In this document: positions 1-64,000 of the stretch, in pieces
Layout of the letters: each line of letters begins with the position of its first letter
Numbering within the stretch: the stretch's first letter is position 1
Translations under genes and position numbers: made by a program
Source: a virus
Lineage: Duplodnaviria > Caudoviricetes
IMG/VR virus record: IMGVR_UViG_3300028833_000058
Length of the DNA: 64,000 nucleotides
Strand: one strand, 5' to 3'
The notes under the pieces: generated by a model
Told to the model about the DNA's origin: nothing
Databases searched by the model: none
What the model saw: the letters and a program-made list of their open reading frames with translations, nothing else

Positions 1-65
1 AATGAGAATTGAACTCATATCTAAACCTTGGCAAGGTCTCATACTAACCATTGTACTATATCTGC
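1..65 (-). tRNA. tRNA-Gly(GCC), 3' end cut by window edge
   Basis: Reverse complement GCAGATATAGTACAATGGTTAGTATG-AGACC-TTGCCAA-GGTTT-AGAT-ATGAG-TTCAATT-CTCAT: D arm, anticodon GCC, T arm; 3' acceptor strand lies outside the window. Confidence 0.9.
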
Positions 66-69
66 GTTA

Positions 70-162
70 TGGCGGATACTAAAGGATTCGAACCTTTGCG
101 AGATGTTACCACCCCCTAACGGTTTAGCAAACCGTCCTCTTCACCAGCTTGAGTAAGTATCC
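70..162 (-). tRNA. tRNA-Ser(GCT)
   Basis: GGATACT/AGTATCC acceptor stem, ACGGT-TTGCTAA-ACCGT anticodon arm, long variable arm, GGTTCGAATCC T arm, encoded GCCA end. Confidence 0.95.
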
Positions 163-168
163 ATAAAA

Positions 169-245
169 TGTTCCACCGTCAAGACTTGCACTTGAACTTG
201 TAATCCCCCGATGGATTACTATGCTACTGTTACATCACTGGTGAA
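169..245 (-). ncRNA. atypical tRNA-like element (extended anticodon arm, bulged acceptor, ACA end)
   Basis: D arm ATGT-AACAGTA-GCAT, T arm TCAAG-TGCAAGT-CTTGA, acceptor TTCACC(A)G/CGGTGGA, anticodon arm GTAATCC-ATCGGG-GGATTAC; adjacent to two canonical tRNAs. Confidence 0.6.
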
Positions 246-248
246 ACG

Positions 249-270
249 AAAAGGAGGAAATAAACCTCCT
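249..270 (-). terminator. hairpin/intrinsic terminator downstream of 280..594
   Basis: AGGAGG-N7-CCTCCT hairpin followed by short T run on minus strand. Confidence 0.5.
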
Positions 271-279
271 CCAAAAAGA

Positions 280-594
280 TTATTTTTTCTTCTTTTTAAT
301 TTTCTCTTCTTTCTTCTTGAACTTAGAAGCAACCCAATTGAAGAAGCAAACGATGACGTTCCAAATCATCTTCAATGTAGAAGTAACTAAATCAATAAGA
401 AAAGACTTAATAATTCCATAAAGACCAACTACAATAGCTTTAATCCAAGCCCAAAGAGCTTTCAAAAAACTTACAACTGGTTCTTTAATCAGATGCCAAG
501 AAGTTGAGAATAAATCTCTAACTGCTTTCCATCCAGCAGTAGAAAAAGCTTTAACACCTTTCCACCATTCTTTTAAGATTTCTTTAAAAGTCAT
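280..594 (-). CDS. amphipathic, Trp-rich 11-residue-repeat membrane-associated protein with poly-Lys tail
   Basis: GAGG RBS; W/F recur about every 11 residues; ends KKKEEKIKKKKK. Confidence 0.7.
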   Translation of the reverse strand: MTFKEILKEWWKGVKAFSTAGWKAVRDLFSTSWHLIKEPVVSFLKALWAWIKAIVVGLYGIIKSFLIDLVTSTLKMIWNVIVCFFNWVASKFKKKEEKIKKKKK

Positions 595-627
595 ATTTTT
601 CCTCTTATTAAAAAGAATTAAAATAAC

Positions 628-906
628 GATTGATTACTACCCTATCTGTCGTGAACGCCTTTGGCAAGGTTAGGTCAACAAAGTCTTTCGGTTATCACAG
701 CTTACCTAAGAAAATTCCTATTAGCCTTTTGGGTGGTTGCCACTATCATCTGTGTCTTAGATTTATGTAATCAATCTTTCTGCACGACCAGAACTTGTAT
801 ACTCCCATCTATAAGCGTTGGTACCTTACTTATAGCGCAGGTGGTCAATTCCACAAACTGAGAAGTTTGCTGTATTTGGAAATCCAAACCTTAAGCATCT
901 GGAGTC
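628..906 (-). ncRNA. candidate structured non-coding RNA(s)
   Basis: GC-elevated intergenic segment with several inverted repeats (GATTGATTAC 628-637 / GTAATCAATC 767-776; CTATAAG/CTTATAG; CAAACT/AGTTTG; TTTGGA/TCCAAA); promoter-like motifs at 950-981; no convincing ORF. Confidence 0.5.
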
Positions 907-991
907 TATTTAGTGTATCATTTCCTATTTACAATTTTATTATAACATATACTTTATAGAACATCTTTTTATTTGAGTAAAGACAAAAAAT

Positions 992-1528
992 TTAAATTTT
1001 TTCAAGAATCGTTGGCTTACAAGTCATAATGTCATCAAAATATATTAACGACAACACATCTTTTCTTCCTTGTCTTGTATATTTGTGATATAGAGCTTCT
1101 TTCGGGTTTATTACTACTTTATCATCACATATTTTTTCACATAGTTCAACTAATTCTTTTCTATTAACTACGTAAAATTTATTTTCTTTTCTATTGTGGA
1201 AAACTATGTAGTCTGCTTTTCCATATAACCAGCCTTTATCGCCATGAACATTGTTAAATTCTATCCATATATAGTCAGAATTAAAGTGTGAATCCATACG
1301 ACTACGTTTTTTACTGGCTTTTACATCTACTGCTACTTCTTTGTGTAACACTGGATGGTAAATAACAAAATCTATATGTTGATATTGTTCCTCTGTTGTT
1401 GCTGGTCTATATTTACGGTTATTTTCTTTTAACCAATCCTCAAATAAATCTTCTGTCTTTTTACCGACAAAAGCTGATTCTCCAAATTCATCCTTCTTGT
1501 TCACATACATTAATTTTCTGCTTGGCAA
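992..1528 (-). CDS. PD-(D/E)xK superfamily nuclease-like protein
   Basis: E...HIDF...VDVKAS catalytic-like motif spacing. Confidence 0.6.
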   Translation of the reverse strand: MPSRKLMYVNKKDEFGESAFVGKKTEDLFEDWLKENNRKYRPATTEEQYQHIDFVIYHPVLHKEVAVDVKASKKRSRMDSHFNSDYIWIEFNNVHGDKGWLYGKADYIVFHNRKENKFYVVNRKELVELCEKICDDKVVINPKEALYHKYTRQGRKDVLSLIYFDDIMTCKPTILEKI

Positions 1529-2049
1529 TGAACTTCTAATATCTGTGGATAGTAATTAAATATCATAACAATTCGATAACGTAGACCATACGAAATGACT
1601 TTACATTCTGTTTGACCAGTCGGTACGCCCGCAGCGATTCCATCTGGGAAGAAGATTTGACCATGATGAAAGATATTCCAAGCATTGTTAAACCAAGTGT
1701 TTTTGATTCTAAAGTATAAAGCGTTATCTGAGCTACACTCTTTAGTTGGACATCCTTTAGCACTCCATAAGCCATCTTCAAGTTCAACAGAATCAGATAA
1801 ATAAATTGTTTCTTCTTTTTTAGTGATTAAGTAATACCCAAGGTCAAAAACAAATCCTAAAGTTTCTATTGTTATAAACAATGCTACAAAACTTGATAAC
1901 ACGAAAATTATGGCTCTTTTTAATATAAAATCACCGTATTTATCATGTGTATAACGATTCCAAGCGTTTTTGTATTTAGCTAAAGCAGGTTTAACGTATA
2001 TCCATATTTTCTTCGTTATATCTCTAATCATTTTCTTCCTCTTTAACAT
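1510..2049 (-). CDS. single-pass membrane protein, DUF1523-like
   Basis: N-terminal TM helix; C-terminal YGLR...YPQI resembles DUF1523 YGxR...P(N/Q)I. Confidence 0.4.
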   Translation of the reverse strand: MLKRKKMIRDITKKIWIYVKPALAKYKNAWNRYTHDKYGDFILKRAIIFVLSSFVALFITIETLGFVFDLGYYLITKKEETIYLSDSVELEDGLWSAKGCPTKECSSDNALYFRIKNTWFNNAWNIFHHGQIFFPDGIAAGVPTGQTECKVISYGLRYRIVMIFNYYPQILEVHCQAEN

Positions 2050-2296
2050 CTTTATGAATTTTTCTCACAATACAAAAGACCATAGGGATTAATATTAGCA
2101 TAAGAGTACCAAACACAACTGATTCGTTCCAGATATCACAAAAAATGGTGACTAGACCATGTATTATTATAGCTATCATGACGAGTACTGCTATTAAAAT
2201 CGCTGTAAGCATCGATTCATACATAAAGTCCATGAGTTCTGAAAAAATTCTATTGAGCAAAGTACTTACTTTATTCTTCATCTTTTGGCTCCCCAC
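2024..2296 (-). CDS. small two-TM membrane protein
   Basis: two hydrophobic stretches; overlaps neighbours in the operon. Confidence 0.6.
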   Translation of the reverse strand: MGSQKMKNKVSTLLNRIFSELMDFMYESMLTAILIAVLVMIAIIIHGLVTIFCDIWNESVVFGTLMLILIPMVFCIVRKIHKDVKEEEND

Positions 2297-2500
2297 TTTC
2301 TGGCTGCTGTATTTCTTCTAAATCACAATAAGCGTCTTTATATTCTTCAAACATGTCATCTAATGGTTTTTTCATTAAATCATATGTGTCTAAGGTGATA
2401 CATTGTTCTGAGAGTAACATTTTAAAGTAAGCACATAAATCAGAGTATCTATTTCTTACTCTGTCATAGTGTATATCATCTGGAAACTGTATTCTTGGCA

Positions 2501-4657
2501 TCACGCTATCTCCCCACATACGTCTTCTGTTGTTATTATAAAGTCTAAGATAAAATCTTTCGCTTGTGTATCATATTTTATCCATAAGTGCGGTTTTTTG
2601 TCATTAGCGTATAACATAGTATCCACTAACTTTGGTCTTAAATGAGCTTTGATGAAACCAGGAAGACCACGAGCACCCCTAATTGGGTCATATTGGTCTA
2701 CACAAAATTTGTGAATTTCTTCATCACTCATTTGAATACCTATCTTATCTTTATAACATTCACTAAGGTTGGTTATCTCTCTTCTAACAATTTTTTCGAT
2801 GGTATCCATACCTAAACGTTTAAAATGAAAGATATTCTCACGACCATTAAATCTATTGAGTAATTCAGACCTATAAGTGTTTGTTAATTCTTCATTAGCT
2901 CTTTCTTTAGCTTCTTCGTCTGTCAATGACATATCAAGGTAATACTTTTGACCAATGTTTGAAGTCATTATAATAATCGACTCCGAAAAGTCAACAGTAC
3001 GACCAATGTTATCTGTCAATCTACCATCAGAAAGTATCTGCAAGAATATATTGAACACATCTGGGTGTGCTTTTTCAATTTCATCAAACAGGTAGATACC
3101 AACTGGATTTTTACGTACTGTGTTAGTTAAAATACCACCACACTCGAATCCCTCATAGCCTGGAGGAGCACCAATTAGTTTAGCTACAGCATGTTTCTCC
3201 ATATATTCTGACATATCAAAACGAATAAGTGTTCTTTCATCACCGAATAAATATTTTGCAAGAGATTTTGACATCTGTGTTTTACCACAACCACTTGGGC
3301 CAAGAAATAGAAAACTTGCTGCTGGACCAGAATCTCTCATTGTATCAATTTTAGCAACTTTAATGGCATCTGCTACTTTTTGAACAATATCATCTTGACC
3401 GTAAATATCTTGTAAGAGGTCATCTTTAAGACTTATAATTGTTTCAATCTCATTTTCATTTAACTTCAAAGCAGATATACCAGAAATCTTACTAAACGAC
3501 TCTATAAGTGAATCTTTATCTAAAGCTAAATTACTGTTAATTCCGTTTACAAGAATCTTATATTGTTTTTTGTTTTCCTCTAATTGAGTATTAATTGCTT
3601 TAATCTGTTGTTTCAACCCTGCTACTTCTTTGGAATCGAAACCAGCTTTTGCAAGAGCTTTAAAGTTAGCAATCTCTCTCGGTGTTATTCCTTCACCTTC
3701 TGTTTCTGCTTTTTCTTTGGCTTTTTCTAATTCAGATGTATATTGAAGACGTAGAATTTCAGCTTCAGTTTGTTGTTTAGCTAATTTTTGAATTTGTATC
3801 TTTGTATCCATCCAATCTGCAAAGCTGTCATTATAAACTTTCTGTAATTCAGCTTTTTTATTTTCATCATTACATTCTGCTATCTCATCTCTTAGTTTCT
3901 TTAGCAGAGGATGCTCTTTGTTAGCAGATTGTTTATAACTTGATAACGCTCTATCTAATAAAGAGATTGTACGAGCAGGTTGTGTAGCTCCTAAGCCAAA
4001 ATCTTCACGATATTTTGTAGTTAAATAGACAGCTTCTTTTATAGCTTCATCGGTAATCTTGATACCATGATAATCCACTAATTCTTTACTTGCTTCTTTA
4101 ACAACTTCTTCTAACTTTTGACCAGATAATTCTTTTACATCATATAAGGTATAAAAATCATGAATCCTGTTGTTTGCACTATATATGTTATTTAAGTGGT
4201 CGTCATTCACTTCCATGATAACTTGAAACAAATTAGATTTATCAGCATTGTTTAAAGTATTAACAAAGTGCATATTACCAGAGTTCTTCGCACCTTCTAA
4301 GAAGTTATAAGCGTCAAGAATAACTAACACAGCGTTTGGTGTTTTTTCAAGGTTTTTTATGACTTGTTGAAAATCTTTGTTAATTTCTTGACTATCACCA
4401 CTTGCAAACAAGTTATCCACATCCAGCACAAAAAATTGCTTGGAAAGAATATCAAAAGAGGTGTCTTCATTTTCTTTAGATTGTTGTAGACCAACGATTA
4501 AAGAAGTTACTCCAACACCTCTTGGTCCCGTGATTAGTAAAGAGTTGTTATTTTTTCTACATAAAATAGAAGAAATACGTTTTAAATCTAATTCCCTGTT
4601 TACAAGTTTGAAATTAGGGAACGACTTTAAAAATTCTTGACTTGAGATAATTTTCAT
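2501..4657 (-). CDS. clpB: ClpA/ClpB-family AAA+ ATPase lacking N-domain, NBD1 degenerate, NBD2 intact
   Basis: NBD2: FLFLGPSGCGKT, RFDMSEYMEKH, LIGAPPGYEG, LFDEIEKAHPDVFNIFLQILSDGRLTD, MTSNIG, GAR; long coiled-coil middle region; NBD1 Walker A reads GPRGVGVT. Confidence 0.85.
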   Translation of the reverse strand: MKIISSQEFLKSFPNFKLVNRELDLKRISSILCRKNNNSLLITGPRGVGVTSLIVGLQQSKENEDTSFDILSKQFFVLDVDNLFASGDSQEINKDFQQVIKNLEKTPNAVLVILDAYNFLEGAKNSGNMHFVNTLNNADKSNLFQVIMEVNDDHLNNIYSANNRIHDFYTLYDVKELSGQKLEEVVKEASKELVDYHGIKITDEAIKEAVYLTTKYREDFGLGATQPARTISLLDRALSSYKQSANKEHPLLKKLRDEIAECNDENKKAELQKVYNDSFADWMDTKIQIQKLAKQQTEAEILRLQYTSELEKAKEKAETEGEGITPREIANFKALAKAGFDSKEVAGLKQQIKAINTQLEENKKQYKILVNGINSNLALDKDSLIESFSKISGISALKLNENEIETIISLKDDLLQDIYGQDDIVQKVADAIKVAKIDTMRDSGPAASFLFLGPSGCGKTQMSKSLAKYLFGDERTLIRFDMSEYMEKHAVAKLIGAPPGYEGFECGGILTNTVRKNPVGIYLFDEIEKAHPDVFNIFLQILSDGRLTDNIGRTVDFSESIIIMTSNIGQKYYLDMSLTDEEAKERANEELTNTYRSELLNRFNGRENIFHFKRLGMDTIEKIVRREITNLSECYKDKIGIQMSDEEIHKFCVDQYDPIRGARGLPGFIKAHLRPKLVDTMLYANDKKPHLWIKYDTQAKDFILDFIITTEDVCGEIA

Positions 4658-4662
4658 TGATT

Positions 4663-4887
4663 CTAATTCTTCCTCATTTTTATTGTTATAAACTCTTTGG
4701 ATAAATCAGCTAATTCTTTGTCGCTTGCTTTACTGAGAATTCTATCTCCTTTTACAAGTTTAGCACCAAAATATGTATAAAAGTTTTCTTCAAACTGTTT
4801 TACATTTTGTTCAGTTTTACGTTTACCTTTTATCTCTAAATATTTCAGCAGAGTCGATTCGCTGTAAAAAATAACTTTCTTATCCAT
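4663..4887 (-). CDS. small hypothetical protein between ClpB-like gene and its coiled-coil neighbour
   Basis: 2-5 bp gaps to both neighbours. Confidence 0.6.
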   Translation of the reverse strand: MDKKVIFYSESTLLKYLEIKGKRKTEQNVKQFEENFYTYFGAKLVKGDRILSKASDKELADLSKEFITIKMRKN

Positions 4888-4889
4888 TA

Positions 4890-6515
4890 CTATATACCTT
4901 TAAAAATAGATTTAGAATCTCCTTTTACTGTCTTTTTAGTATCCTTTTTCTTACTACCAGTTTCAGCTGCCACAGCAACAAATTCTGCTGTATCTTCTTG
5001 AACACATTTAGCTTCTTCTTCAAGTTTTTGAAGGTTCTCACGCATCGTAGTTATTGCTTCACGAGTAATTTCTGTTGCTTGACGTTGTGTATCACCAAAA
5101 TCCATAAGGTCTTGTAATGTTTTTTCTAACTCAATGTTCACATCATCACGACCAGTAGCAATCCTAATACTTTCTTTCTTGGCAACGTCATTTGTGACAT
5201 TAGCCATTTGGGTCAATGTATCAGAAGCCATAACTTGTGATTCGTTAATTGCAGCTGAATTTACAGCTGTTAAAACAACAGACAATTGTGAAGCAACAGA
5301 AGCAATACCACGAGAGTGCATTGTCGCAGCAGAAGAAGCTTGATTCTTTGTAGCAGCTTGCATGTTACGTAATTTAATTTCTTCCATTGACAATTCACCG
5401 TAAGTTTGCATTGTATCAACGTTAGCGGTAGAAACAGTATCAATGTATTCATCTAAATCACGTTTCTCTTTATCTAACTTCATCTTTTCAATTTGGTTGT
5501 CTGGTTCTGGTTTATTTAACAATTCTTCACGCTTCTTGTTGTTTGTTTCTTCTGCTTGTTTAGTAGCATCATTTAGTATAGCGTAAATTTGTTGCATGTT
5601 TCCATTGTTATCAGTTAACCCTTCAATTTGTTCACTCATTGAATCTAAGTGTTTACGGATTTCACCAAATCTTTCTTTACCAGAGTTGATAAACTGAAGA
5701 GCAGATTGAACTAATCCAGCTTGACGTTCAATGTGTTGTTCCGAATTAAGGTCAAGTAACTCTTTAAGTTTTTGAGCTTCAAATGAATAACCTTCACCAG
5801 TTGAAATGTTCGACAATTTTTGACGAACTTTATCAATTTCTGGAAGTATCCTTTGAACTTCTTTGTTTAATTGTTCAAGTGTTTCTTCATTCATTTTGAT
5901 TTTAGCTTTTGATTCTGGTTTAATATTACCTAATCCAAAAAACGACCTGTCTTCCATGAGCATAAGATTTTGCTTTTTTAAGGTATCAATCTCATGTGTA
6001 GCAACATCTAGGTCATGTTGTAAAGACAACAACTGTTCTTGTAAGTCACGTCTATTAGCTTTATCTTCTTGAATTTTAGCTAACACAGAACGAGTTTCAC
6101 CATTTTTACGCAATGTATATAAAGCGTCCGTGATATCTGTCAAAGGTTTAATTTTTTCGATAAAGTCATTAAGGTCATTATTAAAATCACCGTATACCTT
6201 TTGTAATTCTGAAAAAGTACCTGTATCAGTCATTTCAATACGTTGTTTCGACATTGTTTCAGAAATAGACTGCAGATATTCTTTGAATTGTTCAAACTCT
6301 TTAATATGAGTACGGTCTTGTTCTTTATTGTTTGTGAATTCTAACGTTTTGCTAACTTGTTTTACCTTGTCTTCAAGTTCTAAATCTGGATTCATGACAA
6401 TAGAGTAGAAAGTGTTTTCTTCAATCTCAGACTTTTCTTCCTCTCTGTTTTGTCTACGATAACGAACTCTAACTTCTTCTTTTTCAGCTAATTTTTGTTT
6501 TATTGCTTCACTCAT
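4890..6515 (-). CDS. 541-aa coiled-coil protein, unknown function
   Basis: AAGGAG RBS; E/K/Q/L-rich heptad character throughout; same operon as ClpB-like gene. Confidence 0.75.
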   Translation of the reverse strand: MSEAIKQKLAEKEEVRVRYRRQNREEEKSEIEENTFYSIVMNPDLELEDKVKQVSKTLEFTNNKEQDRTHIKEFEQFKEYLQSISETMSKQRIEMTDTGTFSELQKVYGDFNNDLNDFIEKIKPLTDITDALYTLRKNGETRSVLAKIQEDKANRRDLQEQLLSLQHDLDVATHEIDTLKKQNLMLMEDRSFFGLGNIKPESKAKIKMNEETLEQLNKEVQRILPEIDKVRQKLSNISTGEGYSFEAQKLKELLDLNSEQHIERQAGLVQSALQFINSGKERFGEIRKHLDSMSEQIEGLTDNNGNMQQIYAILNDATKQAEETNNKKREELLNKPEPDNQIEKMKLDKEKRDLDEYIDTVSTANVDTMQTYGELSMEEIKLRNMQAATKNQASSAATMHSRGIASVASQLSVVLTAVNSAAINESQVMASDTLTQMANVTNDVAKKESIRIATGRDDVNIELEKTLQDLMDFGDTQRQATEITREAITTMRENLQKLEEEAKCVQEDTAEFVAVAAETGSKKKDTKKTVKGDSKSIFKGI

Positions 6516-6532
6516 TTACATGGTCTCCTTTC

Positions 6533-6991
6533 TTAATACCATAAGTTGTTAACATTGTTACAAAACCATTTGTTAAAATTTTTTATACACTTGTTATACG
6601 CAATGCAATTGATTTGCCCATCGTCTAACGTTTTTTTGTACTCTTTTATCTCACTGTCATCTAAGTATATATGTGAATTTGGAAAATTATATTCACATTC
6701 ACAATATTTGACAATAGATTGTAATTGAGTTATACGATTAACGAGTTCTTTTTCCCAAGAAGACATACATCTATAGTGTTCTGGGTATCCATTGACTTTC
6801 TTTCTAAATTTCTTCAGTCTTGGTAAAAGCCATTTATAAAAAGTGATATCTATGTTCCAGATTTCTCTATCGTCAAAACCATATAATTTTCTTTGTAAAA
6901 ACCATTTTGTATTATACTTAATAGTTTCTACAGGATTAACTGCGATAGTGTACCAGATATCTGAAACTTTATCTAAAAGTTTGTTTATCAT
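6533..6991 (-). CDS. phage hypothetical protein
   Basis: ORF in operon; YGFDDREIW...LPRLKKFR...LWY pattern. Confidence 0.6.
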   Translation of the reverse strand: MINKLLDKVSDIWYTIAVNPVETIKYNTKWFLQRKLYGFDDREIWNIDITFYKWLLPRLKKFRKKVNGYPEHYRCMSSWEKELVNRITQLQSIVKYCECEYNFPNSHIYLDDSEIKEYKKTLDDGQINCIAYNKCIKNFNKWFCNNVNNLWY

Positions 6992-6997
6992 TATCGT

Positions 6998-8263
6998 TTA
7001 ATTCTTTCTGTTTAATGTTTCATAAGGTGTAATTACAGTTAAAGAATATTTATCTTCAGCTATATCTGGAATGTACTGTTGCGCAAAATCAAACAAATCT
7101 TGCTTTGTTATACTCTTTAACATTTCTTTGATTTCATCATATCGTTTAATCTTTATACCAAATAAACCACAAGTACCGTTCATACACGCTAGGCTTGAAC
7201 AGGAATCATAACCTAAAGATAAACTATACATTATAGCGTTCTTAGCTTTTTCTAATTCAGCGTCTGTAATGTTTGTTTTTACAGAGGTTAAAACTTGTTT
7301 AGATAATTCTACAGCTTTATCTATATTTTTTTCATCAAGAGAAGCATGAACTCCAAAGTATCCTGTGTTCTCTAATAGTTCAGCAACTAATCCAACCTGA
7401 TATGCTAATCCATGTTTTTCACGAATTTCTTGGAATAATCTACAAGACATACCACCGTCAATAACATTCTGTAATGTAGCGTAAATCAATTTTTCTTTTT
7501 CTGTTGCATGTAAATCTAATCCTTTTGCAGCGAGTATGAATTGTGATTGGTTGAAAATGTCTTGAACTCTCGATTCTTTTGGTGTGAATTCATTGATAAA
7601 CTTTTCATTGTTATTACCTAATCTAAATCCAGATTTAAATTGACTTTTAATGTAGTCTACAAATTCGTTATGGTCAATACTACCACAAGCTGATATAACA
7701 ATGTTGTTTGCTGTATACCATTTGTTAAAATAGTTAACTAAATTTTCACGTGTAAACTCTGTAATATTTTTTCTTGTACCGAGAATACTACGTCCAAGTG
7801 GATATCCATGATAAGCGTTTTTCGTAAAGTAGTCAAACATTTCACTCATGGCATCGTTTTCGTGCATAGCTATCTCTTGCATAATCACATTACGTTCTCT
7901 TTCAATTTCTTCTTTTGGAAATATGGAGTTTTGGATTATATCAGCAAGAAAATCTACACCAAACTTCCAATATTCTGGTATTAGACTTGTGTGTATAACC
8001 GTTGTATCAATAGAGGTATAAGCGTTGCATTGACCACCTAATTTCTCAATAGAATCAGACAATTGTAAAGCGGTTTTTGTTTCTGTTCCTTTGAAGAGCA
8101 TGTGCTCTAAAAAGTGGCTTAATCCGTTTTCTTCATCAGATTCATTCTTCAAACCTGTTTTGACATACGCAGCAATGAATACACTATTAAAATCTGCCGT
8201 TTGGGTTACTACTTTAAGCCCATCGTCAAGCACTGTTATTTTTACATTATCATTTTTCATCAT
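6998..8263 (-). CDS. M16 family zinc peptidase (pitrilysin/MPP-beta-like)
   Basis: GLSHFLEHMLFKGT (HxxEH), NAYTS, ERERNVIMQE, SCRLFQEIREKHGLAY. Confidence 0.93.
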   Translation of the reverse strand: MMKNDNVKITVLDDGLKVVTQTADFNSVFIAAYVKTGLKNESDEENGLSHFLEHMLFKGTETKTALQLSDSIEKLGGQCNAYTSIDTTVIHTSLIPEYWKFGVDFLADIIQNSIFPKEEIERERNVIMQEIAMHENDAMSEMFDYFTKNAYHGYPLGRSILGTRKNITEFTRENLVNYFNKWYTANNIVISACGSIDHNEFVDYIKSQFKSGFRLGNNNEKFINEFTPKESRVQDIFNQSQFILAAKGLDLHATEKEKLIYATLQNVIDGGMSCRLFQEIREKHGLAYQVGLVAELLENTGYFGVHASLDEKNIDKAVELSKQVLTSVKTNITDAELEKAKNAIMYSLSLGYDSCSSLACMNGTCGLFGIKIKRYDEIKEMLKSITKQDLFDFAQQYIPDIAEDKYSLTVITPYETLNRKN

Positions 8264-8318
8264 AAATACCTTTCCTTATTGCTAAATCAATTTATACCAG
8301 ATAATTTTATAAGTAAAG

Positions 8319-8681
8319 TCAATTATTGGACATTTTTTCAAAAAATGATTTGAAATTAGTTGTTTTATCTAAACACTCGTTTACCATATCAGACAATCCA
8401 GCTTTTTCTATTTCTTTCATGGCCATAGGATTACCAGAATTTAATATTGTGTATATAACTATGTTACGATGTTTCAATTCTTTTAAAACATCAATGGAAG
8501 TCGAATCATGAAGATTGAAGTCTGTGATAAATAACTCACTGTCTTTAAAAACAGCTATGTCATCAAGTAGGTCTTCAATGTTTGAGTATACATTTACATC
8601 AAACCCAAACTTTTTTCCAACTAACTTGATAACGTTACTTACACATTCTTCATCTTCAAGAACGATTACTCTTTTGTTCAT
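8319..8681 (-). CDS. single-domain response regulator receiver (CheY-like)
   Basis: VIVLEDE acidic pocket, LFITD phospho-acceptor Asp, ILNSG, terminal LDK lysine. Confidence 0.75.
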   Translation of the reverse strand: MNKRVIVLEDEECVSNVIKLVGKKFGFDVNVYSNIEDLLDDIAVFKDSELFITDFNLHDSTSIDVLKELKHRNIVIYTILNSGNPMAMKEIEKAGLSDMVNECLDKTTNFKSFFEKMSNN

Positions 8682-8866
8682 CTTTCACCTTCTTCTGCTC
8701 TTTGACACATGGTAAAAACACAATTGTATTTCTTTCTTCAAGATATATAACGTTTGGTAATTCTAATCTCGAATCTTTACATACAGTAACTAAACTATCT
8801 TCTGGAAATTGTTCTAAAAATTCAATCAATCTCCCTAATCTCATGATATTCGCCATTTGATTTCTC

Positions 8867-9328
8867 CTAAATAGTATTCATTATCTTTAATGTTCCATAT
8901 GTTAACTCGAAATTTATCAATTTGTCAATATCACATGCGATTAAGTAATATTGGGCCCCAAATGGATTTGAAGCATCTAATGTTATTAATTCGAATTTGA
9001 TTTTGTGTAAATTTAATTGATTTTCTTTGTCATAATCTTCTATCGTTTTTCTTAGAAGTTGAAACACTTGAGCCTTTTCACCACGGTATCGACTATATTC
9101 ATCAATTTTTATGACACGCTTTACTAACATGTTTTTATAGGTGTTTATTAGATTTTGGAAATAAGCTCTTTTTCTTGGGTCACATCTCTTGTGATAAATA
9201 AACATCTTACCATATTCTTTTATGGTACACGAAGAAAAGTTTTGTTTACCAAGTTCTTTTTCTTTGGCCGTCATTACATCTTCTAGAAAACGATTTAACC
9301 AATATCTATTTTTTATTTCGAAATCCAT
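8867..9328 (-). CDS. hypothetical protein with C-terminal YxxLK(I/M) motif
   Basis: ends FELTYGTLKIMNTI; similar ends at 35129, 55208, 4663. Confidence 0.6.
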   Translation of the reverse strand: MDFEIKNRYWLNRFLEDVMTAKEKELGKQNFSSCTIKEYGKMFIYHKRCDPRKRAYFQNLINTYKNMLVKRVIKIDEYSRYRGEKAQVFQLLRKTIEDYDKENQLNLHKIKFELITLDASNPFGAQYYLIACDIDKLINFELTYGTLKIMNTI

Positions 9329-9600
9329 CTGTGTAATCTTTCAATGATATAATTAAAGACGATTAACCCTACAAATGCGATATATAAGATTTCTGGGTGT
9401 TCGTCAAGATAAGCTGAGTAATGTTGCTCACTGTATTCCAAAAGATACATTGCACAGATTATACCTGCGACTATTTGTAATTTACTCTTTTCTTCTTTTT
9501 TTGGCTTTGTATTACTAGCAGCGACATCTACTGTTTCGATATTGTCATCACTGTTTGGATACCTTAAATACATGACTATACTCCTTTGTTTACTTTGTAT

Positions 9601-9653
9601 TCTTATAGTAGCACAATCTAACAGAAAAGTAAAGTCAAATTTTACAATTAATT
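9601..9653 (-). promoter_or_regulatory. type copy of phage early promoter
   Basis: minus strand AATTAATTGTAAAATTTGAC-TTTACT-17 nt-TACTAT; the plus-strand core AGTAAAGT or a close variant recurs in intergenic gaps near 8312, 12229, 16551, 28423, 31848, 35116, 35536, 37631, 38662, 40192, 46386, 46968, 48093, 50634, 51728, 53922, 54772. Confidence 0.85.
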
Positions 9654-9659
9654 TGTTGC

Positions 9660-10382
9660 TTACTCTTTGATTTTTTTGTTAATTTTAGTTACCCAACCTT
9701 TGTTCAGCTCAATTACATTTACGAATGGTAAGTTCTTTTCGGCTATCTTAAAAGCAGCAACAGAATGGGTAGCTACAATGATTTGTAATCTATCCCCCCA
9801 AGTTTTAGCAAATTCACAAAACCAGTCAAATAAACCAAACTGCATATTAATAGCCATCGAATTCTCTGGTTCATCTGCAGTGATTAAAAGTGTTTTAACA
9901 TCTATATCTTTATCATAGCTGTTTTTTAACTTTTCTAACTCTTCCTTTGTAAATTTACAATTGTTTTGTACATATTCTATAAAACCTTCGTGATAAGACC
10001 TCCTACCTTCACCACGACTCTGAAAATTAGACATTAGTCTAGTGATAAAATCAGCTTGAGTGTTATAGTTGAAATCTGTAACTTCTTTTAACTCTTGCGG
10101 TTTATAATTTATGTATTTACAAACACTACCTATTACATCTACATTGTAAAAATATTTAATACTCATTTGAATATTTTTTATGTTATCTAATTCTTGTTTT
10201 TCTGACCAAAGATTATTTGTATATCCAACGTAACGCTGGATAGCTTCTAGAATCGATGTTTTTCCACTTGTATTGGCACCAAGAATTAAATTAAGACCTG
10301 GTTTAAAGTCCATGTGTCTAATATCACAATTTCTAAATCTTGATTCTGGTTTGAGTCTTTTGATGTCAATATGTTCAATCAA
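9660..10382 (-). CDS. minimal ABC-type ATPase (AAA_15/AAA_21-like)
   Basis: Walker A GANTSGKTS, signature SRGEG, Walker B/D-loop ITADEPENSM, H-loop IVATHS. Confidence 0.85.
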   Translation of the reverse strand: MIEHIDIKRLKPESRFRNCDIRHMDFKPGLNLILGANTSGKTSILEAIQRYVGYTNNLWSEKQELDNIKNIQMSIKYFYNVDVIGSVCKYINYKPQELKEVTDFNYNTQADFITRLMSNFQSRGEGRRSYHEGFIEYVQNNCKFTKEELEKLKNSYDKDIDVKTLLITADEPENSMAINMQFGLFDWFCEFAKTWGDRLQIIVATHSVAAFKIAEKNLPFVNVIELNKGWVTKINKKIKE

Positions 10383-11625
10383 TTTCGTCTTCCTTTACTA
10401 CTAATCCTTCAAACTTCCAAAATTCACGCATGTCTTTGCCGATTAAACATTTTATAGCAAACTTAGGAAAATGGCACCAAGTGTTATCATCAAGCATTAT
10501 GGCTATGTCATTTTCATCGCTTCTCTTTCTGGCAAAAACTTTTGATGATTCACACCAACCGATTATTTTACTTTTAATAAACTCCTTGTTTTCATACATG
10601 TCATAAAAATTAATACAAAATTCACTGTTCCAATTTTCGAACAGGAATCGATTACTCGGAAGTTTAGGTATAGATTTATTTTTTAACTTTTCTTCATTGT
10701 AGTCATAATTAGCAGATTCAAATTCACAAAGTAAACTATCTCCTTGTAATTCTATTGGTCTTGCAAATATTCTGTTACCTGCATCCTCATCACAAGTAGA
10801 CATGTCGATAGAAACTGTCTTTATTTTGTTTAAAATATCATCCATGTTATTCACCATGTAAATCTAATTGGTCACCTATTTCGTGTAATCTTCTTCCCAT
10901 TTCAATAGCAACTTGCAATACAAAGTCAATTGGTTTATTCTTTAACACTTCTCTTTGTTCGTCCTCAGTCAAATCACTAAAACAAACAGCATCATAAGAT
11001 TCACCACGTTTTATTCTAAAATAAACACCATCAAGATTTCTATTTTTCATTTTTACTCCCTAAAGCAGTTATTAAATCACTGTATCTTGAGTTGAAATAT
11101 TGAAGTTCATAGAAATTTTCGATATTATTTAATCTATCCATGATTTCTTCTTTCGCAAACTTCTTGTTTATATACGCATAATCTGTGGAACCATGAGAAA
11201 GCCTTATACAAGTGTAATCTACATCGTTAACTTTTCTCATAGTGTCTTTATATTCAATGTTTAAAAAATCAGAATCACCACTTGTTATGAGAGTATATTG
11301 ATAAAGTCCATAACAACTCGAAATGTCTTCACCAAGTTCTAATTCGTCTCCATCGTCAAGATGAATTACAACCCAAAGCCTTCCTTCTTTATCTTGATAT
11401 AGACCCTTGTTTTTGGATTTCTTCATTGAATATACCTTTTCTGTTTTTTAGCCACAATGACTTATGTGTAACTTTTGCAAATCTTGGGTTGTCCAGAGCT
11501 TGTCTTATGTAATCTTTTGAAAGAATATAAGTTTTTCCGTATTCATCTTTACATTTTAGATGTTTCTTTTCTCCAACCAAGGTCAACCCAAGTTGCTTAA
11601 GTATTTTATGACCAGACGGTTTCAT
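10375..11625 (-). CDS. run of four small hypothetical genes (10375..10857, 10847..11050, 11040..11426, 11389..11625)
   Basis: overlapping starts and stops; consistent strand and composition. Confidence 0.6.
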
Positions 11626-11627
11626 AA

Positions 11628-12152
11628 CTAATTCTTTCCGTTATTATGCCTATTGTCATATTTCATTTTAAGTTTTCTCAACTCTGGAACAGAATAGATA
11701 TACCAGCATACCCATCCATATGACTTATTCATTCTTGTAGCTATCTCAGTTAAAGATAATTTTTCTTTTAATAGCTTTTTGTACTCTTTGGCCATCTTTG
11801 GTGAGTTGTTTTTTACTCGAGTATAGCCGTTCAGTTTCTTAACTTTAGATATGGTCCCCATAGATGCTCCTGTCTGTTTTCTTATCTCATCGTATGTTTT
11901 ACCATTCTTTAACAATTTTACTATAGCATCACGTTGCTGTATTTTTAATATTTTAGGTTCAACCCACTTGTCTACTAAATCTCGTTTGGTTTCTCTAATT
12001 ACGGAATATCTTCCATCTTGATATACTCCATGCACATCACCGTTTTCAACAGCTACTGAATATCTCGATAATAAAAGACCTTTTTTAACATTGAACAAAT
12101 AAGCTTTCTTACCATCTCTTGTTCTATAAAATTTTCCAATTTCGAGTTTCAT
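11628..12152 (-). CDS. DNA-binding protein with TrpR/YerC-like HTH and a second HTH-like segment
   Basis: LLKNGKTYDEIRKQTGASMGTISKVKK matches the YerC/YecD pattern; LSLTEIATRMNKSYGWV second HTH; AAGGAG RBS and early promoter at 12229. Confidence 0.7.
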   Translation of the reverse strand: MKLEIGKFYRTRDGKKAYLFNVKKGLLLSRYSVAVENGDVHGVYQDGRYSVIRETKRDLVDKWVEPKILKIQQRDAIVKLLKNGKTYDEIRKQTGASMGTISKVKKLNGYTRVKNNSPKMAKEYKKLLKEKLSLTEIATRMNKSYGWVCWYIYSVPELRKLKMKYDNRHNNGKN

Positions 12153-12249
12153 ATTATTATGTCTCCTTAATAAAAAAATTCACAGTTCCCTCTCTATAAC
12201 TGTGAATTATAACATATAAAAATTTAAAAGTAAAGTTAAATTTATAAAA

Positions 12250-12867
12250 TTAACTTCCAGTCCATATTAAAACGTGTTTTTTAGGGTCAAACATTTTTTT
12301 AATATGAATTAGATTGAATATGTCATACTCATATAACCAAGCAGTAGATACACACCACTTACTTTCAGAATCATTAACGAAATCCAAAGAAGACAATTGG
12401 GTTCTTGCCGCTTGTTCTAATCTTTCTAACTGTGGTTTAAGTGGATATCCAAATTCATCTTTTGGGTTATCGGAATCTTTCTGAAGTAATTGAGTATAAA
12501 ATCTTTTAACTCTTTGTATATAAAACTCTATCAACCCATCTAAAATTTCTGGTTTAGCTACCATGAGCTCTGTATCTTCATTGTAATATTTTTGAATGGA
12601 TTTATCTTTAAATAACTTCTTTAGATATTTTCTCACTTCAAAATCACTGTCTCTATAATAAATAGATTCTGCTACTTGAATGACTTCTTCTCCACCTATC
12701 GCTTTTAATACATCTCTGTAATATGGTGGACATACTACTCCATCTTTGTCATAATCCCATTCTTCTGGGTCTCCTTCTACTATGTCCCATAATTCTTTAG
12801 TCGTTAATTTTTTTATTTTAGCAAGTTTTCTTCTATTGACTACAAAAAGATAATTTCTATAACTCAT
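12250..12867 (-). CDS. hypothetical protein
   Basis: 205-aa ORF coupled to upstream gene. Confidence 0.65.
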   Translation of the reverse strand: MSYRNYLFVVNRRKLAKIKKLTTKELWDIVEGDPEEWDYDKDGVVCPPYYRDVLKAIGGEEVIQVAESIYYRDSDFEVRKYLKKLFKDKSIQKYYNEDTELMVAKPEILDGLIEFYIQRVKRFYTQLLQKDSDNPKDEFGYPLKPQLERLEQAARTQLSSLDFVNDSESKWCVSTAWLYEYDIFNLIHIKKMFDPKKHVLIWTGS

Positions 12868-13168
12868 ATTCTTCGTCCATTCTATAAAGTTGATTTTTTA
12901 ACACTCTTGTTTTATCGTCAAAATACTCATAGTTGATAGGAGCATCTATGAAATCTTCATCTACAAATTCTCTACCTAAAATCTCTTCAGCACAATGACG
13001 ACATAATACATGTGTCGGACTAACATAATCATTACGTGTGATTTCGTTCCAAATTTTACTTTTAACCATGAAATAATCTAATGGATGTTTGAATACATCT
13101 TTACCACAAAGGTTACAATGTAAAGACCAACGATTCTTTTTCCATAATTCTCGCATATCAACCATCAA
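12857..13168 (-). CDS. small zinc-finger protein
   Basis: CNLC...CRHC; AGGAG RBS. Confidence 0.6.
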   Translation of the reverse strand: MMVDMRELWKKNRWSLHCNLCGKDVFKHPLDYFMVKSKIWNEITRNDYVSPTHVLCRHCAEEILGREFVDEDFIDAPINYEYFDDKTRVLKNQLYRMDEEYEL

Positions 13169-13388
13169 AGACTCCTTTCTTAATTTTTAATATGTTACGA
13201 TAAAATAGTTGTTTCTGTATGAGGTGTTTCATCCTGTATACATTCACTCCAGCAATCTTTTTCTTTCCAACCACGACTCTTTATTTCTTTTTCAGCTTTC
13301 TTTTTTAATTCTTCCATTGTTTTTGCAGATAATGTTATGAAATCTTCATAATCTCCGCTGTAATGTATCTTATATATCAAGTTGTCTC

Positions 13389-13967
13389 TCATTTTTTCTT
13401 CTCCGAAATATATCCATTTTGTTGACATTCGACATCTTCTAGTTCTTTACGGTCATTTAAAAGTTTAAATAATAATTTAGAAGAATCATGTAATCTTGTT
13501 TGTATTTTTTGTACATCGTCCACAGTTTGTTGTAATCGTTCATTCCAACTTTCTATGAATGAGCATAAATTTTTTATCGCATAATCAATAGCTTTATGTT
13601 TATCTGTGAAAGTAGTATTCTCGTATAACAAACGACCTGTGTAATCTGTATTCGGCCACATTGGGTCATCTGTATACGTTTCAATTAAACCATCAGAATT
13701 TGACCAAATATAAATTTTTTGCATACCAGTGATATCTTCGTTACAATCAACGATAGATTGCATTGTACCATTTTTAATGAGTTTTTCACATTCGTTGTAT
13801 ATTCGAGTAAGTTCTTCATAGCCCCTGACATCACCAGTTATCTTGAATGTAAATTTATTTATTTTTATAATGTCATGTATGTAAGCAGAACCAATACAAA
13901 CATTATCATCAATTTCTTGTATAATGTAATTTGTTTTCAAAAGATTTTTTAATTTTCTCGCTTGCAT
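13389..13967 (-). CDS. hypothetical protein
   Basis: GGGGG RBS, 192-aa ORF. Confidence 0.65.
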   Translation of the reverse strand: MQARKLKNLLKTNYIIQEIDDNVCIGSAYIHDIIKINKFTFKITGDVRGYEELTRIYNECEKLIKNGTMQSIVDCNEDITGMQKIYIWSNSDGLIETYTDDPMWPNTDYTGRLLYENTTFTDKHKAIDYAIKNLCSFIESWNERLQQTVDDVQKIQTRLHDSSKLLFKLLNDRKELEDVECQQNGYISEKKK

Positions 13968-14084
13968 GAATCCCCCTTAAACTTTCTTAAAATAACTTTT
14001 CTTACACGTCTATCGAAAAACAATGGTATGACAGTAAACCCTTCTATGAATCCAATCCAAAAATCTTTGTCACAAATTGTTTCT

Positions 14085-14321
14085 TTAATTTCTTTCCACA
14101 TCATTGAACTCCTTTGAATTTACAGCTTCAACCCATGTGTCATATGCACCAATAAGTTTTCTATTTCTTAAGAAATCAGCTTCTTCTTTTGCATTATGTC
14201 TAAAAGTAGACATTCCACCTGTATTACCTAAAACATTTACTGTATAAGGTGATATAAAAGTTATTGTACAAATTACAGTTTCACCTGTCAAATCTTCGTA
14301 TATGTCACCGACTCTAATCAT
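14085..14321 (-). CDS. VGD-family small beta-rich protein (divergent member)
   Basis: MIRVGDIYED...KLIG; start moved to 14321 (ATGA overlap with upstream stop). Confidence 0.5.
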   Translation of the reverse strand: MIRVGDIYEDLTGETVICTITFISPYTVNVLGNTGGMSTFRHNAKEEADFLRNRKLIGAYDTWVEAVNSKEFNDVERN

Positions 14322-15035
14322 TTCACTTCTCTGTCTTTCTCTAAATCTGGAAAATCTTTTAACAAACATCCAGATTCATCTCTGTTACATAACATTTCAG
14401 CATATATACCTTCTAAAGTATTTTCACCTACATGACCTATTTTAACATTATTCTTTTCAGCCCAGTTTATAAACCAATTAGAGGCATCTATGTAACCTTT
14501 TAAATATCCAGCAACAACTCTTGGTTCGTCTTCATGTCTACATGTAAAACATTGACACCCTTTTTTAATCATGATTCTTATCCTTTTCATAAATATAGTG
14601 ATAACCTAGCCACCAAATTGGTAAAGCCCAAGACAATATAGAAATGATTAAAGAAGTTGATAACAGACCAACTATATCAACATCTTCGTTATTTTTTCCA
14701 TTGACTAATGTGTTATTCAAACCTACACAACACATTAAAAAAGCAACACCCATTCCTATAAAGTATATTAGCTCTGCCATAGTCATTAATGTTACTCCAA
14801 CGCTTTGTCTATATCGTTTAAAAGTTTCTTTCTTTGGTTATAAGATTTTTCATCATATCTGTAATCGTCCATTTCTAACCAAACGCTTTGTCTAGCTTGT
14901 CTTAATAATTCTCTTAGCTTAATATTATAATCCATAAGATTTGTTAAATAACTAATTGTTGCAGTTGTACCATTATAAAGTTGTACAACTTTTTCTTCGT
15001 TTACTTTTACAGGTATAGTTACAATTTGACGTTCT

Positions 15036-15407
15036 TTACTCATGTTTAACACCTTCGTGAATATTACCAACTACTCTAACATTTCTTCTAATGAGTTTTT
15101 CTTGGTCATATTTATACATTCTGACTAAGAATCTAGCAGACTTTTTGTCAAAGAAAACAACACCTTGGTCACTCTTTGTGTTATCATCTTCCAATATGTC
15201 ACCTTCGTATATTGGTTTTTTGTTTTTATCTCTCAATCCAGTAGGCATTTCAAGTTCATAGTTAGAAGTATCTTTGTAAAGTTTATACATCATACCATAT
15301 GGATTTTCTTCTGTTCCTTTGTTCAAAACAGCTTGCATGTAGTATGTATGGTCGATGTATTTATGTTCACTTATACTCCAAAAACGAGGTAAACTTCTAT
15401 TTGTCAT
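15036..15407 (-). CDS. YopX family protein
   Basis: PRFW...TGLRDKNKKPIYEGDIL...VVGNIHE. Confidence 0.85.
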   Translation of the reverse strand: MTNRSLPRFWSISEHKYIDHTYYMQAVLNKGTEENPYGMMYKLYKDTSNYELEMPTGLRDKNKKPIYEGDILEDDNTKSDQGVVFFDKKSARFLVRMYKYDQEKLIRRNVRVVGNIHEGVKHE

Positions 15408-15624
15408 CTTTTACTATCTCCCATTCGTTGTTGTTTAAGATTTCATCGAAAGTCAACATAGTATCATCTTCATCCCAAAATGGTTTGTTGTGACCGTCAA
15501 TGAACTCTAAGTCAGTTTCCCAATGTTCGACTTCGTGTTTTCTTTTGTTATATCTATAAGTTTCAATCCCATCTGTAAATTTTTCACCCTTACGGATTTG
15601 CGGTAAAATTTCTTCAAATTTCAT
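15397..15624 (-). CDS. Tad2/DUF2829-like small protein (divergent)
   Basis: MKFEEILPQIRKGEK...DEILNNNEWEIV end motifs. Confidence 0.45.
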   Translation of the reverse strand: MKFEEILPQIRKGEKFTDGIETYRYNKRKHEVEHWETDLEFIDGHNKPFWDEDDTMLTFDEILNNNEWEIVKDDK

Positions 15625-16574
15625 TTTGTCTCTCCATAAGCATTTTCATGTTCCATCTGTTATGCGATTGTAAATCAGTTTCACACATTTTAACCATTTG
15701 TTCATTTGGATTCTCACCTTTAACTGGATTCTTACCACAATGAGAAACAAATTCGTCTTTTAAAACTTCTTTTATGTCAACTTTATCTGGATATATTTCG
15801 GTTGTATCAGCATCTAATTCATGTCTAACAAACGATACAGCACGTTGTATCCCTGTTAATTCCGATACATCTATTACGTTCTTATAATAAACTGTATTAT
15901 TTCTTGCGACTAAAATACTTGTGTTCATGCCATCTGTCTTGGTGTAAATTTGTACTATCATTTGTTTATGGCTCCCAAATAATTCGTTCATACATGCAGT
16001 TTCCATGTCATCTTTCATATTTAGCACACTCCTATTGTATTCGGATAAAATCTTGCACCAGCTTTGACGATTAAATCTTCATCAAATCGTTGGTCTTCAC
16101 CTTTACAAGCACCAATATAGTATTTTTCTTCATTGGTCATTGTATCTCTTATTTTTATAATACCAATACACTTTAAATCACCATTATCAGCGTAGTTATA
16201 CACAGTGATTGGATACCACCAAGAATCCACTATTACCATATTTGTATCTTCTACTTTTCGCATTTTACACCTTTTTCTTCTTTGATAACTCTTACTAATG
16301 TCTTAGCTAATTTCTTGTACATTGGTCTACCTAAGTCTTGTTCAACCTCAAGTCTACAAGTTGAAAAATTATTAAATAGCCACAAATAAAAAACAGAAGC
16401 TAATTTATCACCTTCAAAGAATTCATTGGCATAATATTCAATTCTTTTTGGCTCAAACTGACCTTCTGTCATTTTGTCATAGTCAAGTACATACTTCATT
16501 CTTACCCCAAACAATGTTACAAATACTGTTATAAAGCAATATTATGAAAAAGTAAAGTTAATTTTATAATTCAA

Positions 16575-17045
16575 TTAATGGTTCATAATTCCATCTTCGT
16601 AAAGTTTTTTAACTTCTTCAAGTCTTTTCAATTGTGATTCAGATAACTCCATGTTGAAAGTTAATCCTAATCTATTTAATTCTGATTCCAACTCTTTTAG
16701 ACATTTTTGGCCAAACCATGGAAGACGCATAAACTTTACTGGTGAATAACGAACAATATCCCCTAGTAACACATTTTCGGTTCCAAATTTCTTTTTAAGA
16801 CAATTAAAACATCTAACACTCAAATTAATTCTGTCTATGACACGTTCATAATATATTTCACGGTCAGCTAATTCCCATCTGTCGCTACTTAAATCATCAC
16901 CTGGAACATTTGTGTGACAACCGTTTGGATAATCGTCATTGACAATTTCAAAATGGCCTTCATATAGCCTAAAATTTTCACCTGGTACACCACGAGTTAT
17001 CATATACCCTTTTCTCATCCATTCTAATGCTTGCTCAAAATACAT
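16575..17045 (-). CDS. fusion: Tad2/DUF2829-like N-domain plus RNA polymerase alpha C-terminal domain
   Basis: MYFEQALEWMRKGYMITRG...DDLSSDRWEL, then INLSVRCFNCLKK...LGDIV...MRLPWFGQKCLKELESELNRLGLTFNM (alpha-CTD pattern LSVRSxNCLK...GDLV...NFGxKSLxEI...GL). Confidence 0.75.
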   Translation of the reverse strand: MYFEQALEWMRKGYMITRGVPGENFRLYEGHFEIVNDDYPNGCHTNVPGDDLSSDRWELADREIYYERVIDRINLSVRCFNCLKKKFGTENVLLGDIVRYSPVKFMRLPWFGQKCLKELESELNRLGLTFNMELSESQLKRLEEVKKLYEDGIMNH

Positions 17046-17680
17046 TTCAATTTATCTCCATTAAGAATTTAAGACTCTTTTAATTAGTTCATCTTAGCTT
17101 TTAACTGTGTTAGGATTGTGGCCTGTTTGTTCAACTCCTCAATATTTTGAAGTTTTTGCTCTATAAAAGCTCTATGTTCGTCAAGGTTATACATATCTTC
17201 TTCTATAACATTTTTCAACGTTTCAACCGCAATCTTCAATTGTTTTTCCAAGCGTTCTATCTTTTCTAAAGCCTGTATCAGCATATCTGTTCTACCGCTT
17301 GGTTCATCGTTACATTTATTAAATTCGTGTTGCGACTTGATTTCACAAGAGTTTAAGGCTCTCTTGATTAGTTCATCTTCTTTATTAATTGACATTTAAC
17401 AACTCCTTTCTTTTAGATAATAACTCTAAAATTTTTTCTTTAAATTCTTTTATTGTTTCACACCTACCAAACGAACCTTTACCAAATATTCTCATTATGC
17501 TCCAATGATAAGAATTACTGTCACAATATACATTTATCCACACGTGTTCCGTGATAAACCAATTAGCTTCAGTCCTATGACCATTCGTAAAGTGTTGGTC
17601 TGGATTCAAATTATGAATAAAATCACAAATCTCTTTTGTCTTTTTTCTGTATCTAAAAGGAATATATTTAGGATTGTAGC

Positions 17681-17845
17681 TCATTTAATAACTCCTGTAA
17701 GACTTAAAATCATTAAGTCAAAAAGTATCATCTCAAACACTCCACTATATAGATAATTTAAAAGTGTCCCCCAGTTTAAACTTTCTGCTTTTCCTGTCAG
17801 AAGTTTCCAACATAAGTAAAAAATTAAACAAGCGTTAATTATCAT
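17681..17845 (-). CDS. 54-aa hydrophobic protein not in the ORF track
   Basis: starts at ATG inside the 17-bp RBS repeat; stop overlaps ATG of 17385..17684. Confidence 0.55.
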   Translation of the reverse strand: MIINACLIFYLCWKLLTGKAESLNWGTLLNYLYSGVFEMILFDLMILSLTGVIK

Positions 17846-18050
17846 CTGTCTGCTCCTTATAACATTCGTTTGGAATTTCTTTATATTCTATACAATGGCA
17901 TCTTCTTATTGGCATCATAGTTTTTGTTGCTGCATTATAATACATCATTAAGAGGTGACAACTACTTTTTATACATACAGATTCTGTAGGTTTACTACAA
18001 TCCTTACAACCACAAAGCAATAGACACAATATAAGGATGTATTTACTCAT
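17835..18050 (-). CDS. small Cys-rich lipoprotein
   Basis: start at repeat-borne ATG gives MSKYILILCLLLCG-C lipobox. Confidence 0.6.
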   Translation of the reverse strand: MSKYILILCLLLCGCKDCSKPTESVCIKSSCHLLMMYYNAATKTMMPIRRCHCIEYKEIPNECYKEQTDDN

Positions 18051-18490
18051 CTGTCTGCTCCTTATTGAATAATTTTGGGAAAAGTCTTTTTGTTTGTTGT
18101 TCAATTACCTGAAGCCCTTTTTCTTTTACTTCATCAAATAGTTTCTTTTGTTCAGGGGTAAATTTGCCAACAAGATTTCTGTATGTACAATCATCTTCAT
18201 CATCATAGCCACCTATGTACCAATTCTGTTGTTCAATTTTCAACAATCTATGGTATGGACAATCACAATCTTCTTTATATTCTTCCCAACATTCATAATT
18301 ACCACCGCCCATTCTGGTGTAGATTATGAAATCATATTCTTCATAAGGACAATCTTCTGCTTTTAGAAAAACATCTCTAAATCTTGGGATTTCTTCATCA
18401 ATTCTAAACCCAAGAATACAGCTTAAAATTAAAGCTAAACTTCCGTTCATTCCATTTATCATATTATACAAGCTCATCTGTCTGCTCCTT
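17842..18490 (-). repeat. three exact 17-bp direct repeats AAGGAGCAGACAGATGA at gene junctions
   Basis: copies at 17842-17858, 18047-18063, 18474-18490; each supplies RBS and ATG. Confidence 0.9.
18043..18477 (-). CDS. phage hypothetical protein
   Basis: start at repeat-borne ATG; PRFRD...YTRMGGGN...DDEDDCTY motifs. Confidence 0.65.
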   Translation of the reverse strand: MSLYNMINGMNGSLALILSCILGFRIDEEIPRFRDVFLKAEDCPYEEYDFIIYTRMGGGNYECWEEYKEDCDCPYHRLLKIEQQNWYIGGYDDEDDCTYRNLVGKFTPEQKKLFDEVKEKGLQVIEQQTKRLFPKLFNKEQTDE

Positions 18491-18861
18491 TTCATAAAAT
18501 AAAACTGTGCTTTCCTTGTGTGGCGTGTTATCTTCAATAACTTGTCCGTTTTTATAAATAGCACATCTTCTTGGACAGAGGTGGTTTTCTCCGTATATCT
18601 CACAATCTCTGTCTATACTGTTCCAATAAATACAATGAGTCCTGCAAGTTATTCTCTCTTTAGTCATAAATATCCCTTTCGGCATTTGTTACCCAGTTGT
18701 CATAAGACGTTTTTGCCCGCTGTTCAAACGGTTTTAATCTCGTTATTTCATCTTTTAAATCATCTTGTTTTCTTATCTCTCGTCTTAAATCTTCTTTCAA
18801 GCGTTCGATTTCTCTATCCCGTTCATAAAGAGTATATATAAGAACGTCTTTGTCCATGTAA

Positions 18862-19083
18862 TCATACGCACTCATCTTCCACTACCTCCCAGTCTTCCGC
18901 AAACAATTCATTGTGTGTAATAGTATAATAGTATATACACCCTCTCCCATCTCTCCGACAAATTGCTTTATATTTTTCACCAAACCCATTACAGTATTCT
19001 GTTATGAATAAAGGAAAAACAGTCGTTGATGACTTAACCTTTTTACCCTCTCTCATAGCCTGTAAAGCCTGTTCAAATCTCAT
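18862..19083 (-). CDS. Tad2/DUF2829-like small protein
   Basis: MRFEQALQAMREGKKV...ELFAEDWEVVE matches the FxxALxxxxxGxxV...LAEDW ends of DUF2829; GGAG RBS before 19083. Confidence 0.65.
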   Translation of the reverse strand: MRFEQALQAMREGKKVKSSTTVFPLFITEYCNGFGEKYKAICRRDGRGCIYYYTITHNELFAEDWEVVEDECV

Positions 19084-19239
19084 CTTTCTCTCCATTGTTG
19101 TAGTACAAAAATCAATAAAAATTCTATTACCCACTCAAGCATGAAAGCACCGAAAGCATAATTCCAGTCTGCAATAAAACCTTTATATCCAAACATCTGA
19201 CAATATGCCTGTATTAACATCAATATAAGTGCTATCATC

Positions 19240-21660
19240 TTAACAAAGCTCCTCAATCTCTTCTTTATTCAATCTACGACAATTCGGATAACTGTCATAA
19301 TTATTAACGAAATACATTTGGGCTCCTAAAATACCCTTTTCTATGTGGTGTAATTTACCGTATATTTTTTGTTTTTCTTCCCAAAAGCAACAAATCTTAC
19401 CTATGTCTTGGTCTGTTATCTCATAAACTGGTCGTGTGATTTCTGTTTTATCGTGCCAGTTTATTTTTAGAAAATTAGCTATATAACAATCTGCTGATGT
19501 TCTTCCTCCTTTTGTTTTATACCACAATTTAATATCAGAATCACAGATACCTCTTTTTATTGAGTACACCTCATCAGGCAATATATCCCACAAATCTTGC
19601 ATATCATATTCATTTTCTCTATCGAATACACGTTGTGTCATTGTTTATTCTCCTCAAACCCAATAAATTTAAACTCTTTAATCGGTAGTTTTTGTATAAA
19701 TGAAGGGTGATAATCTACCAAAGAACCACCTTTTTTTAATTTCTTTTTGAGCAATCTCATACTCCACACTTTTTTTCTCTTTGAATTGCCATAGTTATCA
19801 AAGAAGTGGCAGAATAAAACCTTACCAATAATCTTTTCTATCTTTACATACCAAAAATCCATTACTCTTCTCCTAATGTTTCATCAATAACTTCTATTCT
19901 AGAATACGGACACAAACAAAAATCTGTTCCTCTTTCTTTTAATTCTTGGTTTAATCTATTCAAGAGATTATCTGCACACCAAGTCCCCTCATTAAAATGA
20001 TAGTCAATCTGTTCTTTATCCCAATGCTGTGGCACATCTACTTCTAAATAAAGAGCTGCTTTTATCTTAACTGGTTTTGTTATCATTACACAACCGTCTT
20101 TATGAAATTCTCCTACTTGACTATGACAATAAAAACAACGGTCTGGTTCTCCAGCAGGTCTTATTCCATAATCATCTGGCTGGACAATAGGATTTTGTCC
20201 GTCTTTCATTTTATAACTTTCTTTATCTTTTAATCTTAAAAAATCTACCATTCCAAATCTCATTTGTTTTCTCCTAATACCTGATTAATTTCTTTGTCTA
20301 ATCTTGTGTTATTCTTCAAATGGTCTATACTCCCTTTGTAATGCTTTCTCAAATATTCAATTTCATCTCTGCACTCTTTCAGAAGTTTTTTGAGATTGGT
20401 GTTTTCTTCTTCTAAGAATGCAACATAATCTCCTTGATTAAACCATTCCTCAAAACTAGGTACTTCGGCAAGGACTTTGACACAATCGTATCCATTTTCA
20501 TCACAATATTGTTTTCCGTTTGCTTCAAACTTCCAATAAGGAATTATTGCTTCAAATGTTCTAAATGTTGCCTCAAATGGTTCGCTATCATAGAATGTGA
20601 TATAGTATTTTTTACCATTTATAAGTTCGCCTTTTATCCATTTCTCGGTTAAGTTAGTCATCTTTTAACTCCTCTATGAATTTCTCTTTTTCATGAAAAG
20701 CACTTATCAACCAAAGTATTGATAATCCCAAACCTATCCCGAAAAATAACCAATCTTTTCCTATGTTATCTAACGCAAGGTTAAAACAAAAACCTGATAA
20801 AAAAGCATAATATATCATTTTCCACCTACCTTTCTTAAAGTAATTTAATTTTATCTACGTTTGTTAAAATATACATTTCTATAAACCATTCTATTTTCTT
20901 CTGACATGTTTACTTTATCAAAGACTTTCTCTAGCTCTTGTTCAGTTAGTTTAATAACTTGTTTAGTGATTTCAATAGGTCTATCAGGATGTAAAGCACA
21001 CTCTTTAAGTGTTTCTATTAGACATTTATCTCGTTCAGCTTTAACCAATTCAAACATAAAACTATTGTTCTTAGAAACTCCTGTTGTCCATTCATGTTTT
21101 AATTTTCTTGGTTCTTGAGATTCAAAATTTACAATTTCTATTTCTAAATTCTCATCATGATTAAAATTTTCACTCATTATCCAAACTCCTCATTATCTCT
21201 AACATATTTTCAAAAGGCACATTCATTTCTATTAGTGTAGGGTACTTATCTACATCATTGTAATCACAGAATATAGCGTTACATTTTTTATAGAAGGTCA
21301 AAGGTATATCTTCGTGAGCTAAAAATTCATCATACTTGAATGTAAAGTAATACCATTCGTGTCCTTCACTCATGATATCCACTTGTTGTTTAGTAGGTGT
21401 AATCAAAACCCAACCGTATTTAAAAGCTTCTTTAACTAATTCTTCCCAAGTCATCAGTATAACTCCTTTAATCTTTTCGCAAATTCCTTTAGTGTTTTTG
21501 GTTTATGACAACATTCTTTTGGAGAATAAACTGTTATATGACCTGAACCCTTTGGAGTTTTTATATTTTCGTATTTTATATTTCTTTCGTGATGCAATAA
21601 ACACCCAATTGCACCACCATCAGCAGGACATCCGTAACAATTTTTGACTTTTCTCACCAT
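19240..21660 (-). CDS. run of small hypothetical genes incl. CxxC/HxxxC zinc-finger protein 19862..20263
   Basis: coupled ORFs with GGAG/GAGG RBS. Confidence 0.6.
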
Positions 21661-21696
21661 TGACTCTTATCCTTAAACGTTATTTCAATCCTTTTG

Positions 21697-22425
21697 TTAT
21701 AATGCAAAAAATTCCCACTTCTTCTTTTTACAATGCTCTAATGCACTATTGTGTAAATTGCAAGAAGAACAATCGTTACATGGTTTTTTATCAACACAAC
21801 CTGGAGATTGACAATATGAACAGTATTTTAATATTTTATGCTCATGCAAATACCATAAAATATATTTCTTTTCAACCCACTCAAATGGTAAAAATAAATT
21901 AGCATTAGCGTTACTCATTGAGTTTATAGTTTCAAAAAGATTATTAAATTTATCCATAAAGTGCCATATATCATCGTTTTTTATATATCCAAACGAGATT
22001 AAACGGTTATCACTTCTAATGAAATTGGCCATCGCACTTAAAAACACTTGTGGTTGAGCAATACCTCCTTTGTTACAATAATCATCATAATCACCATCTT
22101 CTTTAATTTCAAATGTAATGTGATTGACTAATATTTTTTGTTTTTTGAATATCTTAAGTAACCGTTTTTGAGCAATTGTATCAACAGGATAACTTCCAAA
22201 TCGGTCATAGTTTACAGAAACAAGATTAATAGTTTTATGGAACTTTTCCCATAAATATAACACTAAAGCGGTAGAATCACATCCACCACTCCATAAAACA
22301 AAGATGTCTGAAATGTTTTCTGGTGTTTTTGTATAATTACCACACATATCATTTACCCAATTGAAAAATTCTGAGCCAACTATGTCTTCTTGTTTGTTCA
22401 TATTCAAATCCTTTTTATTCATCAA
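21697..22425 (-). CDS. queC: QueC-like PP-loop ATPase (7-cyano-7-deazaguanine synthase family)
   Basis: LWSGGCDST PP-loop; C-terminal YC...PCNDCSSC zinc site. Confidence 0.7.
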   Translation of the reverse strand: MMNKKDLNMNKQEDIVGSEFFNWVNDMCGNYTKTPENISDIFVLWSGGCDSTALVLYLWEKFHKTINLVSVNYDRFGSYPVDTIAQKRLLKIFKKQKILVNHITFEIKEDGDYDDYCNKGGIAQPQVFLSAMANFIRSDNRLISFGYIKNDDIWHFMDKFNNLFETINSMSNANANLFLPFEWVEKKYILWYLHEHKILKYCSYCQSPGCVDKKPCNDCSSCNLHNSALEHCKKKKWEFFAL

Positions 22426-22962
22426 TATATCTTAAACGGTTATAATCAATCCATTTACCGTTTTCTTAGTTATGTATTTGGTTAATTGTGGTCTACAGTT
22501 CATTTAAATTACTCCGTTGTTATTTCAATAGATAATCCTTTATACCATCCTTGTGCAAAATCATGTATCCTAATAACTTTTACGTCACATCTTAGATTTT
22601 TCAAAGAACAAAAAGTGTTTATTTTATCAACTGTACTATTGTTTTCTTTTAATATTTTTTCGTCATCAGTATCAACGCTATATCTATTATCCAACTCACA
22701 ATAGTAATGGTTGTTATTTTCCCTTTCTATATAACAATGATAAAGAATATCAGCTTTATTATCATCACAAAATTGAATCAAACCAGATTCGATAACCCAT
22801 TCTGGAACAGTTGGTTTTTGATGTTTTAAACAAAATATATCACAATTCATTGGTTGAACAGAAACCAACTCGTTTGCAACTAACTCTGGATAAATTTTTC
22901 TCATGATTTCTTCAGTTTTCATTACTCATCCTCAAACTTCTTTTTAACTCAAAACACATTTA

Positions 22963-23268
22963 TCATCTCAATAGCCAATCATCAGGCTCAAGTTCAATTT
23001 CTTCATCTTCTGTTTCAAATAAGTCCGTTTCAAATAAGTCATCTATGGTAGTTTTACTATGTCCGAGATATTTAAATGTTCCATTTATAAATGGAAGTTC
23101 ATCAAAAAAATTACGTTCTAATGATTCTTCCAATACTTCGTACGCTGGATATTTAACATCTTCCCCAAAAGGCATAGCGTTTGACGATGTTTTTTTCAAA
23201 ATTCTAAATTTTAAACCATTATTAAAAGCCCAAATATCTCCGACTTCTGGTGTAAATTGACTCATCAC
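22963..23268 (-). CDS. VGD-family small protein
   Basis: TPEVGDIW...YLGHSKTTIDDLFET. Confidence 0.65.
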   Translation of the reverse strand: MMSQFTPEVGDIWAFNNGLKFRILKKTSSNAMPFGEDVKYPAYEVLEESLERNFFDELPFINGTFKYLGHSKTTIDDLFETDLFETEDEEIELEPDDWLLR

Positions 23269-23449
23269 TTATTCTCCCTATATAAAATTTCTGCAAAGCG
23301 TTTACCATTCTTGAAGAAAAACCTAATGCCATATAAAGTCTTATCATTTTCTTGCTTAGGCAAACCTTCAACAATCTTGCTTTTTAAACTTGGGTGAGCC
23401 AATTTGTATTCAGCCCACTTAGCTTGCTCTTGCAAGGTTTCATAGTCCA

Positions 23450-23698
23450 TCATTGTCCATTCTCCGTCTTGAATAAATCATTGCTTTCCGTTTCGTTTTT
23501 TCCGATATATGTTAAAAACTCAAAATCTTTTAAAGGAATATGTCTTAATCGTAAATAAAATGGATTTTTGCTCCAGTCCTCTGCTATACAATCGGCATGG
23601 CTATTTTCATTATTAAAATCCCAGACTTTAGTTACTAATATTTTTTCACCATATCCATCTTTATATACATCTCCAACTTCTGGTGTAGCTTTACTCAT
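23450..23698 (-). CDS. VGD-family small protein
   Basis: TPEVGDVY...YIGKNETESNDLFKTEN. Confidence 0.65.
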   Translation of the reverse strand: MSKATPEVGDVYKDGYGEKILVTKVWDFNNENSHADCIAEDWSKNPFYLRLRHIPLKDFEFLTYIGKNETESNDLFKTENGQ

Positions 23699-24748
23699 AG
23701 TTTTTCTCCTTTAAATAAGTTAAGGGTTTCCGTCAATGTTACAACCATCTTCATCATACCATTCTTCCCAATCTTCTGTTTCTTCGTTATACTCTTCACA
23801 ACCAAAAACATTCCACTCTACTCTTTCATCTAACAAATCGGATTGTGCCAAAGCGTCAATGAGAATCCTTGCATGTGCTAAATCAGAAACTCTGTGGTAT
23901 TCTGTTTCTCCGTTTCTAATGTGATATATTCTCAATTTACTCATTTTCCACCTACTCTAATACTAACATCACTTGTCAATATTTTTTATCAACAAGGTCT
24001 TTGAATTGTCATTAACATTCAAAGAATTTATAAATAGTACTTGTTTATACTTTGAGGCAGAAAGCCATTTATCATTATATTTAAAATAGCAAGCTCCTAC
24101 AATAAACTTATATTCAGTTTTATACATTTCTGCATCTTTAGGACAGGCGTTGTATTCTAATACCCAAGGCAAAGCAAGTAACGATAGAATAAAACATGTG
24201 AATGTAAATAATTTAAGAAAATCTCTCATTGTTTATCTCCTTTAACTTGAATTAAACTCTTTGTCCAATCATCAGCAGGAGCGATGTCAAAAGCCTTATC
24301 TATACAATAATAGACAACGTTATCACAATCTGATAACCATTGTAAAAGTGATTTACTTTTTACAGGTTTTTTATTATACCACCACCATTCGCCGTCTTTA
24401 TCCATAGCAACCCAGCCCTTTTTCATAAATGGTATAATATCTTGTATGTTAATCATTCTTCACCCTCAAATTTAATTTCTAGTTCGCCATAGTCTTTTAT
24501 GATTTTTCTTTTTAGATACCCAAAGTCATAATATTTAACATAAAAGCCATCTGTACAAAGATACGGAAAATCTACATCATGCATATAATTTTTTATGCAT
24601 AGAGTATATTGTTCAAGACCATTTTCGTTTCTTTCAATAGTAAATTCTTTTTCTTCTACATAACATTTGCTACCATATAAACGAACTTCAACCGCATTAA
24701 ATTTATGTTCACCTCTTTTAAGTGTTTTAACGTAATCTTTAACCTTCA

Positions 24749-24976
24749 TCACTCATTCTCCGTTTCAAATAGTTGCTCTATGTTTATTTTAGAGTTGCCA
24801 ATTAGTTTACCACTTCTTGTAAGATACGAGTTAAACACTGGAAGTATACTATAAACACCATTAGGTTCTTTAATTAGACAATTAGATACATTTTCGTTAG
24901 TTTCTATAACTCTACAAAGTCCTAAACTTTTTGTTGAGAAAACATCTCCGACTTGTGGCAACACATCTTTACTCAT
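24749..24976 (-). CDS. VGD-family small protein
   Basis: LPQVGDVF...LIGNSKINIEQLFETENE. Confidence 0.65.
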   Translation of the reverse strand: MSKDVLPQVGDVFSTKSLGLCRVIETNENVSNCLIKEPNGVYSILPVFNSYLTRSGKLIGNSKINIEQLFETENE

Positions 24977-24979
24977 TTT

Positions 24980-26936
24980 CTACCCTTTCTTTTGTAACAT
25001 TTTACCGTATGTCTTAAATAAGTTTTTTAGATAATCCCAAATATCATCAAATCCCTCATATTCTAGATAATCTCCTGTACAGCCACTTTCCGAAAAAACA
25101 TAAGCATCTGATGAAGTTATCGTATCTAAAACTGCGTCAGCTTCATAACCTGCCTTTTCAAATCTATTATATATACTGTCATAAAACTCTCTTTGAGCTT
25201 CTGCGGCTTGTTTTAACAATACATTGGCTCTTAAATAAAGTTTCTCTTCTTTTTTTGTTAATCCAAATTTAACCATCTTTAAACCTCTCTGAATCAAATC
25301 TGTCTTTACCTAATTTTTTTGCACGTTCTATTTGTCTTTCGTATTTTTTATATTCTTCAAATGCTCTGAGGTACTTTGCTTGTGCAACCTTAAGTTCTTC
25401 TGCGCATCTTTCTACATAGGTTTTTTGATTTTTTAGACAATTCTCGTGCCATTCTATGCTCATACTACTCATGGCTTTTTCTCCACTTCTAATTGGCTTT
25501 TTTTAGTAGATGTTTGTTTGATTTCATTCTCTAACTTACGCAACTCGTCAACAGTCTTAGTACTTACAGGATTACCGCAAATATGAGTGAATCTTCCTTT
25601 ATCATCTACCAAGAGTTCGTTACCATTTATTACACATTTACAATTATCACAATATAACGCTTTACTTGGTGCATTAACTGGACAACATTCAAATTCAAAC
25701 TTAATAGTCATTGTTTAACCCTTTTTAGTAAATATTTGTTTAATTTCATCTGCTACTTTCTGGACAGCGATTTCTTGTTTTCTTTCAACATATGTATCGT
25801 ATCTGATGAATACACTACGTAAATCTTCAGGGTAATAATGACCAACGAAACCATTATCAAACGTTATTTCATATCGTGATTTTGACTTAATTTCTGTAAC
25901 AGTTCCAACCCATTGTGACACATGATGAACCAATTTGTCACCTAACTTGATTTTGCTGTTTATCAAGTAATGTTTATTATACATCTTCATACTCCTTGCT
26001 TATCGCAATACGGCTTGAGAATCTCCCATACTTTCTTTAAATCTTCATCAGAAACATCATCAAAATTCAACTTTTGACAAATCTTATGTGGTACAATTTG
26101 TCTAAAATTTGAAAGTCTTGCTTTGGCGTTGTGTTCTGCCACTTCTTCTGGAGTTTTACAATATTCCAAATAATAATGATAAAGCAGTCCACCACCTCTT
26201 TCTACCATATTGGATTTATTGAAGATTATGTTCATTGGTTCACCTTTACGAGTTACTTGAACCGTAAATGTACTTTTACTTTCTTTGATAAATCTACAGG
26301 GTAATAAAAGACCATTTAACATATTACCTCTATGACCAACGAATAAATTTTTCTTTTTCCAAATAGGTGTTGGTTCTTCTACCATTATTACGTCTTTCAT
26401 GTTATATCTGTATGTAATTTTTTCATCTGGATTTGTAGTCCATTTATAAGACACAATAACTGTATCGTTATTTTCGATACCTTCAAACTCTATATTTGGA
26501 GCCCATCTACGATATGTATCATTGACTAAAAAGTCGTATTTTTGACCAATTTTCAAATCCTTAATTTCCATTTCAAGTCCTTTCAGTTAGATAACTCTTT
26601 TGTTGACTTATTTGACCTTATCATTACAGTCCCATCTTCACCTTGTATCCTATGGTCATAATCAACATCATCAACGAATTCCATTTCACAAAACATTGTC
26701 GGTACAGCGTTAATTTCATATACAGAACCGTTACTTTGATATACACCTTGCTTATGGTTATAAGGTGGCTTTTTGTCATGATACCAAACATCAACGAATA
26801 ACGAATCTTTAGCTTGTGTCAAATCGTTATCACAAGTAGCTTCAGTTATATCAGATAGCTTAAGTACCTCAAGTATGAAATGGTTATCGTCTATTGACCT
26901 ATAAAAACCTTTTTTCTTTATTTCACTTAACTTCAT
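24980..26936 (-). CDS. run of six small hypothetical genes
   Basis: coupled minus-strand ORFs; no recognisable family. Confidence 0.6.
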
Positions 26937-27594
26937 TTCTACGCTCCAATTTTTTACGTGTTTCTTTTAATTCTATGTCCAAATCAGTCAACATTTTGGA
27001 AAATATCTTATACCAATAGTATCTTTTATCTGACTTTTTACGTTCTTTAAGTTGTTTTAAAGCACTAACTAAATCTTCCTTCTCGCCAATATATTTTATA
27101 GCAAAATCTAAATCATTGTCTGGAACAACTTCTGCTAAATTTTTAATGTTAGCAAGTATGTCAGCTACTTTTAAGCATTTTGCATCATAGGGTGCTTGCA
27201 AAATTTTTTCAAGATACTTTTGTTTTCTAAACTTTCTGTTTCCGTCTTTTGGTGTAAGTTCGTCTGTCACCCAATAAACTAAATCACATACACTCTTTCC
27301 AGAAAGCTTTTGTATCTGCTCATACGTAGTGTTTGTGTCTTCTACTGTGTCATGTAACAAAGCAGCAGAAATTAGTACTGAATAATCCAAAGGGTCAAAT
27401 GCAAACAAAGGAATATCGTCACAAGACTTCATATAATCATTAATTATTTTAGATACTAATTTCGGATGTTCTATATAAGGCTCATTAGTATATTTTCTCG
27501 TTTGATTTTTATGAGCTAGAGAAGCAAACGTAAGTGCACCCTCTATCATTGTATCTGCTAACCAATCTTTACATTCATTGCTCATATTTTCCAC
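26923..27594 (-). CDS. Mesh1/SpoT-type HD hydrolase (small alarmone hydrolase-like)
   Basis: AHKNQTRK...EPYIEHP...AALLHDTVEDT...VTD...KVADILAN; probable start 27585. Confidence 0.88.
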   Translation of the reverse strand: MENMSNECKDWLADTMIEGALTFASLAHKNQTRKYTNEPYIEHPKLVSKIINDYMKSCDDIPLFAFDPLDYSVLISAALLHDTVEDTNTTYEQIQKLSGKSVCDLVYWVTDELTPKDGNRKFRKQKYLEKILQAPYDAKCLKVADILANIKNLAEVVPDNDLDFAIKYIGEKEDLVSALKQLKERKKSDKRYYWYKIFSKMLTDLDIELKETRKKLERRNEVK

Positions 27595-28021
27595 CTTCAG
27601 CTATAAAGTCAGCGTAACTTTCAATAAATTTCTTATACTGTCGTAAAGACTTTGCACCTTTTATAACCTTTACAACTTCTCTGTCATCAGAAAAATCAAT
27701 GTCCTTTATCTTACAATTTCTGTCAAAGAATCTACCTACTTTAGAGTTATTGAACAAAGGTACAATGTCTTTAGCTGTTAAATTTAAAAAATCTCTTGCA
27801 CAACATGTACTAGAAATTAGATTGTAAGCATCTATAAATTTCTTATAGGCCCTAACGTCACAGTATACACCCTGCTTTGTTAACTTAAAATGTTCCATTG
27901 TTTCACGTATTCCATGTTCGAAATAGTATTCAGCTACTTCATTGCGCTTTATTGTACAACTGTTAAAGTTTAAAATAGACTCATTTAATCGTATGTTATT
28001 AATTTTCATGGTAATCTCCAT
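27575..28021 (-). CDS. putative HTH DNA-binding protein
   Basis: HGIRETMEHFKLTKQGVY HTH-like segment. Confidence 0.4.
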   Translation of the reverse strand: MEITMKINNIRLNESILNFNSCTIKRNEVAEYYFEHGIRETMEHFKLTKQGVYCDVRAYKKFIDAYNLISSTCCARDFLNLTAKDIVPLFNNSKVGRFFDRNCKIKDIDFSDDREVVKVIKGAKSLRQYKKFIESYADFIAEGGKYEQ

Positions 28022-28454
28022 TTGTATTTACAATTATGAACAGGCACCAGTTTCCTTATATAAATGAGCTCTTATTAAAGTAAAACCAGCGATGTCTCTA
28101 CAATCTTCTTCAGATTTACCTTGACAAGAAAAAGTATGAGGTACACCTTCGTGCTTTACCATAACACTAAACTCGTATTCACCAGTATCTTTATTGAAAA
28201 TTACTTTATTTGCAAGTAATTTTTCATTCTGTATCTTTCTTTTAGCCATTTTCTTTTCAAATGCAAGATTATTTTCTTCAACCGCTCTTTGAAACTCCAA
28301 GGCATCTTGTGCCTTTTCTTCTCTGTATTCCTTATACTCATTTATAAGACTTTTAATCAACTTAAACATTTTAACTCTCCTTTCGATGATTTATGCTTCA
28401 TTGTAACATTAAAACCAAGAAAAGTAAAGTCAAATTTTACAATTAATTTGTATA

Positions 28455-28486
28455 TAAAAAAAAGACACATCTAAGAATGTGTCTTT
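28455..28486 (-). terminator. intrinsic terminator of 28517..28978
   Basis: AAAGACACAT-N6-ATGTGTCTTT hairpin with T tract on minus strand. Confidence 0.8.
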
Positions 28487-28516
28487 CAAATTTGTTATAA
28501 TTAACTCGATTAAGGT

Positions 28517-28978
28517 TTATTTCCAGAATCCAAACAATCTACCAAAAAATGATGTCTTCTTATCAATATACCGTTTCGCATTTGATACAGCTTCATTGAG
28601 TTTTTTGTATTCTTCTGTCATTTTAGAATAAATTTGCTTAGCCTGTCTCATGTCTTCATTGACCAAACCCATTTTACCTGAAGCAGCTTTCAATGAAGCA
28701 ATCATCTGCTTTTTGTTGTTATCTCTGTCTCTAAGATTTTCGTTATTTTTATAAGCTTTCTCTGTTTCATTGACTATTGCTATTGCTTCTTTTATGTTTT
28801 TAAGGGCACTCTCACATTTAGCATCAAATGCACTAAGTTGAGCCTTTAACCCGTCTGACTTAATGTTAGCAACTGATGATATAATATCGTTGAAAGAAGC
28901 TTCTTCTAACGATTGTTTGTCTTCATTTAAAGTTGATTCGTCAATCAATTTTAAAACTTCATTTTGTAAATTTGCCAT
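28517..28978 (-). CDS. coiled-coil protein, putative internal head protein with C-terminal amphipathic helix
   Basis: late-type motif CAGTTCTATATAAG at 29018-29031; leader with LIDE/LNE/LEE sites; ends FFGRLFGFWK. Confidence 0.55.
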   Translation of the reverse strand: MANLQNEVLKLIDESTLNEDKQSLEEASFNDIISSVANIKSDGLKAQLSAFDAKCESALKNIKEAIAIVNETEKAYKNNENLRDRDNNKKQMIASLKAASGKMGLVNEDMRQAKQIYSKMTEEYKKLNEAVSNAKRYIDKKTSFFGRLFGFWK

Positions 28979-29048
28979 TTGTATATATACCTTTAATTAT
29001 AATTAGAAACGTTTCTACTTATATAGAACTGTTTTGATTAGTTAATCT

Positions 29049-30941
29049 TTACGATTCACCAACTACTTTTTCTTTTTTACCATTAACTATGTTAGCAATT
29101 TCTTTTGCAGCAAGTTCAAATCCTTCTTTCATTGACTTGTCATCAAATCCGTCCCAACCATAATAAGGTTCACTGATAGAAAATGCTCCGTATTCACCAT
29201 CATCAGCTTCACATTTTCCATTTAGTACTCTCCATAGATACAACCAGTCTTCATTATCATATCCACGAGTATCATCATCCTCGTAATCATCATACCAATT
29301 TAACCACCATTGGTCAGCCATCGGTGGAATCTCTAAAGGTTTTTTATTTGGTAACTCCTTTTTCTTCATTTCTTTGTCATAGCTTGGTACATCTTCGTAT
29401 ATACCAGTTTCTATCATGAAGAGTATTTTAAACAAATCATCCTTAGATACAGAAAATTCAGCTGAATATCCATCTGGTTCTTCGTATATTTCACGACCAG
29501 TTATAGGTATTTCTTCTTCTAAATCTTTCAAAACATCATCGTGTGCTTCTTGTTCTGTACCATATCTCTTACAATCGTGTAAAAAGGATAAAAGACCAAT
29601 ACCATCATAAAAATCATTTTGTACTATATTAACAATTTCTTCTGGAACATTATTTTCATTTTTATCGTCATATTGGCCTGTATAAATAGCTACTATTCTA
29701 TCCCAATTATATTTATCCTTAATGCCATATTTTTCAGCAACTTCATTCCAATCTGATTCACAACCGTTCCAATTGTTTATGTCATCTTCGTAATAATAAT
29801 CCCAATCCGTACTGAAAGTTAAAATCTCACACATTGTCTTATTACTGATACATTCTCTTGCTCCGTTGTTGTAAATCTCCTTACCAAGCTCATCTATATC
29901 CATTATACCAATCACTTTATCATCTTCAATCTTCAGTTTGTCTGGATTTACATAGTGATAATAAAGTATTTCTTTTTCAAGGAGTTGTGGGTTTTGTAAA
30001 CAATTGTTAAATTTTTGTTTTACGTTTTCAAATCTATCAACTAAATTGTTGTATTTAGTTATACTTCTTATTTCTTCATCAAGTTCCTTGTCAATCGGAT
30101 ATTTTTTAAACTTGTATTCATATAAAAATTTAGCGACATCTGGACAGTCATCTGTGAATTTGTCCATATCAATTCTATTGTCACGTTCATCCATAAATTG
30201 TCTTGATTCAAAATGAAATTGATACAAACTTCCGTCTTCTTTGTTCAAAAGAATGTAATACTCACCACCGTAATCGTTTAAGTAACTGTTATAATAAGTA
30301 CCACCACTTGAAGTAGTACACCAGTTTGTGTATTCACCAAACGGTTTAGATGACTCAAAAGTTGTTGGAATACCAATTACCCATTTGTCGTCTTCATAAA
30401 TCTTTTCTAATCCTTTTGGTTCACATTCTTTGAATACATTGTATCTCTCAAATGCCTTTTCATCAGTAGGAACACCTTTTTCTTTATGTTGTTGTATAGC
30501 TGTGTATAGCTCTGGTATACTATTGAAGTCGTCTAAAGGTTTACCGATTTGATTTTTTAAAACATCATATTGCTTTAACAAACTTGGAAGTTTCTCAGCA
30601 TCTTCCCAAGGCGTAGATGGTAACAATTCTGGTTTCTCAATTGGTTGATTTGTTTTAGGGTTTATACCATTGTTTTTAGCCATAAACTCCTTATAATCAG
30701 CCATTCTTTCAGCATTTTTGAAATTGTTGTAAAACAGCCTGATAATCCATTTACCATATTTACCTAATTGGTCACCACCTTTATAAGTTGGGTCCAATGC
30801 TATCAGCTCTTTTACCTTTTCTTCTGGCATCTTCGGAAACTGTTTAGCAACCTCATGTATACCTTCAGCAAAGTAATGGTATTCTTTTTTAAAGAGGTTA
30901 GATTCACATAAAATATTGTTAACTAAATTCTTAAATTTCAT
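29049..30941 (-). CDS. 630-aa acidic protein, putative internal head protein with PcfJ-like (TxWC) domain
   Basis: leader MKFKNLVNNILCE; IYEDDKWVIGIPTTFESS...TNWCTT...YQFHFES motif; late-type motif at 30987-31001. Confidence 0.55.
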   Translation of the reverse strand: MKFKNLVNNILCESNLFKKEYHYFAEGIHEVAKQFPKMPEEKVKELIALDPTYKGGDQLGKYGKWIIRLFYNNFKNAERMADYKEFMAKNNGINPKTNQPIEKPELLPSTPWEDAEKLPSLLKQYDVLKNQIGKPLDDFNSIPELYTAIQQHKEKGVPTDEKAFERYNVFKECEPKGLEKIYEDDKWVIGIPTTFESSKPFGEYTNWCTTSSGGTYYNSYLNDYGGEYYILLNKEDGSLYQFHFESRQFMDERDNRIDMDKFTDDCPDVAKFLYEYKFKKYPIDKELDEEIRSITKYNNLVDRFENVKQKFNNCLQNPQLLEKEILYYHYVNPDKLKIEDDKVIGIMDIDELGKEIYNNGARECISNKTMCEILTFSTDWDYYYEDDINNWNGCESDWNEVAEKYGIKDKYNWDRIVAIYTGQYDDKNENNVPEEIVNIVQNDFYDGIGLLSFLHDCKRYGTEQEAHDDVLKDLEEEIPITGREIYEEPDGYSAEFSVSKDDLFKILFMIETGIYEDVPSYDKEMKKKELPNKKPLEIPPMADQWWLNWYDDYEDDDTRGYDNEDWLYLWRVLNGKCEADDGEYGAFSISEPYYGWDGFDDKSMKEGFELAAKEIANIVNGKKEKVVGES

Positions 30942-31046
30942 ATTATGATTTCACTATTCAATGTCTTTACAATCAAAAAACGTTTATAGTGTATAGAACT
31001 ATTTTAGTTAACATGTCCTTAGCCAAAGTGTTCTGTTAGGTGTAAT

Positions 31047-31793
31047 TTATCTAACAACTTTTTTATTTAAATTTTTTGTCTTTTCTAATTCATTGGTAGC
31101 GTTGTTGTAGATTTCATCAGGGTTTACACCTTCTATATCTTTTCTATTCGCATAATATATTTTTGACGTGTTATAATCTTTCACTAAAGCGGTTTCTTGC
31201 TTGAATTCTTTACAAACCTCAGTGGCAAACAACAATAAAAATTCAGATGACATTCCAGAAAATTCAAGAGTAATAGAAGATTCGTCAAATATCTCCCCAT
31301 TCTCACCCTGGTATCTACCTTTAAAACCATGACCAAACGTATAACCACCTAAATATTCTTTGTCTCCATATTCGGTGTTCCATTTTTTATATATGTTGGC
31401 TAACTTTTTGTTTTTCATTAAATTGTTTATTGTGGTGTAATATATTGACTTTAATTTTTTAACTAACCAATTCTTATCGTTCAAAACAGAATTAACATTA
31501 GTTGAGAACACAATCATACCACCAGCGTAATCATTTAGACCCCATTGAAATTCAGAATCTTGTACACCTTCAACCAAAAAGAATTCACATTTTTTACCAT
31601 GCTCAAACGCATTACGATTGAGTACAATGTCATGTATCTCGTAACCTTTTGTCAAATAACTACCAGATGGTTCTATGTCACCATTTCTTGAAAAATGCTC
31701 AACTATACCTAATTTGTAATCACTAGATTCTTCAATTAGTTTTAACGTAGTATAATTAAATAAAGTATCTTTGACAATATCTCTAAATTTCAT
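31047..31793 (-). CDS. leader-tagged protein with SAM-lyase/DUF3574-like C-terminal domain
   Basis: leader MKFRDIVKDTL...LIEE; GRY...GEIFDESSITLE...ATEVCKEFKQETALV resembles the G(Y/W)..E.S....A.....F.QE.VL pattern of phage SAM lyases. Confidence 0.5.
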   Translation of the reverse strand: MKFRDIVKDTLFNYTTLKLIEESSDYKLGIVEHFSRNGDIEPSGSYLTKGYEIHDIVLNRNAFEHGKKCEFFLVEGVQDSEFQWGLNDYAGGMIVFSTNVNSVLNDKNWLVKKLKSIYYTTINNLMKNKKLANIYKKWNTEYGDKEYLGGYTFGHGFKGRYQGENGEIFDESSITLEFSGMSSEFLLLFATEVCKEFKQETALVKDYNTSKIYYANRKDIEGVNPDEIYNNATNELEKTKNLNKKVVR

Positions 31794-31864
31794 ATCAAAA
31801 TCCTTTCTTTATATCTATGTGAATATTATACACCATATTTTCTTGAAAGTCAAGTGAAAATCAT

Positions 31865-32179
31865 TTATTCTTTAGAACTTAAATAAATTTCTTGTTTATA
31901 GTGTCTATGGTTTTTCATATATTCTCTCTGTTTTTCTTTGGTATAATATTTCATTGAACCACCTCTTTCTTGTCTGCATTGTAAATTTCTATCGTGCTTA
32001 TCTGGGTCCCATATAAACTGAATCGTTCTTCTACTCACATTAAATTTCCTCGCACATTCACGTTGAGACATTGTACCTTTTAATGCAGCTATTTCATCCT
32101 TCTGTTTATCAGTTAACTTTCTTCTTCTGTCTTTAGAAGTACCAGCTAACTTTACAAGTTTTTCAGATTTATATGGCAT
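31865..32179 (-). CDS. HTH DNA-binding protein
   Basis: KLTDKQKDEI...SQRECARKFNVSRRTIQFI. Confidence 0.75.
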   Translation of the reverse strand: MPYKSEKLVKLAGTSKDRRRKLTDKQKDEIAALKGTMSQRECARKFNVSRRTIQFIWDPDKHDRNLQCRQERGGSMKYYTKEKQREYMKNHRHYKQEIYLSSKE

Positions 32180-32498
32180 TGTTTTCCTCCAAGTCTGCTT
32201 TTAACTTAATTAACTCTTGATATAATTCACTCAGGGTTAAATTTTTATCATTAGTCATATTAATTCTACCTAAATGTTTATACCAAGTGATTAATAAACC
32301 AGTTTCCGTATCTAAAATATAAAAGTCATCATAATGCCTTGTTAAGATAAACTTATAACTCTGGTAACCCTCATATCTTGTCATCAAATCAAAAATTTTA
32401 TCATATTGATTATTTGTGAATACTTCATTGAATACGTTACAAAAATCTTGTCTTTCAAAATGGTATTGTTTCATGGTATCAAACATTTTTACATCTCC

Positions 32499-33806
32499 TT
32501 AAAATCCATTCTTTTCTCTATCAACGATGTATGGATAAACTGTATTTTTCATTTTCAGCGGTGGTACAAACTCTGGATGGTCTACAATCAACCAAACTAC
32601 AGGATAAGGACACGTTGTTTCTTCATCACCATTCACTGGGTCATAACCATCTGTAAAACAAACAAATACATCTGGCCTATCTTTTTTGTAATATTCGTTC
32701 ATGAATTCGAAATTTTTTCTCATGTCATTACCACCGTCAGACATGATTTTAAAATCTTTAATTTTATTCTTATTTGTTTTCGTACATCTGACAAGACTTT
32801 CTTTATACACTTCAGAACCGCAACACCAAACGTCAATTGTAAAATTATTAAAAGCAGATAGAATTGTGTACACATGGTCAAGCATAGACTGTAACTCTGC
32901 ATTACTAATTGAACCAGAAGTGTCAACAGCTAAAGCTATATGAATACACGGTGATACATTGCAAGAAGGGAGTATTAAACCATTAGCTATACCTGCACGA
33001 GATGGTCTATTCCAAGTGTAATTTTCTTTAATCCAACTTCTTATATATTTTGTCAATGCACTCTTCCAATTGAACGGCAAAGGTTTCATAACATGCTTTA
33101 TAAACCTGTCAATAGATGAATTAGAAACAGAGTTATTCTTACTACCGAAGACTTCTGATATCACTTGTGCTAAATCACTTTTTATCAAATCATCATCAAT
33201 TGAAATATGTTTATCTAAATGAAAACCAAAAGGAGTTGATTCTACTTGTAAAATTATTTTATCAGCGTTTTTTTCAAGTTCGTGATATATCTCTTCTGCT
33301 GTCATTTCTTTATATTTTTCTTCATATAAGGCAGAAGGTAAGATTCTTCCGATAGGTTTATTGGTATAATCTTCTCTATTGTTCACAAGTAAAGAGTTTA
33401 TGGCATAGTCTGTAGCAATATTCCATAGTTTCAACCTTGATTCATTTTCTAAATCGTTGATTCGATATTCATTATGTAAACCTAAATTTTCTGCTCTATC
33501 CATTGTAGCTGTTAACAAGTGCATTAACTCATGACAAAAGATAAATATCATTTCTTCTTTACCAATTGAACAGTTTTTACTTTCACCTGTTAGACTATTA
33601 ACTCTTGTTGGCTTATCATTTAATTCTGCTATAAGTCTATCGTTGATATAGATTGTTTTACCATTAGTACAAGCTATACAATCCCCAAGGTCTTTATAAT
33701 TGTAACCTATTCTAATAAGAAACTGAGCGTATGTAGAGAAGTTTAAAACAAGCTTCAATATCGCATCATCTACTATGTCATGTACTTTTTCGATATCTAA
33801 TGACAT
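32499..33806 (-). CDS. DUF2201-type metallopeptidase-like/VWA protein (pair 1)
   Basis: ACTNG, CHELMH (HExxH), NIATDYAIN, MIDAS VDTSGSI, GGND, FTDG. Confidence 0.88.
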   Translation of the reverse strand: MSLDIEKVHDIVDDAILKLVLNFSTYAQFLIRIGYNYKDLGDCIACTNGKTIYINDRLIAELNDKPTRVNSLTGESKNCSIGKEEMIFIFCHELMHLLTATMDRAENLGLHNEYRINDLENESRLKLWNIATDYAINSLLVNNREDYTNKPIGRILPSALYEEKYKEMTAEEIYHELEKNADKIILQVESTPFGFHLDKHISIDDDLIKSDLAQVISEVFGSKNNSVSNSSIDRFIKHVMKPLPFNWKSALTKYIRSWIKENYTWNRPSRAGIANGLILPSCNVSPCIHIALAVDTSGSISNAELQSMLDHVYTILSAFNNFTIDVWCCGSEVYKESLVRCTKTNKNKIKDFKIMSDGGNDMRKNFEFMNEYYKKDRPDVFVCFTDGYDPVNGDEETTCPYPVVWLIVDHPEFVPPLKMKNTVYPYIVDREKNGF

Positions 33807-33821
33807 AACATTGTCCTTTCT

Positions 33822-35003
33822 TTAATCCTCGATAGCTTTAGTTAATAACAATACAAGTTCTGGTGCATCTGTCCTTGGGTTAAACAAGTCTAAATTACCT
33901 GAGCAACGTTCAGACCTTGACAACTGAATAAGACAAGAAGCTTTTAATTCTTTAGCTGTCAAATTGTTTAAAGCCTTTACATAATTTAAGATATAGCGTC
34001 TGCAGACTCCATCATCTTTTTCACTGATTATGGCGTGTAAACAAGACATTTGTACTGCCCAAAACTGGTCTTGTGATTCGTTTCTAAAAGGTTTACCATC
34101 AACAAGAATTTCATGCCAATCTTGATATTTTTCTTTGTTCTTGATATATTCAAAAAACTTGGAGCTTAAAGCAGAACCTAATCGACCAGTACAATAAGCT
34201 TGCTTTTCTTGCATTGTGAATTTATCATTAGGTAAATTTAATACTTTACCAACAACTTCCCAAGACCTTGGAGTAACAAATACATCTGTAAACAATGTAT
34301 CTTTTAAACTACCAACCTTATTTTCCATGTTAATTTTATCAAATAATAAGGCAGTGTCTTGAGTTTTTAGAAATGACATAACGTCTAAATTACCGTCATT
34401 GTTCATTTCATAATTTAACCAAGAGTTAAAGTCTACCTTAATATTAAAATGACTAAATCTATTTGCCAAAGGTATACTAAAATCAGATACAGTTGCATTG
34501 AAAGCAGGTGGATTAGAAGATGCTATGATTAAATAATTATCTGGTACTTTATAATCACCTAATCTTCTATCTTGGATAAGTTGAAAGGCAGCGTTCAATA
34601 TGGCTGGCTGTCCTTGGTTCATCTCATCAAGGTGAATTACACCACCAGAAAATCTACCATCTTCTGGCCAAACAGAAGGAATACACCAAACTGTTCTCAT
34701 TTGCCCATCCATTCGAGTAGGAAGAGGGACTCCGACTAAATCTACTGGTTCCTTCATAGATAAACGTATATCACAAATGTCTGGATTCCAATTTTTATCT
34801 GATTTACAACGTTGGTTATTCCATTGTATTACAGCTTGACTCTTACCAAACCCAGGTCCGCTCCACTGCATAATCGAATCGTGTATTTCATAAGCAATAT
34901 CATACATACGCTTGATACCAACATTAATAATTTTACCCGAATCGTTAACAACTGGGTCAATGGTAAATTCTGGCATTAAAAATTTTGAAGTTATATCAGA
35001 CAT
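33822..35003 (-). CDS. MoxR-like AAA+ ATPase (pair 1)
   Basis: GPGFGKS, DIRLS, DLVGVP, LDEMNQ, LANRF, TPRSW. Confidence 0.9.
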   Translation of the reverse strand: MSDITSKFLMPEFTIDPVVNDSGKIINVGIKRMYDIAYEIHDSIMQWSGPGFGKSQAVIQWNNQRCKSDKNWNPDICDIRLSMKEPVDLVGVPLPTRMDGQMRTVWCIPSVWPEDGRFSGGVIHLDEMNQGQPAILNAAFQLIQDRRLGDYKVPDNYLIIASSNPPAFNATVSDFSIPLANRFSHFNIKVDFNSWLNYEMNNDGNLDVMSFLKTQDTALLFDKINMENKVGSLKDTLFTDVFVTPRSWEVVGKVLNLPNDKFTMQEKQAYCTGRLGSALSSKFFEYIKNKEKYQDWHEILVDGKPFRNESQDQFWAVQMSCLHAIISEKDDGVCRRYILNYVKALNNLTAKELKASCLIQLSRSERCSGNLDLFNPRTDAPELVLLLTKAIED

Positions 35004-35128
35004 TTAGTTTTCCTTTCTTTCATCTATCAGCGTTCTATTGTTGGCAAAACCACAATATACAATTTACTTCATAGGCTTGTTAATATGTGAGTATTATACT
35101 CCCATATTATAGAAAAGTCAAGTAAAAA

Positions 35129-35491
35129 TTAAATAGCTTGGTTGATTTTTAATAAAGTATATGTTTCCAAAGGGTTAACTCTTTGTTCTGGATTATCAAA
35201 TTCCATTTTAACTCTATAGGTATACAATCTTTGGTTAATTAAGTTAAACCCATATTGTTTATTCAAATGTTCTTTTATGATGTCAAACACTTCTTGTTTT
35301 TCGTTTTGTTTTATTCTAACCCATAATAAAAAATTCAGTCTTGCACCTTGTGTATTCACTATCACTTGAAAAGAGATGTCATGATACCCATTTATAAAGC
35401 CATATGCGTTAAAAACTTTTGTTATTTGTTTTAACACATCTTCACGTAATCCATGACTTATTTCACTAAGTAACTTTTCATTTAAATCCAT
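35129..35491 (-). CDS. hypothetical protein with C-terminal YxLLKI motif
   Basis: own early-type promoter near 35536; ends PLETYTLLKINQAI. Confidence 0.6.
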   Translation of the reverse strand: MDLNEKLLSEISHGLREDVLKQITKVFNAYGFINGYHDISFQVIVNTQGARLNFLLWVRIKQNEKQEVFDIIKEHLNKQYGFNLINQRLYTYRVKMEFDNPEQRVNPLETYTLLKINQAI

Positions 35492-35603
35492 GTTACATCC
35501 CTTTCTTCAAAATGTTTATAACAAGTTATCATAAATGTAAAGTTAAATATAAAAAAATAAGTGCCATTATTGACACTTATTACAGGTTCGCAACCATGAA
35601 CTT

Positions 35604-35906
35604 TTAGAATTTAAATAACTTTGTAATCTTTTCCCAAGTCGTTTTCTTTGGTTGTGGTAGCATCTTCTTTTCATAACATTCTACTTCTAATTCAGTAGGA
35701 AGATGGTCTTTACCAAAGATTTTGTAAAGCTCTGGATATTTTCTTCTGTCAAATATACGACCAGGATAATACTTTATATAACCTTCTGGAACAGCCCCAA
35801 ATACTTCTTTTGTGGTTCCGATTATTTCGGTATCTTCTACTGGGATACCATTTTTAAATACATCATCTCTTTTTCGAGCTTTAATAACTCTTACTAAATA
35901 AGACAT
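35604..35906 (-). CDS. stand-alone phage tail-collar-like domain protein
   Basis: IGTT...GAVPEGYI...GRIFDRRKYPELYKIFG...LP; terminator at 35551-35581; late-like motif at 35944-35959. Confidence 0.65.
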   Translation of the reverse strand: MSYLVRVIKARKRDDVFKNGIPVEDTEIIGTTKEVFGAVPEGYIKYYPGRIFDRRKYPELYKIFGKDHLPTELEVECYEKKMLPQPKKTTWEKITKLFKF

Positions 35907-36001
35907 GGCTAAACTCTTTTGTTCATTAGTAACTGATATATCGCTTACTATAAGAACTTTTATTTTTTAGAGTTTAGCACACGTCTTTGCCTTAAATTAG
36001 A

Positions 36002-36418
36002 CTATTCGAAGTCAGCAAAATTGATTGTGGCTCTACGATTCTTAGCCCATGCTTCTTCGTTATGACCATCGTCTACTGGGTTATCTTTACCATAAGATAC
36101 TGTTTCGATTCTATTGCCATCTACACCTAGTGTTTGTAAATAGTCTGATACAGCATTAGCTCTACGTTCACCAAGACCTAAGTTGTATTCACGAGTTCCA
36201 CGTTCATCACAATAACCAGATACAACAACTAAGTTGTCATCATCTTTAATATCCTTAGCTTGTGCTTCAATTGTTGCAACGGCTTCTGGTTTCAATACTG
36301 AACTATCGAAATCAAAATAAACTGTATCTTCAACCTTTGCACTATCACAATTAGGATTAAAAATTGCACAACCAGACAAAGAAGTCATGATTGCAAATAA
36401 AGTTAAAAGTTTTTTCAT
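36002..36418 (-). CDS. pal: peptidoglycan-associated lipoprotein (OmpA-like domain)
   Basis: lipobox LSG-C; VYFDFDSS, GYCDERGTREYNLGLGERRANAV, VSYGKDNP, AWAKNRRA. Confidence 0.93.
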   Translation of the reverse strand: MKKLLTLFAIMTSLSGCAIFNPNCDSAKVEDTVYFDFDSSVLKPEAVATIEAQAKDIKDDDNLVVVSGYCDERGTREYNLGLGERRANAVSDYLQTLGVDGNRIETVSYGKDNPVDDGHNEEAWAKNRRATINFADFE

Positions 36419-36504
36419 ATTAAAATCTCCATGAATATTTTATTAACAAAAACAAGATAAACTTACAACAATAAAATGTTAAAGTCAATTTTAATGTTTT
36501 CCAC

Positions 36505-36520
36505 TAGTTCTATATAAATA
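36505..36520 (+). promoter_or_regulatory. type copy of putative late promoter TAGTTCTATATAAATA
   Basis: contains T4 late consensus TATAAATA; related copies at 40760 and 40773 (+), 43562 and 43606 (+), 37594 (+), 29018-31 (-), 30987-31001 (-), 35944-59 (-), 951-964 (-). Confidence 0.7.
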
Positions 36521-36545
36521 TAATGTCAAAAAAAAGGTGTAAGTT

Positions 36546-37094
36546 ATGTCTAAGTTTCGGAATTTAATAGAAAATATACTAAAAGAAAAATTGAATTTCT
36601 TAAAAGAAAATAATAATCAAGTGTATCGTACTTATGCAGATGGTCAATATTTTAACGATATAACAGGTAATCTTATGAATAAGCCACGTAGTGGTTTATG
36701 GGGTTGTGTAGACGACAGTTGGAAAGAATGGTGTGACGATAATGACTTTCATTGCGCAAAAGGTTATTACGAGTGGATTCTTAAACCAGGTACAAAAGTT
36801 TTCAAGATAAACAATGTAGATGATTTCATATATCTGTTAAAAAATTATCCAACAAATGATTACGATGGCAAATGTTTTATAGATTTCATGAAAGTGGCTA
36901 AAGATTATGATGCTGTAGAGTTAACACAAGAAGGTAATTCTCAGTTACATTTTAGTATTGAAACAGATGATTCAGAATTACAAGACCCTAAATACATGAT
37001 ATCCTTAACGATGTCATTAAACGCTTGGGATGTACCTAGTATATGTGTATTTAACCCAAGCAAAACTGTCGAAGTCATCAATACTAATTTCTAA
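36546..37094 (+). CDS. leader-tagged protein, possible ADP-ribosyltransferase fold
   Basis: leader MSKFRNLIENILKE; VYR...KPRSGLWGC...WKEWC...IDFMKVAKDYDAV...WDVPSICVFNP. Confidence 0.45.
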   Translation: MSKFRNLIENILKEKLNFLKENNNQVYRTYADGQYFNDITGNLMNKPRSGLWGCVDDSWKEWCDDNDFHCAKGYYEWILKPGTKVFKINNVDDFIYLLKNYPTNDYDGKCFIDFMKVAKDYDAVELTQEGNSQLHFSIETDDSELQDPKYMISLTMSLNAWDVPSICVFNPSKTVEVINTNF

Positions 37095-37125
37095 TTTGAT
37101 AGACATTTAGTTTCTTTGTTTAAAA

Positions 37126-37575
37126 TTAGTAATTGTTATTTATTGTAAATATTTTTTCTCTTTCAAATACAGTATGATTTCCGTCTCCTGCTATATCTCG
37201 ATAAACCCATCCTTCGCTGTCATACGTAAATTTCCAACCCTCTTTTTCTAATTGCTCAATAATTGTACTACTTCTGGCTATATCTTCAACAGTGTCCTTT
37301 ATAAAGGAATTCCAGTTATCAGCAAATTCTGTAGCTTCTTTCTCGCTGTCAAAATAAAAAGTTTCACCAAGTCCATTGACAGCAACCCATTCACCTTTTT
37401 TGTCCGAAAAAAACACGTTTGGTCTTTTCTCTATCATGTATAACCATTCCTTGTGAGGTATATTATTTTCGGGAGCAATCAATCCTGGCTGCTCTGTATA
37501 AACATCCCATTCGTCTAAATCTGGATATCTTTTGCGACATTCTTCTATATGTTTTAATAAATCTTTAACTTTCAT
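37126..37575 (-). CDS. hypothetical early protein
   Basis: AAGGA RBS, early promoter at 37631. Confidence 0.65.
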   Translation of the reverse strand: MKVKDLLKHIEECRKRYPDLDEWDVYTEQPGLIAPENNIPHKEWLYMIEKRPNVFFSDKKGEWVAVNGLGETFYFDSEKEATEFADNWNSFIKDTVEDIARSSTIIEQLEKEGWKFTYDSEGWVYRDIAGDGNHTVFEREKIFTINNNY

Positions 37576-37660
37576 AGATTTCCTTTCAATATTTAGTTCT
37601 ATGTTTATATAGTATCACACGAATTAAAAAAGTAAAGTAAATTTTCGAAAAGGTGCACAG

Positions 37661-38017
37661 ATGAGTCAATTCAGAACAATTGTAGAAAGCATAATCGATG
37701 AAGCAAATTCAAAAGCCAGTATCAAAAACAAAATCTATAAAGCAGTTACTCCATTTACAAATCATATTTACAGAGATGCTTACTGGCAAGGTTATCGTGA
37801 TGTATTGAAAGCCATAGAAGACCTTGGTTTTGATGTTATATCAGGACCATCTAACGACCAATATCACAGAAGTGGTTATACTTCAGATGATAAATCAAAA
37901 CAATGGGATTTAGATATACAAAAAGATGGTATAACAATTTTAAATGGACACATTAACACATATATCGCTAGTGATAGCAATGGCGAGTATTACGATTTAA
38001 CAGTTACACTTTGGTAA
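37661..38017 (+). CDS. leader-tagged small protein, putative internal head protein
   Basis: leader MSQFRTIVESIIDE-A; late-type motif at 37594. Confidence 0.55.
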   Translation: MSQFRTIVESIIDEANSKASIKNKIYKAVTPFTNHIYRDAYWQGYRDVLKAIEDLGFDVISGPSNDQYHRSGYTSDDKSKQWDLDIQKDGITILNGHINTYIASDSNGEYYDLTVTLW

Positions 38018-38050
38018 AAACATAAGTGAATCCATAACGAAGTAGCCTAA

Positions 38051-38608
38051 CTATAACTCTTCTCTTGCAAACAGTTCATCTATCGATGGTTCATCGTCAG
38101 TATCGTGTATAATGTCACATATTGTTTCCCAATCGATGCCGTACTTTTTAGATAGGTTCTTTATGACCTCTGCTGTATCTGTTATAAACTCGGATTGAAT
38201 TTGTCTTATCAATTTCTTATAATCGGTATCGATTGTATCTTCTACAAAATTATCGTCAACGTTACCGTTCTTTTTTCTATTAGCCTTGATAGGTTTATAC
38301 TTACACCACTGTAAATTTTCTACTCTGTTGTCACTCTTATCGCCATTTATGTGATTGACCCATGTGTAGTTATGTGGATTAGGAACAAAAGCTTGTGCTA
38401 CTAACACATCTACAAATCTTTTATCTCTTACTCCATGCATCCTGAATTCAACACTACCACGTGCACTTGTAAAATGATATTCAGTAAAGATTTTACCTGT
38501 ACTAGATTTTCTGACTCTACCTTTGTTACTTATCTCATATAAACCATTGTAATCATTGATAGTTTTCCAAATTTCGTCTTCAAAATGTTGTTCAATATTC
38601 ATTATCAA
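38051..38608 (-). CDS. NUMOD4-HNH homing-endonuclease-like protein
   Basis: EIWKTI...YEISNKGRVR; LVAQAFVPNP...VNHINGDKSDNRVENLQW. Confidence 0.88.
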   Translation of the reverse strand: MIMNIEQHFEDEIWKTINDYNGLYEISNKGRVRKSSTGKIFTEYHFTSARGSVEFRMHGVRDKRFVDVLVAQAFVPNPHNYTWVNHINGDKSDNRVENLQWCKYKPIKANRKKNGNVDDNFVEDTIDTDYKKLIRQIQSEFITDTAEVIKNLSKKYGIDWETICDIIHDTDDEPSIDELFAREEL

Positions 38609-38694
38609 CCCTCCGATAACAATTTATTATTTACGGATATCGTATTGTATAGAAAAAACTAAGTAAAGTTAAAAGTTACAAATTTGAACATTTA

Positions 38695-40633
38695 TCAACA
38701 ACTAGAATCTGACCGTTCTTTATCTAATATCTTATTTAAACAGTCTACTTGAGCTTTCGATAGCCAGCCTTTTTCATTAAGACATTTTCTACAACTTTCA
38801 GTAAAGTAATTACAGCCATATTTTTCTACTTCTTCTAAAAGTTTAGTACATTTTTCTTTATAGTTACCGTCTGGATGAGGTAACCAACGAATGAACTTAC
38901 CATTTTCGTCAACTTCTTTTGCATAATGCGGTCCAGATTCCATTTTAATTATCGGCATGCTCTTTTTCTCTTTCAATTTCCTCTATACTCTAGGTTTATA
39001 ATGTTCATCATATCTTTCATGTGTGTCAATTTGTATATCAAAAACATCGCCACAAATCTTTTTAATCTCTTCTTTACGTTCTTCTGGTATACTAAACGTA
39101 TCACATGTATCTTCAAGTTTATCAAGGTCTTTGTCTTTAAGATTATGTTTGTAATTGATTAAGAATAAACTTTGTATTCCTCTGCATGTATAATTACTAA
39201 TGTTATCAAAAGTAGCGTGTTCTCTACCAAACGCTCCAGTTCCTAAATCCATCTCTTCGGCCAATCTCATTACTTTATGATAACGAATCCAACAAACGTA
39301 TTTGAACTCTTTATCTCCCTTTTCGACTGCTTTTTCGTAATCCATATATACGAAATCAATAAGAGCACCAATAGCCATTGAACAAACTACTGTATTTTTA
39401 CACAAGTCGTTTAGCAAATGCATTATCTTGTAATCTTTATCACTAGAATATTCTGATATCACGTTGTAATCTGATACATCATCGTTAAGTTCTTTTGAAC
39501 CCCATTTTAACATACAGTTCCTAGCACCTTTAATCAAATTAGTTATTGGTTGTTCTAATCTTAATATATCACCCATCACAAATTCCTTTCAACTAACATG
39601 AAAAACGACTATGTTATTTTTCTTTTTTTTCAATTTTACATTCTTTACATTTCAACGTGATAGATATACTGTCACCTTGCCATCTAAATGCACTGTTTCC
39701 AATTATTTTAACGTATTCAAAGTCTTCAGTGAATAATATCTTAACAGTTCCAGTAAATTCACCTGTACAACGTCTTCCATCAGTATAAAAATCTATAATA
39801 CGGCTTAAATCTTCCCAATTGTCATGATATTTTTCATATAACATCCAACAATCACAAAAACTAGACTTTTCGATTTTACCACCTTTTTTAATAATTCCCC
39901 ATCTACGTTGTATTTCATTACAAAGATAATAAGCAGGTTCTTCGTCTTTTTTGTCAACATAATGTAACGTACCTGACACTAACCTAATTGCTTTTACAAT
40001 CTTAGGTTCACCATCAATATTAATCGACACATTCTTTTCTGATTCGATTTTGTCTGCGTTGATAGAAATAGAACCATCTTCAATCCACTTACCATCAACA
40101 TTTGAATATTCTTTATATTTGTCCATAGAATTACACCCTTTCACTTGTTAATTTAGTGACCATGTGTCTATTATACAGTAAAATATAAAAAAGTAAAGTG
40201 AAAAATTGTTAGTTGTGTTCTTTTTCCCACTTATAAATATACATACCTTTTAGTACGTAAAGCAACTGTCTCAATGTATAGACAAATAGACAAAAAATAA
40301 AAAAGATAAATTCACGCTCTATCTTTTCCTTTAATCCTCCATGTTATCAAAATCAAATTCATTCTCACTATCTAATACATAAAACTCTCTACCATTACTC
40401 ATATAGACTTTAATTATCCATTCGTGTATAAATTTTCCACCATCTTCAATTGTTCCATAAAAAGGTATAAGCGCACTAATATCACTCTTTCGTATATGTA
40501 CTTCATTAAGTTTATGATATCCATCTTCACATAAACACGTATCGGCAATGAAATATACTTCACCATTATTTTCACTTGGATTACATTGAGGAATATAGTT
40601 ATAACCCCAAACAAATTCTTCATGATTTAACAT
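38695..40633 (-). CDS. four hypothetical genes (38695..38976, 38983..39579, 39614..40144, 40331..40633)
   Basis: RBS-preceded minus-strand ORFs. Confidence 0.6.
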
Positions 40634-41004
40634 ATCAACTTACTCCTATTGCTAAAGATTAACTCTAGTCATCTTCATAACAGAAATAACTCTAATAGTA
40701 AAATCTAAAAAACTTATCCACATTTAATTCAAAAACATAAAGAAAATTTCATAACTAAATAGTTCTACAAAATAGTTCTACATAAATACATAACAATGAA
40801 CATTATGACTATTCTGGAGTTCTTTGGCTAATCTGTGACAGATATTCACGAAACAGCCGTTATATATAAGAGAAACATAAACATTATATATAAAAAACCA
40901 AAAAAGAGCGGATACATAGGGACTTTATGAGAAATAGACAGCTTGTTTAGAACCTATTGCTCAAAATAAACGTTAAAATATATAATATAAAGGAAAATAA
41001 ACTA

Positions 41005-42591
41005 ATGTCTATATTAACAAAGAAAATTGAGAATGAAGGTTTGGCTGCTAAAGCTCGTTCTCAGAAAATCAATGCAGGTTTAGCTCATGCAGCTACTGTA
41101 TTGCACGAATCCAGCTTAGGTCGTAGATGCCCTAACTTGGTAAAAATGATTGAATCAGAAGACCGTGACGCTCGTTATCAAGCTGCTACTATGGTTCAAT
41201 TAATGGAAAACACAGCTGATTACGTTCTCAATCAAGACCACGTACAGTTATTCACAGAAGCTGACGCTTATGGTAACACTGCTTCTACTTCTGCTGTATC
41301 ATTGTTAAGTCCTGGTGTAGCCAGCTTAACTCCTCGTGTTGTCGACATAGTTAACGTCTTCTACCCAATGATGATTGCAAATTATATTGCGGATATTCAA
41401 GCACTTGACAGACAATCTGGTCAAATTTTCGTAATTAAGACTCGTTACTCTCAAGACCAAGGTGAAGGTGCTACTGAAATTAAAGCTGGTGACATCGTAT
41501 TTGAAAAACCGACTGATGGTAACTACTCTTCTGAAATGATGAGCTGGGAAGCTAAAGAAATCGGTACTGGTACAATCACTTTAGCTGCTCGTTCTGATTT
41601 AGCTGCTGACGCTACTGTTAAAATCCGTGCTGGTTCTTTCATCGTTCGTATTGAAGGTAAAGAAGTTGCTCGTGACTATGGTAACGGTGCTGCTGATACT
41701 GAAGGCAAGAACGATGGTAACTATGGCATCTTCGGTCGTGGCGTTTCTGGTCACATCAATGCTCAAGATGGTTCTGGTGAAATTGTATTCGATACAACAA
41801 TCTTTGCTAGTGCTATTGCAGACGGTGTTAAAGTATCTCTCGAAGCTGCTTATGATACAGAAACTGACGTTGATTTGATTCGTAAGATTCAATTCGATAT
41901 TCCTAACCAACCGATTTTAGCTAAAGAACACCCATTAATGAGTTCTTACTCTGTTGCTGCTGGTTTGGTAATGAACGCTCACTTAGCTATTGATACTGAT
42001 GAATTGATTGCTAACCAATTAGCTGGTACAATTCGTTGGGAAAGAGATTTAACTTTGATTAAATTGTTAAATGACAGTGCTAAGTTAAATACTTCATTAA
42101 CATTCGACTGCTCTGGTAACGGTGAAAACTTAACATTACAACAAAGATATAGCTCTTATTCTACAGTTATCTCTTCAGCTCGTGGTTTAATCCAAGAGGC
42201 TGCTGGTCGTGGTACTGTTGAATGGATGGTTGTAAGTGCTACTCAGGGTCTTCCGATTGTAGAACAAATCGAAGGCTTCAAGGCTGCTCCTGAATCTAAA
42301 AAGCCAATTGGTCCGTACTTAGCTGGTACATTACGTGATGGCACAATCAGTGTTATCGCTGTTCCTTATACAGCTACATTACCTGCTGACCAAGTAATCT
42401 TTGGTTTCAAAGGTTTCCAACTTGGTGATAGTTCTGTAGTTTTGGCTGAGTGGGTTCCGTTGTACTTCACTCCAACCTTCCAAGCTCCGAACTTGAAGAA
42501 CCATCGTGGTGCTTTATCTTTCTACGATTTGTTCTTGAACAAGCCAGAATATATGGTTAAAGGTGCTATTGCTAACTTCAACCAACAGTAA
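41005..42591 (+). CDS. major capsid protein, T4 gp23-like
   Basis: ATG 41005 after AAGGAAA; LMEN...LFTE-A propeptide-like region, P..IA..IADIQAL...SGQIF.I.TRY, YAPYVPL-like AEWVPLY; strongly biased codon usage; tandem late-type motifs upstream; strong terminator. Confidence 0.88.
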   Translation: MSILTKKIENEGLAAKARSQKINAGLAHAATVLHESSLGRRCPNLVKMIESEDRDARYQAATMVQLMENTADYVLNQDHVQLFTEADAYGNTASTSAVSLLSPGVASLTPRVVDIVNVFYPMMIANYIADIQALDRQSGQIFVIKTRYSQDQGEGATEIKAGDIVFEKPTDGNYSSEMMSWEAKEIGTGTITLAARSDLAADATVKIRAGSFIVRIEGKEVARDYGNGAADTEGKNDGNYGIFGRGVSGHINAQDGSGEIVFDTTIFASAIADGVKVSLEAAYDTETDVDLIRKIQFDIPNQPILAKEHPLMSSYSVAAGLVMNAHLAIDTDELIANQLAGTIRWERDLTLIKLLNDSAKLNTSLTFDCSGNGENLTLQQRYSSYSTVISSARGLIQEAAGRGTVEWMVVSATQGLPIVEQIEGFKAAPESKKPIGPYLAGTLRDGTISVIAVPYTATLPADQVIFGFKGFQLGDSSVVLAEWVPLYFTPTFQAPNLKNHRGALSFYDLFLNKPEYMVKGAIANFNQQ

Positions 42592-42621
42592 TCTGAGCTT
42601 TAGAGCTTAAAGTACTAAAAA

Positions 42622-42657
42622 GTATCCCCTGAGTTATTTCTTGGGGGATATTTTTTT
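42622..42657 (+). terminator. intrinsic terminator of capsid gene
   Basis: GTATCCCCTGAG/CTTGGGGGATAT hairpin plus T tract. Confidence 0.85.
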
Positions 42658-42692
42658 GCTTGACATTATTTTTTATTTGTGATAATTATAAG

Positions 42693-42829
42693 CTAACATA
42701 AATGATATGGAAAGAAGATTTGATATAAATCATATATCATGATAGGTCTCCTTTTTTTGAGTTAGTTATGTTATTTGTAGTTTTAGAGGTAGTCCTGTGT
42801 ATGTCTTTATTATACAGGACTATTTTTTT
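42693..42829 (+). ncRNA. candidate sRNA 1
   Basis: TTGACA (42660-65)-17 nt-TAATTA promoter; 12-bp terminator stem 42790-42822 plus T7. Confidence 0.5.
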
Positions 42830-42940
42830 ATTCAATATATACGGTAAAACTTCTGAATGTTATCTTAGAGCATACTTTAAGAACGAAGCTTGTGGGTTAA
42901 GCTCGCTCTTAAATATACCCTATTTATATATGAAAGTGAG

Positions 42941-43037
42941 AGAGAGGTACCAGACTCTCTTGAGCAGCGGACTAAACTGCTACGTAAATGGTCAAACTAA
43001 TATTGTAACTGTGAAAGGGAGTTTTCAGTACCTCTCT
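42941..43037. ncRNA. candidate structured RNA (long closing helix plus inner hairpin)
   Basis: AGAGAGGTAC/GTACCTCTCT, AGACTCTCTT/AAGGGAGTTT (G-U pairs favour plus strand), AGCAG/CTGCT. Confidence 0.5.
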
Positions 43038-43141
43038 GCGATTCTGATGTATATATTAATATATCTTTAAAGTAAAGACATTTTTAAAAATTAATTGTAA
43101 AAAAGTACTTGACAATGATTATTTATATCTGTATAACTAAG

Positions 43142-43236
43142 CCCATAGTACATTTGGTTTAGTTGTTATTATAGTTGTTGGTGTTATTGACAGTGATGCT
43201 CATCTGATTTCCCATCCAATCAGATGAGTTTTTTTT
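43142..43236 (+). ncRNA. candidate sRNA 2 (GU-rich)
   Basis: AATTAATTGTAA upstream element plus TTGACA (43109-14)-17 nt-TATAAC; perfect 11-bp terminator 43199-43228 plus T8; no ORF. Confidence 0.6.
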
Positions 43237-43379
43237 GTCTAAAATTGAAGGATGAAAAGTGTGTATTTCCTATTAATAGAAAACACTAACTAAGTCATTG
43301 ATTTTACGTAATTCTCAAAATTTTGTGTTTCAATCGTTTTAAGAGCTATTTTTTGTCTAAAATGGTGTTAGATAGGCAT

Positions 43380-43498
43380 AAAAAAGCTCTGATTCCCCAT
43401 TAGGCATAATCAGAGCTTCATTTGATAACTGTTGTAAAAGAAATTGCCCCGTGCGCTGAAACAAACAAGGCAATCGATATACTTAACCAGTATAACAC
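43380..43498 (-). ncRNA. candidate sRNA 3 (convergent with sRNA 2)
   Basis: TTGACA (43531-26)-16 nt-TATAAA with TG; internal hairpin ATTGCCTTG/CGGGGCAAT; 11-bp terminator 43384-43418 plus T tract. Confidence 0.55.
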
Positions 43499-43644
43499 GA
43501 ATGTTTATATCATGTTTTTTTCATTTGTCAAGTAGTTTTTCATCAATGGTGCTCATAAAAGTAGTTCTATATAACAGATGAATTAACTGCGCTGGTTCAT
43601 CCGAATAGTTCTTATAAGCGTGTTTTAAATAAGGAATGATTGTT

Positions 43645-44022
43645 ATGGAAAGAATCGTTAAAGAATGTATCGCTGCTGGTATAGTAGTATCTGAAAAAGA
43701 CGAAGCAGGTAAACTCGTAAAAGAAATTGCTGCTACTGTTTATGAAGAGAAAATTATCAACGATGAATCTGCTTCTAGTTCTGCCGCTGAAGGTAAAAAA
43801 TCTGTTGTATTAAAATACAAAGATATGGCTTATGCAGAAGATATTGTTGCTCCTCTTGGCTTCGATGAAATTGCTGGTGACGCTGAATTAGTAGTTCCTG
43901 GTATCGGTGGCCATAAAGACGTTACATTAGCTGCACCTGTTGTTGTTAAATATTCAAAGACTAAATCTTTTGAACGTAATGGTAACACAGTTGTATTCGC
44001 TTCTTTACGTTATGATATGTAA
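43645..44022 (+). CDS. highly expressed late protein, possible capsid decoration/virion protein
   Basis: two late-type motifs upstream, AAGGA RBS, capsid-like codon bias, own terminator. Confidence 0.5.
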   Translation: MERIVKECIAAGIVVSEKDEAGKLVKEIAATVYEEKIINDESASSSAAEGKKSVVLKYKDMAYAEDIVAPLGFDEIAGDAELVVPGIGGHKDVTLAAPVVVKYSKTKSFERNGNTVVFASLRYDM

Positions 44023-44057
44023 TTAAACATATCACCCTTACTGTTTATTTAAATTGG

Positions 44058-44088
44058 ATACCCTCAGTCGAAAAACTGAGGGTATTTT
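44058..44088 (+). terminator. intrinsic terminator
   Basis: ATACCCTCAGT-CGAAAA-ACTGAGGGTAT plus T run. Confidence 0.85.
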
Positions 44089-44745
44089 GGTGCGAAGGAG
44101 AATATGAAGGAGAACAGAACGTGCTCTAAGGCGATTTAAAGACCCTACAGAGCATATCAAATGTTTTAAGCTAGGGGTGTAGCTTAAACAATAAATATAC
44201 GCTCTGTACTATGTGATTTTAGTCCTGTGTGTTTAATCAATCCAAACTGGGTTTACTATAGCTCCACACATTCTTTTCTTTATTTCTCTACATGCATCTG
44301 TACAATCACCAAAATATTGGTAAGGTTCAGTAAGAATCGGTCTACCATTTATTTCAACGTACCACATTGTTTTAACTCCTTTTATAAAATTATCTCCTTG
44401 TAACATCTTGATAAATAAGTACATCAAGATTTGGTCTTGGTTCAATATGAATACCCATTTGTCTTGGGTCACTAATTCTTCTAACTTTTCTCATTGTCTT
44501 TCTCCTTTAACTTACGTTACGAGCTACCAAAGTTCTAAAGAGCTCGGTCTTTGATATTCTTTTTATGGCACCAGCTTTAAGAAGTTTTTTCTTTTCAGCT
44601 TCACCAATGTTATAGTTACCTAATACATAACCAGTAGATAATTTATATCCCTTTATAAACGTACCTGCTTTAAAAGGTAAGGTATTCTTTACAGGTTTTT
44701 TAACTTCAAAATACTCATATTTAATCATTGTCTTTCTCCTTTCAT

Positions 44746-45078
44746 CTAATATTCCTCGGCCAGCATAACCGTGAGTACCCGATTGGTCTTGCTTGGGTCA
44801 GCTGGGTCTTCTGATGCGTATTCATAGTTTGTGTCATAGTAATCTATTTTAAAGAAGATTCTATTACCTTTGTAGTCGAATGCCCCAAAGTCATGCTGTT
44901 GATAAGGGTCATCACCTGGTTCAAAAGTATTAAACTGGGATACCATCTTCATAACTTCAGTAACATCAGCTGGTGGTAAAGCGTTTATCCCTTGGGTAAC
45001 CAATACTCTTCCACCTCTAAATGTTTTTCTAAAGTCATCGTTTAGCTTTCTTATGGCTTCTGTGTTACTCATCATCAT
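44746..45078 (-). CDS. DUF3768 family protein
   Basis: IRKLNDDFR...TQGI...DDPYQQHDFG...FFKIDYYD...SEDPADP..T.RVLTVMLAEEY. Confidence 0.88.
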   Translation of the reverse strand: MMMSNTEAIRKLNDDFRKTFRGGRVLVTQGINALPPADVTEVMKMVSQFNTFEPGDDPYQQHDFGAFDYKGNRIFFKIDYYDTNYEYASEDPADPSKTNRVLTVMLAEEY

Positions 45079-45708
45079 CTCCTTTTAAAGTATCTCTTCT
45101 AACTTATAGAGTTTAACACCTTTTGCTTTCTTGATATATTCAACCGTGAACTCATATTTACTTACGCAGCCGTATGAATTTACTTGATGTGCTGCTATGA
45201 TTACATCTGTAGGTGCAAATTGGTCAAAACAATCTACATCATCTACTAATGCAGCATCGACATCATAAAACTCACCATTGATTCTAATACCAGTGATTTC
45301 GTTTTTATGGTCGATAATCTTTTGTATAATGTTTTGCATGTCCTTTCTCCTTTGGTAATGTTACTCTAATTGTTCACTTACCCATCTTCCATTGAACTCT
45401 ACTGCTTCTGGTTCCTCACCATCTTCACAATCTGGATAGAAGTTAACGTAAGCACATAATCTTACACCCGTTGTATCATCGAACATGATTGTTGTATGAA
45501 TATGTTGATAGTCAATATCAGCTACACCAGAATCTGTTTCAGAGATTACAAAATCATCAAGAACATTAAGGTCATCTTTTAGAGAAGTTAATTTATTTTT
45601 AAACTCTTCTAAATTAGTGACCTTAAACATTCCTACTCTTCTGAGTTCAAATGTCAGTTCGTTAAGTTCTTGTCTAGCTTCTGATTCGTACTGCATCATC
45701 ATTCTCCT

Positions 45709-46320
45709 TTATTCGAATCTATCGTCATCGTAGCCAGCATCTTCAACGAATCTTATATCTTCAAGTTCATATCCAGCAGGAGCTTTATCAGTTACTTCTA
45801 GTAAATCACCTGCCCACATACCAACTGCATAAGAATCAGGATATTCAGTTCCATAATCACCACCGCCACGGCCATTACCAATTGCAGTAAGTAATGATAA
45901 CGGGTGAACAATCCAACCGTTGTTATTACATTTACTCATATAGAGGTCAAAGTCAAGATAACATTTGTGAGTATGGTTGACTAAAAACTTATGTGCATAA
46001 TTAAATTTACCTTTCATCTTCAACGGGGGTAAATCAACTTCGCCTTTTGGATAAATCTTTTTATAATCTATCCAATGAACATTCTTGAAATCTCCTTGTT
46101 CATCTGCATAATCACCACACCAAACCAATCTACCTTTATGGTTATATAATTCTTTTGTCATAGCGTCCATAAACTTATTACCAATCCAAGAATGTTCCAT
46201 AAGCTTTAAGCCGTTATAATCTTTGTAGTTATTGTAATTGTTACGTGAAGTAGAATATTGAGCATCAAAACGTCTAATCTCACCATCTTGTTCTAATGCT
46301 TGTCTGTAATATTGTCCCAT
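45709..46320 (-). CDS. conserved-looking early phage protein
   Basis: MGQYY...GLKLMEHSWIGN...WCGDYAD...HPLSLLTAIGNGRGGGDY; AAGGA RBS before 46320; early promoter at 46386. Confidence 0.7.
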   Translation of the reverse strand: MGQYYRQALEQDGEIRRFDAQYSTSRNNYNNYKDYNGLKLMEHSWIGNKFMDAMTKELYNHKGRLVWCGDYADEQGDFKNVHWIDYKKIYPKGEVDLPPLKMKGKFNYAHKFLVNHTHKCYLDFDLYMSKCNNNGWIVHPLSLLTAIGNGRGGGDYGTEYPDSYAVGMWAGDLLEVTDKAPAGYELEDIRFVEDAGYDDDRFE

Positions 46321-46513
46321 TGTCTTAATCCTTTCGTTTCTGTTGCTGTTGAATATGTTTATAATATACAAAGATTTCTTAAGAAAGTAAAGTCAGAATT
46401 TTACAATTAATTCGTTAAAGGGTCAAAAAAGAAATGGTGCCCTAGATAAGTAGCACCAGAGCACCATTTACATTTCAACAGATTACGAATTCATAATAAT
46501 ATGGACGACAATG

Positions 46514-49500
46514 TTAAACTTTCTTATTTGAAATCTTTTCTTTATTATCAATTAATTTTTTAAATATGTGTCGCATTAAATCATGGTTCAGTTCTTTGTC
46601 TGTGGCCCAGGACTTAATGTGAGCCTTAATATATTCCTTTTCTTCTACTGTTAAGTCTAAGTTTTCAATCTCCTTTTTCATCATTCCCTGTAGTTTCTCA
46701 GCGTTGGACGTAATGTCCTTCTCATTGATTGCGTCACCAGTCAGTTCAAATAACTCATCGAAGAATTGTTCCGTAACTTTATGATGACTGTTAATATATA
46801 TTTCTTTAAGTTCTTGTTCTGATTTCATATCCTTTCCTTCTGTTATTTTCTCCATTTCCTGGAACCTCTCTTGATGAGATGGTTCGCTTTTCTTACACTA
46901 ATTAATCTAAATGACATTTGTTTCTCCTTTCATATATGTTAAAGTTAATAATGTAGTCTCTTAAAAAAGTAAAGTCAAATTAGTACAATTATCACAACTG
47001 TTCTGATTTAGGCTGCACAATTTCAATGTTATAATATTTCATCAGTGAAAGAAAAGAAGATACAAACGCTTCGTTATTTTCACCAGAGAAATATCTAGGG
47101 TCATAATTCATATATTCAACGAATCTTACAATCCTATCTACTTCAAACGATTTGTCATCAGCATCAGGATGTTCACTGTAATATTTACTTCCTTCTGATT
47201 CAGGGTCATTAAAAATAAATAACTTGCCAGATTCTATTTGGCCGTATCTATTCATTTTAATTTTTAGCAGCATACCACCGTTGTTGTTATCCTGAGTGTC
47301 ATTAATCCACTTCATAACCTTTTCAGGCGTTGCTTTACCTTCAAACGGTACCTCATATTCTTTTCCGTTTAATAGATACCCTTTACTCAATCTTTCAGGA
47401 AATTTAATTCCCTCATCGCAATCACAGAAATAAGTGTTAACAAACATCATTATATCAAGTAACTGCATCTTACCAATTCCCCATTGGTTGTGATATGAAC
47501 CAACGTAAGTCTTCTTGACATCTTTACCAGTGTCATAATCACGTTGTGGTTTAGTTACCTCTATCACTAATTGTGTTCTTTGTCCCATTGTTATTCTCCT
47601 TCAATTATTTTTGTGATATCTGTTTTAACTTTTTTAAGCACATTCACTTTATCTTCAAGCGTAGGTGCTTTGATTATCCAAGATGTTGAACCACTGAACA
47701 CTACGTTGCTATGGTTACTTGAAAGATGTAATACAAGATAATCAGGGTCATTGTGTAACCAAAAATGTAACTTCATACCTCTATCATCACATCTTAAACC
47801 AAGTTCGCTTTCGTGGATGTAAGATTTGTTCTTATCAAAGTAAGCATAAATCTTGCTAAGCTTACTTATGTTACCAGTTTTCAATAAATCAAAACTCATT
47901 GAGCGATGGCGTTTGCAATATGTTTCAAGTTCTTGTGTCTTGTTTTCTTTTTCTTTTTCTAAACTATAAAGCTTAAGTCTTGCTTTTGATTCTTCACGCT
48001 CATACTTTTCAAAACGTGTTAATGGCTTTTTACTCATTGTCATTCTCCTTTCGTCAATCTGTTGAAATTATGATATCAAGAATCCCACTAAAAGTAAAGT
48101 GAGATTCTTACAATTAATTCCTAAGTCATTAAAATGGAATAATAAAATGATTTGTAATTAATTCAATGAGGTCATCTCCAAAGTTGACATCAAACTCATC
48201 ACATTTGAACTCATCATCCATGAGAACACCACCGTCTGAATCTAAAGTACACTCATCAATTTTATTACCATTCAAATCTTTGACTTCAACATGATAAATG
48301 TCTTCCTCGTCATTATCTCTATAACAAAAGACATTGTACGTTATCATTGTTTTAGTGTCATAGATTCTAAATTGAACCTCCTCTAAAGTAACTGTTTCAC
48401 GTTCAATGCTACCACAAGCCATTATCTTTAATCTATCGGACATTCTTCTTCTCCATTCAAATTGATTACATTACCTAATTGCTTTCCGTCTTTGTTATAT
48501 ACTTTTGATATACCACAAAACGTTAATGCAAAGTCCTCATTCCAAGTAGTACCGCAATCTGCACATTCGCAAGGATAGCTCATAACATCATCATTTAAGT
48601 CTGAGCTTCCATAATTGACCATACTTGAACCACATTTAGGACAAGTACATTCTTTAACTATCAATTTCTTTTTCATTTCCTTTCTCCTTTCTAAAACGGA
48701 TTTTTATATACGATTTTAAAATCCGTTAGTTTAAAACCATTTTCTAAAATCCAATTATTAGCGGTTGTTCTTGCACTGTATCCTTTCGGGATTTTAAAAC
48801 CGCAAACTATTTCACCTGTTTTTATATTTTTAAGCCAAAACTTCATTTTTCTTTATCCTTTCTCATCTGTTGAATCTTTTTGGTTGTATCAGTTATAAAC
48901 CCGTAAGTTGAGTTCCAAAAGATTCCCTCTTTGCTAATTACAACGACACAAGCTCCAACAGACCGTAACTTTTCAGCTCCTGCTTCTGTTATTGCTACAA
49001 TCTCATCATCAAGTAACTGTTCTTGTAAATACTGCATAGATGATATAGTTCTGTATTTGGTTTCATCATCAAAGATAGATTCATCATCTACCTCATTGCA
49101 ATCTAAATCACAAACTTCATCAGCATAGTATTTTCTTACAGCAACTACTTTACCTGATTGTTTATCAATGATTACTTCATCATCATCATTAAGATTAGCG
49201 TCATAACTACCAATGAACACACTGTTATTTTCGGTATATACTTCATCATAACCTAATGCACCAAATACTCTTGCTACTTCATCTACATCTTTAACTTTAA
49301 TGTAGTCATTTGATGCCACTGAAAATACATAATTAGCCATTGTTATTCTCCTTTGTTTTCTTGTTCTTCTATTACGTCTTTAATCAAATCATCAAAGACA
49401 CAATCCATAGTATTATACAAATCACCGTAATCAGAAAAGTCTAATCTATCAATGACTTCTTGTGCGATATTATTTATCTCATCATCTGTCATCTTTATAT

Positions 49501-49871
49501 CATACTTATTATTACGTTCTATTATACGAATTTTTACATCATCAGTAGACCAAACCCATATCTGTTTATTGAGTTCATCTGCTAAATCGTGTAAAGTGAT
49601 ACCATAAGTATTCATAGCATCAATAATCTCTTTTAGTTTCTCGTTTTTAGTCATCTTCAATCTCCTTTACTAAATCAACACCAAGGCTCAACGTGTGTCT
49701 TGCTCCGCAGTGTGGACATTTAAATTCAAAAGTTTTTGTAAATAAGTTTATGTACAAATCATCATTTATACGAAACACAAACTCTTGCTTACATCTTTGA
49801 CACTTTACAGTAATCTCAGATGTTACAAGTGCTAAAGCTCCATAGTTTATTTCTTCTGCTTTCTTACTCAC
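46514..49871 (-). CDS. run of early hypothetical genes incl. zinc-ribbon proteins 48428..48676 and 49647..49871 and a 51-aa ORF 48691..48846
   Basis: AAAGGAGA RBSs, early promoters at 46968 and 48093; CxxC pairs. Confidence 0.6.
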
Positions 49872-49882
49872 GATTAGTCCTC

Positions 49883-50575
49883 CTAAGATTCTTCACAATA
49901 GTCTTCGTAGTCATAACCCCAAACTTCACAAGCAAACTTTCTAGGGTTATCAATAGCTACTTCTTCAACTTCTCCATTTTCAAAGCGTAAGATACCACAG
50001 TTACTACCAATGTCTTCATCAGCGTAGGTTACTTCAATGACTTCGTTTGGTAACGCTTCAGAAAGTTTGATATACACAGGTGAAGGTATAGACCAAGCTG
50101 TTTGAAATTCTATAACATTACCATCAATGTTTGTACTAGAAGCATTCCATTTCGTTCCCCAATTCTCTAAAGCCCAGTTATACCAATTTATTGAACCATA
50201 ACGTTTTAAATTGAAGTAACCAGCTATGTAGGTACGAATATGTGAAATGTTTGTATTAGAAAAATTTTTCAACTTACAAATAGCTTTTACAACTAATTCG
50301 TTTTTCATAATTTTGTCAACGAATTTTACCTGTGTTGTTTTTTCATTATAACACTTTTCAAATTCTTTGATTATAACTAATTCACATACATCTTTTTCTG
50401 AATGTAATCCTTCGTATTCTATGTTTGAATAATCACAAAAACCAGCATCAATGTCAAGGTCTTTTGGTCTAGGTACAATTTTATTGAAATCTACATTACC
50501 TTCTTCATTTACAAGTAAATTCATCAATTCACTCATATTAGAGCAAGTTACTCTGTTTATAACCCAATTTGGCAT
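49883..50575 (-). CDS. DUF1281/YubB ferredoxin-like domain protein
   Basis: MPNWV...DFNKIVPRP...WYNWALENWGTKWNA...FQTAWS.P...YADED.G. Confidence 0.85.
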   Translation of the reverse strand: MPNWVINRVTCSNMSELMNLLVNEEGNVDFNKIVPRPKDLDIDAGFCDYSNIEYEGLHSEKDVCELVIIKEFEKCYNEKTTQVKFVDKIMKNELVVKAICKLKNFSNTNISHIRTYIAGYFNLKRYGSINWYNWALENWGTKWNASSTNIDGNVIEFQTAWSIPSPVYIKLSEALPNEVIEVTYADEDIGSNCGILRFENGEVEEVAIDNPRKFACEVWGYDYEDYCEES

Positions 50576-50669
50576 TGCCGTTCTCCTTTCGTCAATCTGT
50601 TGATTTATAAATTATAACTCACCTTACCATAGAAGTAAAGTGAGTTAATTACAATTAATTCTGTATAGG

Positions 50670-53600
50670 TTATACATTGCCATACATATAACTATGTTGT
50701 GCATTACCATCTAGCAGTAGCCGAACTTGTCTTCGTTCTTCTACTGTATTGACATTGTATTTATCACATATTTCACAAAATCTATTGTAGGTCAATCCCT
50801 TAATAGATTTGCAAATAGCTACTACAATGTCAATTTTATCCATTTCATGATTATCCATGTCTTCCTCCTATCTAAAATATTCTCTACTGTCAATGTAAAC
50901 ACTACCTTTTCCATTTGCACAATCTCTTAAAGAAGTTGCGTGAAAAGCAGAACGACTTAAACCAGATAAGAATTCGTGTGTCCCTAACATTCTTTTTGCT
51001 GTTCTTGCGCTAACCTTTTTCCCACGAGAAGTTTCAAAGGTAGTATGTTCAATCACTCTGTCTATTTGGTATATGTCTTTCGTGTCATATCCCCATTCTT
51101 TTAACAGAGAAATATCACTATTCTTTAGATTTTTAATAGTGTCTTTTTGAGTTTCATCATAAGGTTTTATTTCACCTTCCCAAATCATAAAGGTATTCGC
51201 ACAAGGTACAACTGGCTTATCAAATCCTTCTAATTTGAAAACGTCAGCTTCTCCATCGTGAATTTTATAAAACTTATCGTAATCATAAGTTCCTTTATAT
51301 TTATTAAAAGTGTTATCTAAATACACATCTGTTCTTGTGTAGTTTATCGCAGCTCCTTTGATGGTATCTGCAAATTGTCCAAGAACTGTGAATTTGTGTC
51401 CTCTATATTTAAACGTCTTACGCATTGTCGTTCTCCTCTAAAAAAACGCAGTCCATAACTTTATCCATAGCCTGCTCTTTTGTTTCTGTCTTGAAAGAAA
51501 TGTAAACACTATTAGAAGGTTTACCAAAAGCATAAAACCACTTTTCTTTCTCTTCATCAACTGCTGTGTAATATGGAAAGGATTCAACCCAAGCTACAAT
51601 CTTGTTACCAGATTTTAGTAGATATTGCTCTGCACCGTAGTCTGTAACTCTTTTAACCCATTTAAGATTAGCCATAGTTTTACTCCTGTTGAAATGTTAC
51701 AAATGTTATATCATATTTTATCTTTAAGGTAAAGTCAGATTCTTACAATTAATTCTTACTCCTTTCTACTTCATCTAAATAAATATCTTCATCACAAGGG
51801 ATAAGGATTAGTATGTTATCTACTTTACTAAAGGATACAATATTATCTAAAGTTCCATATCCATTTCGTTCACTATCTCTAGACATTACAACGGCCATAT
51901 CGCCATATAGCTTTTTAACCTTTTGTAATTTCTTGATAACTTGTGAAATTGTCATAGTCTGTTTCATAGTGTATCTCCTTTATAGAGTTAGTAAATCTAA
52001 TCTATCTTCTGCTAATACCAATAACCATGAATAATCATCGTCTGATATAATCTTTTGAGCAGTTTTATGTTTCCTGATATATTCTAGTAGTTCAGAATAA
52101 CTATCAAATTGTTTTTTACCAAGTTGTTCTGTTATGTCTTTGAATATTAAATCAAATATAACAACATCCATAACATCCATAATATCACATTTAACATTAT
52201 TGTTAAACTCAGGTTGAACAAGTATAGTTCTTATTGTTCCATCACAGTTATCTCTGATTATAAAACAATGCTGCCCTTCTTGTTCTTTTAACTCTTCATC
52301 CAAGTAAAGTTCTTTCCAAGTAGATGAAAAGTTTTCAACAATCTCATCATAAGGTGGCACTGTTGTTTCTTCTACCGAATAGTTTGCTGCATTAATTAAA
52401 TCGTTAATGCTAACTTTTACTTCTTTCATGGTATACCTCCTGTTGAGTTTTAGTCATAAAAAAACGGCACCTTAATAACAAATGCCGTTTCTCTGGTTAA
52501 TTTGGATTAGTATATATCTCCTCTTTCCCATCTCCTTTTAAAGTCCTCGTTAGCTTTCTTCTTATCAACAGGTGGTACTGGATACAAACCAGTTCTGTCT
52601 TGAAGTACGCTAATCTGTTTCAGTGTTAATCCAGTTCTCATTTTGACATAAGCTAAGTCGTGATAATAGATATTTGAACAACATCTAATGTAACGAGCTT
52701 CGTCTTTTGGTGATATTCCCCACTTATCACAAACGTTCTCTGGCTTTATAACCATTGCGTCAAGTTCTTCTGCAAGCTTTTTCTTTCTTGCTCTAGCTTC
52801 CCTTGACTTTTGGTTTTGGTATAATCTTTTAGCTTCTGCTTTAGCGTCTGCCTTTGGTGTTCCGATTCTACCATGCCGTTGATTTGGATTTGGATTCAGT
52901 TGCTTTCCCATAATCATTTTCCCTTTCATATATAACTTTTTTGTTACCCACGAAAGAAAGTTTATTATGGAAAAGTTAATAAGTGGTAAATAAATTACAG
53001 TTTTTCACAAGTTTTTTATTTTTTCTTTAATTCCAAATAGTTAAGATATTGTTGATAAGGGAAAGACAACCAACTTGAAGTTATGTTATCTCTGCCCGCT
53101 AACTCAATGATATACTCAACTCTTAAATCATCACCATCAAAAGTTATGTCTGTGCAATCTATATGTATTTCCTCCTCGTTAAGTTTGATTGCTAAAATCT
53201 CTATAATGACGTTTTTAAACTTTTGATAGTCATTAAGTGTTTGTTCAAGTTCATTTCTATTCATCATCATCCTCCTCGTCTTCATCTATATCTTCTTCAA
53301 TGAGTTCAACTTCCTCATCTTCATCACGTTCAGTATCACTATGAATACTCATATTCCAATCTGTAATTTCATCACGAAGATTGTTTTCAGCGTGGTCAAG
53401 TATTCCGCCAAAGTTATCTAAAACAATATCTTCGGCTTTACTATCATCTTCAGCAATAACATCAACTGTTCCTGTGAAGATAAGTTTTACTGGCACCCTA
53501 TATTTATTCATTGTCGTTCTCCTTCGAGATGTTAATCTTCATCACTGCAAGTCTTTTTACCTTGCATAAGTTCACCAAGTATTTTGCAATACCTTTCTCT

Positions 53601-55031
53601 TTCGCTACCTTCAGAACAGGTCATAGCTTCAAGGTATTTCTTTACAGCAACCTCTCTTTCTAATTTCTCTGTCTTATTGTAGCAAGTAATTGTTACAATG
53701 TCTTTAGTCATCGTTCAATACTCCAAAGCGTTTGATTTCTTCATCTGTCATACCGATAACGTTTTTCCAAAAATACTCACGTTCTTCTTTGGATTCGTTA
53801 TCCTTGAGTTCAAAGAGATATCCAATGCACCCGTCAAGTAACTCCTGTAATCTTTTCTTTGTCATAGCTTTCTCCTGTTGAAATGTTAAAGTTAAATATA
53901 TTATACATAGTCATAAATAAAAGTAAATTCAAATTCTTACAATTAATATTCCTCCTTAAAACGTTCTAGTTTCGTTATATGAAAGAAAATAGTCAACATA
54001 CTTTTTGAATTCTTCTAAAGTCATATCGTATTCTCTAGCATAATCTTCTAACTCTTCTTCACTAACATAAGGTTGGTCACATATAAAATCAGGAAAGTGT
54101 CCACATTCATAACAATCTTTCCATTCTTTTATAGCTTGACGTTTTAATTTAGCATCAGTCCATTTAGCCATCGTTTACCTTCCTTTCAGTGTTTAATGGT
54201 ATGTAAACATATTCCATTTGTTCTTGCGGTTTGTATTGAAATTCACTTGTATATTTCTTTTGTAAAAAAGCTTTCTTTAAAGTATCAGCTATTCTTTTTA
54301 ATTTTCGCTTAATGTTTTTATGCATTACTCACCTCTTTTGATTTCATTTGACAAACTTTGTTTAAGATACTCTGTGCCAAGTTTTATAATCTCTGCAGAG
54401 TTCTGACCAGCTTCTTGTAGCTGTTGGTTCTCTACAATATACGGTGCAGCTATAATAAACGCTAACTGCTTTTGATTAGGAATAAACGTTATAATTAAAG
54501 AAAGTATACAACCAAGAATAAAAGATAATTTAATTGCTCTAAAATCTGACTCTTTATCTTCATCTTCATCTTTTTCTTTAATTAACGTATTTTCATCTTC
54601 AGCAGTTGCGATAAAACCAATCACAGCAAACAGAAATAAAAACGCTATTACAACGCCAAGCAGTGTTTTAATGTTAGGTAGCATAGCAAACAAATAGTAT
54701 TTCATTGTTCATCTCCTTAAAAAACGTTCTTGTTAAACCATTTAGATATATTATATACAATCATAAATAAAAGTAAATTCAAAACCTTACAATTAATCTC
54801 CCTCCTTTATTAACCATTAGGCCAACGTTTTACTTTCTTTTTATCAGTATCATCTGTTATACATTCTACCGATACAACCTTAGAGCTTTCGTCAAGTTCC
54901 TCTTCAGTTTCAGGTAAATATCCACCGTCTTCAATTTCACGTTTAGCTTCTGCTTTTGAATTAGCCATTATGGTGTAGGTTAATTCAACTTGTTTTGTAA
55001 CAACTTCTGTTACTTTATACATTTTAGTCAT
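50670..55031 (-). CDS. run of small, mostly acidic early hypothetical genes (incl. 59-aa ORF 53532..53711 absent from the track and membrane protein 54325..54705)
   Basis: strong RBSs; early promoters at 51728, 53922, 54772. Confidence 0.6.
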
Positions 55032-55207
55032 TGGTTATCTCCTTTCAGTATTTGTAAAATTCATCATAAATTTCTTCCCAAGATTTACCATCTCTTTTGG
55101 CCTTAGCGATAGCTTTATCTCTAGATGTGCGAAGACCACTATACACAAACCAATGTGCAAAGACTATCGCAAAAATAATTTTTAGTATTATCATTGTCTA
55201 CCTCCTT

Positions 55208-55579
55208 TCAAAGTAGATTTTTCATTTTGTATAACACAACTAAATTTTCTAATTCAGATTTAGGAAACAAAACCTCGTTGTAATAACTATCGGATTCTGT
55301 AAATCCTAAACTTTTGAAATAACTTAATAATTTCTTTACTATTTTAAAGCGATTACTACCTTTGGCTTGTGTTACTCCAAATCTGTAAAATTTACAACCA
55401 TCTGGAGATACTGTATACATCTCAAAACGAAATCTTGATGTTCTATCAAGAAATCCAAGCTGCATAGAATCTCTAAAAATCGCTTTTAAGATGTCTGTTG
55501 GTAAGACAAACTGTTCACCATTCATTTTAGCTGAAATTTCTTCATCACTCCAAATCTCATCTAGTTTTATCTTCATCAC
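55208..55579 (-). CDS. hypothetical protein with C-terminal LYKM motif
   Basis: coupled to 55576; ends LENLVVLYKMKNLL. Confidence 0.6.
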   Translation of the reverse strand: MMKIKLDEIWSDEEISAKMNGEQFVLPTDILKAIFRDSMQLGFLDRTSRFRFEMYTVSPDGCKFYRFGVTQAKGSNRFKIVKKLLSYFKSLGFTESDSYYNEVLFPKSELENLVVLYKMKNLL

Positions 55580-56349
55580 TCATCTCCTTTCACTGCTATA
55601 TCATCAGGAAGTTCAATATACAACTTACCATAAGTAGTTTTTGTTACCTTTAACCCTAATGCTTCCAACTCTCCTTTCATATCTTCACATCTCTTTTCGT
55701 TTTCACTTTTCGGTAACATATATTCTGCAAAGTCAACTTGATATACACAACTCTCTGAATATATCCAAGGTGTCTTGTTATACTTTTCGCAGACAGCTTT
55801 GATTTGATTTCCAAAAAGCTGTTCTAACAACTGACCTTTTTTCTTTTCAAGGTCTAATTGTTTCTCTCGTTCAGTTAATTTGGTAATCTCCTGAATGTCA
55901 TCTAAACGAATAAGTATTTGTTTTAACGCAATGTTATCTATACTCATATCAGGTAAAGCTGAATTGTAAAAAGATTCTATCAGGTTCCCCATACTTTCAT
56001 ATTTGGTTCCTGTAAGAAGTTGAAGTTCATTTACCAAACGGCGCATATTGTAATAGTCACCCGTATCAAGTATATAATCACCATCATTGTTCATTGTGAT
56101 TTGCCAAAAAGAAGTGTTATCAAACCATTCAATAACTTTCCGTGTGCAGAACATTCTATAGATATAAGGCAATTTACACACTTTTGATATACCACGCCAT
56201 CTACTTTGTCTACTTGTATACACAGCTTCAAGACCACCGTTTGTATTGTAGTAAAGATAAAAAGGCTTTTTATATCTGTATATCCTAACACCTTGTTGAT
56301 TAAAAACAAGTTCAGGCTTAATCTTCATTTCATCAATTTGAGCTTTCAT
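55576..56349 (-). CDS. PELxF family paralogue A
   Basis: KIKPELVFNQQGVRIYRYKKP...YIYR...LLEQLFGNQIKA...LEALGL. Confidence 0.75.
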   Translation of the reverse strand: MKAQIDEMKIKPELVFNQQGVRIYRYKKPFYLYYNTNGGLEAVYTSRQSRWRGISKVCKLPYIYRMFCTRKVIEWFDNTSFWQITMNNDGDYILDTGDYYNMRRLVNELQLLTGTKYESMGNLIESFYNSALPDMSIDNIALKQILIRLDDIQEITKLTEREKQLDLEKKKGQLLEQLFGNQIKAVCEKYNKTPWIYSESCVYQVDFAEYMLPKSENEKRCEDMKGELEALGLKVTKTTYGKLYIELPDDIAVKGDE

Positions 56350-57169
56350 CTCTGTTCTCCTTTACAATGTCTTCTTTAAGTCTAATGTTTCTTACAAGCG
56401 TTAAACGACAAATACTCTTTTTAATCTCATTTTCGTCAATCTCACCAGTAAACCCTAGTTCGTCTAACTCTTTCATTAAAGTATCTTCAATGAGTTTATG
56501 AGCAAAATTATATATAGCAATGTTAATATCACCTCTAGTGTAATATCCTGTGCTCAAATATGTTTTACCATTATCAAACTCTGAAGTAACTAATCCGTGT
56601 TTATTAGCTATATTATTGATTGCATTATAAAAATAAGTATTTATAAACTTATCTTTATTTTGTTTAAGTTGTTCCTCCTTTTCTGTATCAGTAAAATCAA
56701 AAAGTTCTACGAATTTACTTGTGTCGTAAAACTCTCTGCCACCTCCATCAGTTTTAACTGTAGCGTTACGATAGTTTATAACATCACCTTGAACGAATAC
56801 AAATTTACTGAGGTCATAGCCTGTTACTCTTTGTATAGTATCAAATGCAAACTCTCTTATACTGAGTTTACCTTCATACCAAGTAGAATAAATACCTTTC
56901 TCTAGATATTTATTCTTTACTTCGTTTTTGACTATTTCATTTACTCTATCTATTAAGTCTTTGCTCATAACTAATCTGTAGATATAATCACAGGTGAATA
57001 CTCTAGGCTCATAATACTTCCTGTCACGTCTGCTTATAGTAGTATCTTCAATGTGCTTATCTTGATTAGTATAGATATAATGTAACTTCTTATATCTAAA
57101 GATTCTTAAACCGTTATTGTTAAACATTAATTCAGGTTTAATTTTCTCCTCGTTTAGTATTGCTTTCAT
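56333..57169 (-). CDS. PELxF family paralogue B
   Basis: start 57169 after AAGGAG; KIKPELMFNNNGLRIFRYKK...YIYR...LDELGF. Confidence 0.75.
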   Translation of the reverse strand: MKAILNEEKIKPELMFNNNGLRIFRYKKLHYIYTNQDKHIEDTTISRRDRKYYEPRVFTCDYIYRLVMSKDLIDRVNEIVKNEVKNKYLEKGIYSTWYEGKLSIREFAFDTIQRVTGYDLSKFVFVQGDVINYRNATVKTDGGGREFYDTSKFVELFDFTDTEKEEQLKQNKDKFINTYFYNAINNIANKHGLVTSEFDNGKTYLSTGYYTRGDINIAIYNFAHKLIEDTLMKELDELGFTGEIDENEIKKSICRLTLVRNIRLKEDIVKENRDESSN

Positions 57170-57884
57170 CGGCTTTCTCCTTTTCAAATAAGTCGTCTCT
57201 AGCTTTGATGGAATAAATGGTATCAGTAAAAGCGGTTTTGATATCAAACATACTAACTTTAGTATCAAAGCCTAAATCATTTAGGTCTTTGACGATTGTA
57301 TTGTTGATAAGTTTTTCAATCTCTTTGGTAAAAAAGTTATCACCATAACACCAGCTAACTAAAGCTGAACCCTTTTGAAATCCCTTAAATTCAAAACCAT
57401 ACTTTTCAGCAAGAGCTCTAAAAGTATTGCCGAATAAACCTTCTAGAAGTTTATCCTTATTAGCAGTTCTTTGCCTCTGAAGTTCAAGGTTAGTCAACCC
57501 AGTGTCATCGTGATAATCTGATTCTTTGTAATAGGCTAAAGAATGTACAACATCTGAAAACTTACCCCAGTCAGTAAACGTTATGTCATCATCACGCCAT
57601 AAATGTTTCAAATCTCTAACCTTTTGTCCAGTAACTTTTTCAATGTTATATTCATCTGTGTTATCGTGTAAGTTATCCATACCTTCTTTACTTATACATA
57701 TTCTGTAGATATAATCAGAACAACCTCTGCGTGAATATCTAAACAAATCATTTCTTTTAGTTGAAGTTTTTACTAAACCACCCCAAGCGAAATACCCAAA
57801 GTGTGGATACTTATATCTATAGAGCCTTATACCTTTAATGTCAAATATCAGTTCAGGCTCAATGTTCTGTATCGTTACTTTCAT
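57138..57884 (-). CDS. PELxF family paralogue C
   Basis: IEPELIFDIKGIRLYRYKYP...YIYR...LLEGLFGN...LNDLGF. Confidence 0.75.
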   Translation of the reverse strand: MKVTIQNIEPELIFDIKGIRLYRYKYPHFGYFAWGGLVKTSTKRNDLFRYSRRGCSDYIYRICISKEGMDNLHDNTDEYNIEKVTGQKVRDLKHLWRDDDITFTDWGKFSDVVHSLAYYKESDYHDDTGLTNLELQRQRTANKDKLLEGLFGNTFRALAEKYGFEFKGFQKGSALVSWCYGDNFFTKEIEKLINNTIVKDLNDLGFDTKVSMFDIKTAFTDTIYSIKARDDLFEKEKADESNTKRGEN

Positions 57885-58055
57885 TAGCTTTCTCCTTCTG
57901 CTCTTTAATATATTTCACTAAAGCCAATACGCTTTCGTGAAGGTTCTTATTGAGTTCAGCTTGTTCAAGAAGTTGTTTTTTAGTTTCAAGCATATAATCT
58001 TCAAACTGTTTTTCAATTTTCTTGATTTTGTCCAACAATCTCAATTCATTTGTGC

Positions 58056-58673
58056 TTAACATCGTAGGTCTCCTAAGAAGTCATAATCTTGTTTAATGTA
58101 ATCATACACCGTGCCAAAGTCATACTCATATATTTTACAGAGCATACTTATTTCGTCTTTTCTAGGTTTCTGTTCAAGACATACACGCATAGCTCTGAAC
58201 AACTGAAACATCTTCTTGTTGTCCTTATACTTTTTACGTAACTCTTTATCAATACAAGTAGAGTAAGCGTTTTTAATTCGTATTATGTCTTTAGATTTTA
58301 GAGCATTAGCAAAGTCATCAACTAATGATTCAACATCACCAGTTTCTTTGCCTTCGCTATCTCTCATTTCTACACGGTGATACATAGGCATACAGTTCCA
58401 ACGATTGAAACACACACCATGACGAAAAACTCTAGGTTGTTCATAAGTTCCGTCTTCAAAAGGTAAAGACTTTAAACTAACATCAAACGCTGTATAAACG
58501 TGTCTATTAGTTGTAACAGACCAGCCATTCCAAAGTCTTATGTATTTTCCTTCAGGTGTCATTTTAACTACATCAGTTGAATAGGACTGAAGTATTTTAG
58601 TTCCGTCACTATATGTCTTTACCCAAGCTTCCATATAGTTAACACGTTTTTTAGATACTAATTCAGCAGTCAT
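58056..58673 (-). CDS. hypothetical protein
   Basis: LQSYSTDV...WSVTTNRH motif; AAGGAG RBS. Confidence 0.6.
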   Translation of the reverse strand: MTAELVSKKRVNYMEAWVKTYSDGTKILQSYSTDVVKMTPEGKYIRLWNGWSVTTNRHVYTAFDVSLKSLPFEDGTYEQPRVFRHGVCFNRWNCMPMYHRVEMRDSEGKETGDVESLVDDFANALKSKDIIRIKNAYSTCIDKELRKKYKDNKKMFQLFRAMRVCLEQKPRKDEISMLCKIYEYDFGTVYDYIKQDYDFLGDLRC

Positions 58674-59433
58674 TGTCGTTCTCCTTCATTAACAAATCAT
58701 CGCCAAGTTCAATGTTTATCATAGGTATCTTGATTGTATATTTATGATACCTATTTTCACATGTAGTTGCCTTAAGACCCAAATCTGTAAACTTCTCTAT
58801 TACATTTTGTATATGTTCATTTATAATCTCTTGTATATCATCACCATCTAAATAGATACGTTTTTTATCCATCCAATGGGCTACATGCATTTTGCTATCT
58901 TTTGTAATAGCTTCTATTTGCTTTCCAAAGAGTTGTTCTACTATTTTCCGTTTTGAGCTTTCCTGTTGTAGCATTTTCTCCTTTTCACTGATAGTTATTA
59001 TTTCTTTCATATCACTTTTAAGAAATATAACTTTGTTAATGTTAATGTTTTGTTTTGTGTCATTTTCAAATTCAAAGCTACCATAACGCTCTGAAATATA
59101 ATCAGCTTTAAACGTGGTCAACATCTCAAGTTGAGAAAGAAGTGTAACCTCATCATTTATACTGACTTTACCGTTAGACCATTTTGTTATGCAATTAGTT
59201 TTTTCAAGCTCATTAATAACACAATCGTCTAAATGTATTCTGTAAAAACAAGACACTTTAAACAATCTATCTGTAGTTTTAGTTCTTGGTACCCTAGTCT
59301 TATATGTATAAAACCAGTCGTTGTTATAAAAATACAGGTATAACGGTTGGTTATACCTGTATACTTCTATACCATTTTGATTAAACACAAGTTCGGATTT
59401 AATCTTTTGTTCGTCAATCTTTATAGTGGACAT
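58663..59433 (-). CDS. PELxF family paralogue D
   Basis: KIKSELVFNQNGIEVYRYNQP...FYR...VEQLFGKQIEA...FTDLGL. Confidence 0.75.
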   Translation of the reverse strand: MSTIKIDEQKIKSELVFNQNGIEVYRYNQPLYLYFYNNDWFYTYKTRVPRTKTTDRLFKVSCFYRIHLDDCVINELEKTNCITKWSNGKVSINDEVTLLSQLEMLTTFKADYISERYGSFEFENDTKQNININKVIFLKSDMKEIITISEKEKMLQQESSKRKIVEQLFGKQIEAITKDSKMHVAHWMDKKRIYLDGDDIQEIINEHIQNVIEKFTDLGLKATTCENRYHKYTIKIPMINIELGDDLLMKENDNDC

Positions 59434-59444
59434 TTGATTCTCCT

Positions 59445-60854
59445 TTAGTCATCATCCTCATAATCAAAGCGGTCAGCCTTGATAAGTTTCGGTGGTATGA
59501 AATTCTTGTTGTTCAACACTAACCATACACATTTACAATAGTCAAAACGTGTTGTTGTGTCGTTATGCAATCTATCTTCAAAGTCACTGAATACTATAAG
59601 CGTATCAGGTCTTTCACTTCCATAATGTTTCTTTACCCATTCAAAGTTAGATGAAATGTCAGTTCCACCATAACTATTGAGCTTAAAGTCACCAATGATA
59701 TTTCTACTCCTTTCAGTGTAGGTGACTAATGTATCTTCGTGGACTTGAGTTGAGAAACACCAAGCGTCTATCTTGAATTGCTTAAACTGTGAAGCAATAG
59801 ATAACAAGTGATTCATAAAGCAGTTTAATTGTTTATCTGATATAGAGCCAGACGTATCAATAGCAACCGCAACCTTCAATATTTTTCTCTTGTCAGGACT
59901 TGGTAATATAAGACCTCTATATACACCAGACCTAGCAGGTTTCTTCCAAGTGAAGTCAGCTTTAGCAAAGGACTTGATATACTTTCTTAAAGCCTGTCGC
60001 CAATTAAATCTTACAGGTTTCAATACAAAGTTCTTTAATCTCTCTAAAGCAGTTGAGTTAGATGAATAGCCAGATTCACTTAAAGCAGTTTCTATTTGTG
60101 CTTTTAAGTCACTCATTTCCATTTCATTCAACTCAACTGGCATATGCTTATCAAGTTCAATTTGTCCTTTACCTTTTCCATTACCATCTCCATCTTCAGG
60201 CTTACCTTTACCGTTAGCCTTACCTTTACCATCACCTCCTTTAGATTTCTCTTTTGAATCGGAGTCAGTTTTGGAATTTTCGCCGTTACTTCCTTTGTCC
60301 AACATATCTTTCAAGGACTCTACAAGTTGTTGCATTTCGTCTATATTATCTTTAGACTGTTCAAGTAACTCTTTGTAGATTTCTTCAGCTGTCTTATTGA
60401 TATACTTGTCATCATACAATACCCATTCAGGTTTCCTACCAATAGGACTTGAAGTTCCATTGTTTTTATTGTTATACAGCAGACTATTGATTTCATAGTC
60501 AGTTGCTATATTCCAAAGTTCGTTTAGACATTGACCTTTAATAGAAGTATCTTTGAAGTCTATACCAAGTGCTTTACCTCTATCCCAAGTTAAGCCAAGG
60601 ATATGACTTAACTCGTGGGCAATAATAAAAGTCATTTGCTTTTTATCAATAGGGGTTTTAGCATATTGTTTGTTCTGCTCTTCAACACCAAACTCATTTA
60701 TGAAGATACATTTACCATCTGTCCAAGCACAATATGGCAAACTTGTATCATTAACCACCTTGTAACCAATTCTAGCTACAAGGTGGGCATATACTGGACA
60801 ATTAAACATCATATCAATTATGCTATTGTCCACCAATTCTCGTACATTAGACAT
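59445..60854 (-). CDS. DUF2201-type metallopeptidase-like/VWA protein (pair 2)
   Basis: AWTDG, AHELSH, NIATDYEIN, G/K-rich linker, IDTSGSI, GGTD, FSDF. Confidence 0.88.
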   Translation of the reverse strand: MSNVRELVDNSIIDMMFNCPVYAHLVARIGYKVVNDTSLPYCAWTDGKCIFINEFGVEEQNKQYAKTPIDKKQMTFIIAHELSHILGLTWDRGKALGIDFKDTSIKGQCLNELWNIATDYEINSLLYNNKNNGTSSPIGRKPEWVLYDDKYINKTAEEIYKELLEQSKDNIDEMQQLVESLKDMLDKGSNGENSKTDSDSKEKSKGGDGKGKANGKGKPEDGDGNGKGKGQIELDKHMPVELNEMEMSDLKAQIETALSESGYSSNSTALERLKNFVLKPVRFNWRQALRKYIKSFAKADFTWKKPARSGVYRGLILPSPDKRKILKVAVAIDTSGSISDKQLNCFMNHLLSIASQFKQFKIDAWCFSTQVHEDTLVTYTERSRNIIGDFKLNSYGGTDISSNFEWVKKHYGSERPDTLIVFSDFEDRLHNDTTTRFDYCKCVWLVLNNKNFIPPKLIKADRFDYEDDD

Positions 60855-60867
60855 TGTTTTGTTCTCC

Positions 60868-62019
60868 TTAGCCTAATACAGCAGTTGCTACAAGGCTTAA
60901 TAAGTCTTTAGCGTCTGCATTTAAGTTGAATAAGTCAGGACGTTTGACTAACCTTGGTGAGTTGCACAAACGAGTTATATTCATAGCCTTGTTAGGATTA
61001 CTACTTAAAGCTCTAGTTGCCTTGATAAAGTTCAAGACATACTTTCTAACTTTAGTATCATCAGGCTCTTTGTTAATGGCTTGCATACAGTTAAGTTGTA
61101 CACACCAGAAAGCCATTTCATCCTCATTCTTAAAGTTCTCACCTTTCTCAAGAATAGATTGCCAAGATTGATATTTCTCACTATCCTTGATGAAGTTAAA
61201 TAATCTTGAGGATAGAGCTAACCCTAATCTACCTGTGGCATAGTATTGTTTTTCCAACATTGAGAAGTTAGGTAAGGCTATCAATTTCTCAATGACTTCC
61301 CAAGAACGTGGTGTAGGTATAATGTCTGTAAAAACACCATCTTCATCAACACTACTACCAATTCTGTCCTCAAAGGCTTTGGTATCAAACAATAATGAGC
61401 TATCCTGTGTTTTAAGGAAAGCTAATACCATAGGATTACCATCGTGAGCCATTCTGTAATTAAACCAACTGTCAAAGTCAGGTTTAACGTTAAAGTGACT
61501 AAACCTATTACAAAGAGGTAAGCTCAATTCTGTAACAGTTGAGTTATAGCAACTAGGATTAGCCGCTGCTACGATTACATACCCATCAGGTACTTTATAA
61601 TCGCCTAACGCTCTATCTTGAATCAACTGGAAAGCTGCGTTCAAGATTGAAGGTTGACCTTGATTTATTTCATCAAGTAGTATTGTGCCACCCTCATAAG
61701 TGTCATCAGGCCACATAGACGGAACAGCCCAAACTGTTTTGTCCTTGCCATCAATTCTAACTGGGATAGGAATACCAACCATATCCACAGGCTCTTTCAT
61801 TGACAACCGAACATCACAAACTTTCGGGTTCCAGTTCTTATGTTTGGCAACCTGTTCTTGATTCCATTGATAAACACCTTGGGATTTACCAATACCAGGT
61901 GCACCGTGAAACATAACTGAATCTTTCAAAGCTAAAGCCATATCAAGGATTCCTTTCATCCCAGGAATCTTCTCACCATCTTTAGTTTTGTTATCAATCG
62001 TAATCTGTTGTACCAACAT
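60868..62019 (-). CDS. MoxR-like AAA+ ATPase (pair 2)
   Basis: GAPGIGKS, DVRLS, LLDEINQ, LCNRF, TPRSW. Confidence 0.9.
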   Translation of the reverse strand: MLVQQITIDNKTKDGEKIPGMKGILDMALALKDSVMFHGAPGIGKSQGVYQWNQEQVAKHKNWNPKVCDVRLSMKEPVDMVGIPIPVRIDGKDKTVWAVPSMWPDDTYEGGTILLDEINQGQPSILNAAFQLIQDRALGDYKVPDGYVIVAAANPSCYNSTVTELSLPLCNRFSHFNVKPDFDSWFNYRMAHDGNPMVLAFLKTQDSSLLFDTKAFEDRIGSSVDEDGVFTDIIPTPRSWEVIEKLIALPNFSMLEKQYYATGRLGLALSSRLFNFIKDSEKYQSWQSILEKGENFKNEDEMAFWCVQLNCMQAINKEPDDTKVRKYVLNFIKATRALSSNPNKAMNITRLCNSPRLVKRPDLFNLNADAKDLLSLVATAVLG

Positions 62020-62030
62020 GGTAGTTCTCC

Positions 62031-62855
62031 TTAATCAGTTGAAGTTGTTGTATCGTCATCTGTTTGTTTGGTGGTCAATTCTTCTTTGAATTTAATACCT
62101 TTGATTAAATCCCCATTGATATTAACATCACCAGCAAACTTACCTGTCAAACCTAATTCACCTAAATCTTTGAGTATGTTATTTTCTACAAACTCTTTAA
62201 CAAGGTCAGTTAGGACATTCTTTCCACTTCGCCAAGATATATTCATAACGATTTCTCCATCTTGACGAGCTTGCCAAAGTTTAACACCATATTTTTCTTC
62301 TATGGCTTCAATTTGGGCTTTCATAAGTGTAGTTATTAAATTGTATGTGTTGTCATTCCTTTCCCTTCTTTTTTCCATAGGTGATAATGTTACCACTTTC
62401 TCACCCTCTTCAAGTTTAAATAGCTCACAACTTTGAGTTTCATTTTTAAAGTTATAAGTGCCTATCTTATCAGGCTCACCATACACATTAACAAGTCTGG
62501 TATTGTATGGTGTAGAAAATTCACTCAAATCGTAAGGACTAGCCGCTTGGATTAACCGTTGTATTTTATCTTGGTCATACTCCCAGTTTGTATAATACTT
62601 ACTCTCATTCTTTACACCAACAGCCTTTTTGATTCCTATAATGAAATCACTTGTAAAGGTCATATAGTAGTAGTATTTAAACTTCAAGCACTCTGTTTCT
62701 CGCCAACCAATAGGTGTGTGTGAACTAGTAACTCTTGTTATATGGTCAACATCATTACCTCTTTTTCCTATATACACATATTGAGTTTTCTTGACTTTGT
62801 ATAGTGTCATCTGCTCATTTTGTGCAACGATTTCAGGTTTCACTTCTTTAGTCAT
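62031..62855 (-). CDS. PELxF family paralogue E (most divergent)
   Basis: start 62855 after AAGGAG; VKPEIVAQNEQMTLYKVKK...YYY...QIEAIEEKY...LGELGL. Confidence 0.65.
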   Translation of the reverse strand: MTKEVKPEIVAQNEQMTLYKVKKTQYVYIGKRGNDVDHITRVTSSHTPIGWRETECLKFKYYYYMTFTSDFIIGIKKAVGVKNESKYYTNWEYDQDKIQRLIQAASPYDLSEFSTPYNTRLVNVYGEPDKIGTYNFKNETQSCELFKLEEGEKVVTLSPMEKRRERNDNTYNLITTLMKAQIEAIEEKYGVKLWQARQDGEIVMNISWRSGKNVLTDLVKEFVENNILKDLGELGLTGKFAGDVNINGDLIKGIKFKEELTTKQTDDDTTTSTD

Positions 62856-62868
62856 AGCACTTACTCCT

Positions 62869-63974
62869 TTAAAGTTCAGTTTCTTCATAAGTTATGTCAA
62901 AGTCATAGTGCTTACCATTATCACCATAGCACTTATGCCATAAGACGTGTTCCATTATCTCTGATAGCATAAACGCTTTAGAGGTAACTTTTTCAAGACT
63001 TACGCTATCTTTAGGCTCTTGAAGTTTAAGAGTATTCAGTTCATCATCTTTATAATGTTCGTCAACTATATGTATGTCATAACAGTCGCCACCGTCTAAT
63101 ACAAAGCAAGTATATTCATCATCATCAACTTCAATACTTCTTTGTGCTAAGATTTTCTTACCGTATTTCTTTTCAAGTTTTATACATAAACCACCCTCAA
63201 GAAACATACACATTTCAACTGTGTCAGCAATAGGTCTTAAATCATTTAATTCTTTTTCAAGACGTTTTTTACTAGCGTCAGACATTTCGTTAAAGTGTCT
63301 TAACATTCTGCTATAAATACCTTGACTTGGTGCAAGAGTTTTTATAGTGTCTATATACAATTCATAGTTTGTCATAGTCGTTACTCCTATTAGGTGTTAC
63401 TCATCTTTACCATCGTCAACTACAAGACCAATTTGTCCTGCTTGACTTCCTCGTAAAATCACAATGATTCCACAAGCAAGTCTTGTTTCTGTTATACTAC
63501 TCATGACTAATCTCCTTTAACTAAATCTAAATTGTCGTCAAGTTCAAGGTTATAATATGTCATAACCTCTGTGATATAATCGTCAAACCCATACTTATGT
63601 CTGTATGAGTTAGCAATAAAGATGATTTTTTTAACATCAGGTTTCGGTTCGTTGAATCTGATATGTCTTTCAAGCTCTACCGAATAAGGGTGTTCACCAT
63701 ACGTCTTTTGATAGTTCTCAACAAACGCAAGTATCAAAGCACCATCAGGCACATAAGGTTCTTCAATTTGTTTAGGTTGTTCCACATAGTCCTCAACTGA
63801 TTCAGGATATGCCGTCATAACACAATCTTCAAATCTTAAATCAAACGCACCATGATGAGCCAAGTTTAATTGACCTGTAACTTGCTTTTCAACAATTTCA
63901 AGAGGATTATACCCTCTCGTGTCTTTAACATCAACTACAACATCAAAGACAAATCTTGCTTTTACTTTTACCAT
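62869..63974 (-). CDS. hypothetical genes 62869..63375 and 63507..63974
   Basis: GGAG RBSs. Confidence 0.6.
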
Positions 63975-64000
63975 TGTCGTTACTCCATAAAAAGAGCCTA

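What the first reader, a model, noticed from the sequence alone, without database searches (positions are those of the whole stretch)
16575..17045. Tad2/DUF2829-like domain fused to an RNA polymerase alpha-CTD
Seen: residues 1-60 have DUF2829-type ends; residues ~70-135 are a clear alpha-CTD retaining the LSVR Arg, NCL and FGxK elements that contact UP-element DNA. Established: Tad2 is an oligomeric sponge for gcADPR and cyclic dinucleotides; alpha-CTD binds AT-rich UP elements and activators. Inference: either a transcription factor or activator decoy responsive to immune signalling nucleotides, or a multimerised alpha-CTD that could read the AATTAATTGTAA element upstream of the early promoters.
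Basis: partly seen in the sequence, partly recalled or inferred. Interest (0 to 1): 0.8.

Follow-up and report, generated by a model that had tools for sequence, protein, structure and literature searches.

The report
Phage Tad2-fold / RNA polymerase alpha-CTD fusion
A giant T4-like phage from the sheep gut encodes a small protein that joins a stripped-down copy of a phage "immune-signal sponge" fold to the DNA-binding tail domain of bacterial RNA polymerase; it most likely assembles into a multi-armed binder of AT-rich promoter-upstream DNA, a design not described before but untested.

Summary
Window 16575-17045 (minus strand) is a real 156-aa gene with a GGAGA ribosome-binding site. It is under purifying selection.

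- **C-terminal domain.** Residues about 66-135 are a bona fide RNA polymerase alpha-CTD by Pfam score and by fold. The DNA-contact residues R265, N268, C269, G296 and K298 are kept.
- **N-terminal domain.** Residues 1-61 are a minimal Tad2/DUF2829 fold. The structure matches are clear, and it is homologous to a Pfam-positive Tad2-like paralogue 1.8 kb away.
- **Ligand sites.** The N-domain lacks both ligand-stacking tryptophans, and the Asn beside the first, of the gcADPR pocket. It also lacks the insertion that binds cyclic dinucleotides in other Tad2 proteins.
- **Oligomer.** A four-copy model supports self-assembly.
- **Origin.** A related phage has a 67-aa stand-alone version in the same gene slot, so the alpha-CTD was either gained here or lost there.

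My best reading (about 45%) is a Tad2-fold oligomer core carrying several alpha-CTD arms. These would bind AT-rich promoter-upstream DNA and compete with, or imitate, the host polymerase's own alpha-CTD. A sponge or ligand-gated role is less likely.

Only four sequence clusters with this architecture were found. This scan has noted other phage alpha-CTD fusions on other DNA, but not this one.

The parts
16575..17045 (-). Whole gene, 156 codons plus the TAA stop (protein P0001)
   Evidence: ORF list and translation. dN/dS is 0.20 against the 84%-identical homologue P0002.
17055..17059 (-). Ribosome-binding site GGAGA, 9 nt upstream of the ATG
   Evidence: Read directly from the sequence.
16863..17045 (-). 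Residues 1-61: minimal Tad2/DUF2829-fold domain (helix 3-11, then a small antiparallel sheet). It carries a family-specific invariant motif P40-x-G42-C43-H44 ... G49-D50-D51 ... W57-E58.
   Evidence: hhalign 97.5% to the window's PF11195 protein. Foldseek TM by query 0.72-0.78 to Tad2 structures 8smf, 8v3e, 9eib and 8kbi. VIA Z 9.5 and 9.4, rmsd 1.8-2.0 A over 60-61 residues, with the next unrelated match at 5.8. Invariant columns. dN/dS 0.06-0.09.
16842..16862 (-). Residues 62-68: short helical linker. It starts where the stand-alone 67-aa orthologues end.
   Evidence: Alignment A2. Stand-alone orthologues P0154-P0156. Model secondary structure.
16656..16841 (-). Residues 69-130: RNA polymerase alpha-CTD domain. 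R77, N80, C81, G111 and K113 correspond to E. coli R265, N268, C269, G296 and K298. There is a 3-residue insertion after helix 1.
   Evidence: Pfam 39.8 bits against a cut-off of 23.8. PDB sequence matches. Foldseek 1lb2_B TM by target 0.92, rmsd 1.2 A. dN/dS 0.34-0.37.
16578..16655 (-). Residues 131-156: C-terminal amphipathic helix (136-150) that extends the alpha-CTD. It aligns with the C-terminal extensions of the alpha subunits in 7ye1 and 2max.
   Evidence: HMMER alignments to 7ye1_A and 2max_A run to residues 148-152. Model helix 136-150. The tail is 88% identical to P0003 although the core is only 39% identical.

Best explanation
The gene makes a two-domain phage protein. The N-terminal 61 residues form a stripped-down Tad2 fold that self-associates, probably as the Tad2-type dimer of dimers. 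Each subunit carries, on a short linker, a complete alpha-CTD with its DNA-binding face intact.

The resulting particle would have two to four alpha-CTD arms and would bind AT-rich minor-groove DNA of the kind found upstream of promoters (UP-element-like DNA). It has no alpha N-terminal domain, so it cannot enter RNA polymerase. It would therefore occupy such DNA in place of, or beside, the host polymerase's own alpha-CTDs and change which promoters are used during infection. Possible targets are host UP-dependent promoters and the phage's own box-carrying promoters.

Shown here: both folds, the retained DNA-contact residues, purifying selection, and the modular gain or loss of the alpha-CTD. 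Supported by a model only: oligomerisation. Inferred: DNA binding, the target sites and the effect on transcription.
For: 1. The alpha-CTD passes Pfam's cut-off. It superposes on E. coli alpha-CTD at rmsd 1.2 A.

2. The DNA-binding '265 determinant' is kept. R77, N80, C81, G111 and K113 match R265, N268, C269, G296 and K298 (alignment; residue roles from established alpha-CTD literature and structures 1lb2 and 3n4m, my knowledge). The Arg, Asn and Lys are present in all four homologues, although the two alpha-CTD core types are only 39-47% identical.

3. The four-copy model of the N-domain scored 0.51 against a best of 0.02 in 3 controls.
- In the tool's calibration this mark was reached by 20 of 30 proteins solved as pairs of one chain and by 1 of 23 proteins solved as single chains.
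- The runs agree in at least 95% of contacts, and the partner's pLDDT is at least 80.
- Caveats: Tad2 tetramers are solved, so the pass may reflect likeness to them. The job used my own alignment and four copies, unlike the calibration.
- The interface uses helix 1 (residues 2-11) and residues 42-53. Published Tad2 tetramers also interlock along helix alpha-1 (10.1101/2023.05.01.538930).

4. The closest alpha-CTD relatives in metagenomes are fused to other DNA-directed modules: sigma region 4, HTH_17, Arm-DNA-bind_3, T5orf172 and tandem alpha-CTD repeats. This fits alpha-CTD as a portable DNA-binding module of mobile elements.

5. As a lead only, the ESM Atlas lists a phage cluster in which a look-alike of this N-domain (TM 0.76 over residues 1-62) sits in proteins where 60% carry an HTH_23 DNA-binding domain.

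6. The canonical sponge pocket residues are missing. This favours a scaffold role for the N-domain.

7. A recurrent phage promoter type carries a conserved 12-mer at about -55 to -44, where alpha-CTD sits on UP elements. There are 7 exact copies, and 10 with at most 1 mismatch against 3.45 expected.

8. dN/dS is below 1 in every part of the gene.
Against: - No binding data exist for DNA, RNA polymerase or any ligand.
- The residues that in E. coli contact sigma region 4 are changed (D259 to R71, E261 to N73). Co-operation with sigma at a promoter is therefore not supported.
- G296 is Tyr in homologue P0004.
- The alpha-CTD is the least constrained part of the gene (dN/dS 0.34-0.37) and exists in two divergent core types. 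A fixed DNA target would not obviously predict this.
- The N-domain is far more constrained (0.06-0.09) and has an invariant P-x-G-C-H / G-D-D motif at the predicted subunit interface. That suggests more than passive scaffolding.
- The host, and hence the host's alpha-CTD and UP elements, are unknown.
Confidence: 0.45

Rival explanations
1. Sponge or ligand-gated regulator. The Tad2-fold core still binds a small molecule at its subunit interfaces, either a host immune signal other than gcADPR or a metal. The alpha-CTD then either tethers the sponge to DNA or RNA polymerase, or has its DNA binding switched by the ligand.
For: - The fold is Tad2, and an oligomer model is supported.
- The Tad2 family is functionally plastic. 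Members bind gcADPR, His-ADPR, N7-cADPR, cyclic dinucleotides and cUMP/cCMP, some in second pockets (10.1101/2025.08.24.671296; PMC10680739).
- The invariant residues G42, C43, H44, G49 and D50 lie in the predicted interface, and H44 and D51 align with Tad2 pocket residues H71 and D79.
- The N-domain is under very strong purifying selection.
- Stand-alone 66-67-aa orthologues exist and could be sponges in their own right.
- The phage carries two further Tad2-like genes within 4 kb.
Against: - In the alignment to SPO1 Tad2, W25 is deleted and N26, W73, S76 and T78 are all replaced. Mutating the equivalent residues abolished gcADPR binding in HgmTad2 (PMC10680739).
- The insertion that builds the cyclic-dinucleotide pocket is absent.
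- In the four-copy model the pocket-equivalent residues 46-47 of two subunits touch each other, which leaves little room for a ligand.
- No known sponge carries a DNA-binding domain.
Confidence: 0.22
2. Protein decoy. The free alpha-CTD arms titrate proteins that normally dock on the host alpha-CTD, rather than binding DNA. Candidates are class I activators, Spx-like regulators, and host or phage enzymes that modify alpha-CTD.
For: - Alpha-CTD is a known hub for activators and a known phage target. T4 Alt and ModA ADP-ribosylate R265 (PMC2988021).
- The fold and many surface positions are kept.
- Multivalency would raise avidity.
- The divergence of the core into two types, with mosaic exchange, resembles an arms-race surface.
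Against: - The best identity to any bacterial alpha-CTD in 1.8 billion representatives is only about 40-49%. It is therefore not a close mimic of any sampled host domain.
- The 261 determinant is not kept.
- The residues that stay fixed across homologues are the DNA-contact ones.
Confidence: 0.15
3. General DNA-coating or nucleoid protein. A multivalent AT-rich DNA binder that compacts or shields the 31% GC phage genome, for example against host nucleases or silencing, without a specific role at promoters.
For: - The phage DNA is about 31% GC throughout, so an AT-tract reader would bind it widely.
- Alpha-CTD modules occur in many non-polymerase DNA proteins.
Against: - The gene sits among small genes of mostly unknown function in a mosaic region, not with replication or packaging genes.
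- It is dispensable, since relatives carry only the 67-aa form.
Confidence: 0.1
4. Non-functional or accidental fusion, such as an assembly or annotation artefact or a decaying gene.
For: The architecture is rare: four protein clusters in 5.8 billion.
Against: - The same open frame is found in independent samples and contigs. Contigs of the two runs of sample S1, flagged as the possible source of this DNA, hold 96-99% of the stretch's sampled words.
- dN/dS is 0.20-0.27 overall.
- Both domains give confident models.
- An RBS is present.
Confidence: 0.03

Closest known systems
C-terminal domain of the bacterial RNA polymerase alpha subunit (Pfam PF03118; e.g. E. coli alpha-CTD on UP/CAP DNA in PDB 1lb2, 3n4m and 3n97)
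   Same: - Same fold (TM 0.92 by target, rmsd 1.2 A).
- Same double helix-hairpin-helix DNA-contact residues R265, N268, C269, G296 and K298.
- A C-terminal helix extension like those aligned in 7ye1 and 2max.
   Different: - It is not attached to an alpha N-terminal domain, so it cannot be a polymerase subunit.
- The sigma-contact residues D259 and E261 are replaced.
- S299 is Cys, and there is a 3-residue insertion after helix 1.
- It is phage-encoded and only about 30-49% identical to bacterial domains.
Tad2 (Thoeris anti-defence 2; DUF2829, Pfam PF11195): SPO1 gp34.65, ModTad2, HgmTad2/AcrIIA7
   Same: - N-terminal helix followed by a small antiparallel sheet, with the 'MxFxxAL..G' start and 'DW[ED][ILV]' end.
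- Structure match Z 9.5, rmsd 1.8 A over 60 residues.
- Predicted self-assembly through helix 1.
- Phage-borne.
   Different: - It is 61 residues instead of 89-104, because the beta2-beta3 insertion is almost gone.
- The gcADPR-stacking Trp residues and the Asn beside the first are absent.
- It has its own invariant P-x-G-C-H motif.
- It is below Pfam's cut-off on its own.
- It is fused to a DNA-binding domain.
Other phage or mobile-element alpha-CTD fusions. These include uncharacterised UniProt phage proteins auto-named 'RNA polymerase, alpha subunit, C-terminal' of 128-204 aa. They also include metagenomic fusions to sigma region 4, HTH_17, Arm-DNA-bind_3 and T5orf172, and earlier unpublished notes of this scan on sigma-4, Csx20-like and zinc-ribbon fusions.
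   Same: A stand-alone alpha-CTD module used outside RNA polymerase, attached to a small partner domain, and mostly in phages or mobile elements.
   Different: The partner here is a Tad2-fold oligomerisation domain. No other example of this pairing was found. None of these proteins has been studied experimentally, as far as my paper searches show.
T4 strategies against the host alpha-CTD: Alt and ModA ADP-ribosylation of R265 (PMC2988021)
   Same: A T4-like phage acting on the alpha-CTD / UP-element node of host transcription. This is functional analogy only.
   Different: T4 chemically inactivates the host domain. This phage would supply extra copies of the domain, and no enzyme is involved. 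The analogy is inferred, not tested.

Membership tests
RNA polymerase alpha-CTD domain (PF03118) | Sequence match above Pfam's gathering score | tested here: met
   39.8 bits against a cut-off of 23.8, E 3.8e-10, residues 65-124. All four homologues carry the precomputed PF03118 hit.
RNA polymerase alpha-CTD domain (PF03118) | Compact four-helix double helix-hairpin-helix fold | tested here: met
   Foldseek 1lb2_B TM by target 0.92, rmsd 1.2 A over 74 columns. Twenty-six PDB matches at E <= 0.001, and all those listed at that level are alpha subunits.
RNA polymerase alpha-CTD domain (PF03118) | DNA-binding '265 determinant' (R265, N268, C269, G296, K298, S299) | tested here: met
   R77, N80, C81, G111 and K113 are identical, and S299 is C114 (alignments). 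R, N and K are kept in all four homologues, and G in three.
RNA polymerase alpha-CTD domain (PF03118) | '261 determinant' that contacts sigma region 4 (D259, E261) | tested here: not met
   The aligned residues are R71 and N73 (alignment, counted from R77 = R265).
RNA polymerase alpha subunit (RpoA) as a polymerase component | N-terminal dimerisation and assembly domain (PF01193 / PF01000) on the same chain | tested here: not met
   No such Pfam hit. NCBIfam rpoA models match only their last ~70-85 positions, at 29-51 bits against cut-offs of 228-523.
Tad2 / DUF2829 (PF11195) | Sequence match above Pfam's gathering score | tested here: not met
   12.4 bits against a cut-off of 25, first 19 residues only. 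Indirect links are met: relative P0054 scores 25.2 bits over the full model, and hhalign to the window's PF11195-positive paralogue gives 97.5%, E 6.6e-12.
Tad2 / DUF2829 (PF11195) | Tad2 fold (alpha-1 plus antiparallel sheet) | tested here: met
   Model pLDDT 90.7. All listed Foldseek rows down to rank 14 are Tad2 chains, TM by query 0.72-0.78. VIA Z 9.5 (9eib_A) and 9.4 (8kbi_A), against 5.8 for the next match.
Tad2 / DUF2829 (PF11195) | Homo-oligomer (tetramer as a dimer of dimers) | tested here: inconclusive
   The four-copy model scored 0.51 against a best control of 0.02 and passes the tool's mark. This is a model, possibly helped by solved Tad2 tetramers, and the stoichiometry was not established.
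Tad2 / DUF2829 (PF11195) | gcADPR pocket residues (SPO1 W25, N26, W73, S76, T78, D79) | tested here: not met
   hhalign to SPO1 Tad2 (E 2.8e-4): W25 falls in a gap, N26 to P21, W73 to N46, S76 to G49, T78 to D50. Only D79 = D51 and H71 = H44 are kept. Residue roles are from 10.1101/2023.05.01.538930 and PMC10680739.
Tad2 / DUF2829 (PF11195) | Long beta2-beta5 insertion (35-41 residues) forming the cyclic-dinucleotide pocket (HgmTad2 / SptTad2 subgroup) | tested here: not met
   The whole domain is 61 residues. The hhalign alignment to SPO1 Tad2 places 22 residues of gaps in the query in this region. The requirement is from PMC10680739.
Tad2 / DUF2829 (PF11195) | Sequesters an immune signal and inhibits Thoeris, CBASS or Pycsar | not testable with these tools
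   This needs binding and infection assays.

The most novel reading that the evidence does not exclude
The Tad2-fold core is a sensor. Its remodelled interfacial site (the invariant Cys43-His44, His31, Asp50-Asp51) would bind a host immune signal, another small molecule or a metal. Binding would change how the four alpha-CTD arms engage promoter-upstream DNA. The phage would thereby couple its transcription programme directly to the host's alarm state. A sponge fold would have been converted into a ligand-gated transcription switch built from a piece of RNA polymerase.
Probability: 0.1. Interest if true: 0.85.

Novelty: new variant of a known kind. Interest (0 to 1): 0.58.

Why it matters
Phages are known to disable the host alpha-CTD chemically or by blocking it. 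A phage that makes its own free, probably multimeric, alpha-CTD would be a different way to interfere with promoter-upstream recognition, and no such protein has been characterised.

The protein also shows that the Tad2 fold, so far known only as an immune-signal sponge, can be cut down to a 61-residue core without the canonical pocket and reused as the body of a DNA-binding protein. This bears on how far a 'DUF2829 = anti-Thoeris' annotation can be trusted.

The stand-alone and fused forms sit in the same gene slot of related phages. That gives a natural pair for testing what the added domain does.

Tried and rejected
- **PHROGs:** no family at E <= 0.1.
- **INPHARED phages:** no DNA match and no match to the N-domain.
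- **tblastn hit MT839982.1:** it seemed to cover both domains but is a bacterial rpoA followed by rplQ, mislabelled as phage. It is not a homologue of the fusion.
- **Whole-genome searches:** impossible, because no genome is held for this window.
- **IMG/VR scan with the N-domain profile:** no confirmed relative.
- **PDB by sequence with the N-domain profile:** Tad2 chains only at E 0.5-1.4 and on helix 1 only. The fold had to be tested by structure.
- **Generic sigma-70 promoter scan of 14-29 kb:** no enrichment, 73 found against 76 expected. No promoter can be assigned to the gene this way.
- **Expression:** exact RNA-library contigs from a sheep-gut metatranscriptome (X3) lie on neighbouring genes at 15.2-16.4, 17.3-17.5 and 18.4-18.5 kb. 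None lies on 16510-17113. This says nothing either way about expression of the gene.
- **ESM Atlas by shape with the full model:** only alpha-CTD clusters and no two-domain cluster.
- **Host inference from the alpha-CTD:** rejected as unreliable, because the best PDB scores are driven by the C-terminal tail.
- **Recent capture of a host rpoA fragment:** rejected, because no bacterial alpha-CTD exceeds about 49% identity.

Full report
**What is there.**
Window 16575..17045 on the minus strand is a 156-codon ORF, with GGAGA 9 nt before the ATG. It lies in a dense run of small, same-strand genes. The window encodes a Gp23-type major capsid protein, a ClpB-like ATPase, an M16 peptidase and VWA/DUF2201 proteins. 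It has about 31% GC throughout, and the longest contig on record that carries this protein is 246 kb. The DNA has no match among 50,697 deposited phage records. Nearly all of it is held by two runs from a single sheep-gut metagenome sample, which may be its source. I read this as a T4-like jumbo phage of the sheep gut; its host is unknown.

**The C-terminal half is a true alpha-CTD.**
- Pfam PF03118 matches residues 65-124 at 39.8 bits, against a cut-off of 23.8.
- NCBIfam rpoA models match only their last ~70-85 positions.
- Forty-four PDB alpha subunits match by sequence.
- The AlphaFold2 model of the whole protein has pLDDT 89.8 and pTM 0.73.
- Its C-terminal domain superposes on E. coli alpha-CTD bound to CAP and DNA (1lb2_B) with TM 0.92 by target and rmsd 1.2 A.

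I counted residues from the HMMER alignments. R77, N80, C81, G111 and K113 correspond to E. coli R265, N268, C269, G296 and K298, the residues that contact UP-element DNA. S299 is Cys114. D259 and E261, which contact sigma region 4 in E. coli, are Arg71 and Asn73. A helix at 136-150 extends the domain and aligns with the C-terminal extensions of the alpha subunits in 7ye1 and 2max. There is no alpha N-terminal domain, so the protein cannot be a polymerase subunit.

**The N-terminal half is a minimal Tad2 fold.**
The direct Pfam hit to Tad2-like PF11195 is insignificant (12.4 bits), but several independent links hold.
- The exhaustive representative search found stand-alone 66-97-aa relatives of residues 1-63 at E 4e-17 to 1e-7. 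One of them, P0054, reaches the PF11195 cut-off over the full model.
- A profile of the family (A3) matches the window's own PF11195-positive protein at 18862..19134 (29.6 bits). The hhalign probability is 97.5% with E 6.6e-12.
- A model of residues 1-64 (pLDDT 90.7) has only Tad2 chains among its listed Foldseek matches down to rank 14. These are SPO1 Tad2, ModTad2, and further down SptTad2 and HgmTad2/AcrIIA7, with TM by query 0.72-0.78.
- An all-against-all structural search gives Z 9.5 and 9.4 at rmsd 1.8-2.0 A over 60-61 residues. The next match scores 5.8.

**The canonical ligand sites are gone.**
I took SPO1 Tad2 from its genome record and aligned it to the family profile.
- The two tryptophans that sandwich gcADPR and the Asn beside the first (W25, N26, W73) have no counterpart. 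They correspond to a gap, Pro21 and Asn46.
- S76 and T78 become Gly and Asp. Only H71 and D79 are kept, as H44 and D51.
- These residues are the published contacts (10.1101/2023.05.01.538930). Mutating the equivalent residues abolished gcADPR binding in HgmTad2 (PMC10680739).
- The cyclic-dinucleotide pocket of HgmTad2 and SptTad2 is built from a 35-41-residue insertion (PMC10680739). That insertion is essentially absent from this 61-residue domain.
- In its place the family has its own invariant motif: P40, G42, C43, H44, G49, W57 and E58, plus the near-invariant H31, D50 and D51.

Tad2 proteins are known to be plastic in what they bind (10.1101/2025.08.24.671296). A different ligand therefore cannot be excluded.

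**Self-assembly.**
A four-copy model of the N-domain scored 0.51, against a best of 0.02 in three controls.
- In the tool's calibration this mark was reached by 20 of 30 proteins solved as pairs of one chain and by 1 of 23 proteins solved as single chains.
- The runs agree in at least 95% of contacts, and the partner's pLDDT is at least 80.
- The interface uses helix 1 (residues 2-11, with symmetric 4:4 and 7:7 contacts) and residues 42-53. Published Tad2 tetramers also interlock along helix alpha-1.
- Two cautions apply. Tad2 tetramers are in the PDB, so the pass may reflect likeness to them. The job also differed from the calibration, because it used my own alignment and four copies.

**Evolution.**
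- Only four protein clusters with this architecture exist among 5.8 billion (P0001-P0004).
- The related contig L004 shares the flanking 130-, 136-, 70- and 85-aa gene order of L001 and L009. In the same slot it carries a 67-aa stand-alone form that is 81% identical to the N-domain. The alpha-CTD was therefore gained in one lineage or lost in another.
- The surrounding region is mosaic between relatives.
- Within the gene, the alpha-CTD core occurs in two types that are 39-47% identical, and the tail occurs in two types. Core and tail types do not co-segregate, which indicates recombination inside the gene.
- dN/dS is 0.06-0.09 for the N-domain, 0.34-0.37 for the alpha-CTD and 0.26-0.51 for the tail. 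The gene is functional, and the N-domain is its most constrained part.
- No bacterial alpha-CTD exceeds about 49% identity, so this is not a recent capture from a host.

**What alpha-CTD does outside polymerase.**
Among the nearest relatives of this alpha-CTD are metagenomic proteins that join it to other modules. These are sigma region 4, an HTH_17 excisionase-type domain, an integrase Arm DNA-binding domain, a T5orf172 nuclease-type domain, and further alpha-CTD copies. BFVD holds several uncharacterised phage proteins of 128-204 aa that are auto-named 'RNA polymerase, alpha subunit, C-terminal'. Earlier unchecked notes of this scan describe phage fusions of alpha-CTD to sigma-4, to a Csx20-like ring nuclease and to a zinc ribbon. 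My paper searches found no study of any of these. The pattern fits alpha-CTD as a portable DNA-binding module of mobile elements. As a lead only, the ESM Atlas lists a phage cluster where a look-alike of this N-domain is joined to an HTH_23 domain.

**The promoter box.**
- AATTAATTGTAA occurs 7 times exactly, and 10 times with at most 1 mismatch against 3.45 expected. Nine of the ten copies lie on the minus (gene-sense) strand.
- Eight of the ten sites share the layout box - N8/9 - TTTACT-like -35 hexamer - about 16-17 nt - TAnAAT.
- This puts the box at about -55 to -44, the position of the distal UP subsite where alpha-CTD binds in E. coli (my knowledge).
- The nearest upstream copy to this gene is 11.4 kb away, at 28437.

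**Verdict.**
- My best reading, at about 45%, is an oligomeric Tad2-fold core displaying several alpha-CTD arms. These would bind AT-rich promoter-upstream DNA and so compete with or imitate the polymerase's own alpha-CTD.
- The rivals are a sponge or ligand-gated regulator with a remodelled site (22%), a decoy for alpha-CTD-binding proteins (15%), a general DNA-coating protein (10%) and an artefact (3%).
- I class it as a new variant of known kinds: two known domains in an undescribed pairing, rare, and untested.

Noticed in passing
window 18862-19134 (-) and 15397-15624 (-): There are two more Tad2-like genes within 4 kb of the fusion. The first passes Pfam PF11195 (29.6 bits). The second matches the family profile only over its first 27 residues (hhalign 80.8%). 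Judged from the alignment, neither has the 'GWN' pocket motif.
   Followed up: partly
window 9642, 28437, 46401, 48108, 50649, 51743, 53937, 54787 (all -) and 43089 (+): A recurrent promoter cassette: AATTAATTGTAA, 8-9 nt, a -35 hexamer (TTTACT-like on the minus-strand copies, TTGACA at 43089), about 16-17 nt, then a TAnAAT-like -10. On the minus-strand copies TGACTTTAC resembles a T4 MotA-box-like element (TGCTTtA). A terminator-like hairpin directly precedes the copy at 28437.
   Followed up: partly
window 16528-16559 (-): A promoter-like element, AACTTTACTTTTT-N13-TATAAC, begins 16 nt after the fusion gene's stop codon, ahead of the next gene (16514). Its upstream AT-rich part (CATTAATTGAAT) overlaps the last codons and the stop of the fusion gene. 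A similar element lies at 12237 (-).
   Followed up: no
window 16575-17045 compared with P0002-P0004: Mosaic structure inside the gene. There are two alpha-CTD core types and two C-terminal tail types in all combinations seen, which indicates recombination between variants.
   Followed up: partly
protein P0046: The same mini-Tad2 domain (42% identical over residues 2-65) is fused in another metagenomic protein to an unrelated 100-residue C-terminal region with no Pfam or NCBIfam match. The small domain therefore accepts different C-terminal partners.
   Followed up: partly
L008 (MT839982.1, 1-1235): This GenBank record, labelled 'Bacteriophage sp.' from human faeces, carries the 3' part of a bacterial rpoA followed by ribosomal protein L17. 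It is probably a bacterial fragment.
   Followed up: yes
window 15036-15407 (-): A YopX-family protein (PF09643, E 1.5e-10) lies among the small genes beside the Tad2-like genes.
   Followed up: no
window 15000-19500, runs X4 and X5: Contigs from other gut metagenomes follow this stretch for a few hundred bases and then diverge or skip blocks of about 0.8-1 kb (for example 17117 to 18046). The stretch therefore behaves as a set of exchangeable single-gene cassettes.
   Followed up: no
proteins P0134, P0099, P0108, P0009: Metagenomic proteins join an alpha-CTD to T5orf172, to an integrase Arm DNA-binding domain, to an HTH_17 domain, or to sigma region 4 plus further alpha-CTD repeats. This is a wider, unstudied use of alpha-CTD as a mobile DNA-binding module.
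   Followed up: partly

Follow-up and report, generated by a model that had tools for sequence, protein, structure and literature searches.

The internal proteins IPI, IPII and IPIII and the Alt protein of phage T4 carry a capsid-targeting sequence (CTS) that gp21, the prohead protease, cleaves off (Mullaney and Black, 1996; PMC9026906; PMC3012670). Positions 4 and 7 of the CTS matter for targeting and positions 8 and 10 for processing, and gp21 cleaves after L/I-x-E (PMC9026906). T4 ipII and ipIII start with MKTYQEFIAE. In phiKZ, 201phi2-1 and SPN3US, inner-body or ejection proteins bear propeptides, mostly longer than 100 residues, with an S/A-x-E motif (PMC5694885; PMC10052503). Phages and conjugative elements encode polyvalent proteins, predicted to be early effectors packaged in the virion (Iyer et al., 2017, PMC5512222).

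Here we analyze a 64,000-nt stretch of DNA (the window) from an uncultured giant phage of the sheep gut, in which unrelated late proteins, with genes close to that for the capsid, start with a common leader. For uncultured jumbo phages, no description of CTS-like leaders turned up in a literature search. As argued below, these leaders are probably T4-style capsid-targeting propeptides on exchangeable cargo, which would be packaged, cleaved and injected.

The Phage and Its Relatives

The region had no Megablast match among 50,697 phage records, and the closest cultured phage is 33% identical in the capsid protein. Relatives from IMG/VR, with capsids 55–73% identical to that of the window, were brought in by capsid alignment, IMG/VR scans with single proteins yielding just one or two loci each. 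A degenerate exact DNA pattern of the class A leader (see below) was found in IMG/VR in the L048 contig alone, with zero chance matches. Homologues in Logan/ENA include 96, 88 and 98% identical ones. The features of the window are collected in Table 1; ORFs are named by the coordinate of their start.

Table 1. Leader-tagged genes, motifs and neighboring late genes, in window coordinates
Feature	Position	Strand	Remarks
AGTTCTA motif, followed immediately by exact TATAAATA	36506..36512	+	40 nt before the 36546 start
Class A leader, residues 1–21	36546..36608	+	(L/I)xE ending at residues 9, 14 and 21
182-aa candidate cargo protein	36546..37094	+	payload from about residue 25, predicted ART/RES-like fold
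AGTTCTA motif	37595..37601	+	66 nt before the 37661 start
118-aa candidate cargo protein	37661..38017	+	class A leader, residues 1–14, ending IDE
AGTTCTA motif	30994..31000	-	59 nt before the 30941 start
630-aa candidate cargo protein	29049..30941	-	class A leader lacking residue 2: residues 1–13, ending LCE
Motif variant AGTTCTAA	31873..31879	-	86 nt before the 31793 start; overlaps the end of the upstream ORF
Sigma-70-like promoter, near-consensus (11/12)	31825..31853	-	before 31793
248-aa candidate cargo protein	31047..31793	-	class A leader plus linker, residues 1–22, ending LIEE
AGTTCTA motif	29024..29030	-	52 nt before the 28978 start
153-aa late protein	28517..28978	-	leader-like N-terminus, conserved within its own family only
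Terminator-like hairpin	28460..28487	-	closes the late unit from 30941 to 28517
Two tandem AGTTCTA motifs	40761..40780	+	some 230 nt upstream of the capsid ATG
Major capsid protein, Gp23 family	41005..42591	+	true start is the ATG at 41005
AGTTCTA motif and small conserved late gene (43636–44022) without leader	43563..44022	+	

A Common Leader on Unrelated Proteins

Five ORFs had initially been annotated as otherwise unrelated genes that start alike, 28978 in a looser version, and all five, with the N-termini quoted for them, are present in the window. A regular expression for the common pattern matches these five only, among 877 possible starts. When N-terminal 13-mers of 126 ORFs were compared all against all, three leader pairs, 30941/36546 (score 42), 36546/37661 (37) and 30941/37661 (30), fell within the top six, a score of 30 being attained about once by internal segments. 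A PSSM was built from 14 leaders of other phages, with window sequences excluded, and scored over the 877 starts: the first four ranks belong to 36546+ (29.3 bits), 37661+ (25.2 bits), 30941- (19.7 bits) and 31793- (14.4 bits), while the next best start has 11.0 bits and the median is -15.9. With 25 N-terminal residues removed, the five proteins retain no BLASTP similarity to one another (best E 0.76) or to other proteins of the window, in line with the claim that they are otherwise unrelated.

The leader is conserved as protein, with codons switching between TCT and AGT for Ser and between CGG and AGA for Arg. A DNA-level repeat or recent gene conversion was rejected because codon families switch within the leaders.

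ORF 28978 was considered as a member of the leader system and rejected. Its N-terminus is kept in all nine full-length homologues found (153–428 aa, with variable middles), was seen on no other payload in any locus examined, and lies below the top 14 of the 877 starts scored with the leader PSSM. The initial annotation thus stands for four of the five ORFs (36546, 37661, 30941 and 31793), while the N-terminus of 28978 is intrinsic to its own family.

Leader Classes and Their Exchange Among Relatives

Two leader classes are distinguished in the relatives. Class A leaders start like MSKFRxIVENILKE and continue to a second LxE at residue 21; class B leaders start like MNKYIQxFRE, with the LxE end at residue 17. 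Arrays of up to six leader-tagged genes lie directly upstream of the capsid gene, comprising five A and one B in L048, two A and three B in L038, and three A and two B in L045.

One and the same payload is seen with A, with B, or leaderless. The A and B forms are 51% identical from residues 26/19 in L038 7624 (B) versus L048 6644 (A), and 58% identical in window 36546 (A) versus 49063 (B) of a 227-kb relative, G002; a swap is also observed within one phage, between L038 6724 (A) and L038 8278 (B). Homology between the swapped forms begins directly behind the invariant Glu that ends LxE. The 182-aa family (checked at the DNA level in L001) and the 248-aa family also have leaderless homologues, and in the 630-aa family different lineage-specific leaders precede one conserved domain. 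Judged from these sequences, the leader is an add-on module, tied to a late or virion promoter-like motif and to the capsid neighborhood.

Similarity of a few N-termini might instead reflect diverged paralogues or chance, with no system behind it, as the window contains other paralogue groups with similar N-termini, of which 28978 is a family-intrinsic case. Such an origin is barely credible for the four leaders, given that a profile built independently of the window places them at ranks 1–4, that their payloads are unrelated, and that homologues without a leader, as well as A/B swaps on a single payload, are observed.

A Putative Cleavage Motif and Head Proteins

A (L/I)xE tripeptide ending at residues 10–26 is present in 26 of the 27 leaders, compared to 23% of 315 other proteins; the leaders are kin to each other, so that these 26 are not independent, and the tripeptide is short, hence the 23% background. 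The regular expressions by which the leaders were collected made no demand for (L/I)xE. The invariant Glu is residue 21 in class A and residue 17 in class B, with payload homology starting directly after it, which suggests that the leader–payload joint is a cleavage site of the T4 gp21-type rule. In 30941, the domain boundary is F-A-E, not (L/I)xE.

Components of the required head machinery are found in the same lineage. The window capsid belongs to PF07068 (Gp23 family), its N-terminal propeptide has conserved LxE near residues 35, 68 and 85, and LxE is kept at the boundary between the propeptide and the mature protein across 13 relatives. Head proteases of the S77 family (PF03420/phrog_207) were found in relatives G001 and G002, and the G002 protease begins with LIE at residues 7–9, as does T4 gp21 with LIE-9 (PMC9026906).

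The 36546 leader is predicted to form a helix at residues 3–21 that lies outside the folded domain. An amphipathic helix predicted to stand apart from the domain would also suit docking or oligomerization in some other late process, e.g., with a chaperone, in tail or baseplate assembly, or at a common host target, in which case the leader would be no capsid address and would stay uncleaved; late expression fits any virion or late function, and a MoxR/VWA-peptidase pair lies between the leader genes of the window. Such a helix, however, gives no account of the conserved Glu, with a hydrophobic residue at P3, precisely where exchangeable modules meet, nor of the arrays adjoining the capsid gene in L038, L045 and L048, and we consider it unlikely. 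The MoxR/VWA pair is 15 kb away from the leader genes in G002 and missing from these three arrays; a functional link to it was rejected, as the pair is not syntenic in relatives.

The AGTTCTA Motif

The core of the motif is AGTTCTA, and it is located upstream of all five ORFs, of the capsid gene and of one further late gene. Its extended form AGTTCTAY occurs eight times in the window versus 6.9 expected, a number that by itself is not above chance. It is the placement that is non-random: seven of the 12 AGTTCTA sites are intergenic in a window that is 90% coding (p = 5e-5), and the motif is found at most 250 nt upstream of all four profile-supported leader genes versus three of 122 other ORFs in the window (Fisher p = 3.5e-6). 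The co-occurrence of leader and motif proposed in the initial annotation is thereby borne out, as are the copies before the capsid gene and the position of two plus-strand leader genes, 36546 and 37661, with minus-strand genes on both sides. The motif had been reported for four of the five ORFs; it does precede these four, including 28978-, but the count is too low. With AGTTCTA as the core, 31793 has the motif too, at an eighth well-placed site, AGTTCTAA at 31879-, that had been missed and lies inside the last codons of the upstream ORF. The near-consensus sigma-70 promoter of 31793 means that this gene may be made early as well.

Similar trends are observed in G002, where 43 of 59 AGTTCTA sites are intergenic in a genome that is 93% coding, mostly 27–120 nt ahead of starts on the same strand, and where the AGTTCTAA variant is common. 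Genes preceded by the motif in G002 include those for the capsid and the head protease, a radical-SAM operon and large late genes. These positions point to AGTTCTA as a late-promoter-like motif, and a literature search found no paper on it. Together with leaderless homologues and A/B swaps, the link between motif and leader supports the modular scheme of promoter-like motif, leader and payload put forward in the initial annotation.

As the radical-SAM operon of the lineage has the same late motif, the leader might be a RiPP-like recognition peptide for a modifying enzyme such as these radical-SAM enzymes. We regard this as very improbable: no Cys, His or other residue of the kinds typically modified is conserved in the leaders, some 130 kb separate the operon from the leader genes in G002, and the leader arrays keep to the capsid gene.

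A role before assembly, in membrane or export targeting, as a degron or as a translation-enhancing start of highly expressed late genes, could be suggested by the AT-rich, MSK-type starts and by an amphipathic helix that could lie on a membrane. It is distinctly improbable in view of conservation at the protein level with switches of codon family, extending over 14–21 residues with fixed Glu positions, of the lack of a signal-peptide-like hydrophobic core in the leaders, and of other late genes under AGTTCTA that have no leader.

Predicted Functions of the Payloads

The 182-aa payload has no Pfam match, and its model (pLDDT 91.7) gave nothing significant in a Foldseek search of PDB (E>0.25). 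In VIA, nearly all of the 50 matches listed for this model are of ART, RES, PARP or DarT type. The best among the matches listed is MbcT (Z 6.9, rmsd 3.6, 114 aligned), and they include ParT (Z 5.7) and diphtheria toxin (Z 5.6), scores of 5–7 being middling. The model suggests an ADP-ribosyltransferase- or RES-like fold for the payload; the invariant R28, E125 and S165 of the family stand in the order of RES enzymes, and are a lead only as to the catalytic residues.

For the 248-aa protein, there was no Pfam match at E≤0.01, and the model is poor (pLDDT 55). The best VIA matches are phage SAM lyase (Z 6.9) and SAM-AMP lyase (Z 6.6), and the sole match in a PDB profile search is T3 SAM lyase at E 0.87. 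The homologues P0168 (E 7e-20), P0169 and P0171 carry a separate PF23780 (SAM lyase) domain, taken from precomputed annotation in the latter two. These data weakly suggest a SAM-lyase-like C-terminal half.

No Pfam domain was found in the 630-aa protein, whose payload domain family is widespread in phages, with relatives fused to ART-PolyVal, DUF4116, AAA_33 and LRR_5. It shares a module with polyvalent proteins and is not itself a multi-domain polyvalent chain. The ESM Atlas returned nothing for the 118-aa protein. As a set, the payloads would suit injected effectors, the predicted ART-like 182-aa payload paralleling the head-packaged ART Alt of T4.

A Proposed Model of Head Loading

Promoter activity, docking, cleavage, packaging and injection, as we infer them, would be ordered as follows. 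Late in infection, each cassette would be driven by an AGTTCTA-type late promoter, and the amphipathic leader helix of 13–22 residues would dock its protein to the scaffold core while the prohead assembles. Removal of the leader at (L/I)xE by the S77 (gp21-type) head protease would follow, and the freed payload would remain in the head and pass along with the DNA into the next host cell. Payloads would be interchangeable, the lineage employing leaders of both classes.

A further elaboration, which we offer as speculative, is a two-address system, where the coexisting cleavable leaders A (21 residues) and B (17 residues), swapped on the same payload families, may differ in the docking site, copy number or release step that they give their cargo in the head. 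Modules, among them an 11-residue spacer and a near-identical basic C-terminal tail of 43 residues, would be joined at protease sites, and the plug-and-play locus beside the capsid gene might deliver NAD-using (ART/RES-like) and SAM-lyase-like counter-defense enzymes at DNA entry.

If the leaders are capsid addresses, head loading of the T4 type is not a peculiarity of T-even phages. Distant uncultured jumbo phages would then possess a cargo system that is general and evolvable, and the tag would serve as a cheap sequence marker for proteins injected before phage genes are read, the first line of counter-defense. The ART/RES-like and SAM-lyase-like cargoes are concrete candidates for virion-delivered anti-defense enzymes, and the leaders would provide new targeting peptides for putting foreign proteins into phage capsids.

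Comparison With Known Systems

The phage studied here is only distantly T4-like. As in T4, unrelated proteins share a short N-terminal leader ending in (L/I)xE, the capsid is of Gp23 type, relatives have an S77 protease, and one candidate cargo is ART-like, as is Alt. The initial annotation considered the leader consensus different from that of T4; the sequence does differ, whereas its aromatic position 4 and hydrophobic positions 7 and 8 follow the T4 pattern, in a leader too short for statistics. Unlike in T4, the leaders are longer (17–21 versus 10 residues) and contain nested xE sites, two classes occur side by side and replace each other on one payload, and the arrays lie by the capsid gene under the lineage-specific AGTTCTA.

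Close relatives of T4 that share its CTS likewise conserve the leader while their payloads turn over rapidly, and these payloads are interpreted as arms-race cargo. Here, the lineage is far removed and uncultured, with leaders of its own and multi-module payloads, and the payload families are shared with leaderless forms in other phages.

The resemblance to phiKZ, 201phi2-1 and SPN3US lies in jumbo size, in a gp21-like protease whose cuts follow Glu and in N-terminal propeptides that are thought to send proteins into the prohead; in contrast to theirs, the leaders described here are short and T4-like, with L/I at P3. To polyvalent proteins, the locus is linked by the 630-aa payload, whose relatives carry fusions to modules such as ART-PolyVal and DUF4116. 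The window proteins, however, are not giant chains: they are small, with a single domain or few domains, and each has a dedicated leader predicted to be cleavable.

Leader sequences in the window

The initial annotation had proposed a head-packaged cargo scheme of five ORFs, in which unrelated payloads share an N-terminal leader and, mostly, a promoter-like AGTTCTA(T/C) motif; the ORFs and their quoted N-termini have been confirmed as given (see the table). In a comparison of all pairs among 126 ORFs, the N-terminal 13-mers of the 630-aa and 182-aa proteins score 42 against each other, those of the 182-aa and 118-aa proteins 37, and those of the 630-aa and 118-aa proteins 30, and a score of 30 is reached approximately once by internal segments. 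The suggested profile check gave a clear result: a PSSM derived from 14 leaders of class A (classes are described below), all taken from other phages and none from the window, ranks the 182-aa, 118-aa, 630-aa and 248-aa proteins first to fourth among the 877 possible starts, at 29.3 to 14.4 bits (next-best 11.0, median –15.9).

Once their first 25 residues are taken off, no similarity can be detected between any two of the five proteins. The leader codons also differ, serine being TCT in one leader and AGT in another, and arginine being CGG, AGA or replaced by lysine; as the Ser and Arg codons switch families, the likeness is at the protein level. In the AlphaFold model of the 182-aa protein the leader is a separate helix (residues 3–21) outside the domain.

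The fifth, 153-aa ORF stands as a late gene adjoining the others, but not as a demonstrated member of the leader system. Its N-terminus is intrinsic to the family: each of the nine full-length homologues that 1.8 billion representatives yielded keeps it (153 to 428 residues, both ends common to all); it was found on no other payload across the genomes readable, and is outside the top 14 of the 877 starts by the leader PSSM.

Positions of the features in the window and in related phages (window ORFs are given by their starts)
Feature	Genome or locus	Position	Strand	Remark
Leader gene, 182 aa	window	36546	+	
Leader gene, 118 aa	window	37661	+	
Leader gene, 630 aa	window	30941	-	
Leader gene, 248 aa	window	31793	-	
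Fifth ORF, 153 aa	window	28978	-	
AGTTCTA site AGTTCTAA	window	31879	-	in last codons of upstream ORF, 86 nt before start of 248-aa gene
Two tandem AGTTCTA copies	window	~230 nt before true capsid ATG at 41005		
Capsid-gene AGTTCTA and 5' leader	window	40761-41004		
Sigma-70-like promoter	window	31825-31853	-	precedes 248-aa leader gene
Sigma-70-like promoter	window	35093-35121	-	precedes MoxR ATPase gene
MoxR-like ATPase/zincin-VWA, one copy	window	33822-35003/32499-33806		
MoxR-like ATPase/zincin-VWA, other copy	window	60868-62019/59445-60854		
OmpA-family protein	window	36002-36418	-	lipoprotein-type signal (LSGC)
NUMOD4/HNH_3 gene	window	38051-38608	-	adjoins 118-aa leader cassette
43-residue-tail proteins	G002; L048; L045; L038	49063-49725; 6644-7279; 8662-9219; 7624-8271		also proteins P0002-P0006
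Met-Phe-tagged ORFs	G002	25242-25655, 96497-96796, 223721-224089, 91393-91653, 182856-183629	-, +, +, -, +	
Met-Arg leader-like ORFs	L003; L004	8029-9156; 7662-9077	+; +	and neighbours
Head protease protein	G002 (L017)	179010-181994 (8010-10994)		994 residues

Motif upstream of leader genes

AGTTCTAY is not over-represented in the window (8 copies vs 6.9 expected). For the core, AGTTCTA, seven out of 12 sites are intergenic in DNA that is 90% coding (p=5e-5), and a copy is located at most 250 nt upstream of four out of four leader genes vs three out of 122 other ORFs (p=3.5e-6), the latter being the fifth ORF, the capsid gene and a small conserved gene at 43636. Thus, of the annotated link between motif and leader, the placement holds strongly, while the motif itself is reduced to AGTTCTA, so that the 248-aa gene also has one. 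The copy at 36506 runs straight into an exact TATAAATA, the T4 late –10 sequence; variants of it follow other copies.

In G002 (IMGVR_UViG_3300028888_000051), a 227-kb relative examined whole, AGTTCTA is found 59 times, 43 of them between genes although 93% of the genome is coding. Most sites are 27–120 nt ahead of a same-strand start, and those of the capsid and head-protease genes, of a radical-SAM operon and of a number of large late genes are among these starts. From position only, we read AGTTCTA as a putative late or virion-gene promoter element of the lineage.

Among relatives with an exact AGTTCTA copy there, the capsid-gene motif is 220–270 nt 5' of the ATG (the window, L038, L042, L045, L046 and G002), and the capsid gene thus has a conserved long 5' leader in them. 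The window also contains two identical near-consensus sigma-70-like promoters (TTGACT, 17 nt, TATAAT).

Leader classes and arrays in related phages

The window has a G+C content of 31%, and its genes are almost all small and on the minus strand; the major capsid gene, of the T4 Gp23 family (PF07068, E 1e-21), is on the plus strand. Its DNA matches none of 50,697 phage records, and the closest cultured capsids are 33% identical. Capsid alignment recruited 16 IMG/VR loci with capsids 55–73% identical. Gene content around the capsid varies greatly among relatives, and of the 126 ORFs in the window, no more than 8 have a homologue in one of the two whole relatives and 20 in the other. An OmpA-family protein encoded in the window bears a lipoprotein-type signal, which points to a diderm (Gram-negative) host. 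A MoxR-like ATPase and zincin-VWA pair is present in the window in two diverged copies, both matching the single pair of the relatives.

Leader-gene arrays are located directly 5' of the capsid gene, mostly on the same strand, with six genes in L048 and five each in L038 and L045; a single leader gene is upstream of the capsid gene in L034 and in the relative G001, and one is just downstream of it in L042. Most leader genes of relatives are headed by AGTTCTA. Class A leaders, the window's kind, start like MSKFRxIVENILKE and run to a second LxE at residue 21, and class B leaders start like MNKYIQxFRE with an LxE end at residue 17; both are present together in L038, L045, L048 and G002.

Another tag in G002, Met-Phe and an aromatic residue followed by Lys-rich KKL..KKEK, is found on five scattered, dissimilar-looking ORFs and may serve as a further address or form a membrane helix. 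Several ORFs of a different phage lineage (L003, L004) carry a leader-like pattern of their own, Met-Arg, Ile/Leu-rich and ending with K-I-L-x-E-S, so lineage-specific leaders seem widespread.

Modularity of leaders and payloads

In the 182-aa family, close homologues have class A leaders, the G002 homologue has class B, and more distant ones begin at the conserved domain, the leaderless gene of L001 being verified on DNA. In the 248-aa family the leader is kept in three close homologues, and six clusters at 42–44% identity begin 24–36 residues later, at the domain. More than 100 homologues of the 630-aa protein share a common domain starting right after hydrophobic-x-Glu, with each lineage's own leader N-terminal to it, several recognizably class A-like. 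Moreover, one payload may carry either leader, e.g., L038 7624 (B) and L048 6644 (A), 51% identical, or, within L038, 6724 (A) and 8278 (B); in these swaps homology starts exactly after the invariant Glu.

An 11-residue spacer ending with I-K-E is present in some leader-tagged proteins and missing from others. A basic 43-residue C-terminal tail, 88–93% identical, follows P-I-E-E on different payloads that are otherwise 40–60% identical or unrelated; the window 182-aa protein lacks it. As P-I-E-E precedes it, the tail may be released as a module of its own or act as a propeptide at the C-terminus, like that of T4 Alt. From the leader, spacer and tail boundaries, the mosaic joints therefore are (L/I)xE sites. 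The modular late motif–leader–payload scheme of the initial annotation proves real and lineage-wide, given leaderless homologues, A/B swaps and placement. A homing-endonuclease-like gene adjoining one window cassette could help cassette movement.

Payloads

The model of the 182-aa payload (pLDDT 91.7) matches almost only ART-superfamily chains among the 50 matches listed (MbcT, Z 6.9; ParT, 5.7; diphtheria toxin, 5.6; also RES, PARPs and DarT), and a Foldseek search with it gave nothing significant. As the Z-scores are middling and Foldseek not significant, we consider an ART/RES-like fold probable; the invariant R28, E125 and S165 of the family, which stand in the RES order, give no more than a lead.

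For the 248-aa protein the model is of low quality (pLDDT 55). The top structural matches to it are SAM lyases of phages (Z 6.9 and 6.6), the sole PDB profile match is T3 SAM lyase (E 0.87), and a true PF23780 SAM-lyase domain is joined to three of the homologues; together these hint, weakly but consistently, at a SAM-lyase-like payload. In relatives of the 630-aa protein, fusions to ART-PolyVal, DUF4116, AAA_33 and LRR_5 occur; such modules belong to the polyvalent proteins, for which delivery by the virion has been predicted (PMC5512222).

Comparison with T4 head proteins

The T4 prohead protease gp21 cleaves after L/I-x-E; the capsid targeting sequence (CTS) of T4 comprises IPIII residues 1–10, of which 4 and 7 are important in targeting and 8 and 10 in processing (PMC9026906). 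In the T4 record, both ipII and ipIII begin with MKTYQEFIAE. Class A leaders have F4, L/I7 and I/V8, and class B ones, Y4 and F8, the same pattern as in the CTS, though too short to test. Hence, the leader consensus, described initially as different from that of T4, does differ in sequence but keeps the T4 pattern at positions 4, 7 and 8.

An [LI]xE ending at residues 10–26 is present in 26 of 27 leaders vs 23% of 315 other proteins, and the regular expressions that gathered the leaders made no [LI]xE demand. The capsid proteins of 13 relatives have kept propeptide LxE sites close to residues 35 and 68, and hydrophobic-x-E (LxE in most) is found just ahead of the conserved mature part. The S77/phrog_207 head proteases of G001 and G002 form the N-terminal part of 820–994-residue reading frames, and that of G002 has LIE at residues 7–9; T4 gp21 likewise begins with LIE (PMC9026906). 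In the acidic 994-residue protein of G002, the phrog_207/PF03420 protease is only the first ~250 residues, and the long remainder may be a scaffold fused to it.

A T4-style capsid-targeting propeptide system is the best explanation of the leaders, and we hold it to be likely; we infer packaging of the tagged proteins into the head, their cleavage and injection. The rival readings we consider unlikely: a helix for some other docking, targeting prior to assembly, a leader recognized by an enzyme and, least likely, paralogy. Our literature search found no paper on the leader sequences, on two classes that coexist and are swapped, on the capsid-side arrays, on AGTTCTA or on payloads of these types, all of which are new here; the principle of leader targeting is known from T4, and there are hints of it in T-even relatives and giant phages (PMC9026906, PMC5694885).

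Follow-up and report, generated by a model that had tools for sequence, protein, structure and literature searches.

Candidate small RNA genes at an endonuclease insertion hotspot behind the major capsid gene of a large uncultured phage

In the tRNA region of phage T4, the stable RNAs C and D are encoded beside the homing endonuclease gene segB, and the oop RNA of phage lambda is a transcript that runs from its own promoter to a terminator. The sar RNA of phage P22 is listed among phage small RNAs, and transcriptomics has mapped small RNAs of virulent phages that include PAK_P3 and PAK_P4, phiKZ, PA5oct, and others (PMC12197685). Free-standing homing endonuclease islands adjoin essential phage genes (PMC10055350; PMC2988022), and homing endonuclease genes cluster beside capsid genes, where their content is unstable and remnants are left (PMC10055350).

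Phage small RNAs and capsid-side endonuclease islands are thus known kinds of element, and the RNAs predicted here match no described family. They lie in a 64,000-nt stretch of DNA from a virus of the Caudoviricetes (IMG/VR record IMGVR_UViG_3300028833_000058), hereafter called the window. On balance, we favor a reading in which a gap between two late genes holds four clustered genes for small non-coding RNAs, each transcribed independently (designated U1, U2, U3, and Hx). U1 (plus strand, ~140 nt) would begin directly past the terminator of the capsid gene. A divergent promoter pair with one palindromic UP-like core in common would give rise to U2 (plus strand, ~95 nt) and Hx (minus strand, at least 180 nt), and U3 (minus strand, ~120 nt) would converge on U2 across a conserved spacer.

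Like the small RNAs of PAK_P3/PAK_P4, phiKZ, and PA5oct, these candidates are short and non-coding, have their own phage promoters, mostly have no known function, and belong to a large lytic phage. However, the phage RNAs collected in PMC12197685 were found by RNA-seq and many are antisense, whereas the units described here are intergenic and clustered, are known from sequence alone, and belong to no Rfam family. The resemblance to T4 RNAs C and D lies in a cluster of small stable RNAs beside free-standing homing endonucleases in a large virulent phage, but here there are no tRNA genes, the cluster is located behind the capsid gene, and there is a promoter and a terminator per unit. Lambda oop and P22 sar are comparable as self-contained RNAs of 70 to 100 nt that use host polymerase and an intrinsic terminator, although both are cis antisense to a neighboring gene, whereas U2, U3, and Hx overlap no gene. 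U2 recalls GcvB-like (G/U-rich seed) or Hfq-dependent sRNAs, in that its G/U-rich stretch is unstructured and the terminator behind this stretch has a long U tail, but it has no sequence or Rfam relation to them, and the window contains no C/A-rich target that stands out. As in endonuclease islands, the capsid-adjacent site holds different endonuclease families in different relatives, with remnants left. In the window, however, the site is without an endonuclease gene, U1 keeps a promoter and a few codons, and the neighboring conserved block is non-coding.

The phage has a low GC content (~32%), and the minus strand carries nearly all genes of the window. Embedded among them, between 40.7 and 44.4 kb, is a late island on the plus strand. 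The gap (positions 42592 to 43644) is located in this island, and no other gap exceeds ~325 nt when genes are mapped crudely across the 64-kb window. Its features and borders are as follows.

41005 to 42591, plus strand: major capsid protein gene of the T4 gp23 type (PHROG major head protein, E = 1.8e-23), a late gene and the left border
42615 to 42658, no strand assigned: terminator hairpin of the capsid gene, recognized in the sequence and conserved in relatives
42660 to 42835, plus strand: U1, with a TTGACA promoter, an irregular hairpin of ~80 nt, a 17-bp terminator, and a U run
42866 to 42921, minus strand: 24-bp long hairpin made of two inverted copies of TTTAAGAGCGAGCT (RNAalifold), with a mean identity of 0.98 in eight relatives
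42938 to 43037, minus strand: helix RNA Hx, with a 10-bp outer stem, a 7-bp inner stem, and one 7-bp hairpin
43048 to 43096, minus strand: early-type promoter of Hx, with the architecture of ~20 gene promoters in the window
43089 to 43237, plus strand: U2, with AATTAATTGTAA, 8 nt, TTGACA (43109), 17 nt, and TATAAC (43132)
43238 to 43377, no strand assigned: conserved spacer between the convergent U2 and U3 terminators
43378 to 43531, minus strand: U3, with TTGACA (43531 to 43526), 16 nt, and an extended -10 element (TGnTATAAA) at 43504
43563 to 44022, plus strand: late-type promoter motif (43563), leader, and gene for a 125-aa protein, the right border

Both bordering genes are preceded by AGTTCTA, a motif of other probable late genes, which occurs upstream of the capsid gene at 40761 and 40774. 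The capsid gene corresponds to a 528-aa PF07068 (Gp23) call on a contig bearing an identical downstream protein. Because T runs flank the capsid terminator on both sides, this terminator is probably bidirectional. The true start of the 125-aa gene is at 43645, given that its homologues begin at the fourth codon of the listed ORF. Its leader has a mean identity of 0.96 in relatives, and the protein has no Pfam or PHROG match.

The preliminary description had placed three TTGACA promoter-to-terminator units of 95 to 140 nt in a region without a credible long ORF, and this picture was recovered in full. The single long ORF in the gap (100 aa, 42768 to 43070) fails against Pfam and PHROG and is frameshifted by 2-nt indels in close relatives. 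U1 and U2 on the plus strand and U3 on the minus strand (~140, ~95, and ~120 nt) each have their own promoter, their own intrinsic terminator, and no ORF. Four of the ~63 copies of TTGACA in the window fall within the 1 kb of the gap, where by a rough estimate ~0.5 would be expected. Folding z-scores against shuffled sequences are -3.9 for U1, -2.6 for U2, -4.0 for U3, and -4.3 for the helix. The four promoters look readable by host sigma-70/sigma-A polymerase, and so the RNAs would probably be early.

No tRNA or tmRNA was detected in the gap, and when the gap was compared by blastx with every ORF of the related loci, nothing matched inside the units. The Infernal/Rfam search proposed in the preliminary description was run on both strands of positions 42000 to 44200 (E<=10), and no Rfam 15 family, with HEARO, GcvB, ctRNAs, and ribozymes among those covered, reaches its gathering threshold; the best score, 25.5 bits against a threshold of 90, is that of a microRNA model on the capsid terminator. 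A guide RNA of the IscB/TnpB kind (omega RNA, HEARO) was also considered and rejected, because no such nuclease gene adjoins the gap and there is no Rfam match.

The phage belongs to a group seen in metagenomes. None of 50,697 phage records matches the window DNA, identity of the capsid protein to that of any isolate does not exceed 33%, and the 125-aa protein has no relative in IMG/VR. The relatives are metagenomic contigs of ~230 kb, and the contig with the identical downstream protein is 246 kb in length. We compared the locus at three distances. A distant set comprised 13 IMG/VR contigs and 57 metagenome contigs whose capsid proteins are 52 to 93% identical over the best matched segment. 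The gap is not alignable with the majority of this set, and BLAST searches with the gap as query gave only noise in the 13 IMG/VR relatives and in five whole relatives. Three intermediate relatives (L023, L075, and L076) are syntenic and have only three parts of the gap in common with the window, which are the U3 terminator, a 26-nt patch (43289 to 43314), and the -35 block of the Hx promoter. They bear small minus-strand units of their own at the same places, and the left half of the gap could not be aligned with them by MAFFT.

Close relatives were reached via the downstream 125-aa protein. Two of these (L146 and L147) are collinear with the window at 97.8% identity, L148 to L153 are 92 to 96% identical, and L155 to L159 are 80 to 86% identical over positions 42865 to 44100. 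Thus, the block running from the long hairpin through Hx, U2, and the spacer to U3 is conserved in the close clade. Absence of conservation, which the preliminary description had named as evidence against small RNA genes, holds for U1 and for the distant relatives only, and not in the close clade.

To judge this conservation by segment, mean pairwise identities in 11 relatives were set against the value at third codon positions of the neighboring gene in these genomes (0.87).

U2: -35, 1.00; -10, 0.91; promoter spacer, 0.73; body, 0.65
U3: -35, 0.92; extended -10, 0.90; promoter spacer, 0.77; hairpin 1, 0.56; hairpin 2, 0.63
Hx: -35 block, 0.95; -10 (TATACA), 0.80; promoter spacer, 0.71
Terminators: 0.89 to 0.91 (U2 terminator, 0.91)
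Helix: 0.84 to 0.88; long hairpin, 0.98
Spacer between U2 and U3: repeats, 0.93 to 0.97; patch, 0.94

The -35 and -10 hexamers overall are at 0.80 to 1.00, promoter spacers at 0.71 to 0.77, and most RNA bodies at 0.56 to 0.65. Intact hexamers that flank variable spacers are the look of working promoters, as judged from these alignments. Most RNA bodies diverge faster than synonymous sites (0.56 to 0.65 versus 0.87). For U2 and U3, both the signals and a structure or seed are conserved above neutral; for Hx, there is conservation without covariation, and for U1 such conservation is seen in the closest relatives only. A further unit of the same build, U4, occurs outside the window in L023, L075, L076, and L155. 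Its -35 element is invariant across these four, its body and terminator are nearly so, and its promoter spacer is variable; the locus thus carries a family of such modules.

The predicted U3 RNA (~120 nt) consists of hairpin 1 (43494 to 43477), hairpin 2 (43475 to 43442), a U-rich linker, and a terminator (43418 to 43384) with a 12-bp stem followed by U6. Its pairing is specific to the minus strand. In hairpin 2, 85 of 88 cells are paired when read as minus-strand RNA versus 57 of 88 as plus, and the corresponding counts for the terminator are 116 and 99 of 119. Across the whole U3 structure, 96.7% of cells are paired, compared with 36 to 64% in slid controls. The preliminary description had proposed covariation in related phages as a check, and U3 passes it with a score of 0.233 versus 0.188 in shuffles (2 of 500 shuffles reach 0.233). 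The U3 terminators of L023, L075, and L076 include one compensatory change and, in addition, a single G-U pair that can form on the minus strand alone. The whole of U3 is missing from two close relatives (L149 and L150), and to these it is dispensable.

A pattern scan of IMG/VR with the U3 terminator loop gave 67 matches, none of which has a flanking stem, and thus all are attributed to chance. Separately, the U3 body and the downstream gene (43717 to 43730) have a 14-nt identity, which is borderline (E = 0.014 among four queries).

U2 is predicted to be an RNA of ~95 nt with an unstructured G/U-rich tract (43154 to 43190) and a 12-bp terminator (43198 to 43229) that ends in U8. This tail and the unstructured tract fit the long U tail and single-stranded seed of Hfq-type sRNAs. 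The early-promoter upstream element that the preliminary description had reported at U2 is indeed present, being one of seven exact copies of the 12-mer AATTAATTGTAA in the window. The other six are located 8 nt upstream of a TTTACT -35 element, with a TATAAT-like box 17 nt beyond it, and these six promoters precede minus-strand genes with a ribosome-binding site. Since the 8-nt spacing is identical at U2, its promoter is a regular member of this class. The G/U-rich tract is retained at 32 of 34 positions (94%) in L159, the most divergent genome, versus 0.74 at third codon positions (P = 0.003). L155, L156, and L158 carry a different U2 body, and the low mean identity of the body (0.65) is mainly due to this allele replacement.

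The Hx promoter is oriented away from that of U2, with an UP-like element (43096 to 43085), 8 nt, TTTACT (43076 to 43071), 17 nt, and TATACA (43053 to 43048). The palindromic core common to the two promoters, AATTAATT, is its own reverse complement. The predicted start of Hx is near 43041, immediately before the helix. Many base pairs of the helix and the long hairpin are G-U pairs, which on the plus strand would become A-C mismatches, and therefore Hx is best read on the minus strand. The long hairpin marks the 3' end of the conserved block, has three invariant G-U pairs that exist on the minus strand only, and is probably the 3' part of the helix RNA. No clear terminator was found for Hx; the conserved block stops just past the long hairpin. 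The preliminary description had listed a bare helical element of ~100 nt. The element is present, with its z-score of -4.3, but it has an early-type promoter of its own and is better described as part of a minus-strand transcript.

In eight relatives, 94.8% of Hx cells are paired, and the Hx loops are invariant next to two hypervariable patches. The covariation check did not single out Hx as it did U3: 115 of 500 shuffles reach the observed value, a result that is uninformative because the sequence is almost invariant. In L159, inspection by eye reveals one compensatory outer-stem change, which is misplaced in the automatic alignment. The covariance model built for Hx (R1) found matches in the close clade only; among the intermediate relatives, L075 is without Hx and L023 holds a different hairpin instead. 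Pairing of the two hypervariable patches with each other was considered and was unsupported by the RNAalifold analysis.

The units are, on the present weight of evidence, somewhat more plausibly than otherwise lineage-specific phage small RNA genes in a locus of fast turnover, known from assemblies alone. The most serious alternative is that they are scars of cassette turnover: homing endonucleases and other mobile genes would arrive at the capsid-side site and depart again, each with a promoter and a terminator, and deletions would leave promoter-terminator stubs, which are transcribed but useless. The case for such scars is best made at U1, the variable part of the locus (42660 to 42860). 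Its -35 element is at 42660, the promoter spacer is 17 to 18 nt, the -10 element is weak, and the terminator spans ~42785 to 42827. The U1 promoter matches that of an endonuclease gene in L076 at 13 of 14 positions, the start region (19 nt around the ATG) matches at 18 of 19, and the first eight codons of U1 resemble the start of the same gene, which encodes a homing endonuclease of 602 aa (PHROG 3339, E = 4.6e-76). This commonality indicates that U1 is a cassette remnant or the landing pad of one. The U1 region is replaced in L155, L156/157, and L159, with a NUMOD3 endonuclease in L156 and L157 and a short ORF plus U4 in L155, and an extra U1-like paralog is present in L149 and L151.

The same site holds other endonucleases in more distant genomes. 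A PHROG 3339 endonuclease is directly behind the capsid gene in L076, L003, and L012, and in that position are GIY-YIG in L011, a NUMOD3-type gene in L005, and a weak NinG-like match in L001. This varied cargo of distant relatives, which consists mainly of free-standing homing endonucleases, agrees with the capsid-adjacent clusters and remnants already published (PMC10055350). The presence and absence of U3 and of U1-like units among close relatives, partial duplications of terminator tails and promoters, and the position of RNA bodies below synonymous sites in conservation are also what scars would predict.

However, relics should decay evenly, whereas the hexamers and terminators here are intact and the spacers between them have changed. 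Furthermore, G-U intermediates maintain the pairing of the U3 stems on a single strand, conservation of the U2 tract and the U4 body is well above neutral, and blastx detected no leftover pieces of genes in U2, U3, or Hx. Only U1 has homology to a cassette that is still intact at this site. We therefore regard the scar explanation of the units as a whole as unlikely, though it deserves weight, and U1 in particular is best described as sequence derived from an endonuclease cassette, from which an RNA of ~140 nt may still be produced. The proposal that the whole region encodes small RNAs thus finds comparative support for U2, U3, and the helix unit, but U1 is tied to the cassette.

Two further properties of U1 bear on its reading. 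The preliminary description had noted a G/U-rich tract common to U1 and U2, and this likeness does not stand out from chance: the local alignment score is 21 versus 16.5 +/- 2.8, and 81 of 1000 dinucleotide shuffles reach 21. In U1, the tract and a CU-rich motif resembling an anti-Shine-Dalgarno sequence are predicted to lie in a single long hairpin as its 3' arms; the motif has an unpaired probability of 0.11 to 0.19, and the changes in L150 and L151 preserve pairing.

A second alternative is that the functional element is DNA, with the spacer serving as a replication origin or a protein-assembly site and the flanking transcripts priming, activating, or insulating it. The spacer is probably not transcribed. 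It has two exact 15-nt direct repeats (43231 to 43245 and 43349 to 43363, 118 nt apart) and a near-palindromic patch (43289 to 43315) centered on ACGT, and the repeats and the patch occur nowhere else in the window. Few parts of the locus are as well conserved as these motifs, and the patch is the sole body sequence also kept in L023, L075, and L076. No RNA fold is predicted for the spacer (z-score of +0.6), which is faced by terminators from both sides and is retained in relatives with U3 deleted. Conservation, uniqueness, lack of an RNA fold, and retention without U3 together form the main support for a function at the DNA level. The origins of T7 and T4 also combine promoters with AT-rich DNA. 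The local late-gene island confounds the skew profile.

Against an origin, there are two repeats and one near-palindrome only, with no DnaA-box-like or multi-copy iteron array. The locus has minus-strand genes on both sides, without a switch in gene orientation. Convergent transcription does not favor melting, and a DNA element would leave the RNA-level pairing of U3 unexplained. We consider this explanation to be quite unlikely for the units. A reading of the second 15-nt repeat as a Cas12a-like repeat was examined as well and rejected, given its 7-nt loop, A-U closing pair, and lack of a second folding copy.

Comparison with L146 exposes a different kind of change. Over 1081 nt, 38 positions distinguish the window from L146, which is 98% identical at synonymous sites. 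Seven of the differences fall within 35 nt of U3 hairpin 2 (P = 4e-5 versus the background rate), where every pair is kept as minus-strand RNA, and five fall within two interior loop patches of Hx (P = 1e-3). This hypervariability points to patch-wise recombination or diversifying selection. It is conceivable, though we think it rather improbable, that the locus serves as a modular reservoir of small RNAs and evolves through whole-unit swaps and bursts of change in defined patches. If so, the hypervariable patches would fit an arms race, the RNAs could be decoys or guides directed against host defenses or competing phages, and there might be a tie to the endonuclease traffic at the same site.

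A still less probable explanation is transcriptional housekeeping, wherein the signals buffer the strongly expressed capsid island from minus-strand early transcription and the RNAs are by-products. Selection does appear stronger on initiation and termination signals than on RNA sequence, and the late island does sit within minus-strand genes. But insulation requires terminators, not strong consensus promoters that fire at them, and there is constraint on the U2 tract, on the Hx loops, and on the structure of the U3 stems. That the units encode micro-proteins is scarcely credible: the complement of the U1 motif is a strong ribosome-binding site 6 nt before the ATG of a 15-codon minus-strand ORF (42746 to 42699) and U3 contains a 38-codon TTG ORF, but in L149 and L151 the 15-codon ORF differs in both length and sequence, the motif is kept in the U1 paralog with no start codon behind it, no ribosome-binding site precedes the other ORFs, and indels break the frames.

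Returning to small RNA genes as the preferred reading, we think it fairly probable, by a modest measure, that U2, U3, and Hx are real small RNAs that are expressed early and act in trans. The UP-like core of the U2/Hx promoter pair would be the element that precedes early genes of the phage. The mode of action would be through the single-stranded G/U-rich tract in U2, which may pair with C/A-rich sites or bind a protein, and through binding of a partner by the folded RNA in Hx and U3. As a whole, the locus is situated in an endonuclease insertion hotspot, in which whole units are gained, lost, and replaced. The preliminary description had proposed base-pairing regulators or sponges for a host RNA-binding protein such as Hfq; in an ungapped complementarity scan of the 64-kb window, the U2 tract, the U1 tract, the U3 linker, and the Hx loop performed no better than shuffled seeds. 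RNAduplex predictions against 129 translation start regions were set aside: only U1 exceeded mononucleotide shuffles, an excess due to its purine/pyrimidine hairpin arms, and duplexfold energies were inflated.

Small RNAs of virulent phages have a known role in few cases and comparative support in almost none. Four candidates, with promoters, terminators, strands, and natural presence/absence variants, are available at the present locus in a clade of uncultured phages (~230 to 250 kb). The locus also carries a caution: turnover of homing endonucleases explains part of the pattern here, and sRNA calls made from sequence alone beside capsid genes need to be checked with this in mind. The finding would draw its value from rare comparative support for phage sRNA candidates and from their link to a site of fast turnover.

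The terminators of two candidate small-RNA units in the ORF-free gap behind the major capsid gene, U2 (plus strand) and U3 (minus strand), have a 13-nt stretch in common on the same DNA strand (43203-43215 and 43388-43400, respectively). Because of this shared stretch, the U2 and U3 RNAs could, judging from the sequence, pair across 12 nt. The match is present in the related metagenomic loci L155 and L159 and is lost in L156 (comparison by eye), and its probable origin is a hairpin duplication. The U2 promoter (43100-43115) and the U3 promoter (43525-43540) are also alike around the -35 element at 15 of 16 nt, arranged as an inverted repeat, which suggests that one promoter was derived from the other.

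A fifth small unit of about 72 nt, U4, is missing from the window and is found in relatives, where it has a TTGACA promoter and a terminator of 13 bp as well as a small hairpin. The body of U4 is almost invariant between two subclades.

U4 locations:
L023:3205-3320, minus strand
L155:1637-1750, minus strand
also in L075 and L076

The motif TTTAAGAGCGAGCT is repeated within the gap, in direct or inverted orientation, in several relatives and is rare elsewhere. The motif may serve as a site for a protein or represent a mobile palindrome.

TTTAAGAGCGAGCT copies:
window 42876-42913
window 43338-43347
L023:2918-2945
L023:3512-3555

Directly behind the capsid gene, various relatives carry homing endonucleases that belong to different families.

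Homing endonuclease genes behind the capsid gene:
L076:659-2467
L003:2581-3909
L012:7697-9058
L011:7907-9868
L156:42-1739

A run of 14 nt in the U3 body, read on the plus strand (43432-43445), is identical to coding sequence of the downstream gene (43717-43730), a match of borderline significance. Just after this 125-aa gene, most relatives have a called 44-aa gene on the minus strand; the matching ORF in the window is short and easily overlooked.

44038-44230, minus strand, ORF matching the 44-aa gene

Early promoters of the window share an architecture in which AATTAATTGTAA, 8 nt that frequently end in TTGAC, TTTACT, 17 nt and a TATAAT-like box are followed by a leader rich in C and A and by a strong ribosome-binding site. 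UP elements are the binding target of the RNA polymerase alpha C-terminal domain, and a phage protein carrying this domain is therefore a candidate partner of the AATTAATTGTAA element upstream of early promoters.

About 20 sites, including 9653, 28448, 46412, 48119, 50660 and 51754, all minus strand, early promoters
16575-17045, minus strand, 156-aa protein with the alpha C-terminal domain (PF03118, E 3.8e-10)
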